64,000 nt of DNA from Octopus sinensis. Its lineage: Eukaryota. The position numbers were made by a program, and so were the translations under genes. Position 1 is the first letter of the stretch, and each line of letters begins with the position of its first letter. The DNA is taken from the NCBI RefSeq assembly GCF_006345805.1, contig NC_043019.1:18227360-18291359 (forward strand). The letters run 5' to 3'. Shown here one piece after another: positions 1 through 64,000 of this stretch. The notes under the pieces were generated by a model. The model was not told where the DNA came from. It made no database searches and saw nothing but the letters and a program-made list of their open reading frames with translations.

Positions 1-771
1 GATTTACGGTATTTCAAAAAAGACAGGAATTTCATAATTGAAATACTATTTATTGATCAAAGGCCTGCTTAATCAAGATTGTCCTTGGGTCAAACAACAC
101 TATCAACTGAATGAAACATCATCATCATCATCATCAACAGTTTAACATCCACTCTTCCATGACTGCATGGGTCGGATGAAATTTGTTGAGGCAGATTTTC
201 TATGGCTGGATACCTTTCCTTTCACTAACCTTTACCTGTTTCTAAGTGAGGTAATATTTCCCCAAGTTTTCAAGAAACAGGAGGGCAGCATTTCCAAGAT
301 GGTGACACTGATGTCAAGACAAGGAGACAGTAACACACACACAAACATCATATATGTATCTATATCTAGTTTCCTTCTGCCATATTCAATCACAAGGCTT
401 TGGGACCGTCAGGGGTTGTAGTAAAAACTTCTTAATTTTAGGCTCACCCATGTACCTATCTATCTATATGGTTAATAAACATATATCAGAAAGAATCACC
501 CTCTAAAAAACAGAGCAGTAATTATTACAACAAAATTTCCTATAGAGTTACCCAAGATTTCGCACCCACAAAGCCAAAGCCTTGTAGACAACTTGTCAGA
601 CTCTACAAAATTTTAAAATATCTGCGTCGCAGTTCCTCACGTCTGCGAGTTAAGCTCTTCTGAATCTATAAAGGGTTTTTCTCTCTGAATAAGGGAAAAT
701 AACCTGTACTCATTAGCATTTTTTTTGTATTCCTCAAGAACATAGACATTTAAAAATTTTATTTACATATA

Positions 772-1110
772 GGCGCAGGAGTGGCTGTGTGGTAAGTAGC
801 TTGCTAACCAACCTCATGGTTCCGGGTTCAGTCCCACTGCATGGCATCTTGGGCAAGTGTCTTCTGCTATAGACCCGGGCCGACCAATGCCTTGTGAGTG
901 GATTTGGTAGACGGAAACTGAAAGAAGCCTGTCGTATATATGTATGTGTGTTTGTCCCCCTAGCATTGCTTGACAACCGATGCTGGTGTGTTTACGTCCC
1001 CGTCACTTAGCGGTTCGGCAAAAAGAGACCGATAGTATAAGTCCCGGGGTCGATTTGCTCGACTAAAGGCGGTGCTCCATCATGGCTGCAGTCAAATGAC
1101 TGAAACAAGT
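772..1110 (+). mobile_element. tRNA-derived SINE, near full length (family A; octopus-type)
   Basis: A-box TGGCTGTGTGGT, B-box-like GGGTTCAGTCCC, central GCCTTGTGAGTGGATTTGGTAGACGGAAACTGAAAGAAGCC, tail ...AAATGACTGAAACAAGTAAAAGAG. Related copies at about 2190-2520(-), 7575-7890(-), 18100-18440, 31625-31980, 37443-37680, 41550-41700, 47290-47400 and 55140-55400. Confidence 0.8.
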
Positions 1111-1168
1111 AAAAGAGAGAAAGAGAAATATATATTTTTTTTTGGAATATCAGCTTTCAATGTACATC

Positions 1169-1398
1169 GCATAAAACTATAAATAATAGCATATCAATAC
1201 TGGGTTGAAAACCCCTTTTGGATAGAAAAAGTCAAAGGCTGGAACCCACATCATTTGTAGACATGACAGGCATCCTACCATTGGGCCAAAGCAATCCTTT
1301 GAATTTGGGTTCAAGCCCCATGAGCAACATTTGACTTTTTTTTAAGTAAAACGGTTTTTCAACCCCATATTACCATGCCATTATTTGTAGTTTTGTGC
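1169..1398. mobile_element. Foldback / MITE-like element with long imperfect inverted arms and a tRNA-like core
   Basis: The left arm GCATAAAACTATAAATAATAGCAT...GGGTTGAAAACC...AAAAAGTCAAA is complementary to the right arm TTTGACTTTTT...GGTTTTTCAACCC...ATGCCATTATTTGTAGTTTTGTGC. Confidence 0.7.
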
Positions 1399-1480
1399 AT
1401 ACTTTGGGGATCCAATTCCTAAAAAAAAAGGTGCATTTCCTGTTCTCTTGACTCTTTAATAATTCTTATGACATCAAATA

Positions 1481-1612
1481 CAGTTGTGGCCAAAAGTTTG
1501 CAACATTAGAATTTTTATATTAAATGCCCAAACTTATATTTGGTGAGAGATTATTTTAGGCAGAACAATTTTAATTAAAAGAAAAAAAGTTCAAAACTTT
1601 TGACCACAACTG
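1481..1612. mobile_element. Tc1/mariner-type MITE (132 bp)
   Basis: TIRs CAGTTGTGGCCAAAAGTTT / AAACTTTTGACCACAACTG, flanked by TA on both sides. Confidence 0.85.
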
Positions 1613-3231
1613 TATATACATGCAAACACACACGCACTTATATAGTGAATCAGCAGTTTTGAATGAATAACTCAGACACATGTATTGAGTACATTTTCTT
1701 TTGTTTGTACACTTAGGCATGTCATATATATATACATATATATATATATGTGCTCAAATGTACTCAATTGGTGCTCTAGGTTCAGTTTCTCCTCTAAGGT
1801 GACAAAAGACAGCGTGTCTCTGGTGGAGCGAAGGAGCAAGAAGAGAGTGAGAGAGAATTTGATTTTATCGTTGCTAAGAGTGAGGCAGGCATCGGAACAT
1901 TTAGTAAGACTTTGAAGCCGTAAGCAAGGCTGCCCCCCCACCCTTGCCATACTAATTATGTCACTTGAATAATAGAGTTTATCTTTCCCAGTGAGTCATT
2001 TAACTAAAACCAAGGTGCTCTTCCAGTTGATGGCAGTTTCAGCTGTTAGTGGGCCAATAACACAAACATGCGTGTGTCTGTGTATACATACATACACACA
2101 CACACACACACACGTAGGTTTGTCAATACAAAGAAGAAAATAGAATTTGAAACCCGAGTGTGTCTATGTAGATATATTGTGTTTTATCTTTTCCTTGTTT
2201 CAGTCTCATTAGGCTGCGGCCAGGCTGGGGCACTGGCTTGAATAATTTTAGTTGAATGAACCAAGCCCGTTTTTTTTCTTTTTCTTTTTCCTAAGCCTGG
2301 TATTTATTCTATCAGTCGCTTTTGCCGAACTTCTAAGTTATGGGGACATAGACACACCAACACCGATTATCAAGCAGTGGTGGGCGACAAAGAGAAAGAA
2401 AGACACACACATGCATATACACTTCTTCCAGTTTCTGTCTATCAAATCCACTCACAAGGCTATTGTATGGCCCAGGGTGGCACACACTGGAATTGAACCT
2501 GGAACTATACAACCATGCCTGCCAGCAGAAGTTACAAAGTAACTTTATTACCTCTAGCGATATCATTATCATCATCATCATTTAATGTTTGTTTGAATGT
2601 CTATCAATCGGTTCTTACAAAGTTGGCTTTGCAGCATTGTCTTAGGTTCAATCCTATGGCCCAGCACTTTTCTAACAACTCTGGGGCCAACACTTTGAGT
2701 GAATTTGGGAAGAGAGAAACAGGGCAAAATCCTGTCGTACATATCTGTATGCTTGATAACCAGTACTGGTTTGTTTACATCCCTTGTAACCTAGTGGTTC
2801 AGCAAAAATGACCAACAGAATAAACACCAGATTTTAAAATTACTGGGGGATGATTTCATCAACGAAACACTTGAAGACAATACTCCAGCATGACCGTAGC
2901 TGAATGGTTGAAACAAATTAAAATTAAGCCTGTTCATCATTTTTGCAATGCATAAATTTGCCTCCTTGCTTGTCCCATCTGCCACAGTTGTTACTTATAT
3001 CCTCCTACCCGGGTAGACTGAGATGCCCACGGACAAGCTGCTGCTGCTGCTGACATTAAACAAAAGGCTAACCACTTATGCAAATCAGTCAGTCCAGTTC
3101 TCGGGAGCTTCTGGATTTGTTGTGTATATAAACAGATTGGTTCCTTCTTTCTTTGGGAATGGTCAAGTGATGAAGAAACCTTTCAGGAGAACCCAAAACA
3201 TGTTTACTACAGAAGTTATATACATATCTAC

Positions 3232-3930
3232 ACAGGGTGTTTGGGCTAAATTTGACAGTTTACATAAAAGGAAAAAACACTATTCCATACAAAAATAAAA
3301 GTATTTTTAAAAAAAACATCAACAAGATAATATTTTACTCAAAATAGCCACCCTCAGCTTCCAGCAATGGCCTCAAGATGGCTACAGAACCTGGTGCATG
3401 TGTTCCTAGAAAAGTGTTCGAACACCTTGATCTTGGCATTTCAGGCAGAACAGCTGGTGTCTTTCTCAATCCTACACCACACATGGGATTACAATCAGAA
3501 GAATTAGGTCAGAAATTGGGGCTGGTGAAGTTGTAAAAATTCTTTGATGACCACTTCCAATTCTTTCCAGAAGTATGAGCAAGGAGCCAAATCCTGCTGC
3601 CACACACATGGTCTTGCAGCAGCAGCCCTCTCAAGCTAGGGTTTGACCAGTCTCCATCAGATTCACATAGCTGTCTGAATTGTACCTAAAGATGTGTTTA
3701 AAAGTTATGGGACAGCATGATGTCACCCCCAAAGACAATCATAGTTTAGTGGGTATTTAGCTTTCATGATGTCCATATCACATCTTACAGCCATCAGGTT
3801 TGCATTTGGAGTCAACCATTCCATGTGAACATTGATAGCAATCCAAGTCACATTCTCTCCATGAAAACAAGGGTCTGAAGAGATGCAGCAGTGCTCCCTG
3901 TTCCTCATAAAGGTACACTTTTGAAACTTA
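3232..3930 (-). mobile_element. Decayed Tc1/mariner-superfamily (maT/DD37D-like) transposase relic
   Basis: Frameshifted remnants on the minus strand (DIMKAKYPLN, PXSPDXXXCNP...VW-like); CAGGGTGTTTGGGCTAAATTTGAC terminus after TA near 3232. Confidence 0.55.
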
Positions 3931-6187
3931 AAGCTTTCCTTTGCTTGTGTGGATTGGACAGAGTTTATGGAGGCTGATTGCTCTGCCTAATCCCCTGTTG
4001 CCAAGCAAAGGAATGTTTCTCTGTGGCCAGACAGGTTTTTGTGGAAGATTAGAAATGAAAGGAGATATTTTTTAAAAACAGTGTGATGCCAAGACAAGGA
4101 CAGACACACACAGATTCTCTGTGCATTATCAACTTTGTTTCTTCTACAACTACCACTTTTTCTGTATATAATACTTTTGAAGACTTATATATAAAAAGGT
4201 AAAGTATGTCGTGCCCCTGAATGATCACAACTTTAGGGCTGAAACGTATAAAAGAATAAATTACATATGCATGTAGGGGGGGGGGGGCAACAGGACAGGG
4301 AGTAGATGTCTTGTAGTGGTGACAAAAGAAATCCTAACACAAGTTCTTTAGACAAGTCTTTGGAGTAAGGATTGCTGCTCTCAGTTTTTTAAGGAGTTGA
4401 ATTTTCTGTCAAACTGGTAAACTCTTTACTTTGTAACAAAATGAAAAAAATTACGGTTTCTGTCTCCAGTTTGGAACCCGTCTTGTCCAGATTATTGATC
4501 TACTGGAAGCTGACCAGAAATGCAATCAGAAGATCTGTCAGTCATTTACCATATCTTGCTTTGCTGGGCATCAGTTTTGATGTCTACCAACTGACTTGGT
4601 AGAAACCCACAAAATTACCATCTTTTCAACAACTTTGGTCACCTTTTTGAATTCAATTCTCTACCACCCATGGTCGTGCTAATAAAGAGAAAAAAATAAA
4701 ATAATAAAAAAAAAGTACAGCACCCATGGCTTTTGGGGAAATTTTTTTCACACTCAGGACCATTGAAGCAGGGAATAAAAAAGCATTCACCTTTCAGGAC
4801 ATTGCAACTTCCAAAATCCTTTCCTCTTAACATTTCTCTATTTTTGTCATTCATTCGATTCCCTGCTACTTTTACCTATCATTGTCCCCTATATTTACTT
4901 TTTGGCTGTTTTCGGTTTCCCTTTTTTTTTGTTTTCTTTATACTTTTCTGCCAAGATGCACAGCTGAACACTGTATGCAATGAGCTTATTGTTATTTTCT
5001 TTGACACAAACATGAATAAAGGTTAATAATAATAAAAAAAAAAAAAGGCTGGAGGGGATCCCTTGAAAATGAAACTGTGTGCGAAAAATTGAACGTAAAA
5101 AGTATTGTTTGGCCCCAAATCAATTCTGTTTGAACAGTCAAAGAGTTTTTCGCCAACCCCCGAAGGGTTGGCAAAAGCGATGTGGTGGGCAACGAAAAAC
5201 CTGGCTGATCTGGAACCCAACCTAGCCCCCACCCATATCTATGGCGTTCGCCGCTAGAATAAGGAGTGGTTGGAGATCACACGGTCGTTAGCCTCAAATC
5301 GCCAGGCCTGGTCGGCATTTGTGAGAGATGCAGCATTGAGGATGAATGAAGCCAGCTCAACCCACCCCAGGTGAATGCTGCAAGAAGAGAAGTCAAAGAG
5401 TGCTCCACTAGGTTTAGAAAATGCCCAACGCATGTTACGACTACAAGGTTAACACCTTCATCAATAATTGAAATTGTTCCAGTCATGACCCTTCCAACAT
5501 TTTATTTAAGCATTGTATCCAAGACTCCAATGTTCGTTGCATCTATTAAGATGATTATGCAGGATGTAATTCGAGGGTGATTTTCTACTATTTCTATGAA
5601 CAGATGTCATGGAAACAGCTGATGGAGCAGCCAAGAGCCATACCTGAAATCACTTACCCACGAATAGACAAAATAGTCTTGATATATCTAATTAGTATTT
5701 TAATTAAACATCTTACTGTTGATGTTCAGCTCCCCAGGCACAATCTATCTAAGACTACACTATCAAACAGATCCCTTTTCTAAGATGGCAGACTGTGATT
5801 TGAGGAATTGGTTATTTCCAGTAGGTCAAACAACCACCTAGAAGCTTCTTCATTGAATAGCAAGATTTGATTTTTGTTTAGCCATCATCAAAAGAAACGT
5901 GGCACACATAAATAGCAATCTTTATTATTGAGTATCAGGAGACCACTGCTGAGACGCTTCCACAATATAAGAAAAACCGTTAGAAAACCAATTATAGCAG
6001 TAACTCCATCTAAGAATATTATTCCAAAATATATCAGACCGTGGATGACTAAATTACAACAGGTACACAGCCCATTGTCTGTATTATTGTACCATTCAAA
6101 TCTTTTTATTCTTTACAAACAATACACAATGCTTCAAGCGAACTACAACACTCTCCTATTATTATTATTATTATTATTATAATATAA

Positions 6188-6390
6188 GGCAGCGAGCTGG
6201 CAGAATCATTAGCACACGGGAGGAAACGCTTAGCAGTGTTTCAGTATGTTCAGTTCAAATACTGCCATGGTTGACTTAGCCATTCATCCTTTTGAGGTCA
6301 ATAAATTAAGTACCAGTGAAACATTGGGGTCAATAACTGACTTGTCCCCTAGCCCCAAATTTCAGGCCTTGAGGCTATAGTAGAAAGGAT
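6188..6390 (+). mobile_element. tRNA-derived SINE (family B)
   Basis: Head GGCAGCGAGCTGGCAGAA...GTTCAAAT, body TTCATCCTTTTGAGGTCAATAAATTAAGTACCAG. Related copies at about 28375-28600(+), 38215-38400(+), 9780-9905(-), 21450-21600(-), 24280-24420(-), 45665-45800(-) and 54030-54235(-). Confidence 0.75.
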
Positions 6391-7149
6391 TATTATTAAA
6401 TCCATTTATTTAATGTGGAATTGTTTTTGTTGGGTTATTTGAACAGCCACAGCCCTTCTTAAAAAAAAAAAAGGGGGGGGGGCAAAAGGGGGTTGTCTTG
6501 GCTAACCAGGATTCAGCTTAAGAAAGAAAGAAAAAAAAATTTAAAAAAATCAAAAAAAAAAATCGAGGGATGAGGTATTTGGCTACTGAGCTGATTAGGT
6601 TTTAAACTGCATTGGTGCATTTGATTTCCCAAGAAATGTACCCAACCTTTATAACCAAGCATACCTTCAACATTGTCCCTGTTAACAGGGGTCACCGGAT
6701 CTACCTCAATGCCATAGCAACCGCCCTCACATCACCTTAACCGTTTTGGGTGTCCTCCTTTCTCAAGCCAACCCTCCCAATCTCCTCCACATTTTCCTCG
6801 GTCTACCTTGCTTTCGCTGTACATTTACCGCAAACTCTAGCACCCTCCCCATCCCATTCGCCCTTGCTAGCCATTCCACTGGTTCCTCCAACCTCAGCAT
6901 CCCAATCAAGTCCTCTTATCAAACAGCCTCACCCCACACATTTCTCTCTCAAACAACTCTTATAGACCTTTCCTTTCATCTCCAACAAGAATCTTTTCCC
7001 ATATAACAACACTCCACATCCCCTGAACTTCACCCAGCCAAGTGTTGCTGTCACATGCACCCTATCTCCCAAATAACAGAACCCGCTAACTGTTTTCACT
7101 AACTAAATACATGTATATACACACACACCCCCTGATTAGACAGGAGACT

Positions 7150-9740
7150 GGGGCCAATTATAGCAGGTCATGCAACTATTGAGAAAAATGGCAATTGACG
7201 TTGGAATTGAACCAAGACCTCTCTAAATGCTATGAAAAGCAAAATGGAAATCCTTTGATTGGTTCCATGAAACAACGAAGAGTTACTGGGAGCTGAAATA
7301 ATTAACTCTTCAATGCCAAACAGTTCAACCAACAATCAATGTTTGGAGAGAAGAAGAAAAATTGGCCAAAGTCCCAAACAAGCATTCAAGTTGCAGAGAA
7401 ATGGAAATCAAATCAGACAAACAAATTCTCCTGAGAAGACATCAAACAACAGGCAAGCAGATAAAAAACAGAACACTAAAAACCACCCAATCACCATTAT
7501 TAGAGAAAGAAGTGTAACTAATTAGGAACAAACGATAACGAGTGAAGAATATAAATAACTGGAAGGACAGTTACCTTTTACTTACATCAGACTGTGGCCA
7601 TGATGGGGCACCACCTTGAAAGGTTTTAGTTGAACAAATTGACTCCAGTACTTAAGTTTGGTACTTATTTTAAGGGTGTCTTCAGCCAAATTGCTAAGTT
7701 ACAGGGATATAAACAAACCAAGTGGTTAAGTGGGAGTAGAGGAAAAACATCCCCCTCCCACACATTTCCCTTCTACCAAATTCATTCACAAGGCATTAGT
7801 CGACCCAGGGTTGTAAGATACTTTCCATGCAGTGAAATTGAACCCAAAACCATGAAATTGAAAAGCAAACTTAACGAGGCAACCACCAGAAATTAATTAC
7901 ATTAGATAACAATTATCCACAGAAATCAAAAGAAAACCTATCAACCAGATGCTGTCACCCATGATGGAGCAATTAGAAGAAATCAAGAAATCCAGCTTAT
8001 GGACCCTGAATGTTCTGCTTATATTGTGCTGTGATTGCTAACCCCAAACATATTGGTAAATAATAGAGATCAATCCTAAAGAGGGAAAGACAAAAACCCA
8101 ATTAAATTGAATGACTTCCAAACAAATATCAGAGAAAAAAAAAAATTTCTATCAAGTTTGAAGGGAAAAATAAATTCACAAATCAGCCATGACCTTATGA
8201 TGGATTACCTAAAGTTAAAAGAGAAGTGTCAACAAGAATCTCTAAAGGGAACATTAATCAGTCCTAAAAAAAGACTGCAAGCTTTAAATGAAAGGTTTTG
8301 CTTGCTTAAAATATTACTATGTTACATGAAACCGACAGGCAGTACATAAAATCATGAAAGGTTGTGAAAATTGGTCATTAGCAGGATTTGGGGAGAAGGA
8401 CCAGGAATATAAGCAATGCAACAGTGATGCAAACAACATGGTTGGATGAACAACTGAGTTAGCACTGGGCAAACAGCTCTCCTAAAATGTAACAATGAAA
8501 GCCAACATCTCGCTGAAGACCAAGATCCATCTTTTCCACTTGTTGGTTCTGCCTGTCCACCTCTACAGCACCGAGACCTGGACCATCATCAAGGGGTTCC
8601 GAATGCAGCGTCTTCGTCAGATCCATGGTGTCTCTACGTGACTGAATCTCATGCAACATCTGAGAACAATGCCAGAGACAGCAGAGGCTAGAGTGGTTTG
8701 GCCACATCTGCAGCATGAACAGCAAAAGACTACCACACCAATTTTTGTGGCAGCAGCGACCCACACACTGGAGAATCCAGTGTACCAAACCAAAGACGAC
8801 ATGGATGAAACAAAATGAGGAAGATCTGAAGACACTGAATCTTGACCATGTTAAGGCTATGGATCAGAAAGTGAGGAATAACATCACTAGAATCTATCAT
8901 CCAATGGCACCCACAGTAGCGTATTGGTTGAGAGGACAGCTTCCCCATCAGTCGCCAGCAAGGGATTGAAGAATAAAATTGGGTTATTGGAAAATTATCA
9001 AGGGTCACCTGGGGGAGAGCCAATATTGCTATACAAAGCTCACACATACCATTTTAACTTTCACTTTTCCATGTTTGCATGGGTCAGATGAAATTCTTAA
9101 ACCCGTTTTTAAAAGAATAACAAACAGTGAGCTTGATGCGCCAGAGAGGCTGGCAGTTACATCTGCAGAAAATGCAGGAGGCTCAAAATGATGAGTGTGT
9201 AGCAGGTTTGAATGAGATGTGTAAGCTGTATACAAATTGCTTGAATACATCACTTCAGGATCATTGTGAAACAATGTAGAGACTAATGAACAGGCAATTA
9301 GGAAAGAAAAGAATCTGGGCTTGAGAACTGACCAGCTCATCAACAAAGGAGTCCTTCCATGATATCTGTGAAGTTTAAAAACAAAAGGGGGCTTGGCTGT
9401 TTCTTACTCCTGAATACTCCAGTCACTCCACCTGATCAAGATCCTTCCATCTATAATAAATGCCATTAAGAGACTGACAACAGAATGGAACCAGAAAGAT
9501 TCTACAACTTTTAAAGCCTGATAGATGCGAAGGTCTTGTCATAAGTCGGAAAAAAGGGAAACATTTATGGAGAACTAACAAGAAATAACAGCTTGTATAC
9601 GAGATCTTCGTTTGTACCTATTAGCCCAGGTGCATGGGGCTATGGAAAATAGATATGCATAAAAGCCTAGAAATGCTCAGGTTCCCCAAATAAGAACTGA
9701 AGAAACCAATTCTCTAGACAACTAATTAGAGGAATAGTAA
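7150..9740 (+). mobile_element. Fragmented R4/Dong-like non-LTR retrotransposon, interrupted by a SINE (7575-7890) and an RTE piece (8440-8900)
   Basis: Decayed KKRLQALNER segment near 8270 and C-terminal FVPISPGAWG (VVPVVIGALG-like) near 9610; many stops and frameshifts. Confidence 0.4.
8440..8900 (+). mobile_element. RTE-clade LINE 3' remnant
   Basis: Translates to ANISLKTKIHLFHLLVLPVHLYSTETWT and RLEWFGHICSMNSKRLPHQFLW, typical RTE C-terminal motifs. Confidence 0.75.
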
Positions 9741-11309
9741 AAATTTGAAAAACATTCTAGGAATTCTCTAGATCAACCTCAGTGTATAACTGGTACTTAT
9801 TTCATTGACCCTGAAAGGATGAAAGGCAAAGTTGAACTCAGAATACAAAGAGAGAGGAAATACTGCTAAAACATTTTGTCTGGCATACCAACAATTCTGC
9901 CTTCATGTACATAGATAAGACACCTATTACAGGAGTGCAAAGTTAGCCACACAAGTAATTTAGATAAGAGGGTTGTATTAGCTTGAACGAAAGAGCCTCA
10001 CCACAAATGCAACATTCAAGACAGTCACTATAAAAAAAAACCTAATCATACATAAATATCTTCCAGTCATTTCATCAGGTTGAGCCAATAATACCTAAAC
10101 ATTTTTTCTCCCCTCCCCAATCCTTTCTGTCAAAGAGGGTAGGCTCGAAACATTAAAGACTTTTCCATTCTTTCCAAGCATTAAACTATACACCAGCTTG
10201 ATCCTTCATTTACAGTAAACTTGAACTATACACATCATCGTTTAACTGTCCGTTGTCCATGCTGGCATGGTTTGGGCAGTTTGAAGAGCTGCACCACATC
10301 CATACACATCATGCTTCTAACATTCACTTATTTTCATCATGCTTGTATGGATCAGGGTGGTGTTCTTAACATCCAAGCCGTCCTTCTCCCGACAAAGCAG
10401 CTAAATAGATTAATTGCCTTTTCAACAAACGGCCCTTATGAGGGCCACATTTTACGTTTTGTTTTCTCCTGATTGTTGAATGCGATCGACTTATTTTCGA
10501 GGTATTTTTTTTTGCTTTGATAGTAGTTTAAAAAAATTTTGTCTGCACTTGATGTATACCAAATATTTTTGAAATTTGAACATTTTCCATTATGTGCAAA
10601 CTTTCTGGTTTCTACATACAGGGCTTCAATTCTTGTAGATTTTAAAATGTCTTTTGTTCCATGAAATTTTTACTTTTCAGCAACTGGACATATTGATGTG
10701 GCAGACTCTTGATAAAAATGTTTTCTTGTTTTAAAGCAAGACAACACCCCCTCCCTGCCACCAACTGGATATGTCTTCATGGAAGATTGGAAATAAGTGT
10801 CCTCATACAAGAAGTTGTTTCTAGTTTTCCAGGGACATGCATCATGAAATATTAGGGCATTCAAAAAAGTAACTGCATTTTTTTCACCATCATGAAATAT
10901 GAATCAACCAATCATGCGAGAGCCAAGGCTGAATGGAGAAGAAGTGTCTAGAAACAGCAGATCATCTCTTCTCTCTGGCAGTGAGTCGTTCATGGTTATT
11001 TCAGTAATTAACTGCATGGAGGATAAGAACTTTATGAAACAGCAGATTTGACATTGCTTACTGGATGAAATTCAAAAATAAAATAGAAGCAATGAAAAAC
11101 ATCCATGAAGTATATTTGGATGCATTGAAAGCTTGGTTTAAATGGCATATAGATGGCAATTGTGACACATCTGACAAGCCTCACTCTAGAAGACGACCTC
11201 AGATCAATGTGAAAGCTTCAAAGATTTGGCACAAAAATGTCATGTTCAACTTTCCACAAACATCACAAGCTCGAGAACCAAACACAACATTTCACCATCA
11301 ATAGTAAAC

Positions 11310-11780
11310 TTCTAACCAAGAACAACCTGTCATTTCTGCAGCACATTGTTAGAGGTGATGAAAAATGGGTTTTGCATCACAACAGAAAACAAAAAAAGTC
11401 AATGGTTATCACATGAGGCCAGTGCCAACACCAAAACTCCACCCACAAAAATCTTTGCTGCTCTGTGTTTGGTGGAACATGTAAGGACTGCCAACAGCTT
11501 GATCATGTAAATGAAAAATTATGTCAAAAATAGTCTCAGATTTGGTGAACAAGAAAAGCTGTTCTTCTCCAGCAAGAAAGGCATGGCTATACTCTTCAAA
11601 ACAAACCTAAGTAAAAAGTAAGACTGTTTGGATGGGAAGTCCTTCCACATTCCCCATACTCACCTGATTTAGAACCTTTCCATCTGTTCCAATCTCTAGA
11701 ATATTTTATAAGAGACAAAGCATTCAGAAACAGAGAGGAAGTGGGGGGGGCACCTTTCAGACAGTTTTCTGGCATAAAAA
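11310..11780 (+). mobile_element. Mariner (DD34D) transposase relic
   Basis: FLQHIVRGDEKWVLH, LCVWWN and FGWEVLPHSPYSPDL motifs with frameshifts. Confidence 0.75.
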
Positions 11781-12125
11781 AGTTACTTCCCTGTTGGGCT
11801 GCAGTCATTGAAAACCATGGAGATTACATTCGTTCTCATATGCTTTCTGGTGAAAGACAATAACTTTGTGAACACCCTAATAGCTGTGATTGACATTACT
11901 CATATGAAGGTGATGTCAAGACAAGGGGACACAATGATGAAGGTCTTTCAATTTCCATCAACCAAATTCACTCACGAAGGGTCAGCCCTAGATTATAGCA
12001 GACAACACTTACTTGCTCAAAATGCCATACATCAGGATTGAACCAGAAACCATGTATTTGGGAAGCAAACTATACAATCAAACCAACACCTATATTACAT
12101 ACACATCCAATATATAAAATTGAGA

Positions 12126-12660
12126 CAGTATTAAATTAAAATAGTAATCTTTAGGTCATGTTTAATGTATATATATCATTGAAAGGCAAATTGCTGCAGT
12201 AATTGCTTGAGATAACATCTCATATGGACAGTGTTTCTAAACTATATCACGAGATGAAAAATATCCTAGTCATGGCCAGCAAGAATGCCAGATGCATTTC
12301 AGTGCTGTCAATGACACTTTCACAACCAGCCATATGCCTAGATGTTGCCTCTGATAAAGGCAAACAGTGAATAAATGTTCACTGACAATAAAAACTTGCT
12401 ATACGCAATAGAAGCAGTATCAAATTAAAATAGCCTACTTTGTGTCAATGTATATACATCACTGAAAGGCAAGTTTACTGCAGTATTTGTCCAGAAATAA
12501 CATCTCATATGGAAGTACTGTGTTAAAAAAACAAATATTGCCCCAGCAGTGGCTAACAAGAACATCAGATGCATTTCAGCACTGTTGGGCCCTGTCACTT
12601 GCCTCCAATACATAGGAAAACAGTGAATAAACATTCACTGATATTGCAAATAGTTGCCAG
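12126..12660. repeat. Diverged tandem duplication, unit about 260-290 bp, each unit ending in a CAGTGAA..TTCACTG hairpin
   Basis: Units start at 12126 and 12415 (CAGTAT(T/C)AAATTAAAATAG) and share TGAAAGGCAA, ATAACATCTCATATGGA and CAGATGCATTTCAG. Confidence 0.75.
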
Positions 12661-13449
12661 GCTGAATAAAAATCCGTCACATGCAATTGAAGCATCATCA
12701 TCATCGTTTAACTTCTGCTTTCCATGCTGGGCATGGGTTGGACGGTTTGACTGAGAACTGGTGAACCAGATGGTTGCACCAGGCTCCAATCTGATCTGGC
12801 AGAGTTTCTACAGCTGGATGCACTTCCTAATGCCAACCACTCCAAGAGTGTAGTGGGTGCTTTTTATTTATTCACATCATTTAAAATTAATTCTGCATCA
12901 ACTTGTAGCTTCAAGATTTCAATGACACGATATTATTTTTGGAATGACATTGTGAGAGCCCAGTGGTAGCCAGTGTGAACATAAAAATAGGTAGAATATT
13001 TGGGCCGGACATGGCCTGGTTAAATGCTAAAGAGTTGGCAGAAACATTAGTGTTTCAGATAAAATGCTTCATAGCATTTGCTTCTGGCTCTTTACATTCT
13101 AAAATGGCCATCTCAGCACCAAACTTTTATACACCATAATTTAATGGCAGTTTTCCATGCTAGCACAAGTTGGACACACACACACACATTTTGTTCTGGT
13201 CATTTGCTATGCTGGGGCATCAGTCAAGCAAAGTGACCCCAGTACTTATTTTCTTGGCCATTTGCCAAACAACCAACTTACAAGGAAATAAACAAACCAA
13301 CATCAGATTGTGAATCAGCAGAGGACAAAGTCACATGTGTGTGTGTTTTTCTATTCTAGTCTCTGCATACCAAATTCACTCACAAAGCATTAGTTGGCCC
13401 AATGCTATTTCACAAATTAAAAAATTCATTTGGTCATCACTGAGACTAA

Positions 13450-13860
13450 GGATTCTGACATCATCACCAGCAAGATAAAACACAAAAACATTGGGGAAAT
13501 GATTTTTAAGAAGAAAACCAAAATAATTGCTCAGACAAATGACCAGACAGAGAGAAGGGAATCTTGAAAAGTTTCATACAACACCAATAAAACAACCAGT
13601 CATCAGCTTTTCAATTTCACAAAACTTCGATGAAGAGCAAGCATGGCAGAATTGTTAGCCTGGTCATTTGCAAGGACAACTTGCTGACCTGTACTGGGTT
13701 ATCACTAATTACTTTAGGTGCCTTTGCAATTGTGACAAACAAGGCCCAGTCCTTGTGTGGTGACTTGTGGGCTCTCAATTGCCCCCAAGAGCCAACAGAG
13801 GACAAGCTCTTGGTAGTGCCACAGATGCTGGACAGGTCAAAAGAACAGTAATTATGCACC
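13450..13860 (+). mobile_element. R4/Dong-like LINE C-terminal remnant
   Basis: ITLGAFAIV...KLLVVPQML resembles the VIGALG...LLGTA.IL end of REL-endonuclease LINEs; heavily decayed. Confidence 0.35.
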
Positions 13861-14341
13861 ACCTCTTCCCAGGGGTAAAAATAGGTTTGCATAATGGCCA
13901 ATACACATAACTAGAAACAACAAAAAGCAAATTCCCAGATACATTGATGACAATTCAAAACCACCAAGACCTGGGAGAGGAAAAAATAGCTGAGAATCAA
14001 GAAGTGGAGAAAAGTCATTGATGTCCAACACTCCATAGGGAACAAAGAGGAATGTAGTTGTGATGAGAGACTTTGTCGGTGCTGCCACCCTTGAACATTG
14101 GCAATGGGACAGTTGGAAGAAGAGCGGTTACATCAGCAAGTGGATGGTAGCCGTTTGCAGTTGAGTAAACTGGAGCAACAGGACATGAAATTATGAGGCT
14201 CGCTTGGTACCAAAAATGTTTGCCAGGGTCAGTATTTGAACCCATGAGCTTATGATTGAGCCAAACATCCTAACCAGTTGGCCATCCACCTACAAGTGAA
14301 GTTGAACAAATCACTAACAAACATTATATATATGATAGAGC

Positions 14342-14344
<3 letters not shown>

Positions 14345-14374
<30 letters not shown>

Positions 14375-14398
14375 GTAAGAGAGAGAGAGAGAGAGAGA
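14345..14398. repeat. (AG)n microsatellite
   Basis: Direct reading; interrupted. Confidence 0.9.
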
Positions 14399-15049
14399 AT
14401 GTGTGAATACATGAATATGTTACGTAAGGCTGTAAATTGGTAGAACTGTTAGTCAGGCGGAATTACAATAATTCCAGATTTGGAACGACCAGGCAACGGG
14501 GGAAAACTTTTACATCTAATTGATAAGATGAAGTTTTGTTAAAAATAGATTTTTTTTTTTTTTTAATTTTAAAAACAAAGGCAGGCAATTTGTAGAGTGA
14601 AGAAATTGTGTTAGTTATAGAATTTTCATGAGTACATACAAATACACCACAAGAAACCCATCAGGGATCTGTTCACAAAATTTACACATCATTCTAATAT
14701 TCACTCGTCCATGGGTCAGACAATTTGAGGGAGTTTTCATACAGTTGGATGCCTCGCCCAATTCCAAGTCGGTCAATATTTTACCATCTTCAAACATGAA
14801 CTGTACAATTGGTTGGACAATTTTAAGGAAAGATTGCAAACAAACACTGCTCTTATGACAGTGGCATTTGTTTATGACCATCATAGGATGTCACTGGAAT
14901 TTCGTTATAGTCAACAACAGGGAATTGAAACTTAGAAGTACTTTCAGCAACCAACATAATTAGGGTTAGTAACAAGAAGAGCATCTGGCCATTGAAAATC
15001 TTTCATAATTCCATCTGACCAATGCAGACGTTAAAATGAAGATCTGTAT

Positions 15050-16200
15050 TTGGTCATCATCTGGTCAAGCTTGCCATTCATCTCAGTCCAGTATTAAAAG
15101 GGGAGGTCTTTAAGGAAGCATCCAGTGTCTCAGGTGAATTGATCTCCATACACTGTGTTCAGAAGACCTGCTTGAATACAATCCATAGCAGTAGTTCAGC
15201 AGCCAGGTCTTGTTTCTTGTTTCTCAACCCCTATCCTGACGGAAGCAGGCAGAAGATCTCCAAACAGCTGTTTCTAGGTGGGATAAGTTCTCCAAACTAT
15301 GTCTAAGACATTTGGGTCTTTGGAAATTGCCTAGGCTGTTCCATACAAAAGGACCGTGTTGCATGGAAAAAAATCTTACACTTTAGGTTGTTGATTTCCA
15401 GACAATATCTAGTTTGTTTAGGGCCAACCAGGCATTGCTGCTGAAATACGTAATTCGCTCCTACTCTACAAGATACAATCAGTAATTGAGAAAATTTTGA
15501 GAAGGAATCAAAATGGCTTCAATAAAAAAACAGATCAACTATTGGACAAATATTTAGTGTTCATTGTTTACTGGAAAAAGGAAAAGTTAGAAATCTTGAA
15601 GCAGTTTGTTGATTTCTGAAAGGCTTTTCACTGTCCACCATGGCAAAATGGGAGGAATACTTTTGGCCAAGGGTATGCCTCAGAAAATAACACCACCAAA
15701 TCAATGGTGAGGTCGTCAGAGATACAAGTTTGACCTCAAAGACACGGTACTCCAGGAGGAAACACTGACACACCTTTTTGAGATCAATCAGAATTATGTC
15801 CTCAGAACACTCGCGAAAAGACCTCCAATATCTGATTGGCCAGCAGGACCATTGGATTTAAAAGTCGAGAGGCAGCCATTGGATATGGTTGAAAAAGAAT
15901 AGAAAGGCAGGCCTGCATCCCTCCATAATTTGAATAATGCTGATGATCTTGAGATGAAGGACAATCACTATTAATCACTTGTTCCAGTAAGAAGGTGCTC
16001 TGTGAAACAATCAAGAGGAGGCTCTTGAAATAGAGTGTATCCTCAGCTGGTGACCCCTGAAACCCAGGAACATCTGGCAGCACTTTTAGAAAGAAGCTGC
16101 TTACAAGTCTGTTTCAGTTATGTTTCAGATAACCCCAAAGACTTCCTAGAAGAAATACCTGGTCTACAAACTGATATCCTTCAAAATGTTACTGAAAGAG
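15050..16200 (+). mobile_element. RTE-clade LINE reverse-transcriptase remnant
   Basis: IEKILRRNQNGF, FVDF*KAF, frameshifted GVLQGDTL and ADDL motifs. Confidence 0.7.
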
Positions 16201-16425
16201 CAAAAATTTCAAATTGAATTGGCAAGAAACTTTGGTTAAAAAACCAGTTTCCCAGATTTTATATTTCATGACTGCTGCCCCAACAACTCCCAACCTCCCC
16301 ACACAACTGATAAATTATAATAACTACTCGTTGCATATATAACACAATTTGCAATTTTAGTGGTTTAATTAGTTGTATAAGAATATAAAACTTAATTGGT
16401 TCACAAATGGAAGTCCTTAATTAGA

Positions 16426-16990
16426 TTTATTAATGCATATCTGCACCCATAACTATGTCTGCCTTTAATTAGGGAAGCTACTTCAAAACCCCATTATGAC
16501 ACATGTCACTGAATTTTTGGAAGGTCAATAATTGTAGGTGTGTTGGTGGTTTAGTGGACAAGGGCAAATGGTTTGGATAAATTTGGATTTGATTTATGAT
16601 CATGTACAATATTTAGACACTGTACCAATCAAACTCACTGTAGGACTAAATAGATACACCAATGATAAAGTTAGAGAAATAATTTGTAAGAGGTATTTCT
16701 TGTTACTAACGAACAAGTGAAGCCATCAAGTGGTCCCTCAATGTACAAGAAATCACAGCTTACTGCCTTAAGAATGCTACCATATATTTATAACATTCAT
16801 TTTGATTTTTTATTCTTCAGACATTGGATAGAGGTGAACACCTTTGATCACAGATTTTTACCTGGGAATAATAAAAAAAATAAATAAAATAAAATAAACC
16901 GTATGATAATCATGTTGAATTGCATCAGCCGATCTAAACTAAAATTTTAGAAGGGTTAAAAAGTTTTGCAAAAAAGAATGTACATTTATT
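16426..16990 (-). promoter_or_regulatory. Candidate NASP polyadenylation signals (AATAAA on the minus strand at 16985-16990, 16809-16814, 16426-16431)
   Basis: TTTATT on the + strand downstream of the exon 16 stop; which site is used cannot be told from sequence. Confidence 0.4.
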
Positions 16991-17213
16991 ATCTAAAGAA
17001 TCATTTTAAAAAATCCTGCAAGAAAATGGGTTTGTTGGATTGTAATGACAAAGACATGATTGTGAATTGGGATCTCACTTTTGAAATTGTTTCAGAAGGG
17101 GTTGGGGAAAAAATGTGTTGTGTAAAAAGGAGAGATACTGTCTGACATGACAAGAGTCAATGTTCTTGCCCCTTGGGAAGGAAGAATAATAAAATACAAG
17201 AGATGAGGATTCA

Positions 17214-17273
17214 CTAAGCTGTAGAAGATGTACTAGTGGCTCCAGGCTTCTTTGACTCTTCTGTAGCAGGTTC
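17214..17273 (-). CDS. NASP: NASP terminal coding exon 16 (EPATEESKKPGATSTSSTA*)
   Basis: Long pyrimidine tract then CTTTAAG acceptor, phase 0, TAG at 17214-17216; the end resembles vertebrate GATVESTAC; followed by repeat-poor, AT-rich UTR-like sequence. Confidence 0.75.
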   Translation of the reverse strand, partial: EPATEESKKPGATSTSSTA

Positions 17274-19904
17274 CTTAAAGAGAGAGAAAAAAAAAGGAAA
17301 AAATTTATGCAATAAAACAAAGAAATAGTAAGGTTTCACTATATTTGGAATTTACTGTATTTCATGGCATCAAAGATGCATTCCAATTTCATTATATTCA
17401 AGAAAAAAAAAAAAGTTTTTTGTGCATTAAAGCTCACGGGATGTCTGACCCTGCATACTGGAGGAGCTGGGGGTGATATTTTGAGGCATTATTTTGGGGG
17501 AGAAAGTGCAGCATATTTGGTATGGAATATGGTGATAGATGAAGAGACTTATTATAATGAAGCTTTGTTTTTGTTGTTTTAAAAGCAGACTGACCTAAAG
17601 ATTGGGTGATAGTTGTTGCTTAGCAACAATCCGCACAATTTTATTTTTTTTATCATCTACAAAAACAGTGTTGAATGTCTTTTGTTTTTAAAAAGGTCGT
17701 TGCACGAGGGAGATCTGGTTGATGTTCTTTGTTGGTCTGTAGGTGATTATGGACACCAGTTGATCGTTACTCAGGTCCTTAATGACCAATTCATTAAATT
17801 GCCTGCCGTTGGTTGGTTTTATTCCGGTCACTGCTTTCCCTTATTACTGTTGCTGTAGCAGGAGGACGGTGGTTTGCTTGCTTTTTTTGTGCCTCAAATG
17901 ATTTACAGTAATTGAAAGGGACCTGAAGGTTGTTTTACTGCTGTTGTAGAAATGAATTCAAAGCCACAGTCTTCAACAATGCAAATAACAAATGTTAAAA
18001 CTCAAATTGCTATGTGCACAGGGAACAGCAAGAATCAGAACATTTGACTCCCAGATTCCTTCTGAATACATCCCGCCAAATCCAAACATAATTCAAGAAC
18101 TTCTTTCAGATAAATGTGTGGCAAGAGGCTTGCTTCACAACCACAGGGTTCTAAGTTCAGTCCCACACATGGCATCTTGAAAAAGGTGTCTTCTACAGCC
18201 TTGGGTCAATCAAAGCCTTGTGAGTAGATTTGGCAGATGGAAACTGAAAGAAGCCTGCTATGTGTCTGATCAGTGCTTGAGAACCAGTGTTGGTGCGTTT
18301 GTGTTCCTATAGCTCAGTTTGGCAAAACAGACCGAAACAATAAGTACCAGGATGAAAAATAAATAAGTCCTGGGGTCAATTCACTTCAAGATGGTGTCCC
18401 AGTGTGGCCACAACCTAAGGAGTAAAACAAGTAGAAGATAATAGCCACACTTCATTCATTCCTGTTTGGGTCTGTCAGAATTCTGCAGAGTCTGAAGAAA
18501 GAATATGCAAGTCACTGTAAAGTGATTCTCACAAAACGTCCATTGTGGAAGACATTCACAAGATAATAGTTGAAATGTCGTAGAGAAGAGATTCTATGAA
18601 GACCAGTGCCAGAGAGCAGCAGGAATTACATGACCAGAGCACAGAGTCATTTCTAACAACTCACATCAATATCAAAAGGTCTTCATTGAAGGAACTCTAA
18701 GGAATGAGATGTAAAATGGTGAACCTTGTCTTGAACAGTACAGTGATTGTTTTAATAGAATACCAGATGACAGGAAGACTGCAGTATTGATTATGCAAGC
18801 CATTAGATCGGTACCCTAATGGCTGTTAGTGGACATTGTTAGAGAGATTAGAGTTTTAAAAAAAAATACACAGGTAAAATAAAAGTTGTTAAAAAGAAAC
18901 TGAAGTTAATTGTGAGGTGAGTTATGGTGGTTAAACAAAGCAAAACATTTGTTCTAAGAATTTAGAAAGTTTGAGCAACACGGAAGAAAGCATTTTTGAC
19001 AATGGAACTTGAAGTGACAAAGCTATAACTAACAGTATGCAGAATTTCTGGTAAGAAAAACTATTCATAGGGAGAAGAGAAGGGCTGCTTGCAAGAGCCA
19101 AAGCCAAGTCTTCTGTAAAGCATGACAGATGTTCTAACATTGTTTAGAGGATGAGCCTTCAATATTTTCCATCCACAGGTTTGTTCAACCCAATATCTAC
19201 TTCAAGTTCCATTATTAAAAGTGATTCAACAAAATTTGTTTCAGTGTTTCCATTAAAAATCCAACGTGATTGGTGTGGGGTGGGGTCGGGAGGAGACACA
19301 GAACGCATTTCCAATATTTGAGAATTATGACTGCAATTTGGTGCTTAAGTTTCAAATACTTTATTTTAGACTAAACCACCACAAAATTCAATAATTAATG
19401 CAAAAAGAGAGATAGGGTGCATGGAGAAAATGGTTTTAATTAGAAGGGGTTAAAACATTTAAGAATATACTGAAAGCTAAGGATAAAGTCTATTTTAGTA
19501 ATGGCACCCACACACACACTTGTAATCTAGTTATGAGGACCAGCACTCGACTGAAGATGAAGATACAGACATTTGGGTGCCATGACCAACAGACCAAAGC
19601 AGAGTGCCAGAAAAGTAAGCCCCACCGCCATTACAAAACTAGGAAGAGGAGATGAGTGAATGGAAAATAGGGGAAAAAAAAAAAAAAAAAAAACTATGAA
19701 GCCACTGCACAACATAACACACCAGATATACTCCAACACCAGAGATGAGTATGAAAAAGATGTAGGGAGGTGAAAAGAAAAAAATGAAAATGGTCAAAAT
19801 AAAGAAAAGCTGGCATTGGATATAAAAATATAAAAGCAAAAGCTACAGCAATGACGACAACAACAACAACATCAATAAGAGGTTTGTCTCAAGTTGGTCT
19901 CTAC

Positions 19905-20039
19905 CTTATTGCTTGGGGCAAGGTCACTGTTGGAATCTTTCTGTTCAGCTTTTGATGATGATGACGACGATGTGTTATCAACCGAACTTTCAGTTTTCTG
20001 TTTTTTGTCCTCTGAGCTCTCTTCTGTTTCTGGTTTTCG
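19905..20039 (-). CDS. NASP: NASP coding exon 15 (RKPETEESSEDKKQKTE...APSNK)
   Basis: Acceptor GTTGGCAG completes RRK|RKP (bipartite NLS-like). Donor AAG|GTAGAG at 19904; reading through the donor instead reaches TGA at 19872. Confidence 0.85.
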
Positions 20040-20899
20040 CTGCCAACAGAGCAAGCCAGATGTTAAGGTAACCCAGCTAAGCTAACTAAAGAAACACCAA
20101 CTAACTTAGCAGAAAGGAAAAAAAAAAAGGGGGGGGGAGATAAGTAGTCTGGAGGATGTGGTTCGATGCAAAGAGGGGACAGGTTTGTATTTTATTAGGA
20201 GAGAAAGAAAGAGTAAACTTTGCAACCAGATGCCTAGCCCTTTGGACAAATAACCATTTAATTGAGAAAAGTGGTTTGCAATACAAAATTCTATCAGTCA
20301 AGAAGTGGGGTACACTGATCAAGGGACAAGACAAAGCAACAGAATAACCTCACAACTATTGGCTCTTATTAATAAATTGTTATACTTAAAATTAAAAAAA
20401 ACTGCCCTGCTAAGTCTGGAGAAATAATGTAAGTCGACAGACCTGAGATATCATTCTGAGACAAAAACCATCCATGTGCCGTTGCATGCAGCAAATACCA
20501 AAGGCTCTGCGACTGGTGAGGAAGTCCCACCGTACAGTGCTACCCGGTTCAAAATAGTTACATTTCCCTCAAATCACACCCTACAGGTTAAAAGTAAAAG
20601 AAGTGTGGAAATAAGGATAGACTAAAAAATATAGAAAAGTCACAACTGGAAAAGCTGCCATCATGAACCTCCTCAAACAAACCATTTTAAGTGGGAAAAA
20701 AAAAAAAAAAAAATTCCTGGGATTTGAGGAAGGAAAAGGGGATACGACAAAACTAAAATAGCAGTATAAACTATCCTCAAGTCATGACCTCCCCATCAAC
20801 ACACAATCCATATTATAATCACAACTGTTCAATGACTCTACCTCCAGTATTTGAGTACTATTTCTTCCCCACCTTGTTTCGCAATTATGTGCTTACTCT

Positions 20900-20901
<2 letters not shown>

Positions 20902-20969
<68 letters not shown>
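20902..20969. repeat. (TA)n microsatellite
   Basis: Direct reading. Confidence 0.95.
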
Positions 20970-20978
<9 letters not shown>

Positions 20979-21769
20979 CAACTGACCTACAAATCTTCTG
21001 ATCAAACTATCAGAAATGTAAACCCCCCCCCCCCAATCATTACACAATAGTTTAAGATTTGGTTTGAATTAGATGTAAGTAAATCTTGGTTTATAAAATT
21101 AACCTTTTTGTTAAATTAGTATATTTTTTACTTAAGAATTTAGGAAAATAACTTGCAATTTATTTGGCAGAAAAATGTAAATTTTTTTTTTTTGAAAAAC
21201 ACCATGAAAATTTCATCACTTTAAAAGTAGCAAATTTTGAGAAATAAGGGGCAATTGATATATCATTTGGTATTTCAATCCAACCACGCAATTGAAACAA
21301 ATAGAAGCAAGAGTCCCTATAATGGAAATTCTTATTAGATGCAAAAGAGGAGGAGGAGGAGGAGGGGGTAATAAATTCTCAGCGGTGGTGCCCCAGCATG
21401 GCCGCGGCTTTCGGGCTAAAACATTTTTAAGGATTTAAGGGTCGCAGTATTTGACTGATACCGATTTAACAACCCCACAGAGGTGAAGGTTGACTTAGGC
21501 AAAATTTAATATTCGGAACCTAGACAAAAAGATGGAAATAAAAAGCACAAGACATTTTACTTTGATCATCCCTACCAATTCTGACATTTACCTGTTTCTT
21601 TAATAGAAACATTTTTACTAATAATATTAATAACACTGAACCTGTTAGCCAACAACAAAATCTGTCCATAATATGGTTAGGAAGGTTTGATAATTAAATA
21701 TGAAACAGTTGAGTATTAATTAACACCAAAAAGAAAAGAAAAGCAACAAAAGGAAACCAACCAACTTAC

Positions 21770-21811
21770 CTTTCTTCGTACAAGGTGAGATATATCTGTC
21801 GTTTTCACAGG
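21770..21811 (-). CDS. NASP: NASP coding exon 14 (PVKTTDISHLVRRK), start of the NLS region
   Basis: Acceptor ATTTGCAG, donor AAG|GTAAGT; 42 nt; conserved DISHLVR(K/R)K motif. Confidence 0.95.
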
Positions 21812-21946
21812 CTGCAAATAAAAAAAACAAATTTTAGTTTAGAGATAATATTTTACATAGAAAAGCCATGAAAATAAAACAGATTTTTTCCCCTTTCTAC
21901 CTACACATAAAATTGACTTTTTTTTCTTTTCCAACCTGAAACTTAC

Positions 21947-22108
21947 CTGTGAAGAAGATTTGGGGTCTACAGGGAGGATACTGCTGAAGCCTGTTGTGCT
22001 CCCTAAAACGTCTCCACCAGCACCACCACTGCTGCCGCCGCTGCTGCTGCTGCTGCTGGGACCAGCAAAACCTGAAGAGCTACCAGCACCCATCAGAGAA
22101 GAAGACAT
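21947..22108 (-). CDS. NASP: NASP coding exon 13, Gly/Ser-rich linker (MSSSLMGAGSSSGFAGP...KSSSQ)
   Basis: Acceptor TAATACAG, donor CAG|GTAAGT; 162 nt; corresponds to the SSTSGFTPGGGGSS region of vertebrate NASP. Confidence 0.88.
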
Positions 22109-23019
22109 CTGTATTAAAAAATAGAGTTAGAAAGTTTATATAAATTCCAAGATATGGTGGAAAGAAAATGCTTAACCCTTTGAAATACACTGCTTTTTTT
22201 TTTGTTTAATTCTGTAAATAATGAGGAATTTAGTAAAATAACTTAAGCTGGTGTTTGGACAATTTAACATGAAAGGTTGATGGAAGGTTTGAAATTAATG
22301 TAAAAAAGAAAAAAAGAAAAAAAAAAAAAAAGTAAAGATTGTTTTGATACTAAAACCATAGAAAACGGCCACTGCTTCTTTGAAACAACGTGGCCAATAT
22401 TTGAATGGATTTTATAACAGCAACTACTAACATACCAGATTAGGTTTCCTGTTTATTTCATATTGCCCGTGTCTGTGGAACATATTTCTTTTGCAGTTTC
22501 TATTTCCATAACCTGTAGCATTATCCAGTATGTGATGAGTGCAAGCAGAGCCGGTCCTTATATGCAACCCTTTTGATACCCACAAACTCCTGTTACTATG
22601 ATACAAACTTACTTTAAAACTTCCTATTTATGTTGCAAACACTGAACATTGATGCTATTTTATTAAATTCTTCACCATTCTCAAAATTTATTGAAACAAA
22701 ATGGCAGTGTATTCCAAAAATTTGGTAAGAAAAGGGTTCATATCAAAACTTGTTAAAGTAGTAAAACAAAGATTACAGAGGATAGAATACTGTGAATTGT
22801 CCACTCGGCGGCCAAACTGGGAGCAGTTTGGTCATTTAGGGCAACAGAGGAACCAATAGAGTCAAGAGTCAAACAACTCGAGCCTGTTACATCAGGATTG
22901 TATTTATTCCTTAAGAATACTTTACTCAGAAGACTTTGGCTAGATTTCACTTCAGGCTCTTAAAAATATTGCAAAGTATTAACTATGCTACACCACACTA
23001 GAATCACAAACATAGTTAC

Positions 23020-23097
23020 CATTTTTTCTGCAGCCTCTTTTTTAGCAAAAGCCTTCAAATCTGCAACCGTTTTCTTTTCTTCAATTGTATCTGTAAT
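23020..23097 (-). CDS. NASP: NASP coding exon 12 (ITDTIEEKKTVADLKAFAKKEAAEKM)
   Basis: Acceptor TTGTTTAG, donor GTAACT; 78 nt, phase 0 to 0. Confidence 0.88.
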
Positions 23098-23847
23098 CTA
23101 AACAACAAAAATATCTCAATGTATGTACGATGAGTACACATGTAAACAATACTGTATCAGTATTATTCGTTTAAAAATAATCCACCATCCACATGTGTTA
23201 ACACTTTCAGAACTTTAAAATGTACAAATGTTTAAGTGAATACCCAACAAATTTTTTTATGGAACTGTTACGTAAGACATGACACCTTCACAAAAGGGCT
23301 TCATTGCAAAGAACACGATACAAAATAACTGAATTTGATTGAAAAGTCCAATAAATATCTTGAAGTTTATCAAGAGAAGGATAAAATAACACACACGTAT
23401 ATGATATATATGGCAGGCTTCTTTCAGTTTCTGTTCACTAAATCCAATCAGGTTTTGGTTTGCTTGGGGCTAAATTGTATGCCACTTGCCCAAGGTGCCA
23501 CACAGTGGGTCTGACCCAAAAGCCAAAAGTAGTTGCCATGGGATCTAAAAATTGAAAAAGGGAGTTTAATCCATTGGCTGGTTTAACCATCACCGACTTA
23601 AGTACAAAATGTGACAAGCTGATGGGTCAGGGGTCGTCTAGACTAGAAAAGGTTCCTTCCTTCAACCACTAGGGACTGAAAAATAAACCTCAAAAAGCAT
23701 TTGACTACTTGTTGCCAAAGAACATCAATATTCTTGGATTTTTGGACTTACATTAGGTTTCAACTCACTACCTTACCTCTTCAAATATAAATTCCACTTA
23801 CTACTGACCTGACCTGGCCTAACACACACACACACACAAATCCGTAC

Positions 23848-23930
23848 CTTTTGTGTGATATCTGGGACTATTTCTTCTAATTCTTTGATTTCTGTCCGAG
23901 CATTGTATACGGTTTCAACATCTGCAGTTT
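23848..23930 (-). CDS. NASP: NASP coding exon 11 (ETADVETVYNARTEIKELEEIVPDITQK), coiled coil
   Basis: Acceptor TTATTCAG, donor AAG|GTACGG; 83 nt; matches KEIEELKELLPEIREK. Confidence 0.92.
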
Positions 23931-24770
23931 CTGAATAAATAAAAGTAAAAAAAAATTTTCAGTTAAAAACCAATTGTTTGATGAACAGAAGACTTGTTGG
24001 TTTATTTGGCTGACACGACTGAGACAGAACTTTGATACCAGAAGAGTAACAAGATTACCAAGTCCATTAAAACACTATAAAGTTAACATTGTTTAACCCA
24101 TGGTCAATTCTGAAATATTTTTTTGATGAAAGCTTTTCAAGGCAAAAGCATTTTGTTTTTTAAAAAAAGAGAGTGTATCTATGAAGTTACTCAAAGCAGT
24201 CCTTTTTGAAGGTGTTATTTGAGGAAGATGTTTAGCTATTACTTTTAGCAAGCAATGAAATCACAGACACTCTTAATTTGGCACAAGACTAGCAATTTTG
24301 AAGGGAGAAGTCAGCCAGTTACATTGGCCACAGCAGCACTGGATCAGTGACTGCAGAGAGATGAAACACCACAAAGCATTTATTCTGATGCTCTACCGAT
24401 TCTGTAGACATGTAGAATGAGACAATAGAATGGACATTACATGTGATGGGAGATACTGGGGGATATGGGGGTAGAAGTGTTGGTTTTATTGACCCAGTAT
24501 TTTACTGGTACTTAACTGAATTTATTTAAGTTCTCCATTTCCATCACTTCATTACATTTCAGATGAGATACAAATTAACAAAGCACAGTCTGTACCATTT
24601 CCACAGAAATTATTCTTTATAGGCACTTGGTAAGGTAGAATAAAGTGTTCTGCTTATACACTACAGTAACCAGTCAAGCATCTCATTCCTCCAGACATAC
24701 AGAGTTGGAAATCACAAAAGGAAACAACAACAACAACAACTAATGTAACTCAGCGAAAACAATGACTTAC

Positions 24771-24812
24771 CTGTGCTGTCTTTTAAATGTTCTATAGATT
24801 TATTTAATTTAT
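24771..24812 (-). CDS. NASP: NASP coding exon 10 (DKLNKSIEHLKDST)
   Basis: Acceptor GTTTCCAG, donor GTAAGT; 42 nt, phase 1 to 1, keeps the frame. Confidence 0.85.
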
Positions 24813-26397
24813 CTGGAAACACAAAAATCAATGCATTAATATTTTTATAATCATCAATCATAGATACAACAGTTTAAAGGGTTTGTGGAGATCTCACCAA
24901 TGACCAACTAATCTAATGTCTGGTATTTCAAAAGTAACCAAAATAGGTGTGCTTGTATAAAATCTTTAAAGCTCAAAAACTGACAACAAACATTTTAACT
25001 GAAAAAATTGGAAGTAAACAGGTTTCTTTTTATTTCCTCCCTGTATTCATTGATTTTCAAAAAAAAAAAAAAAAAAGACTGAAGCAGGCATTTCCAATGC
25101 TTTTAACAAAGTTTGTTTATAGAGAGAGAGATGTGCTGAAAATGCCACTCCTAATACAAAATGCTGTGTAACTCTGCACATGAATAAGACGGCCATAAAA
25201 CTGTCAGGAAGATTGGAAGAGGTCAACAGAATCCAGTTTAGCAAACAGATAAGGCATGAGTGAGTGTACTGGAGGGGGGGGATACCTGCTTGTAGAATGG
25301 CTGTGCTGGACCTTTCCTACAGCAGTCTCACTGGTATTATACCAGACAAACTGCAGTGCTCGCTCGTCTGTGAGGCATCAACACAAATGGGTGAAAAAAA
25401 AACAACACTAAAAGCTGTGAAATAAAAGCAGAAAAAGATGTGTTGACCTTCATGCCTTTTCAAGAGACATTAGCAATGAGTGAGACTGCTAGACAATGGC
25501 CATTTGAACTGAAGTGGACACCTTGTGCAGGACAGTCGAATGGCTTCTAATTTCAGGCTGCCAATACCTTAATGTTGACCACTCTCCCAGAAAATCACCA
25601 TCAATCTTTCTATATAACTTATAACCACAAGCCATGAATGTTTTGGGAGTTTTCTGAAGATTTAGCAAATAGAAACATCATTTAATGCCCACTTTTCCAT
25701 ACTTTTAGGGGTCAGAAAGGATCTCTTGAGGTAGATTTTCTACAACCTGATGCTCTTCTCGCTTCCAAGTAAAATATTTTCTTATAGGCTAGACTTTTTT
25801 TTTTCTTTCATGAAACATTTGAAGTTAAACCTTGCTAGCGATATGGAAAAGTGGATGTGAAATGATGTATTAGAAACACACACAAGCACGGAGGAGACTT
25901 CACTCCAATATTATAAATCTAATCCCTACTGATACAAATCTGCCCTTCCCTTCCATGCTTCAATTGTTGGGCGGAATTTTGTTGAGGCAGTTTCTCTTAC
26001 AGCTGGATGCTCTTCCTGTCACCAACTCACCAACTTCCAGGAAAGGTAATATTTCTCCACGACCAGACAACTCGTGATGTCAAGGTAAGCATATTTCCAC
26101 AAACACAACAGGCTTCCTTCAGTTTTCCCCTCTACCAAACGCACTCAGGCCATATTGGAAAACACTGGCCCTAGATGCCATGCAGTGGGACCGAAGCCAA
26201 AACCATGAGATGGAGAAGCAAGCCTCTAATAACAAAGCCACACCTATAATCAATCACACTTTATAACCATCGTCAATGTAGTTAATCAAGAGAAACATTT
26301 GATATCAAAGACAAATATTTTTTTCCTTTTTTAACCAAAGACTTTCTAATTAAAAGTGGTTGGGGAGATAGAAATAGTAAAAAACAAATATACAGAC

Positions 26398-26495
26398 CTA
26401 TTTTGGCTTCTATAACCGAAATTGCTGCTTTGAAATTCTCTACTGCAGAATCATGGTTACTAGCAAACACATGGACTAACCCCAATTGGTAATAA
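26398..26495 (-). CDS. NASP: NASP coding exon 9 (YYQLGLVHVFASNHDSAVENFKAAISVIEAKI), TPR4
   Basis: Acceptor CTTTCAG, donor G|GTCTGT; 98 nt; matches [29 protein letters not shown]. Confidence 0.93.
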
Positions 26496-27799
26496 CTGAA
26501 AGATTGTTAAAGAATCTATAAACATCCAGGGAGGGTCGTCTCAGAGAGACTAACATACGTGTATAGGCACAACTGCTCCTTATTTTCCCAAGTAAAACCA
26601 TCTTCCTTACACCACTCCAAATCATGAAGATACTAATTTATTTTTAAAAATCAGATTAAATTCATAAAATGCTTGCCTGTACCCAAAGGACAGTGAGAGG
26701 TTAAGATACTAAAGCACAAGATGCTACAAGGTCAAGTGTTCAAATCCTATTAAACCCATATTGTGCCCCTGAACAAATGCCAGTCTTCTTTAAACCTCAC
26801 AGTGTCAGATTTCTGTTGAAATATGACTGCCCAGTTTCAATTGGTTTAAAGAATCTTAATAAATCAACTCATTATTAAGCTATTCTGTAGATCTTGGAAA
26901 ACAAAAACCGCTTTCAATTAGCAGTAAAATTAAGCATTTGGAGACCACCACTATACATACATACACGAGATAAAGAAGCCCTCACTGGTGCCCTGTGTTA
27001 GTATTATCATTATCTCTGATTAGCAGATCTTGTAAAATGTTGGCAACTTTAGATTGACTTATCTCAGACACCTGAGCAATAACAATCTGCTCATTCTTGC
27101 CAGGTAGGAGGACTGAAAGAGGGAGAAAAACAAAAAACAGTGGATTTTTGTTGAGATTTCCTTTACCATAACATGAAGCTAATGAAAAACAGAAATTAAT
27201 CCGTCTAAAGAACCAATGTATTGTAAATAGCTTTACAAATTCATATCTAAAGAAATAGACTGAAGAACTAATGAGAGTGATTATCGAATTCTCCCTCGTT
27301 TATCACAGATCCAGGATAACATGGTACGCTGAGTAGTGAACCATGTTACCAATTATCATGGATTGATCTTGGATAACACAGGTTCACATTCAGTCAAATA
27401 TTCTGCTTGTATTACAAAAATGTACCCCAGCAACCATCTAGAATACACCGACTATCACTCGTGTTTTACATGACAATGTTTGGAGGCTGCATATTTGTAC
27501 CCATCAACACGGGACTAGTGAATAGGAAATATATGAAGGTACCTCAGCCTAACAAATGATGCAGGTGAGTTTATTCTCTAAAGGAAAAGGTTGAGATTAT
27601 CCAGAAACTACAGGATGAAAGTTTCGTAGCTATGAGCAAATAAATCTACCATTTGTTCTAATTACAAAGTGAATGGAGGTGGTTCATTTATTGGGAACTG
27701 AACCCCCGAACAAACCACATTTTATTGACTTCCCTACTTATGAAAAAACCCTTATTTTTCTGTTATTTTCAAAGAGGAGGAGGGGAAAAAAAAGGATAC
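26496..27799 (-). other. U12-type (minor spliceosome) GT-AG intron, NASP intron 8
   Basis: The 5' splice site reads GTATCCTTTT (U12 consensus RTATCCTTT). The 3' end reads TTCTTTAAC-AATCTTTCAG, a near-consensus U12 branch site (TTCCTTAAC) 10 nt from the AG with no long pyrimidine tract. Confidence 0.85.
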
Positions 27800-27890
27800 G
27801 TTTCAGCTATTTCTCTTTCCTCTGGATTTAAATGTTCTTTCTGAATTTTAAGACATTCTTTGATATCTTCCACTGCCAAATCATAGAGAC
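27800..27890 (-). CDS. NASP: NASP coding exon 8 (GLYDLAVEDIKECLKIQKEHLNPEEREIAE-T)
   Basis: Acceptor GGTTGCAG, donor GTATCCTTT; 91 nt; matches [30 protein letters not shown]. Confidence 0.93.
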
Positions 27891-28940
27891 CTGCAACCAG
27901 AGAAAGTAAAGGAAAAAAAGATAAATAATGACAAAATTTCTTTGTAAATAAGTCCAATGGAATGACTGGCAATTACTAGTCAATATCTTTTGACACAAAC
28001 TTATCAAAATCACTAAACATTTTAAACACTTTTTTATGGTGGTGTGTAGGTGGAAGGAGGAAGTTTAGGACACAACAAGAATGGGTTGGGGGTACTTAAG
28101 TGATGGAAGGACATGGCCAGTCTGTTCCAAGGAGCAGAGACCATTATAATAGTGAAAGAAAAGGCAGAGAGAGAGGAGACAATATTCCTGTTGGCCCAGA
28201 AAATAGAGTGCATTCATTAGTGATAGAATACTAATTAGTTAAGTGGCCTTTTCAGGATACAAGTTGAATATTATTTCAGTAAACATTTTAGATTATTTTG
28301 AAAATTAAATCACAAAAAAAGGCAGAATGATGTCCTTAGAATGTTGCCAGTGACAAAAGTAATTGACTAATTTGTTTGGATTATTAAAGCAACAAGCTGA
28401 CAGAATTTCTAACGAGTTGCACCAAATATTTAACGGTATTTCCTCTGGTTCTTTATGTTCAGAGTTGAAAATTCCACCAAGGTCAACTTAGCCTTTTATC
28501 TGTTTGGAGGTCAATAAAATAAAGTACCAGTCTCACAATGGGGTCCATGTAATTGACTTCTCTCTCGCTTAAAATTGCAGGCCTTGAGCCAAAATTAAAG
28601 ACTTATTAGTATTAGCACTCTAATTAGTAATAATAATGGATTCTCAGCCCTAGGTGAAGAAAGGGCCCCCATGCCCAACAGTGGGCTTAAAGAATGCAGC
28701 AGAAAAAGCAATATTCCATTGACCCCTGAGAATCAAGAATTGAAAAATCATTTTGAATATTCAAGACAACTTCTGCAGGAAATATTTCCACTTCTGGATG
28801 ACTGATATAACAACATCAACTGTGTCATTAGTCATGGAACGTTTACTAAATAAGCCCAGGTGGCAGGCAACTAAACCACGACCATCAAGGTAACCTGACA
28901 GAACAAAGGAAATTTTAATGACTTTTTCTCAGGAACTCAC

Positions 28941-29014
28941 CAGTTTCCAAACCGACTTCGCCCAGCTTTAAGTAGGCTTGTGCTGCCTTCAATTGGGATT
29001 CTTTATCTTTTCTC
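28941..29014 (-). CDS. NASP: NASP coding exon 7 (RKDKESQLKAAQAYLKLGEVGLET), SHNi-TPR
   Basis: Acceptor TTTTTCAG, donor GTGAGT; 74 nt; matches AQAHLKLGEVSVES. Confidence 0.95.
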
Positions 29015-29749
29015 CTGAAAAACAATTACACAAGAGCAGAAATTTCAATAATCAAAGACAAAAAAAAATTCTTAAAACTATTTTTTTAAATTCCAGCCTA
29101 ATTTCGAACACCCCCTCATCCCACAATAGCAATCGACTCAAAAGTGATTTTTAATTAAGTAATTAATATAAACTCATTACATGAACACTTTTGTGATATT
29201 CAGTTCTAGTTTGATAGAACACCTATTTTAAAAACCATTATTTTAGCAAATAACTCCCCTGTTATTCTATGAAGCTGATATTTGGAATGTATTTTATTAA
29301 GCCTGCCACCTGTAAATTTTTGGCCCTTAAAAAATATAAACATTGTATTCTCATGAAAAATATAGTTGAGCAAGGGTTTACATAATTGTAGGATAATTAA
29401 GGAAACCTTAGCTTCTAAACAAAGAATGGATTTAAGATCATAAACTTGTGTTGTCTGGATGGAAAAAAATCAGAAAGTAAAAGTTAGAAGAAACCTAACA
29501 GCGTATCTGGCAAAGTGAGCGGCAGAGCGCCAACCAATGTACCAGCAACTCATTGCAAGTGGAGAGTAACCAAAATGTGAAAACTAGAGACCCCTTTATA
29601 TTACACCTGTTCATTGGATGACAAATTACATGTCTAAGTAAGGTCTCCCACTAGAGCACCACATCAAGTTTTCTATTTATGTTAAACAGTCTTAAAGATA
29701 AGCAGGGTTTTTTTTTTCCTTTTAGCATTTACAGATAAGTATTCTCAGT

Positions 29750-30400
29750 GAAGCCCATCCAGCACATTTCATTTCTTCTATGTCCATTAACAGACAGAAG
29801 AACAGAAGTGTTCAAAGACTTGGATACTTCATCTGAGAATGGCCAATATATCCAACATGAGAAGGCAATGTTGTATGTTGGACACATGATGAGATGTGTA
29901 CAATTACATGGTCACAATTCAGAACATTTAAAGCTCCTTCAACCTGGAACGAGTCATTTCCAGTTTATTTGTTCAGATGCTACAAACAACACCTAAGGAG
30001 ACCGTACCAGCTAAGTATCACATTAACTAGGCTCCACCCTACCACTGGATCAATTGCAGAGCCTTTTAGAAAGGGAATGACAGGGACCAGCACAGCTGAG
30101 CTCTGTGGAAACCCCATACAACTGAGGACCTTCCCTTTCTAATGAAACGTATAGCTTACTGCAGAGACAGTTCAAGTGGAATCTATTGAGATCAAACAGT
30201 CCACATCTCCAGATCACCACAAAGAAAAGTTAACAGATCTGTAGACTTCCAACTTTATTTTCAGGCTGAATATCCATTCTGCTGATGCTTTTGGCAATTC
30301 TGCTGTTGACAATGGGGACAATTCCTGAGAGGATGCTACCAAAGTATCGGCAACTATCTCGCATGCACAAACCCCAAAAGCCCACCCTATTACATCAACC
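29750..30400 (-). mobile_element. RTE (BovB-like) LINE 3' remnant in NASP intron 6
   Basis: Minus-strand YFGSILS, VNSRIAKAS, ISLKIKLEVYRSV and LNRFHLNCL. Confidence 0.65.
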
Positions 30401-30759
30401 CTTGGACATTACCATTTCAAATCCTAAGATTAAGACCATTTACTCCATTTCCATGGTGTGTAAGTGACCAAAATCATAACATTCCTCACCAAACAAGATG
30501 CCAGTCCACTACAGGGTTATTCATCTACAACTGGAGCATTATGAAATGAAGGGTTTTATTCAAAAACACAATGCAACTGCATGGTGTGGGAATTGAAACC
30601 AGAATCTTGCAATCATGAGTGCAACACTAACTACTAGGCCACACTGTCTGCATAACACGTAAACCATACTGGATTATATCACACACACACAGTGTTACTG
30701 CACATAGCCTAGCACTGGTGCATTTCACTAATACAGTAACAGTTTTACTATACCATAAC

Positions 30760-31070
30760 TGGAACTACTCTGTTGGTTAGAATTACGAGGGTTCCAGGGG
30801 ATCCGATCAATGGAACAGTCTGCTCAGGGAAATTAACATGCAAGTGGCTGAGCACACCACAGACATGTGAACCCTTAACGTAGTTCTTGGGGAGATTCAG
30901 CAATGACACAGAATATGACAAGGCTGGGCCCCTTTGAATTACAGGTAAAACTCATTTTTGCCAGCTGAGTGAACTGGAGCATCATGAAGTGAAGTGTCTT
31001 GCTCAAGGACACACCATTCCACTGAGAATCAAAGTCATGAGCTGACTACCTCAACCACTGAGCCATGTAC
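30760..31070 (-). mobile_element. tRNA-derived SINE (family C)
   Basis: Minus strand GTGTCCTTGAGCAAGACACTTCAC...TGCTCCAGTTCACTCAGCTGGCAAAAATGAG; a plus-strand piece of the same family lies at 63935-64000. Confidence 0.65.
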
Positions 31071-31268
31071 CTTCACCACCACCACCATAGCAGCAGCAAT
31101 TCAATTATTCTTCCCCCCCCCCATAAGCAGTAGCGCCAAGGCATTGTTTTATGCCTTCATTTACTTGGGAGAGAAAAGTGAATCAGCCAACACAGTTTCA
31201 AATATATAAACAGACACACATGCAATGAAAAAAGGGGGAAAAACAAACAACAATAATAATAGACCTAC

Positions 31269-31342
31269 TTTAAATATATTATTTTAGCAAGTTCCAGACT
31301 CTCCCAGGCCAATTGGAGATTTGTAACATCATTACCAGCATC
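31269..31342 (-). CDS. NASP: NASP coding exon 6 (DAGNDVTNLQLAWESLELAKIIYL-K)
   Basis: Acceptor TTTCAAAG, donor GTAGGT; 74 nt; matches NLELAWDMLDLAKIIF of vertebrate NASP. Confidence 0.95.
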
Positions 31343-32649
31343 CTTTGAAATAGAAAAGTTACTAAATATCATCAGACAGTTGATACAGTGACCTGTCAGT
31401 GGTTGGAGAGGAAGGGCTGGAGTGAGACAGGGGAGGGCATGGAGGAATCGAAATGCAAGAAATGCACAACAGCTGTGAGGCCCAATGTCAGCACAATCAA
31501 TGTGGTGATGTTGAGTAACCTCTAAGATACACAATTGAAATCGCTTCTGCCCAGACTAAAAGAAAATTACTGGATCACTGAACGACAAGAGTAAGAACAA
31601 CAACATAGACTCTAAAAAGTTCGATGAGAGGCATGGGGATGGTTGTGTGGTTAAGAAGCTCACTTAGCAACCATGTGGTTTGGGGTTCAGTCCCAATGCA
31701 TGGAACCTTCAGTAAATGTTTTCTATTGTAGTCTACCAATTTCATTCACAAGGCTTTGGTTGACTTGGAGCTGTGTGGAGGACCATCGAGAGAGAGTGTC
31801 TGTATGATCACTCCACTGATTGGATACCAGCGATGGTTCATTTACATCCCTGTAACAATGGTTCAGCAAAAGAGACATAGAAGACAAAGCTGTGAACTGG
31901 GGTCAAATTGTTTGACTACATCCTTCAAGGTGGTGCTCCAGCATGGTCACAGCCCAGTGAGTGAAACAAAGAAAAGATAACTGCTATTGTGAAATTCAGC
32001 CAAGTTGAATTTCTCCGAGAGAGGTTTCTGGTTGAAAGGATTCACTGGTCAGTCAGAGAATCCTTAACACATATACAATCACAACACCACAATCCACTGA
32101 AAACTAGTCGACATGCTCGGACAACAATGTCGCAGCCTGACACCTGGTTCCCTGTAACCTTATTCTGCTAGGAGATGCAACATCCTGTTCCGACCGAGGA
32201 ACCCTCACCCATCTACTTTAACAACTGACCAACACTGAACAGTCCATCTTTAAACGATGAGGATTTTAATAGACTTTTTACATAAAAACAGAATCCTGTC
32301 ATGGACGATTTGCTTTAATGTTAATCTTAAATTTCTGGGAATGAAAGGTCCTCATGTAATCAGAACCAGCTTCTATTAAAAAAAAAAAAAAAAAAAAAAA
32401 AAGATTAAGTATAAAATTCAGTAAAAAACACTCACACTCGTAATGGAAGGATGGGTGAGCGAGCAGAGATTTATGGAAGAGAATGTGTTGAAGGCTTGCT
32501 GATGCTTAACAAGTCCAATTTCAAACTATGAGGAATGAGCAGAAGCTGGTCAGTGTCCTTGTTTTACCTCCCTTTTCTTTTATCTTTGAAAAAGGCTTTT
32601 GTCCAGAGGATAGTGAGATATCAGGTTTCACGATCAGTGGCATGAACAG

Positions 32650-33500
32650 ACCACTGGTGGTGGTCAATGTGGCAGCAGCAAGGGTTTTCTTCGGAAAGTC
32701 CTTGTATCTCTCCCTTGGTGCTTCCCTATCACAGTGACCAGAGGAGAGTTCACAATACAGTAGGGTCTCAGGAGGATGAGGTTTATCCTTTGCACAGGTC
32801 ATGTCCTACCAAGCAGTTAGAATCTGACCTCTATGTCTTCAGAAGGGATCAAAAGTACTTATGATTGAAACAACACCTGGCAGTAAAACACTGGCCCAAT
32901 AGGTTTTGTCCAACTATACCCCGGTCACACTATTATGCAGTTTGTACACAAGCATCAGGCACTCAACTTCACCAGCCTGTTCTTCGTCTGGCCACTTCAC
33001 TTTCATAACACCCCACTGTTTAAAAGATCCCATCAACCACTTCAGGAAGACTTCTGGACATTATTTTCTGAGGATTCTTCCAGACTTCTATTGATTCCAC
33101 ATTTTCCTCCTAGGTTTCTTATTTTTGGAAATCTCCTATAGATTCCACCATAAGAGCTAAGTTACTGCATGGAAATGGCCTTTGACAGAATTACACGTAG
33201 GGGTAGCAAACTGAGGAGGCACTAATTTGACAGAGCTTTGTTTACTATTCTTAACAAGTCAACCAACACCAGAGAAGCTCCTTCAATTGTACAATCTTAC
33301 TTCAGCCTTGATGAAGCAGAGCTATGATGAAAGATATTGTCAATTAAGGGCTACATTTTCTAAAGGGTTCATCTTTGAAGAGGGAAGGATCCGAGATGTG
33401 ATTACTATCATCTCTAGGAAGTCAAGTACAGGGACCCCAATATTGGTTCATGGCTCTTAATTGTTTAGTCTCAGATCATCTTTGCTGGAAGAGTCTTATG
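32650..33500 (-). mobile_element. CR1/L2-like LINE 3' remnant in NASP intron 5
   Basis: Decayed RLYN*RSF and LMLVYKLHN (DLI.VYKIL.G-like) segments; clade assignment is tentative. Confidence 0.4.
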
Positions 33501-33831
33501 AACAAAGGGATTCTAGTCATAATGATACAGTCTATTTCTAGGAGTGCTTGAACAACAGCAACTAATTTGTGCACTAACATACACACACAATCTAGGTTGA
33601 CAAAGAAAAAGAGATAGAAAGAGGTGATGAATTTCTTGTCCAAGTTTGTTGCCTAGACAAGGATTCATTGCCACCAATCAATGAAAAAATAGTCACTGGT
33701 GTTGCAAATAGCCATCTGGCTGAATAAAAATCCGATATATACAAAGCAATATTTAAAATAGCCATCTATGCATCATGATGTACGCATACTGTTGTGATGG
33801 CCAAACACTCGGTTAATTAAGTGAAGGAACA

Positions 33832-34150
33832 TTAACCCTTTCATTACTATAGTTCTAACCAAAATACACCCCTCATGAGTTTCAATTAAATTCTAAAATA
33901 ATCATGAATTTAGGCTTGTTTTATTAAATAACTAACTATTTTACTTATCAACATATTAATGTGATATTTGGAACATAATTAAAGAAAGGGTTCTTAATCA
34001 ATTCTATTGCATAACTTTTGTTTACAGGTAAATTGAGCAAAAGGTAAAAATATTAAAATTTTGTTTAAACATCACCATAGAAAATGAATCATCAGCTAAT
34101 ATTCAAATGGGTATGCAACAAAATTTTGATAAAGAAGAATTGTGCACATC
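33832..34150. mobile_element. Possible piggyBac-like MITE (TTAA-CCCTTT end)
   Basis: Starts TTAACCCTTT; a similar end at 22172 and AAGGGTTAA-type ends near 16955 and 19450; the second terminus is not clearly paired. Confidence 0.3.
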
Positions 34151-34572
34151 ACTATATCATCAGTTGAATTTAATGCACAACAGGTGTACCATAAAGGTGG
34201 AATAAAGTGAAATACTGGAATCCACCGTAAGTTTGACCGAACTAAAGAAATCGGTCAAAAAATAATATAAGGCCCTGGTTATGGTATGGAAGTGATAAAT
34301 TCCAGACCACATCATTCCCTAGGCCATGCTGACTAACATTATTTTCCCTGTATAAAAACTAAATCCACAGCAGTACTCAGTATTTGCTTCACAAATTTTC
34401 CAAACTTTGATCCCCCATTCTGTGTTTGTTTACAATCTGCGTAAATTTGTTTCCAAAGTGATCGCTTAAAACAAGCATACTGAAAAAAAATAAAGTCTAA
34501 TGGTTTCACTTCCTAAGAAAGACTATAGATAAACTATCTCCTCAGAAAAATTGCTAATAAAAACATTTTTAC

Positions 34573-34608
34573 TTCATTCCGATGTAAAATCGTCTTTGCT
34601 GTCGCCAT
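34573..34608 (-). CDS. NASP: Candidate alternative first coding exon of NASP inside intron 5 (MATAKTILHRNE)
   Basis: Strong start context GCGGCGATGGCG, 12 open codons, donor GAA|GTAAAA in phase 0 matching the exon 6 acceptor; sits in a local CpG-rich patch. No transcript evidence available. Confidence 0.45.
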
Positions 34609-35189
34609 CGCCGCTTTGTTTCTTCAGAATCGCTGCTTTCGGTTAACGGATAAAAAAATATCCTATTCATTATTGTACACCACGTGCTTTTGTACCTCAT
34701 TCATTCTTTTTCTCGATATCTCCCTATTTTCCATTGAAAAAGCTTTAAATTCGGAATCAATGCTTGATAACATCAAACTCCTATCCATTTTCAAAGTTGA
34801 AGAAAAATCGATGCCGAAAAAAATGTGGAAAAAAATCTCCCAAAATTCACTGAGTTGAGATATCACGTCAAGCAATGTCGGATACTATAACCCAACTATT
34901 TACAAAGTGAAATCACGTGTTTTAACGAATGTACCAACGAGATTTGGGTTCAAATTTACATTTAAATAACAATAGGTTCTCTCGGCCAGATTGGTATTAT
35001 GAACCAAAATATTTTTGGTTAGTAACGAAAGAGCCCAATATGTAAAATAATGGTGTGAAGAGAGAAGGTAAACATAAGATCAAAGAATGAAATAGTAGCA
35101 CAGAGAACTTAAGTATTTAGGGTCAGTATTGAGGGGAAAGGGAGAAGAAAGTGCATGCAAGCACTTGGGACTACCAAAATGGAACTCAC

Positions 35190-35347
35190 ATGTTCATCTT
35201 CATCTGGATCCTTTTCTTCTGGTTTCTCCTGGTTTTCAACTGCCTCATCTTGTGAGGAAAGAGACTCTGAATTGTCTGTCCGATCTTCATCTCCAGTTCC
35301 TTCATCCTCTTTGGAAGCAGCTTTAGAAGAAGCACCATCATCTTTTT
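35190..35347 (-). CDS. NASP: NASP coding exon 5, acidic region (EKDDGASSKAASKEDEG...DPDEDEH)
   Basis: Acceptor TTTCTAACAG, donor GTGAGT; 158 nt; ends in phase 0. Confidence 0.9.
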
Positions 35348-35732
35348 CTGTTAGAAACATGCATATGCAGACATGCTTATATATATATATATCTAAATAT
35401 TACAGAAACGAATTCAGGAACAAAATTGGTGCCACTCCTTAATCAGGTTACAGAAATGCTTACATGGAGGAAATTGGTTGCAAAAGCTAAAAGATTACCC
35501 AGAAGATATTGGTAACACTACAGGACAGATGTAGTTAAGTCGAATCTCCATGAGCATTTTTCATTTAAGAATCAAAACAACAGACAGTACAATGTTTGAT
35601 TTAGTCTTCCACAGATCATTATGGTCATGTCACAAGTTCCACAACTCATCCTGTACCTCTTAACTCTCTTTTTCTGCCCCACTCTAAACAAAATATAAAG
35701 TACGACTGGAAAAAGCCTTCAACCAACATATA

Positions 35733-35917
35733 CAGGGGGGTGGCAGAAGTAACACCCTTTCACATTCAATAACTTTTATAATAAATGTTTATTAAGTAAT
35801 TTTTTTTTTAACACAAACTTATTGCATTACTTAAAGAAATGAATAAGAAACTAATGAAAAAAAGTCCATTAAAACTAGAAAACTCAAAGAAAAGGATGTT
35901 ACTTCTGCCACACCCTG
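35733..35917. mobile_element. Tc1/mariner-type MITE (185 bp) in NASP intron 4
   Basis: TIRs CAGGGGGGTGGCAGAAGTAACACC / GGATGTTACTTCTGCCACACCCTG, TA on both flanks. Confidence 0.85.
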
Positions 35918-36692
35918 TATATCAGCTATTATTATTATTATTATTATTATATAGAGAGGTTTGCGTCTCAATGTGTACACATATGCACAATGGCACTGTC
36001 CCAGTGCGAGTTAAAATCACAACTTACTAAGTTACATCAGAAGACAATCAGAGACTGAGGTTTTGACTTCTAAGTAAAATTGCTGTCTTCCACACAGAGA
36101 GGATTGTCCTTTTCGGGTGGTGGTGCCACATAAATGCATGCATACCAGTGGCATGTAAAAAAAAGCACTCAGCACAGTTAAGTGGTTGGATTAGGAAGGA
36201 CATCCAGATGTAGAAATCATGTGACAACAGACAATTGGAGTGTGGACAACTCCTTGGCTGGTCAGCTCCCTGTCAATCTGTCTGAACCATGCCAGCATGG
36301 AAAGCGGATGATGGTGAGGGTGGATTCCTCTAAGAACTGTTCCCAACTTCACAAATTGCATTCTTATTAACTGTAACATCTACCTCCTGACTTTGCTAAA
36401 TTCCAGTCTACATAAAAAACATGGAATGAATTCTCTGGCACTGCCATTCCATTTAGAAATCCATAATTTTGCAATGCTGATGTACTTTAAAGATTTTGTT
36501 TCTGAGCAGCAGTTTTAAATATGAAATATTTGCTTCAGAAACCCACAAATTGTAAACAAAAAATTTGGTTACATGTGTAAACAAGGGATGGTGGCTGAAT
36601 GGATTAAGAATCTGCCAAATTACCTTCTCTACCATTTGAAAAGAAGTGTTTCCATTGTTAAGAAACAGACATTCAATGGAATGGAAACTTAC

Positions 36693-36788
36693 CTGAATCT
36701 TTTTCTGATTTCTCATTTTCTCCATCATCTCCTTCCTCTTCATCATCATCATCGTCGTCTTCCTCCTCTTCAGCAGCAGCTGCTTCAG
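36693..36788 (-). CDS. NASP: NASP coding exon 4, acidic region (AEAAAAEEEEDDDDDDEEEGDDGENEKSEKDS)
   Basis: Acceptor TTCTGTAG, donor GTAAGT; 96 nt, phase 1 to 1; D/E-rich insert typical of the interrupted TPR2. Confidence 0.9.
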
Positions 36789-38608
36789 CTACAGAAGTAA
36801 AACATTCAAAGTATAGGGATGTGAAATTAACATGAAGACCTTCTCCACAAAGACTCTCTCTGGAAAGATATTTTCCTGACAAAGTGTATGTGAAAGAGAT
36901 ATCACTGGGCTATGAACAATGTCATTGGACTGCTAGACTCCAGTTTTGGTGGTGTTAAGCTTCATCAGCAACAGAGACTGAACCAGTCATTCAAAGCTGA
37001 CTCAGAGCTACTGCTTTTATATATAAACAGCAAATAAATTTGCAATGTGTAAAACTTTGTCAAGCTCAAATTAGAGACAGACTAAATGAGGATTGTAATA
37101 TAGGTGTGTCAAATGACTATTTTAACATATAAGGAACTTTCTTTTTTGGCAAGAATTATGTTAAAAAATATGGGAGTTTCTTATACATGGATAGTATTAC
37201 AATCCCTTACAAAACCTTTTTTCAAATTTTAAGCCCCCAGAGTTAGGGAGTTCTTTATACACGTTAAAATATATAACAGGCTTGTCTATACTTTAAAGTG
37301 AAACCTGTTTCTAGAGAGAAATTTTTGACAGCTCTTTGTGAGCTACAAACAATGGATTCAGTCTCCGTAGCTGAAAAAGTAGAACGATACAGAAAGCCTT
37401 GTCCAATGGTCTAATGATGTCATTCATAGTCTAGACACAGGAACAGGTGTGGCTGTGTGGTCAAGAAGTTTGCTTTTTAGCCACATGCTTTTGGGTTTGA
37501 TTCCAGCATGCGACACCTTGGGCATCTCCTATAACAGGCTCAGGCTAACCAGTCTTGGCAAACAGCAATGGAAAGAAGCTCGTGTGTGTGTGTGTGTGTG
37601 TGTGTGTGAGCAGGGGTTTGTAACTGTTTTCACATTGCATGGTAGTTATAAATGTATGTTGCTGTCATTTGTCTCCAGTATTCTGCAAGAACCTGTCTGG
37701 CCATGGGAAGATAACACCAGGCTTAGAATCAGATGAGAAGGACATTTAACCAGAGAAAGTCTGTGACCCATGCAGGCATGGAAAAGCAGATATAAAAATG
37801 AGGAGATACTTCTCACAAAGAAGCTCTCTCTCCATGTTGAGAGCATACACAAGCACAATAGAATTGTGCACCCCCATCAATATTTTACTCATCGTTGCTT
37901 ATAGGGTCTAAATATTAAGCAACAAAAATAAAATTAAATTACCCCCACCCAGCTGTGGGTCCCTCAAGAAGTGCAAATTACATTCATTAGTGGCTTCAGT
38001 TTCCACCCTTGCTTCAATGTAGAAGGGCAGATCGAACTGGGTGAATATAACAATTATGAGCCTCAAAGATATTTGTACAATGAGTATTAGGATAAAGTTC
38101 TAGGCTGCTAACTATATAGTCACAAGTTCAAATAACACTAGCATTTTATTGCGTGACCAACACACAGAGATTTACTCGATCCAGTTAGCAAAGGGCAGAC
38201 AAGAATTTTCAGATTTCAAGCAAATTGGCGAGCCCCTGGTAGAGTTGTCAGCACATTTGCAAAATACTGTAGTATTTCTGGCTTGTTGTTCAACCTTCCA
38301 TCTTGTCAGGATCACAAAATAAATACCAGTTAAGTATTGGGTGCCAATGTAATTGATTTACTCCCTAAATGGCAGTGCTCCAGCATGGTCACAACTTTTC
38401 AGCTGGAATACATAAAGGAATCCCCTGGAATAGAAATACCTCATATGCATATTTGTCCCACCCTGAGTTGTCCAGACTTCCTAACCACTGATGTTAATAA
38501 TTGTCCACCCAACATGAGTTAAACACTTCACTGAACTAATCTAGAAATAAAAGATGGCAAAACAAAGAAACAACAACAACAACTGACTGGCAACAATCAT
38601 CGACTTAC

Positions 38609-38721
38609 CTTCAAGACTTTCAATGACTTTCGAGTCTAGCCTGGCCAATTCTAGCAAGGCATGACCATAAGAGAAGTAGGCAGCAGCACATTCAAATGCC
38701 ATCTCCCCATAGCACTTGGCC
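38609..38721 (-). CDS. NASP: NASP coding exon 3 (AKCYGEMAFECAAAYFSYGHALLELARLDSKVIESLE)
   Basis: Acceptor TTTGACAG, donor GTAAGT; 113 nt; matches the NASP signature [24 protein letters not shown]. Confidence 0.95.
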
Positions 38722-40054
38722 CTGTCAAAGAAACCAAAAAAGCTCAGCAATCATCATTACATCCAGTGTACAACTAACTTCAGTATTGAAGATAAAAACA
38801 AAATGCTGCTGCCAGGATACTGAAGAAGGGTAACCTTCTGACATACGCTATGTGTCTGGGTCTTTTACTAGGTTCAGTCAGACTGTGACCATACTGGGGC
38901 ACCACCTTGAAGAATTTGTCAAATGAATCAATCCTAGTATACTTTTTCCCCCCCTTAACCCACTTATCTTAGTGATCTCTTTTGCTAAACCACTAAGTTA
39001 TGGGGATGTAAACACACCAACACCAGCTGACCAGCAGCCATGGAGGACAAACGTGGAGTCAAGCATATATATACATGCACACGATGAGTTTCTTGAGAGA
39101 GGATTGGGTAAGACAGACCTGTGTGTGTATTTACATCTGCAATCACTTGTGCAAAAACGCCGAAAGCAGTGTTGTGGACAACTGAAGTCAATCAATCGTT
39201 TCATTACTTTGTATCCTTCAAAGCTGCATGGAATCAGAAATCCTTTACTTGAACAGGTTAAGCGTAAGCATCAAGAAGGGCAATACCCCAAATAACATTC
39301 ATCCAAAACCTTCAAGCATGGAAAATGGACTAAAAAAAAAAAAAAAAAAAACAAACAAATAGCATGCGTATACACATTATACATACACACACACATATAT
39401 CTATATATATAGAACTCAACTTGTGTGTCTGTGTGTTTAACTTCCTGGCACATCTCCTAGTCACCAAAAATGTGTCACTTAAAGTTTAGGCGAATGAAAA
39501 TTGAACTGCGTTATTTCTGTTCCGAAATTCATCTCGCAAGTGCAAAAATCGATAATGTGTTTGTTTAAGCCTTATCCCATACATTGAATAGTGAACTTTA
39601 CTCAGTCAGCTGTTTTGACGTGAACTGTGTTCACCACGCGTGCAAGCATGCGTAAATTGCATGAAAAATAAAAAATCAAGATATAAAAACGAATTGCAAA
39701 GAAATGAATTTTCAGGATGTAGCCTGGAGGGTTTTTTCGTATTAATCGTTTGGACTTTGTGAACGCATACCAATTGTTTTCATAACATTTTTAACGCTTT
39801 GAATTAAATGTGACCATTTTGCATTGAGTCTGCAGTTTGAATCACTTTAACCAAATTTTAGCAGGCCGGATTTTTGATCATCACGATACATTGCCAGTGA
39901 CTCCCTGAAACCCCCGTTGAGAAATCTATATATATATATATATAGAACTCAACTTGTATGTCTGTGTGTGTTTAACTTTTGGATCTACTAAGTTTCATTA
40001 TTAAGGATGGAAAGTAGTGAGTAGCAAATCTATATATATATATATATAAATTGC

Positions 40055-40430
40055 AGCTGTGATACCAGTGCCGGTAGCACGTAAGAGAACCATCTGAACG
40101 TGGCTGTTGCCAGCACCACCCTGACTGGCAGTCGTGCCGGTGGCATGTAAAAAGAACCATCCGTTCGTGGCCATTGCCAGCCCCGCCTGGCCCCCGTGCC
40201 AGTGGCATGTAAAAAGCACCATCCGATGGTGGCCGTTTGCCAGCCTTGTCTGGCACGTAAAAAACACCCACTACACTCACAGAGTGGTTGGCGTTAGGAA
40301 AGGCATCCAGCCGTAGAAACATTGCCAGATCAGACTGGGCCTGGTGCAGCCTTCTGGCTTCCCAGACCCCAGTTGAACCGTCCAACCCATGCTAGCATGG
40401 AAAGCGGACGCTAAATAATGATGATAATAA
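40055..40430 (+). mobile_element. 5'-truncated RTE LINE 3' UTR with (GAT/AAT)n tail
   Basis: Closely similar to 61770-62089; contains GGCA(C/T)GTAAAAAGCACC tandem units and ends CCCATGCTAGCATGGAAAGCGGACGCTAAAT-AATGATGAT. Confidence 0.8.
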
Positions 40431-40480
40431 TATTAGGGAGTATAACTCCAAACTTACAGGGAACATAAATATATAAAATA

Positions 40481-40727
40481 TAAATTAGGGATAAAAATCA
40501 CTATTATGCAACTGAAACAGTGATAGGCATAAATAACAAATAAAATATTTTTGTAAAACAAATAGATCACAAAAAGTATAAAAATGAATAATCAATATTT
40601 AATAAGTAATTCATTTTTACACTTTTTGTGATCTAGTTATGTTTTATAAAAATATATTTTATTTGTTATTCATGTTTTGGTTTATGTCTATCATTGTTTG
40701 AATTGCATAATAGTGGTTTTATCTCTA

Positions 40728-40732
<5 letters not shown>
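40481..40732. mobile_element. AT-rich foldback (near-perfect 250-bp palindrome) in NASP intron 2
   Basis: The arms pair along their length, e.g. TAGATCACAAAAAGTATAAAAATGAAT / ATTCATTTTTACACTTTTTGTGATCTA; central loop about 19 nt. Confidence 0.85.

Positions 40733-40734
<2 letters not shown>

Positions 40735-40796
<62 letters not shown>
40735..40796. repeat. (TA)n microsatellite
   Basis: Direct reading; abuts the foldback element. Confidence 0.95.
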
Positions 40797-40798
<2 letters not shown>

Positions 40799-41399
40799 GA
40801 GAAGTACAGGAGGAGCAAGACAGATGTAGAGTCATCAAAAACTACAAAATAAATCCAACATTTATTGTCTGCTGATCATGCAAAGGACTCGCATAGTTTT
40901 AGTAATTGGGGACTTCAACAACAGATGCAAATGAGACTGGCAACGGGGCGGGGGGTCCATGCTGTTTTCTTCTGGAATTAGAAAATTTAAGAAATAAATA
41001 TTCCTTGCATTGGTGCAACCCCAAGACTTGATAGGTACCTTATTTTATTGACCCCTTCAGATGTGAAAAGCAAAAGGACTTGGGAATATTCTCACTCACA
41101 GAAACTTTACTTCCAGGGTGATATTTAAAGGTTTCTTCATAACTATCTCACTAATTCAAATATGACCCTGTCTGAAATTAAGGGAAGAAGAGCTATCAAT
41201 ATCAAAGTCCTTTTGTGGTAAAGGAAACAAGTTTTTCTAGAGCAGAACAAAGTAATATTTTATTGCCCTGACAAGAATTAAAGACTAAATCGACTGCGGT
41301 GGAAACTGAACTCAAAACAATGAAAAGGTCCAGTTTAGTCCAATTCTCTACTTGTTTCTACTTTTCTAATAACAAAAATAAGAAAAAAATTATAATTAC

Positions 41400-41510
41400 A
41401 GAATTTGACAAGATTCTTCAAACTGGGTGACAGCCATTGGAACATCTCCACAGATTAGATTTCTTTTACCTTGGCCCATCAAGTTCACAGCTTTTGACAT
41501 CACCTCAACT
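41400..41510 (-). CDS. NASP: NASP coding exon 2 (R-VEVMSKAVNLMGQGKRNLICGDVPMAVTQFEESCQI-L), TPR1
   Basis: Acceptor TTATTTTCAG, donor GTAATT; 111 nt; resembles vertebrate NASP TPR1 ([27 protein letters not shown]). Confidence 0.92.
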
Positions 41511-43249
41511 CTGAAAATAAAGAATTAATGGAAAGAAAAATTATACAGGCACAGATGTGGTATGTGGTCAAGGATCTTGGGTTCAGTCCCATTTCATGGT
41601 AGCTTAGGCAAGTATCTTCTATAGCCCTTGGTCAACCAAAGCATTGTGAGTGGATTTGATATGGAAACCAAGAAGTCTATGCATGTAATCTAAGTTTGTC
41701 TCTTTGTTTTCACATTCCATGATGGTTGTAGATTGGGGGTCACTGTCATACAGTCATTCATTTTCTGGTATTGTGAGAGAACATGATCTGGCCACGAAGA
41801 AAATATCAACCTTGCTAGGAAACAGGTGAGGATTGGTGAGAGGAAAGGCACCCCAGCTGTAGAAAAATCAGCCTCAATAAACTCATGACTTATGCAAATG
41901 TGGGAGAGTGGAGATTAAAATGATGATCAACAATGATCAAATCCCATCATTCTGTCAAAGAGACACAGTAGACAGCATAATCCAAGCTGCACTGTCTGAA
42001 TAAAATAGAGTATGGTTCAGAACAGATAATATGCATTTGGTTATAGAAATCAAGGAAGCTTTGGGATTAACCAGCAGCATCAGGACTTAAAAAAGAAAAA
42101 AAACTCGTAGATGAGAAGTCTAACACTCGAATCAATCTGTGTTATTGGACTTTTAGCAATATGTTGCTTAGCTCCAGCTCAGCTCTTGACTGTGCAGACC
42201 TGTGACCAACTAAATGTTTAGGGAATATTATTGCACCGGGGCTAAAATGAACCTTTTCAATATATCGTATTTTCCAGCATACAAGTTGTATTTTTGAGAC
42301 CAAATATAGTTGGGTTCACTTATACATCAAGATAACTTTGGAAAACCAATAATTCTATGTGATTAAAAAAAGGATGGTGCTTAAAATTGTTTAACCTCAT
42401 TTTCATTTTTTGTGCAGAATCAGTGTTGCTTAAAGGCATAAATTCTGATTAAAAGTTTGAAAAAAAAAAAGGTGAAAAATTCCAAAGCAGAGATGGTGCA
42501 AACTTTTGTTATAATCTCCAATGTTTAAAACGTACAAATCCAAAGAATTGGATTTGGCTAAGTAATTTCCGACTATTTTTATATGATGACCTCCACCTAG
42601 TCAATTATATTCATAGATTACTTATAGCAATGTAAAACGACTTCACAATTACAATTACAATCAGATTTTTGATTACAATCAGACTTTCAATGGTGGAGAA
42701 ATAGGCTGAGTTTCGAGAAACTTTGAGGGTGGCGACTTCAAAAGAAATGTGAAGTTGCGACAGTCATGCATCAGTTTAAGATAATCAAACTAAAGAGAAA
42801 ATAAAACCTTGTAAGAGGGCGGGGATGGGAGTAACGAGTAGTTGTAAGGATTTATTCTTTGTAACAAAGGGAAAAAAAGGCCACACTTAAATAGCACTCT
42901 TAAGACAAACACGTGTGCGTGTGTGTACCATACTTACACAAGGGAGACCCCCCACACATATACACTGACTTGGTTTCCTCGTAACTTTCAGAGAAATGAA
43001 TTTTTTTTTTAATGACATTTTCAAAAAATACCTTTCAGATGGTGTAGATGACGATTAAATCGGAAGTTAATGTCTGAAAGGTCAGGAGAAACACGAGAAG
43101 GCATGCACACACACAGTGATAAACATCAGATCCAATTTCTGAAAATTATGGGGAGGGGGTACAATTGTGTAGGTTTACCTATTATATAGATATAATTCAA
43201 ACACACACACTAAGGGACATTAATTATGATCCACAAACAGATAAAAAGC

Positions 43250-43450
43250 TATGAAGATTTACACGGCAATGTTTCATTTCTGATATAAATAGCGAAAGCA
43301 GTGCCAGCATACAAGAAGGGGGAATTCCGAAGAAGGACCCCCAAATACTTCCAATAACAACGATGAGCAAAGTATTAGAAATAAAGTCTATTTTAACCAG
43401 GCTGAAAACCTCTAACAAGTTATCCTGCAGATAATGGTAAGGAAGGAAAC
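43250..43450 (+). mobile_element. CR1/L2/Jockey-type RT fragment
   Basis: IAKAVPAYKKGE then frameshifted P.ILPIT.SKVLE (AKVVPIYKKG...RPISILP..SKVLE motif). Confidence 0.5.
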
Positions 43451-44147
43451 TGAATGTGGGCGAGGTTGTCCAGATAATTATCTTTGTAGAAGGAAGGATG
43501 GAGGTTAAAATAGAACTATGCTGTGGCCAAGTTGAAGCATCATCCACTAGAATGCTTGTTACAGGGTATATAGCGACGGGTAACTTTGAGAATATACTTT
43601 TGGTCACCATGGGGTAATATCACGATGTCAGATACACAAGGAAAATAATTTTATGATTTAATGTTTATCGTGTTTATATTCATTTCTACCATTTAATATA
43701 TGTTTTCAAAAGAATATTTCCTTAAAATTTCAACAAAATTTCTCATTTTATGAACACATTCGCATCTATCACCTAAAAGCCTTTATGAGCTCCCCCACTT
43801 TTTTTTTAAAGAAATGTATACTTTGCAGAAAATTATTAGAATTAAAACTGGTGAGGTGGGCACCAAACCGCAGTTACCCCCCCCCCCGCCGCAACGTTAC
43901 TTTACTCATTGCCTGCCAACAAACCTTGTATGTACACTCAACACGCATCGCTTTTCAATTCTTTATCCGATGTAAAACGGGACGACAAACCAACCAGCCA
44001 CCATTTATACCGCTTAATTCACGAAACAACATGCGAAAACTGGATAAAAAGAAAAGGAACCAGTAAGACGTTGTCATTATTGCCATCTAAAAAGGGTCGT
44101 TATGCAACGACTGTATATTTGTGTTGTGTATAAAAGGTTAAAAAAAA

Positions 44148-44178
<31 letters not shown>

Positions 44179-44436
44179 AAGAGAAAGAGTGAGAGATGCT
44201 ACGTCGATGACAGAAAGAAAGGCGTAAGAAACAAAGTGGAGGAAGTGGAAGCAGAAATGCCGGCAAAACCGGATTCCTGGGTCCATTCTCGACACTGCTG
44301 GGTCTGTTGAAGAAGTTGTCCGAAGATTCAATACTATTCACATTAAATTCTTAGAAAATAATTCATAATTCACCCAAAGCCTTTATCTTTTCTGCCTTAT
44401 TAAGCACTGACTTTAATTCGATAGATTGTAGCTTAC

Positions 44437-44495
44437 CTTTCTTTACTCGGAGAGCCACTGGCAGCGGAGCTGGAGGGTTCTGCGACAGAAGACAT
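44437..44495 (-). CDS. NASP: NASP coding exon 1 (MSSVAEPSSSAASGSPSKE-, 59 nt)
   Basis: ATG at 44495 in context CCAGCAATGT; donor AG|GTAAGC at 44436; phase 2 matches exon 2; a CpG-rich promoter lies directly upstream. Confidence 0.85.
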
Positions 44496-44686
44496 TGCTG
44501 GTCCTGCTCGGTTCTTTCACACAAACAACTTCCGACTTCGACTGGGCTTTTGTTCCTCTTTTCCTAATTCTCAGCAGGAGGTTTGGTTCGTTCCTACGTC
44601 TCTCTCTCTCTTTTCCTTTATTCTCTGTGGTTTCTCGGGGACTCAAACACAATCCAAGTCCGGTTCCCTTTTCTCTATTCAACACG

Positions 44687-44699
44687 TTTTCCCGCCAAT
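44687..44699 (-). promoter_or_regulatory. E2F-type site overlapping a CCAAT motif
   Basis: The + strand reads TTTTCCCGCCAAT (minus ATTGGCGGGAAAA), fitting the E2F consensus TTTSSCGC, about 190 nt upstream of the NASP ATG. Confidence 0.55.
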
Positions 44700-45164
44700 A
44701 AATAGTGACGTTGATGACATCCAACACATATAGCCTCTAATCTCTCCTTCCACTATACATATATCTCCTCTTCCTACCACTATTTATATGGCGCTAATTC
44801 GGAAATGATAAAGTTAATCAATAAAAAGGCTGGATAAATAAACAAAACAATTAAAACATCTCCTTTTTACTCTTAAGCAGTCTTTAATTATTGTATTCTA
44901 TGCATTTATTGATATTTTAAAATTTGTGTGATTATAAATAATACATATATATAGAGAGGGAAAGAGAGGAGAGTTACAATGGAAGTCAAATATATTACTG
45001 TTTTCTAGAACTGCAACAAACCCACACCCTTACGTAACGCATTTGAATGTACATAGATACGCTATTAAATATTAAAATATAAATTAAAACGCCAATAACT
45101 TTCCAAAACTGAATCTTTATTCGAAATCTGTACTTTAGTTTCGGGGTTATCGGTCACTTAGTTG

Positions 45165-45172
45165 TGACGTCA
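45165..45172. promoter_or_regulatory. Palindromic CRE (TGACGTCA)
   Basis: Perfect CREB/ATF palindrome immediately 5' of the pyrimidine-rich plus-strand first exon. Confidence 0.5.
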
Positions 45173-45174
45173 CC

Positions 45175-45240
45175 AGTCTTGCTTCGTCTCTCTCGTTCTT
45201 CGCCCCTCGTGGAATTTCTTGTTCATTTCACCAACTTCGG
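45175..45240 (+). other. BTF3: Probable non-coding first exon of BTF3
   Basis: Pyrimidine-rich, ATG-free segment ending in the consensus donor CGG|GTAAGT at 45241; the next clear plus-strand coding exon is BTF3 (acceptor TTCAG at 58531-58532). The start coordinate is approximate and the link to BTF3 is inferred. Confidence 0.6.
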
Positions 45241-48099
45241 GTAAGTACCCTGACACCCTTAACACCACGCACACAAATGCAGCTATTTATTCGAATAACG
45301 TACAACCCATCGTATTTTTCATATTTACAGAATGTTTTGTTTTCAGAAAGCGCAAAAAGATACCGAAATTGTTTTATGAGGCGAGATACCAAAAAAAAAA
45401 AATCTGATCGTGGATTAAGGTTTTTCTTGGTGGAAAGTGTCAATGCCGTGCGCCCACATGTGCTGCATGGTTATTATATATATGAAGATAAATGGATATA
45501 TATATGTGTGTGTGTGTGTCTGAATATGTATTGATCATTTAACGTGGATTTATTGTCTATTAGGGATTCTGGAAAAGCTATAATTGTATCGAGCGAAATG
45601 TGAGAGCGGTGTGTGTGTAATAAGATACGTACATACCAACGACTATATAATATGTATACATATATATTTCTTTATTGCCCACAAGGGGACGAACAAGGAC
45701 AGACAAAGGTATTAAGTCGATTACATCGACCCTAGTGCGTAACTGGTACTTTATTTATCGACCCCGAGGGGATGAAAGGCAAAGTCGACCTCGGCGGAAT
45801 ATATACATATATATATACACAGACACGATTTTTAAGTTCCTCCTTATGAAAAGAATAGAATATTTTTCTAAAAATAAAAAAAAACCTATGAGGAGAAATT
45901 TTACTCTTTCAGAAATTACAGAATATATTGATTTATTTATTGTAAAGTTAAATTATGATTTGCTAAAGGAAATAAATTAAAAAACAATTTTTCCATCGAA
46001 GAAATCTCTACGCTGGGCGCCTCAAGATGTTGAAGTCAAAACTTATTGCCTGCGGATTCTAGTAACGCCAGAATCGTATCATGACAGCTATGTGTGCGTG
46101 TGTGTATATATTCATATGTATACACTCACATGTATACTGTTCTTATGTATTTTTTTCTATACTTCATGTCAGAGGCCATGCTGGACCACCTCTGAAGAAT
46201 TTAGTCGATCATATGACCCCACTACACATTTTAGCCCGATACTTATTCTATTTTAATCAAGTCGCCAAGTTACGAAAACAAACCAACACCGGTTGTCTCG
46301 CAGTTTAAGACAATCAAAGACACACACACACACAGCAGGCTTCTCACAATTTCCGTCTATTTACAAGGGCTTGGTCTCCCCGGTGCTATTAATGGAGCCG
46401 CGAATTAGGATTGAACCTAAAACCACGTGGTTACGAGGCGATCCTATTAACATCTATATAAAAATCAAACTACCTCCGTTCCACATAGTTTCTTCAACTT
46501 TCAGAAAAGTGCTTTGTTTTTTATAAAATTTTAGATACTTTTTTGACTGTGAATTTCCATTAATTTGATAAGATAAAAAAAAATTATATTCTTTGTTGTT
46601 GTTGGAGGCGTTTCGGATCATTCCTTCTCTTTTGTTTCCTCATAATTTTTAAATTGCATTTTTTTTTAATGACGTTTTGCGCAAATACGTTTTTGGAGAG
46701 TTTGGATCACGTAATGTTGATGTTCTAAACAGCTTGGGGGGGGGGGGGGTTACTAAATTTTATCATTATAATTGCATTCTACATTCTTGAATATCTCTGC
46801 AAAATTTCATTAAAATGTGTTTTTCTGACGTTATAAAAGAAACCGAGTCGATGGTGGAAGGGAGTTATACCTTTGTGTGTGCGCGTGTCTATATAAAGGT
46901 ATATTAAATAACATACAAAATAAAATATTGCTTTTTGAGAGGATAGACTAATCGCTTGTTAACTATTGGTTCCAAGTCCAAATGAGAAAGGTAAATAATC
47001 TCAAGAATTCACTGAAATTGATCTGCCATTCCGGAAAAGAGAGTCTGATTGTTGAGGCAGATTTTCTATGGCCATATGCCTGTCGCCAACCCTCTTCCTA
47101 TAGCTAGACATGTTTTCTTACGGAAGCCTGGAGACAAACCACCTCACCTGTATGATGGTGATGCTCATTTGCAACCCTCATGTCTGGACAAGCATACACA
47201 CACACTGAAAATGAACTTCTTAGTGTGTCTACCAAATCCTATTTTTTAGGCAATGTGTGTGTGGGAGGGAGCGTATGTATATGTTTATATTTAGGTGTAG
47301 TGTGGCTGGATAGTTAAGAAGTTTGCTTGGTTTCAATCCTGCTGCAAAACAGACTAGCACATCCGTTGTGAGTGAAACTATGTAGAAGCCTGTAATCCAA
47401 GATCACCCAGCCACCAATCCACTTGATCAATTTGGGGTCAGAAATTCTGGTTAAAATCCATTTTTGTATGGACTAGTTCATTTGTTAGTTCATCCGTTTT
47501 TCAATGCTGGCATGGGTTAGATGAATGTATTATTGAAGCATTGTTTTACAGCTGGATTCTCTTCCTGTCACTAATCATTATCTAATTTACAAATAAAAGA
47601 TATCTTGTTCCATACATCAAGGGTAGAAAGTCGGGGGAAAGTGATTTGTGAAGTGCAGACATGGATACAACCAAGCTTTCAGCTTCCATCTCGTTGATCC
47701 ACTGGCCTGGGGTAACTTCACTGTAAAACTGAAGTCCAAAACAATGTTGGGAAACCCCAGATATTAAGAATGGAATTAACTAACTTTACTTCCAGTTCTG
47801 TTATGACCTAGGGCAGTATCACTTTGTCCCTACATATAGTCCTAAAATTAGCTGTGGTCAAATAGTGACTGCTTTTTTGCAGGATGAATCTGGTAGTTCC
47901 AAAAATTATGAGGCCAGACCCAAATGGAAATACAAGCTGCTACCTTTCAGATTGAATTATGAGGCCCAGTCCTAATGGAAATTGGTTTGTTGAAAGAGTT
48001 TTACCCTCAGTATACTAATCAGTAAATTGGACAAAATAAGTTCCCTATGCAGCAACACCTCAGGTTAGAGTGCCTGAATCAGTGTCCTTGTTCTTACCT

Positions 48100-50640
48100 C
48101 CTGAGTTATTTTTTATATATTGTTCCTGCATGTGCATCATTTCTCTCTGGGAACAGTGAACCATGCACGATGACTCACACCAGAGATAATTGATGGATTC
48201 ACTGTTCTGGCAGGATCAGCAGGAACGAATAAGAGGAAAAGCAGGTATTTTCTTCAAAAGCCCTTGATGTTGTACCAGTATGAAGAAATGTGTTGAGTAT
48301 GTCATGAGTGTTAGCCTCTTGTGCAACACTGAAACCATGGTTCCCTGCTGCTAAAGTCCATAAAATGAACTCCCAGTTCTATCAGGAGCAAACATCTACA
48401 ATTCACACAGCTCCAGCACTCAGCCTTGAGCTATATTCCAACTACAAAGAAATGGATTATTAGCATTAAAAGGAGGATGTTAAATATGACCAGAATTATT
48501 TTATGCATATGCCACAAGAACCAAATACCTTCCAGAGATTCTATGAAACAACTCAACTTGGGGAAAAAATAGCAGGTAATGCTAACCTATGCAAGGAGTT
48601 TACAGCTGCTGTAGACAACAAAGCCATCATTCTCTGTGACAGACTTGTGGATAATAACAGTGTTGCATATAGACACCCTAAACTGAGACACAACACTGGA
48701 AATGCTTCAAAGAAGAGAATGCAGACACTACCTTTGCTTCTAATAAGCAGATAACAACAGGCTGGAGAAGAACTGAAGAAAACAGCCAATCTGAGTCCAC
48801 TGGGGATGTTAAAATAAAGGTTTAACACCTTCCATAATAAAAGCAAGCATATTGCTGTCTTGTGCAGCTCTGCTGTAACTTACCAAGAGAGTGTCTTTAA
48901 TGATCTGCATAGCAAGAGGGGGGGGGACTGACCAGAGGACAACTGTAAAGCATCAAACTGAATAATGATCATTTCTTCAAGCACAGAGTAGCAGAGGAGC
49001 CCCCAGCCATCATTTGGAAGCATCTTGTCTTCCACAAAAATCTTTGGATTTTGGTAACAAGATCTATAAAGAAAACAAACTGACAGCCTTCTCAAAGTCT
49101 TCAGTTATCCCAGTTTTAAAGAAACATGATCTCCATCCATTTCAGAGGAATCATATCTTCACTTCTAGCCTCAAAAATCTACACCTCTTTGCTTCTTAAT
49201 AGAATTTCCTTTCATGTTGTTCTCTTCTTAAGGTGGAACCAAAATGGCTTCCATGATGGCAGATCAACATTACCATAGATCCTTACCTTTCAAAGAATTA
49301 TAGAAGGGACAAAAATTGGTTTTATTTATGGATTTTTTCAAAACTTTTGATAGTGTCAATGGAAAAGCCATATTTCATAGCCTCTTGGTCTATGGTACCT
49401 CAAATGATATTGTCTGAGCATGTGGGTTGGCTGAAAGGTTCATAGTCTGGCCAAGATACTCTCAAGGAACATGATCAAATGGAGTTTATTTTTCAACACA
49501 ATCCCTCTTACGATCCACACACTTCTTCCATTGGTGTTGCAGTGCTTGGATCCCATTGGTGAAGAAGCTTTCTATCCTGTTGGTTAAAAAAAAAAGTCAT
49601 CAACTGCAGACATGATGTCATCATCACTGCAAAGTGCTTTTTTCATGTTGAGGGACAGATGGGGCTAAATAAGGAGACTTAGGGACAGTGATCAACGAGT
49701 TCAAAGCTACAATTATACACAGCAACCATTGAAACCAAGGACTTGTGTGCTGGAGCATTTTCCTAATGAAACAAGACCCCTTTTGTCAGTCTTCCTGGGT
49801 GTTTGGTCTTGATTGCCTTCCAAAACTACCCCCAGCAAATTGACATAGGACTTTCCGTTGATGGTCTGGGTTTTTGAAGATAGTCAATAAACACAATGCC
49901 TTTTGCATCCCCGAAATACTGAGGCCATCACCTTCCCTGCAGATGAAACGACCGTGGCTTTGTTTGGGGCAGGTGAGGAGGGGTGTTTCCACTGCATGGA
50001 TTGTCTCTGGGTCAAAGTGATGAAGCCAACACTCATCCTGAATGAAGAAACATTCAAGGAAACCAGCTGGATCTGGCTCAAGCAATGTCAGATTTACCAG
50101 TGATGTGATCAGCCTGGTGCACTTTTGGTTTCGTGTCACACAACATGGCACCCACAAAGCAGAAACCTTTGTCATTGTGCAGAATATGCTAGCAGCATTG
50201 GCTTTTTTGATTTATAGTCAATCTCCTGTCATCCATCAGCATGTGGTGAATGCAATCAATATTTTCTTTGGTGGTGGCAGCTGCAGGACGTCCAGTCCCT
50301 GTGTCATCTCCAAGACTCTCCCTTCTGTGAGATTTCGTGGCCAGCCAATTAACTTTTCAGCCTCCTCTGATAATCACCATCATATATGAAAAAACCAAAT
50401 TTTGTACAAAGCACAGTGAGTCTAGCTATTGTTTCCAGAAATGGTAGGAATCCTTTAAGGAGAGTCCTTTAACCCCTTTTCTCTTTCTGATTGTAATGGC
50501 CTTAGGCAGTGTCCTGGACCTCTGAAAAAAAAGATGAGCTCTCTGTTGAGGTTTTACCCACTCTAGCCGACAGGAGTACTTACTTCCCAGCTCCATATTC
50601 TGGGCGGCGGTGGTGCACCATTGTTTTTGATGACCTGATT
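48100..50640 (+). mobile_element. RTE-clade LINE (EN plus RT remnants) split by a nested mariner
   Basis: SKIYTSLLLNRI, WNQNGF, FMDFFKTFDSV, LLVYG before 49420; the frame resumes ITIIYEKT...VGIL*GE after 50372. Confidence 0.75.
49421..50372 (-). mobile_element. Mariner transposon, internally decayed, with both ends
   Basis: KVSALWVP, QDECWLHHFDPET and QSMQWKHPSSPAPNKATVVSSAGKVMASVF; TIR-like ends GGGTTGGCTGAAAGGTT / AACTTTTCAGCCTCC; TA at the right end, TG at the left. Confidence 0.85.
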
Positions 50641-52327
50641 CTGCAGTCCCAGTTACTATTCTCCGTTGGGACAGCTTCATGTGTGTATATATAATATACA
50701 CACATGCTGTATAATGTTAATAGGAATAGAGAGTATATATGTAAACATTGTCATTTTAATTAGATCTGCATGCCGGGAAGATGAACATCACAACACCTCT
50801 TTATCTCACGTTTATACAGAATTAGTTCACAGGTCGGTGGATATTGTTGGTTATTAGAAGTTTAATCACAAAGTTTTATGGATTAAAAAAAAAACTCCCA
50901 GGTTAATAAGTAGTAGTAGTAATAAGAAGGTAAAGCTACTTAAGTGTGTAAGGTAAAAGGTAAGTCTATATTTAGACTCTCGGCAGTTTGTTAGTCGTGT
51001 AGTAATCGTGTTTTCAGCCATTTCACTTACTAACGGGCTACAAAAGAATTTTTTTTTTCTCTCTCTTTGGTTATTTATTTATTTTGCTTTCTTTGTTCAG
51101 CCATAGCATTACGTTCTCACCTTTGTTTCCCTTTTATAATAAGCCAGTAATAGTAGGCGGTTGTTCTTTGTGGACAGGTGTAGTTAGGTGAAAATGTCTC
51201 CATTCGCCTTCATGATTATGTCTCGGGTTTTTACAAAAGAAACTTAGCAGCATGTGGTAGCTTTGGGATCCTTCGACAGTGTAATGCAAAAAAGCGTTAG
51301 TTGGAACTCTGATTCGGTGTTGGTTTGGGACTAAATTGACGTTCGTTTATACATGGGACGGTTCCACCGAAGCCGTGCTGGCAGTGGTAATCGGTGGAAA
51401 TATTTTTTGTTCTGTGACCAGTGTAAAATTTATGTTAGCCACTCGTCTTTCAGAACAGGATTTAGTGATTTCAACCTTTAGCAATGGAACTGAATTTTTT
51501 TTTTCTCTTCAGGTCTGAAAGCCGACGTTCCTACACTTGGATGCTTGTCGATTGTTGTTTAGCTCCAGTTCAGTTGACTGGATTACATTGCCTAACGTGC
51601 CCTGCCATTTTTTAAGACTAGCTAATCTGGCTATTATTTCTAGCATGTTAAGCTATAGAGCCTCATTGTCCTACGTCAGTCGGCTCCCCCAAACAGCTAA
51701 ATATTATTAGAACAGTTATATAACACTTATTTCATGCTCTACGGTTTTAATGTTTGTTGAGATGTTGGTTTTCTAGCATTTTTTCATCTCTACTCTCATC
51801 CAATAGTTAGAGGGTGGCTGTAGAGAGACGGACGACGGCGAAATTCTTTACTCGAAGTGTTGGAACGTTCGCTTCGTTCCTATTATTAATTAAGATTAAA
51901 AGTAGTCGACGAAGGGCTTCGTCTCGAAACCGTGTGTAGTCTGACATGTAGTATGATAGATATTACATTGTGTTAATAAATTTAATAGTTTTTACGTGTC
52001 TATTATTTATCATTTCTTATTAAATAATTATCTGGCCAACTTGTACAAAACTACATTTCACCACGTGTGTCTGTTGGGGGAGTTTCTTTCTTTCTTCGTC
52101 TCCCCCACCACCACCCGGGTTCCTCTGTGTTTCAATGTCGATACCTTGTTTGGCAGACACCCCACATTTCAAACACTCTCTCTCTTCCTCCTCCCCCTCT
52201 CACTGGACTCGCTCTGCCGGATGTGTTACCCACGAGTACTTTCCTCCTTAACGGATTTATTTTTACGATGATGGCTGTTTTGGCTTTGTTAAAATGGTGC
52301 TGCTTAAAGTGTGCGTATGTGTATGTT

Positions 52328-52398
52328 CGGTACTACTTGAGAACAGAGGTCCCGATGCGCGACTGCGCGCACCGGGACACTGTACTCAAGTAGTACCG
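52328..52398 (+). other. 71-nt GC-rich hairpin (pre-miRNA-like or palindromic element end)
   Basis: 30 base pairs: a perfect 14-bp base stem CGGTACTACTTGAG/CTCAAGTAGTACCG plus 4-, 6- and 6-bp segments; 4-nt loop ACTG. The structure is certain, the function unknown. Confidence 0.5.
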
Positions 52399-52789
52399 CG
52401 TATTCAATGTCTATGTTTTATACCGAGTCCTTCCGTCACAAACATTAAAAGTTAAGGTGATTTGTATAAATGGTCAACGTATTTCATTAGTAACAATTGT
52501 GCTGTGGTACCAGTGCCTGCTGCCTTTATTCTGGCAATTAAAGCATTTCTTTAATGAGATTGTTCTTGGTTATATCGTATTTTCCCGGCTGTCTCTCAAC
52601 TAGTAGACCTGATCTAGTGTATTTTCCTTATAATTAACTATTATTTAGTTAAGCTGCTTTTAATTGGAGGAAGAAAAAAACATTGTCGTTTGTAAAGTGA
52701 GTTGAATAAGAAATGTTTGCAGTAGAGTATTATGTAAAGATTTAAGAACTGCTGAGTTAAGCCGTTGGATCATGGCTAAAAGCTTTGTG

Positions 52790-52793
<4 letters not shown>

Positions 52794-52848
<55 letters not shown>
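52794..52848. repeat. (TA)n microsatellite
   Basis: Direct reading. Confidence 0.95.
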
Positions 52849-52852
<4 letters not shown>

Positions 52853-55699
52853 ATATATATGTATACATACACACATAAGGCGTTCAAAACTATTGAATCT
52901 GTGGTCCTCCTATCTGGTAAGAACTAACTTGAGTAACGAATTCAACTTGGGCTTATTTTCTGTCCAGAAAGAAAAATAATTAATGAGGGTAAATCGAAGT
53001 TTGAAGCTTATACATTTAGTTAATGAATTCGGCTGTCTTAATTAAGTTAACAGCTGTTAACTTAATTAATATTATGTGTATGAGAGGGGGAGTGGAGGAA
53101 GGGAGAAGAGAAAGATGGAGTCGTTATTAATGAGTATTAAGCTAATGTGTCGTGGAGATAGGGATTATCTTGTGATTACTGCATTGAGCTCCCTCTTCCA
53201 GGGGATCTTTTCAAATATGGTGGTACTTCATCTTGGAAGAGGATGTTTTTGCCTGCATTTCCAAGATGTGGGAATGTCGTGTGTAGTAGATTGGCTTCCT
53301 ATCCCATTGTAAATTGTCATCCACTTCATAGTATAAAATTGCATTTCACACTTTCATTTTATATTTGATGGTAATGTTTAAAACTCTTGAGCAGCCAAAT
53401 TTGGTGACATTTCTTGGATATGGTTCCAGTCTGTTGCTATCACCAAAACACATCACAAAGAAATTGTCATGAAACAGTTCTTGTCCTGATAATTCACCAA
53501 AATATATTCAAGTAGGCCACTTCTACATTTATACGATTAAGATCTTGTCTCTGCCAGCCTCTACTTGGTGATGTTAATTAAAAAAGAAAATTTTTTTACT
53601 ATATTGCACATCTTGATTAGCAATTAAGTAAATAGCATTTATAATTAAAATATTTTCTTTTAATTCCTTCTTGTGTGTGTGTGTTTCTTTGGTGTTATAC
53701 GGTTGGTTTCTCAATATTCAGAAAGCTTGTGGAATGTTGTGGAGGCAAGGGTTAGCTGCTTATTTTGTTGAATGGATTAGATCCTGGATTGTTGATCTTC
53801 ACACTTTCTTGTTAACCTTCTTGTCAGACCAGCAATTGACTGGTCAGGAATGTTGACTTTGAAACTGGTTTCTTATGCAGTCTTCAGTCTTGGAAACTCT
53901 TGCATCCGCCAACATATGATGCCATTAACTGACTCCACTCAAGACTTGTTATAATCACCTTAATCATTCTTTTGGCAACTACTTACCTTCAGATTCTGTT
54001 GGAAAATCGGGGAACGGTTCCATATTCTTTTCTACTCTAGACACAAGGCCTAAAATTTTTGGGGTGGGAGCTAGTCTATTAGATCAACCCCAGTACACAG
54101 CTGGTACTTAATTTATCAATCTGGGAAAGATGAAAGACAAAGTCGACCTTGGCAGAATTTGAACTCAGAACGTAAAGACAGACGCAGTACTGCTAAGCAT
54201 TTCACCTGGCATGCTAACGGTTCTGCAGCTTGCCCTGCCTTAAACAGTTCCATACTGGCTCTCCTCTGTCCCTTCAGTTGCTGGAGGTGGTTCCAGGTTT
54301 GATCCTGCTCAGGTATCTGCTACTCTAGTCTCATGTTGACCAAAACACCTTGTGAATGGAATCTGGAAGCTGGAAAAACATCATCATTGTTATTATTCAG
54401 GACCTTTTTTTTTTTTTTGTGCCTGTGTAATGGATAATATTCTGAAAATTAATATTAAAGGCTAACTGACTTATGGTATTTAATTTTATCTCTGCAAATT
54501 TGTGTCAAGAGTTTAATTCAGTAGGTACCAATAATTACTACGCACGTTTTTCTTATGATTTACTCTTACCCCTAAGTTTTAAAGAAAAGGTCTGCTAATT
54601 GCTGTTATGTCTTGACTCTTTCAACCACTCTCTTCAATTAAACGATAGGTATGTATGATTTATCGTTCAATGACAGCCGTACAGGTGTGCAATATATGAT
54701 GGTAGCATTCGCACATTGCCTTGTTTAAAGTTTTACTGTCTCTGTTTGTATACCATTGCAGGAAGGGAGTGGGTAGGAAGGAAGAGCAGACAAATTTCTC
54801 TTCACTCTGTAAAGGTCTCATGTATAACTTTATAGAATTCCAACTCTTGACAACTGTTAAATGTTAAAACATCTCCCCTAAATACATCAAAACAAAGTCA
54901 CCAAGTCCCATTTCATGCGTCTTACCCTTGCTATTATTGTTTAGCCTTGGGTCATCCCTGCTCAAAGGCCTTCTTACTGAGACACTCCTGCCTTTTTACA
55001 AGCAGTTTCCAGAGTCAAGTTATCTAATATGAGCACCTTTTTTTAAGACAGTAGGGTTTTATTTGAGGATGATTTTCTGATGGTTCTTAGCAGGTTGAGC
55101 TTCCGTATGTTGTTATAACAGCCGTGCTCTTAAGACATACTGGGCAAGTCTTCTATAGCTCCAGGCTGGCCAGTGCCTTGTGAGTTAGATGGAGGCTGTG
55201 TAGAAACTTGTATTTGAGTTTGTGTTGGTCTCCTCTCATCACTTGGCAAGTGCTGGTTTGTTGACATCCCCATGACCTACTGGATTGGTAAAGGAGACTG
55301 GTAGAATAAGTACTGGGGTCAATTTATTTGACTTAACCCTTCGGGGATGAGGTGGAGGGAGCAGCACGGCTGTAACCCAATGACTGAGGCAAGTAAAAGA
55401 TGTGTATTGTTTGAGCGAAGCCTCATGCTGTCAGCTCCTCTTTTGTAACAGCTAGACCACTGTTTTCTGTTTTATTTGTTTTAAGTTTGACAGCTTCACA
55501 TATTATTATCTCAATTTAGAATTGTCTTTCTACTCTATTCCTGTTACAGGCTTAGTCTGGGTGAGGTGGAGAAAGTTGTGCTTGGTGTGGCCTCTGACAG
55601 TCATCCATATCAGAGTTTGGCAAATCCTGGTGTCTAATCTTGGGCTTGAAGTTGACGATCCAACTTCACACACACACAGGTCAAATAAAGTGGAAGGGT

Positions 55700-56750
55700 C
55701 GATGGAGTATAGTAGTCCATTGCAAAACCTTCAGCTGTGTCAGAGGCGCTTGTAGGTGAAGGATTCATTTGTCAACTTGAGGAATTTATCTTTTGTACTA
55801 TCAATGTCAGAAATTTCGTCTCTTCAATGGCAATGATTGACTCTTTTTGCCCATGCAGTGTTTTCATATTCTGTTGTTTCGATTTTGTTTGTGAATTCAC
55901 AATGTGGAGAAGTAGCATTGGGTGGTTAGAATTTGGCAAGAAAGGGTTGCAACGCATATTCTTGGAGCCAAGCCAAACGGCCAGAGCGCCAAGGGGTGGA
56001 TTGTGGGTGAGGGGATTGGTTAATGTCCATGTTCTCAGTCGGTCATATTTTGAAATCCAGCCAGAAAGTGTAATGGTGCTTGTGATGAGGCTGAAGGGAG
56101 GTGGTGTTAAGGTCTGCGTCTATTGTGTAATGTTTAATAGGCAGGTGAATCAAAAAAAACATACAATGTCCCCCTGTTAATATTCATCAAGCCCCACCAG
56201 CAATAAAACTGGCAAGGGGGTTACTGCAGTTGCATAGGGGTAGAGAATGTGGGTCTAATTTAGCATTGAAGAGAATGTGACCACAGGTTTTGTTGAAGAA
56301 TGTTGTGTTTGAAGCTATTTTCTGTTGAGGTTGTGTCAAGTTTGTTGAGACAACATGACTTGCAGAAAATACCAATTCTATTCTATGTAGAGATGTGACA
56401 TCATTCCTGGAATAACCCTGGAATTTAATTTTTGCAGTTAAAGGGTTAAAAAGAATTGGTGCTTTCCTTTCTTCTTTCTTAATTTCTTTTTTTACACCTG
56501 AAGCTTTTTGTGGAAATGTGATTATCAATTTCCTACCAAATGGTGGCAGGAACGGTGTTGGGGCTTGGCTCCTCCCTTTGGTGTGTTGCTGCTATTTCTT
56601 CAGCCAAATCCAGCTTTTGCTCCAGTTGAGATGATTATCCTGCATTTCACTTCCTTCCCACGCTGGCAAAACAGCCCCACTGCAATTGCGAGGACCCTGT
56701 TTCCTTCCCACATGTTTAGGGGAAAGTAAGGTAAAGATTACACCACTTGA
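55700..56750 (-). mobile_element. Decayed non-LTR retrotransposon (I/Jockey/CR1-like RT region)
   Basis: Strand-asymmetric composition; minus-strand remnant YVFFDS (LGV.FDS.L-like); many stops. Confidence 0.35.
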
Positions 56751-58539
56751 TCATTGGTTCAAATCTCACTGTTGCTATTTCTGGATCAAGTGCCTTCAGT
56801 TCATTTAGCTGTTGTTTCATCTGGAAATTATGTGCCGGGAGAAGTGGATTTACATTTACACACTTCACAAATCCAAATGCCTCTCTTGCTACGCTTCTTA
56901 AATAGTTCTATCCTGTATCTTGGTTTTGCCTGAGAGGCTTTTTCTTTTTTTTTTTTTTTTCACATGAGCTCATTTTTCCAGGTTTTATGTAATTCATTGA
57001 ATAGAATTGCAATATAAATTTGCATATATCTTGAAAGACTGTTTTCTTATCAAGTCTATCAGTTAATTGAAAGTACAAAGTTTAGAATGCTGGCCTGCTT
57101 TTTGTTGCAGGATTAATCTAGGGACAGGAAGTGAATGGCCTGGAGATTGGCTGTTTTACAATGATCTTAATAAAAGACTTGAGTACAGAAATTCTCTCAG
57201 TCTATGGTCTTCATATGCGATATATTTACTGTAGGATAGAGTTGGTATTGTTTATCTGGTTCACCTTGAGTCAAAAGTTTTAGTTTTAATCTGCCTTTTA
57301 TTTTTTTATTTTTATAAAAAATTTTTTCAAGCGTAATGTTATGACTATGTTATCTCATGTGTTCTGAGGGGGAATCTGTTGTTTCTAGCTGATTAAACGA
57401 CTAAATAAAGGCTCCCATGGTTTATGAGATATCTGACTTCGTATATATTGGCAGATGGGTTGCAAACTGATAGAATGATGGTGATGATCAGATGCAGAAG
57501 TAAAAGATAGAGCACAAATGTAAAGCTGGATATGAAACTGAAGGAAGATGAATCAGATGTGCTGCTGCAATCTAAAATAGTTTATCTGGTTTAGAAGTCA
57601 ACATTGAATTGTTTAAACTTTGGTAAATGCTAACATGCCAGCAGCAGCACCACTGTCGTTGGTTCTGTTGATTTTGTCTGGTGAAATGCATAATGGTTTC
57701 TTAAGTAATTCTATATATTCCACTAATTTGCTTCTGTTTGAAAGGTTGACAGTATAGGTGCAAACATTGCTGTGTGCTTGATGTGTTTGGGTCACAACCC
57801 AAGATTTCTGTTTAGGACAACAGTATGTCACCTTTGGGGGCCAACTGAAGCCCTTGTCAGTTTGAAAGAAGCCTGTCTTATTTGCAAATATGTTTGAATC
57901 GGTTTACCATGACATTTGCATGTTGTTTGTTTCTAATCTTCCTTGAAAGCATGTCTGGCTTTTGTGTGGTTCATATTTGAAAAATTTGCAGAATATTTAC
58001 TTTGCATAGAAACAGGTGAGTGTTGGCTACAGGAAGAGCACCTGACTGTAGACAATGAATTTTGCCTGACCCGCGCAAGCATGGACAATGAACATAAAAC
58101 CATTGGTGGTTATAGGGTTTGCAGCACAACCATGTGGCTCTGGTTTTGTTCCTATTGTGTGGTATCTTGAGCAAATATGCGAATGGAAACTTTATGGAAG
58201 CCTACTGTATGTGTGAGTGTGAATTGATTTTGTGTGTAGTCATTAAAGCAAGCATTGTTTACTTTCTCTGATGTTCAGCTGACACATTAGGACCGGTGGA
58301 CTGAAACAATACCTTGCTTGAAAACTAATGGTTGGCAACAGGTGAAAGTGCATCTAACCCATGCCAGCATGGAAAAACAGTTGGTTTCCACTTGTTTGTG
58401 CCCTGCCTTTGTCTTCTTGAGAGTTGACATCTATCTGGAAGTCCTATTTCAGCTGTTCTTCCTCTTTATATTATGTCTGAGATTTTGTTCTGTATTTTCA
58501 GGTTTTGTATTTATACATTTAAATTAATTCAGACAAAAC

Positions 58540-58602
58540 ATGAATGCTGAAAAGTTACGACAACTTCAGAATCAGGTGAAAGATATCCGTATTGGTGGTA
58601 AG
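58540..58602 (+). CDS. BTF3: BTF3 / NAC-beta first coding exon (MNAEKLRQLQNQVKDIRIGGK)
   Basis: Acceptor TTCAG|ACAAAAC-ATG, donor AAG|GTAAGC; matches the NAC-beta N-terminus MNQEKLAKLQAQVRIGGK. Confidence 0.95.
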
Positions 58603-60209
58603 GTAAGCACACTGAATTTTTATAGATTTAACGCTTAATAAAATCCCTGATCTGTGTTTGCTAGTTCTTTGATAGGATCAAGATAAAACTAACGCCTTTT
58701 TTTTTTTTTTTTTTTTTTTTTTTGGTCTGTTCATAATTTGATATTTTTTATGAGATTTTTCATAACATTTTTGCCCCTTCCTAAAAATGTTTCCATTTTC
58801 TTAGATGGGGAGGCGTGGTTAGATTTTATCCCCAGTGGGTTATTGGTATGTGTGTGTGTGCATTGCTGTATTGTCGGGTAGTTAGTTTCTGTTGTACTTC
58901 ATCTACACTCCAGTCTACCTCTACACTTTGAAAAAATCTTCAATGTTACAACTTCACACTAAATGCCATCAGGAATCGATGGCTTTCAAGAGGTAAAACT
59001 GACAACACACATACCTTGATATAAGGTGACATAATATGCTGTGGGTTGGAAACTACTCACCTCTTGGCCACAAATAAAAGCAATTGCAAACCTTTCAAGG
59101 ATCAACTGTGTTCTCTTACAAAGGTTCATTGTAAGCAGAAAGCACTTCTTTAAGACATTTGATCCCTTTGAAGCATGGGCTATTGACAATATTCTCCAAT
59201 ATACTTCCCTCTGGGTTCCCTATTCTACTTCTCTCCTCTCTTAGTTTTCAACTGTCATCAATGCTTTTGTAACTTTTTTTATCCCCCAAAGTAGGGGCTT
59301 CAGTCTTACACAACCGCATTTTTACCTCTGAGAAGAAGTGGTCCATATTAGCCTAGTCCCTACTCTTGACCTGCCTGGCATGGGAGGGTACACAAGCCAC
59401 TACACTGCAACAAGAGTTGGACCTTGTGGAAACCAAAGGTATACTGTATTTAATGGGATGTTTTGTCACCAGTACTGAGCTGAAATCTTCTTTGCAGTGG
59501 GTCTGGAACATGCAGTGTAAATGGAGTTATGGAGGGGCAAGAAATATAAGTGCTTTGGTTAGTAGTCATGTTGTGCTCATTTGCTAATAGATTCTGAAGA
59601 GGTTCAATATGCTGTTATAAGTGAAAGATCTTTTTCAATAAGATATCAAAGTCTCAGATTTGCTATCAGAAGTTCAAATTCACTGGAGATATTTTCTTGT
59701 CACCAAGCAAAACAGTTTGTTGAACAGGTTTGTGATTTTATTGTAACCAAAACTTTTGGCAGAAATTACCAACAAGCATCCTCTCCAGCATGTATATCAG
59801 CTAAATAATCTTATTGTTATTGTCTTGTAGAGCTGGCCAGAGACATCTAATTTAGTGCTGTAGAGTCAACAAGCAGGTTTTGTCTTCACTCCTTGCCATA
59901 TTGTTTTATAAATATCTCTTTAAAATACCCTTTCTCCATTTTTTTTTCTTAAGGCAGAAGTGTTTGTTATAGAAACAAGAAATAACATTCTGAATGAGTT
60001 TCTGTTGTACTTCATCTGAATGAGTAAATTCAAACATCTGGTTGTAGTAGGTCTTGTGTCAGTGAAAAGCATAAACATCAGATTTCTAATTCCTTTTCGA
60101 AATATGTAGGTTTGTGCCCCCCCCTCTCTCTTAGAAATCATTGCTGTTGTTATTTATCAATGAGTACTTTGTTTCTAAATTGCCATTTACATTTTATTTC
60201 TGTTGACAG

Positions 60210-60323
60210 GGAACAGCCAGAAGGAAAAAGAAGGTTGTCCATCGCACTGCAACCACTGACGACAAGAAGTTGCAGGGTTCACTGAAGAAGTTGACAGTCA
60301 GCAACATTTCTGGCATTGAAGAG
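60210..60323 (+). CDS. BTF3: BTF3 / NAC-beta second coding exon ([38 protein letters not shown]); gene continues past the window
   Basis: Acceptor TTGACAG, donor GAG|GTGAGT; 114 nt; ribosome-binding RRKKK motif and start of the NAC domain. Confidence 0.97.
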
Positions 60324-60589
60324 GTGAGTGGGAGGGTGAAGATGGTTGTATTGTCATATTTGACGTACTGGGTTTGTTGTTGTTTAAACTCCTGTGTCCC
60401 TTGCTTGATGTTCATCTCTTGCTTGATGTTCATCTATGGAAATTTGTGTTGCAAATGGTTGCTGAAGAATGAAAGTGATCTTTCTAGTCTTTGATTCTCT
60501 TTTAAAAGCAATAATTTGCATCTGTATTTTCAGTTTTCTTTTTGTTTTTCTCCTGATAGTTAATTTACTTCATTATTTGAATAGCACAC

Positions 60590-62089
60590 AAGCCTTTGAC
60601 AAAATAGAAGGGGATATAGCTTCACATGGGGTAGAAGACAACTGGAGGTCTCTAAGGGACAACCTGCTGAGAGCCACTGACCAGATCTGTGGTTGGTGCA
60701 AAGTCCCCTCAAGACCCAAAATAACGTGGTGGTGGTGGAACAATATTGTTGACAGGGCTATTAGACAAAAGAAACAAGCTTGGAAGAACGGTGGTAGCAG
60801 GGAAGTGTATCAGACTGCCAGAAGGGAAGCTAGGAGGCAGGTGTATTTAGCCAGAGGGGAAGCAGATAAGAAAAAATTTGCCAATGTTCTGAGCCGTAAG
60901 GATGAAAGACTTGAAGTATTTCGTGTTGCAAGACAGTGTGTGTGAGAGAATCGTGATGTGGTAGGAGAGAAATGTGTTTGCAATGTCAAAGGAAGGCTAA
61001 CTAGGAAAATAATGTGCAGAGACCAACTTCCACCACATTCCAGGGAGAAAAGCTAGAAATAGTTGATAGCTTTCGTTACCTAGGTGACCAAGTCAGGTGG
61101 GTGTGCTGAGAGTGTAACTGCTAGAGTAAGAATAGCCTGGGCAAAGTTCAGAGAGCTCTTACCCCTGCTGGTGACAAAAGGCCTCTCACTCAGAGTAAAA
61201 GGCAGGCTGTATGATGCATGTGTACGAACAGCCATGCTACATAGTAGTGAAACATGGGCCGTGACTGCTGAGGACATGCATAAGCTCGCAAGAAATGAAG
61301 CCAGTATGCTCCGATGGATGTGTAATGTCAGTGTTCATACTTGACAGAGTGTAAGTACCCTGAGAGAAAAGTTGGACCTAAGAAGCATCAGTTGTGGTGT
61401 GCAAGAGAGACGTTTGCACTGGTATGATCACGTGACGAGAATGGAAGAAGATAGTTGTGTGAAAAAGTACCACACCCTAGCGATTGAGGGAACCCGTGGA
61501 AGAGGTAGACCCAGGAAAACCTGGGACGAGGTGGTGAAGCATGACTTTCGAACTTTAGGTCTCATCGAGGAAATGACTAGAGACTGAGACCTATGGAAAT
61601 ATGCTGTGCGTGAGAAGACCCGGCAGGACAAGTGAGGCCATAACCCATGGCCTCTACCTGGGATGTAGCCAGTCCACTTATGCATACCTTTCCTTCTTGG
61701 GACACAAAACTCTACTTGTGAAGACCTGTTGAGGCAAGTGAAAATCGAAATCGATCAACATCAATGGAAATTATAGCTGTGATACCAGTGCTGGTGGCAC
61801 ATAAGAGAACCATCCGAACGTGGCCGTTGCCGGCCTCGCCTGGCCCCCGTGCCAGTGGCACGTAAAAAGCACCATCTGACCGTGGACGTTTGCCAGCCCT
61901 GTCTGGCACGTAAAAAGCACCCACTACACTTACAGAGTGCTTGGCGTTAGGAAGGGCATCCAGCCGTAGAAACATTGCCAGATCAGACTGGGCCTGGTGC
62001 ATCCTTCTGGCCTCCCAGACCCCAGTTGAACCGTCCAACCCATGCTAGCATGGAAAGCAGACGCTAAATGGTGATGATGATGATGATGA
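60590..62089 (+). mobile_element. RTE LINE, 5'-truncated and RT-deleted, with intact 3' UTR and (GAT)n tail, in BTF3 intron
   Basis: TWWWWNNIVDRAIRQKKQAWK, FRYLGD, ARVRIAWAKFRELLPLL, LYDACVRTAMLHSSETW, RLHWYDHV, RGRGRPRKTW; tail TGATGATGAT to 62090. Confidence 0.9.
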
Positions 62090-64000
62090 TAACACACCTA
62101 TATTTATATGGTTTGGGGTTTGGTCCCACTGCATAGCACGAATGGCAAGTTCTACTATTGTCCTGGGTTAACCAAATTCTTAAGTGTATTTGGCGAATGG
62201 AAGAATACCACCAGGTATACGTTTGTGTTAGTGTCCCCTTGTCTTCGTATTACATAATAGTTGTAAAATATGTTATACAAGCTGTGCATTTCCAATAGTC
62301 TGTGAGAACATGTCTGGCCAGGGAGAAATATTACATTGATTGGAAACAAATAAGGGTTGGTTACTGGGAGGGTTCCCTCTGGCCCTTGTAAACCTGGTCA
62401 AGCAGGCATTAAATGTGTGTGTATCAGCCTCGTCATTTTAGCATCCTCTTTCCATGTTTGCATGGGTTACACAGCATTTATTGAGGCAGATTTTCTACAA
62501 CCGGAAGCCCTTATTTCCAAGCAAGGTAATATTTCCCCCCATGACCCAAAAATGGTTTTTGTAGATAACTGGAAATGAACACCTTCACTTGTATGGTGAT
62601 GATGATGATGTTCATTTGTGGCCAATCCATGTCTAGGCAAAGCCACATACATACAAGTGCTTCTTACAGTTTCCATCTATCAAGTCTATTCACAAGGCTT
62701 TGGTTAGCTTGGGACCATAATAAAAACATGTCCGAGTGCCATGCAGTGGGACTGAACCCAAAACCCATCCAGCTGGGAGACAAACTTCTTAACTGCAGAG
62801 CCATGCCTGGTCCTGTCTTTAAGAAGTTTGTCCTGGAACAACTCTGCAGTTTCTGGCATTCATTCCCACCTCGTCGACACTATCAGCTGGTGTCGTTGTC
62901 TTCAATAGCCACAGATTGACTTGTGAACGGAATTTGCGTGATGGAAACTGAAGAACTTCCCAGATTCAGATGTGGGGCCAAAGTGCAGTTCCAAACTTGT
63001 TTCTAATCCTCCTCATCCTCTTCATGCTTTTTCTGAGGTAAAGCAAAGCCGAAATATTGAAGAAAACAACAGCAAGAGGAAATGCTTGTGGTAGATCTTT
63101 TGTCAGGAAGTGATTCTGACTGGGTGGACCACCCCCTAAGAATGGATTGTTTAACAGGAACGGGTCTTGATTCTATCTTCATTAAATACATGAATATGTT
63201 GATGACAATGCTACTCTCTCTTTTAGGGAACTGAAGAAATCAGTCCATATACTTCTGAAAAGCAAGTAGCATATAAACGATTAGATATCTAACCCTGTAC
63301 CCTTATGCCATGAGTAGGCGACTTGACCAAATTGCCTGGCTGTCTCACAAGCTTGGCTCGGTTTTTACTTTCTAGTCCCTTCCTAAGACTATGTTGACAG
63401 TGAAGTGACAGAAGAGAAACATGAGCCAGAATATCAGAAATGTGTGGGTAGGGTGACAGTGATTTCGTGTATTGAAGTTGGTTAAACATTTCTCAGGGAC
63501 ATTATTTTCTATTGATCTCTATATTCAACAACGAAACTGAAAGTGTGCATCGGGGTGTCATTTGTAAACATTCTAATCATCATTATTTATGCTTCCACTT
63601 AAGAGTTTGTTTAGAATTTTGTGTTTTATTGAGCAGCAAAATCCTTAACCTTTGTCAACGTTTTATGTCCATGTTGATGGCATCATTAGTACAGGAGAGC
63701 TTGTACTGGATGTGTCGTCTAACACAGGACCTGTTTACAATCCCGACGCGGGGACATTAATCTGCTTGCCTTGATTGTCTGTTAATGAGTTCTGTTAATC
63801 TGTCTTTAGTAGTTGGGTTCAGGTGTGGCGAGCTAAAAGAAGTAACCTGTAGAATTATGCAAAATGGAATCTAACAACAAAAGGTAACAAACTGAGGAGT
63901 TCATAGAGTTTGGAGTTCAAATCCATTAGGGCCATCTCCCTGGGAACTATGTTAAGGGTGTGCTTGTCTGTGGAACACTCAGCCACTTGCACATTAATTT

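Follow-up and report, generated by a model that had tools for sequence, protein, structure and literature searches.

A probable U12-type intron in the NASP gene of Octopus sinensis and its molluscan orthologs

Introduction

Which spliceosome removes intron 8 of the NASP gene in Octopus sinensis? NASP belongs to the SHNi-TPR histone chaperones, which have a SHNi-TPR domain, four TPRs, the second with an acidic insertion, and a DISHLVRRKRKP motif at the C terminus, and intron 8 lies where the coding sequence passes from TPR3 to TPR4. U12-type introns carry a 5′ splice site /RTATCCTT (+1 to +8), which fits the U2-type donor poorly and pairs weakly with U1, and a branch site of the form TCCTTRAY near the 3′ splice site, with an optimum distance of 11-13 nt. 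They lack a long polypyrimidine tract downstream of the branch site, and their removal needs the U11, U12, U4atac and U6atac snRNPs. A sequence-only reading of this locus had proposed that intron 8 is U12-type, that the other 14 NASP introns have ordinary U2-type donors, and that retention of intron 8 would truncate the protein before TPR4; it had suggested scoring with U12 position weight matrices (PWMs) and comparison with orthologous introns as checks. Here, we describe the intron, its scores and its orthologs, and consider how old it may be.

Results

The NASP gene and its exons

The window (the whole 64-kb stretch of DNA that was analysed) holds 15 minus-strand exons that are joined by their splice sites into a single uninterrupted reading frame. 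A library search returned a protein of 491 aa (P0143) identical to this 15-exon join with a 19-codon first exon added, which starts at 44495 and has the donor AG/GTAAGC. P0143 is XP_029650155.1, named in RefSeq as nuclear autoantigenic sperm protein isoform X1 of Octopus sinensis and encoded on GCA_006345805.1 chromosome CM016881.1 at ~18.24-18.27 Mb. Human NASP structures in the PDB match the octopus protein with E 6.6e-50 and Pfam SHNi-TPR matches it at 8.9e-10; besides the SHNi-TPR domain, an acidic stretch and TTDISHLVRRKRKPE are present. The 16-exon join and the homology identify the gene as NASP and the intron of interest as intron 8 of 15, as the sequence-only reading had named them. 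Since the join equals the RefSeq protein, the boundaries of intron 8 are already in the public annotation, and the octopus RefSeq model is correct. The coding span and the two exons that flank the intron are as follows:

17214..44495, minus strand: NASP coding span, 16 coding exons and 15 introns, ATG at 44495, TAG stop ending at 17214
27800..27890, minus strand: exon 7, G-LYDLAVEDIKECLKIQKEHLNPEEREIAE-T, second half of TPR3, 3′ end supplying the AC of the split Thr codon
26398..26495, minus strand: exon 8, T-YYQLGLVHVFASNHDSAVENFKAAISVIEAKI-, TPR4, Pfam TPR_1/TPR_2 at residues 257-285

The residue encoded across the junction, Thr259, is the third residue of this last TPR, and the sequence EIAETYYQLG was kept in all seven octopus isoforms or orthologs examined. 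The two isoform differences both fall away from intron 8. In isoform X2, residues 127-135 are missing, as would fit the use of another acceptor 27 nt into exon 5 (..TTCTTCTAAAG/CTG; window 35320-35347, minus strand), and the residues missing from isoform X3, 427-471, correspond exactly to the 135-nt exon 15 (window 19905-20039, minus strand).

Long (TA)n microsatellites, with (CA)n/(GT)n ones close by, lie in introns of the gene at ~40740-40870, at 20900-21000 (minus strand) and at several other sites, and these surface as YIYIYI and CVCVCV runs in the frame translations. At ~46 kb, a little upstream of the NASP ATG (44495), the AT skew switches sign, which suggests a divergently transcribed neighbour on the plus strand in the region ~46000-60000. 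The three longest stray ORFs of the window had no Pfam match, and an Rfam scan of the 64-kb window gave no snRNA or other family at gathering score. The span of the NASP gene is ~5.3 kb in the nemertean Lineus longissimus (L011), ~13 kb in chiton and oyster, ~16 kb in Argonauta and ~27 kb in Octopus sinensis.

Splice signals of intron 8

On the minus strand, exon 7 ends between 27800 and 27799 as ...GAA ATA GCT GAA AC/GTATCCTTTTTTTT, with the intron starting GTATCCTTTT, and exon 8 begins between 26496 and 26495 as ...ATAGATTCTTTAACAATCTTTCAG/T TAT TAC CAA TTG GGG. The 3′ end of the intron can be divided as TTCTTTAAC-AATCTTTCAG (in full, GATTCTTTAACAATCTTTCAG), followed by T TAT TAC CAA. The features of the intron are listed here:

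26496..27799, minus strand: intron 8, 1304 nt, GT-AG, phase 2, probable U12-type, splitting the Thr codon AC/T
27791..27799, minus strand: putative U12-type 5′ splice site, GTATCCTTT, 12-mer AACGTATCCTTT, +13.9 bits
26506..26514, minus strand: branch-point motif TTCTTTAAC, 12-mer GATTCTTTAACA, +9.6 bits
26507 and 26508, minus strand: candidate branch adenosines, at -12 and -13
26496..26497, minus strand: 3′ splice site AG

The donor is a perfect GTATCCTTT, preceded by a C at -1. The branch motif TTCTTTAAC departs from the consensus TCCTTRAY by one change, C-to-T, which would form a G.U wobble against U12 snRNA. Ten bases including the AG follow the motif, placing its second A at -12. The coordinates and both strings quoted in the earlier reading were exact. 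Between the branch motif and the AG there is only AATCTTTC, and the pyrimidine fraction from -25 to -4 is 0.64, compared to 0.59-1.0 for the U2-type introns of the gene. A search for conserved elements within the interior of the intron found none.

Donor and branch-site scores

The PWMs were derived from the human column of Table S2 of Olthof 2019, which lists 77 minor introns, just 44 of them with GT donors; the matrix scores below thus refer to a human training set. On the U12 5′SS matrix the intron 8 donor scored +13.9 bits, which is inside the 6.4-17.7 bits spanned by the human minor donors and at their 27th percentile. The other 14 NASP donors, which are of the GTAAGT, GTGAGT and GTAGGT kind, scored from -4.7 to -17.5 bits on the same matrix (intron 1, -5.7). 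Conversely, the intron 8 donor matched CAG/GTAAGT at 4 of 9 positions, the lowest of the 15 introns, and has no G at -1 or +5, whereas the others matched at 5-9 of 9. The two statements of the earlier reading about donors, that intron 8 has a U12-type one and the remaining introns ordinary U2-type ones, both hold on these figures. Counting both strands of the window, only 3 of 7121 GT sites scored as high as the intron 8 donor.

The BPS scored +9.6 bits (27th percentile of the human minor BPS) with the branch A at ~-12, and its placement beats 99.4% of shuffles of the same 3′ region (p = 0.006). Since 3 of 13 U2-type NASP introns also have BPS-like 12-mers towards their 3′ ends, the single-species BPS evidence is weak, and the donor carries most of the weight. 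By published standards, minor introns have a 5′SS score >50 and a BPS score >65 (Olthof 2019). MIDB gives 90.9 for the human donors CACGTATCCTTT and GACGTATCCTTT and 80.8 for AATTCTTTAACA, the BPS of a human minor intron in RANBP17, all above these limits (Olthof 2019); the octopus BPS differs from the RANBP17 one at its first base only.

Taken as strings, the motifs occur in the window no more often than expected: RTATCCTTT was found once (2.0 expected), RTATCCTT three times (5.4 expected) and TCCTTRAY ten times (12.7 expected). With frequencies at or below chance, the counts were dropped as stand-alone evidence. A U12-donor-like GTATCCTCC (12-mer GCAGTATCCTCC) at 21973-21981 on the minus strand, in NASP exon 12, scores +15.0 bits, above the real donor. 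It is coding sequence (..FSSILPVD..) with no matching branch site or use evident, and is probably a chance match, so that the motif alone is not diagnostic. A near-consensus branch-like GTTACCTTAACA at 20061-20072 (minus strand), in the 3′ region of intron 14 (plain GTAAGT donor) and 21 nt from its end, and a second GTATCCTT at 39211-39218 (plus strand), within intron 2, likewise look like chance matches.

These observations could be taken to mean that intron 8 is a U2-type intron with an odd donor, removed by the major spliceosome, its U12 resemblance being coincidental. Its termini are GT-AG, the motif occurs at chance frequency in the window, other NASP introns hold BPS-like 12-mers, and a pyrimidine content of 0.64 in the 3′ region is not clearly below that of U2-type introns. 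Against this stands the poor donor, with 4 of 9 matches to CAG/GTAAGT and the two missing G's. The weight of the U12-type assignment lies in the coincidence of the donor with an independently fixed exon end, plus deep conservation. The exon end is fixed by the reading frame, by the public protein and by alignment with human NASP (AET/HYQLG); the conservation is described next.

Orthologous introns in five molluscs

A first protein search with the 67-aa joined peptide gave two fragments, and a profile search was then used. Searching a representative library gave mostly generic multi-TPR proteins, but still returned full-length NASPs, including the window's own, and a full-length profile search gave named orthologs, of which the loci of Argonauta hians (L008), Liolophura sinensis (L009) and Saccostrea cucullata (L010) were read. 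The fragment search gave a cuttlefish Logan contig (L002/L003) with exons identical to the NASP protein of Acanthosepion pharaonis; a transcript-length cuttlefish contig encodes a protein (P0211) that reads EIAESYYQLG, i.e., is precisely spliced. Together with O. sinensis, five molluscs from three classes were thus compared, and exon 7 is conserved at the cuttlefish, Argonauta, chiton and oyster loci. The introns are listed with their 5′ and 3′ ends:

Octopus sinensis: 5′ AAC/GTATCCTTTT, 3′ GATTCTTTAACAATCTTTCAG/T, 1304 nt
Argonauta hians: 5′ AAC/GTATCCTTTT, 3′ TTTTCTTTAACAGTACTAATCTAG/C, 685 nt
Cuttlefish: 5′ GTC/GTATCCTTTT, 3′ TTTCTCTTAATTCTCCAATCAG/T, 237 nt
Liolophura sinensis (chiton): 5′ GAC/GTATCCTTGC, 3′ TTATCCTTAACCGTTTGAAG/A, 521 nt
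Saccostrea cucullata (oyster): 5′ AAC/GTATCCTTCA, 3′ TTTTTCTTAACTTGCTATCAG/T, 185 nt

Codon position and phase of the intron are identical in all five species. Scores are 12.9-15.8 bits for the donors and 7.4-12.6 bits for the BPS, whose branch A lies at -11 to -15. The 8-nt GTATCCTT is invariant in the five orthologs, and similarity stops directly after it. At the other end, a CTTAAY branch motif is found at -11 to -15, with TTAA invariant, and the shuffle p values of the BPS across the five species were 0.006, 0.003, 0.026, <5e-5 and 0.0006. The lowest BPS score, 7.4 bits in the cuttlefish, is at the 5th percentile of the human training set; this motif has two deviations from TCCTTRAY (one in the octopods). 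The intron interiors have no significant similarity, even between the two octopods, and the cuttlefish donors of neighbouring U2-type introns differ from their octopus counterparts.

This pattern would be expected from purifying selection on an extended U12 donor and on a position-constrained branch site, and a U2-type intron would not readily account for it. Positions +4 to +8 of a U2-type donor would not be kept under neutral drift, and yet the 8-nt donor string is the same in cephalopods, chiton and oyster where every other intron base has diverged, and the branch motif has been held in place in five of five species. We consider removal by the major spliceosome extremely improbable. Slightly less remote, and still very unlikely in our judgement, is a “minor-like” or hybrid intron that either spliceosome could remove, in which case NASP output would not depend strictly on minor splicing. 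Such classes, with sites spliced by both machineries, are described in parts of the literature (PMC11347168, PMC10853781), and the weak cuttlefish BPS would suit one. However, the donor has the full consensus in every species and very poor U1 complementarity, and under the MIDB rules a strong minor 5′SS with a BPS >65 makes an intron minor, not hybrid. On the available sequences the position is U12-type in all molluscs sampled, which agrees with the class that the earlier reading had proposed for the octopus.

Distribution beyond molluscs

Vertebrate NASP / N1-N2 (human sNASP, PDB 7V1K) is the orthologous protein, with the same TPR layout as the octopus protein. The two genes share the flanking introns, phase 1 before xNY/QY... 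and phase 1 after ...IENRM/EAKI, but a single vertebrate exon corresponds to octopus exons 7 and 8 fused, with AETHYQLG uninterrupted. Accordingly, the vertebrate genomic ORFs (P0003-P0017, P0028) carry ENY...AETHYQLG...IENRM within one exon, starting in a polypyrimidine tract and ending in a GTGAGT-like read-through. The minor-intron lists for human and mouse do not contain NASP, although they do contain its alphabetical neighbours, since the vertebrate junction lacks an intron. The nemertean L. longissimus (L011) has exons 7 and 8 fused as well, and so do contig P0026, which is amphipod-like and 71% identical to Hyalella azteca, and four invertebrate contigs (L001, L004/L005, L006). The fused exons of vertebrates and several invertebrates had suggested a cephalopod-specific gain of the intron, which is ruled out by the chiton and oyster introns.

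Two protein models appear to read into the intron. In the Magallana gigas model K1RN77 (P0190), the junction reads LLAET-YPFSCYQ...AFLDLFR-HYQLG, which fits a read-through of an in-frame 81-nt intron starting G TAT CCT TT; eight bases before the AG, TTCCTTGAC can be spelled by the FLD codons. For Branchiostoma floridae, represented by a protein model only (P0191), the sequence reads LLAES-YPCIVYSGKR and then jumps to exon 9, which fits ten codons of translation into the intron, with exon 8 skipped and a G TAY CCN TGY donor at the phase-2 position. With a GTRAGT donor in phase 2, translation would stop at once, so both read-throughs favour GTAYCC-type donors. Both models also fuse two tandem or haplotype copies. 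They resemble the known mis-annotation of U12 introns by gene predictors, in contrast to the correct octopus RefSeq model. Judging by P0191, the amphioxus position is probably also U12-type. The question that the sequence-only reading had raised about other lineages thus has an answer: U12-type in the molluscs sampled, probably so in amphioxus, and no intron in vertebrates. The U12 introns at this position range in length from 81 nt (inferred, Magallana gigas) to 1304 nt.

Discussion

Class of the intron and its expected splicing

We conclude that NASP intron 8 is very probably a canonical U12-type intron with GT-AG termini, excised by the minor spliceosome; its donor, branch motif, A at -12, C at -1 and phase 2 match the published properties of the class. 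The intron agrees with the criteria of Olthof 2019 and, in its phase 2 and non-G -1, with the phase and -1 biases of Moyer 2020. Like the GT-AG U12-type introns of U12DB, MIDB and IAOD, among them those of human FHIT/ARMH1 (donor xACGTATCCTTT) and RANBP17 (BPS AATTCTTTAACA), it has the donor consensus /GTATCCTTT and a branch motif within one base of TCCTTAAC at 11-13 nt from the 3′ AG; it is also non-phase-0, is a lone minor intron among many U2-type introns, and has deeply conserved signals. In contrast to those genes, its host gene NASP is not a minor-intron gene in human or mouse.

In the mechanism that these signals suggest, the U11/U12 di-snRNP would recognise the donor GTATCCTTT by U11 pairing and the branch site TTCTTTAAC by U12 pairing, with a G.U wobble at the C-to-T position and an A 12-13 nt from the 3′ AG bulged out. 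U6atac would later replace U11 at the donor, and U4atac/U6atac.U5 would complete catalysis. With so little for U1 to pair with at the donor (4 of 9 positions matched, G missing at both -1 and +5), the connection of TPR3 to TPR4 is expected to require minor splicing in all annotated NASP isoforms. If the intron were retained, translation would meet a stop codon early:

27769..27771, minus strand: in-frame TGA on retention of intron 8, ...EIAETYPFFSPPPL and stop, 10 codons into the intron

The retained sequence reads ...EIAE-TYPFFSPPPL-stop, and the TGA lies far upstream of the last junction. An unspliced transcript would be expected to undergo nonsense-mediated decay, or else to give a protein devoid of TPR4, the helix after it and the basic motif at the C terminus. 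The truncation at TPR4 that the sequence-only reading had predicted agrees with the computed stop, with the cut at the third residue of the last TPR. It had also described U12 introns as slow, often rate-limiting and enriched in chromatin genes, which as general properties of the class is partly overstated: many minor introns are efficiently spliced (Olthof 2019), and the functional biases of minor-intron genes have been attributed largely to gene age (Larue and Roy 2023).

Age of the intron

On present sequences the intron is old: it is shared as U12-type by cephalopods, chiton and oysters, and probably by amphioxus, and appears to have been deleted precisely in vertebrates and some other lineages. 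If the amphioxus intron is confirmed, it predates the protostome-deuterostome split, with precise deletion in vertebrates and several other lineages. We also considered that the intron was gained as U12-type on the molluscan stem, rather than being ancestral to bilaterians and lost elsewhere. Exons 7 and 8 form a single exon in vertebrates, Lineus longissimus and the amphipod-like and other invertebrate contigs (P0026, L001, L004/L005, L006), and all genomic confirmations of the intron are molluscan, as such a gain would have it. However, the Branchiostoma floridae model is the expected product of a predictor at a G TAY CCN TGY donor, minor-intron gain has been described as extremely rare (Larue and Roy 2023), and precise intron loss is common. 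A molluscan gain is thus a possibility that we regard as doubtful, and we place the ancestral, bilaterian origin at roughly twice its likelihood.

Relation to earlier work and significance

We found no paper in the literature linking NASP to minor introns, and the supplement text of Moyer 2020, Olthof 2024 and Larue 2023 gave no per-intron mollusc data. Molluscs are relatively rich in minor introns, and O. sinensis was a reference species in the survey of Larue and Roy (2023), in which intronIC was run on >3000 genomes. Because that survey included O. sinensis, NASP intron 8 has very probably been classified already in its data, undiscussed. What is new here is the recognition of a minor intron in NASP outside vertebrates, its mollusc-wide conservation, its loss in vertebrates, and an explanation for two mis-annotated models.

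The known mechanism of minor splicing is unchanged by the NASP intron, which is an ordinary example of a well-known class. It is nevertheless a well-supported minor intron from a gene family missing in vertebrate-centred catalogues, and accounts for the wrong older NASP models of oyster and amphioxus. It also offers a clean case of U12-intron loss by precise deletion, not by conversion to U2-type. The most far-reaching interpretation, which we think rather unlikely in its entirety, is that of an ancestral bilaterian U12 intron that has persisted for >500 million years in molluscs and apparently in amphioxus and was cleanly deleted in vertebrates, so that the supply of an H3-H4 chaperone would be tied to the minor spliceosome in molluscs but not in vertebrates. 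In its strongest form, if true, regulated retention of the intron would tune NASP output in proliferating or germ cells.
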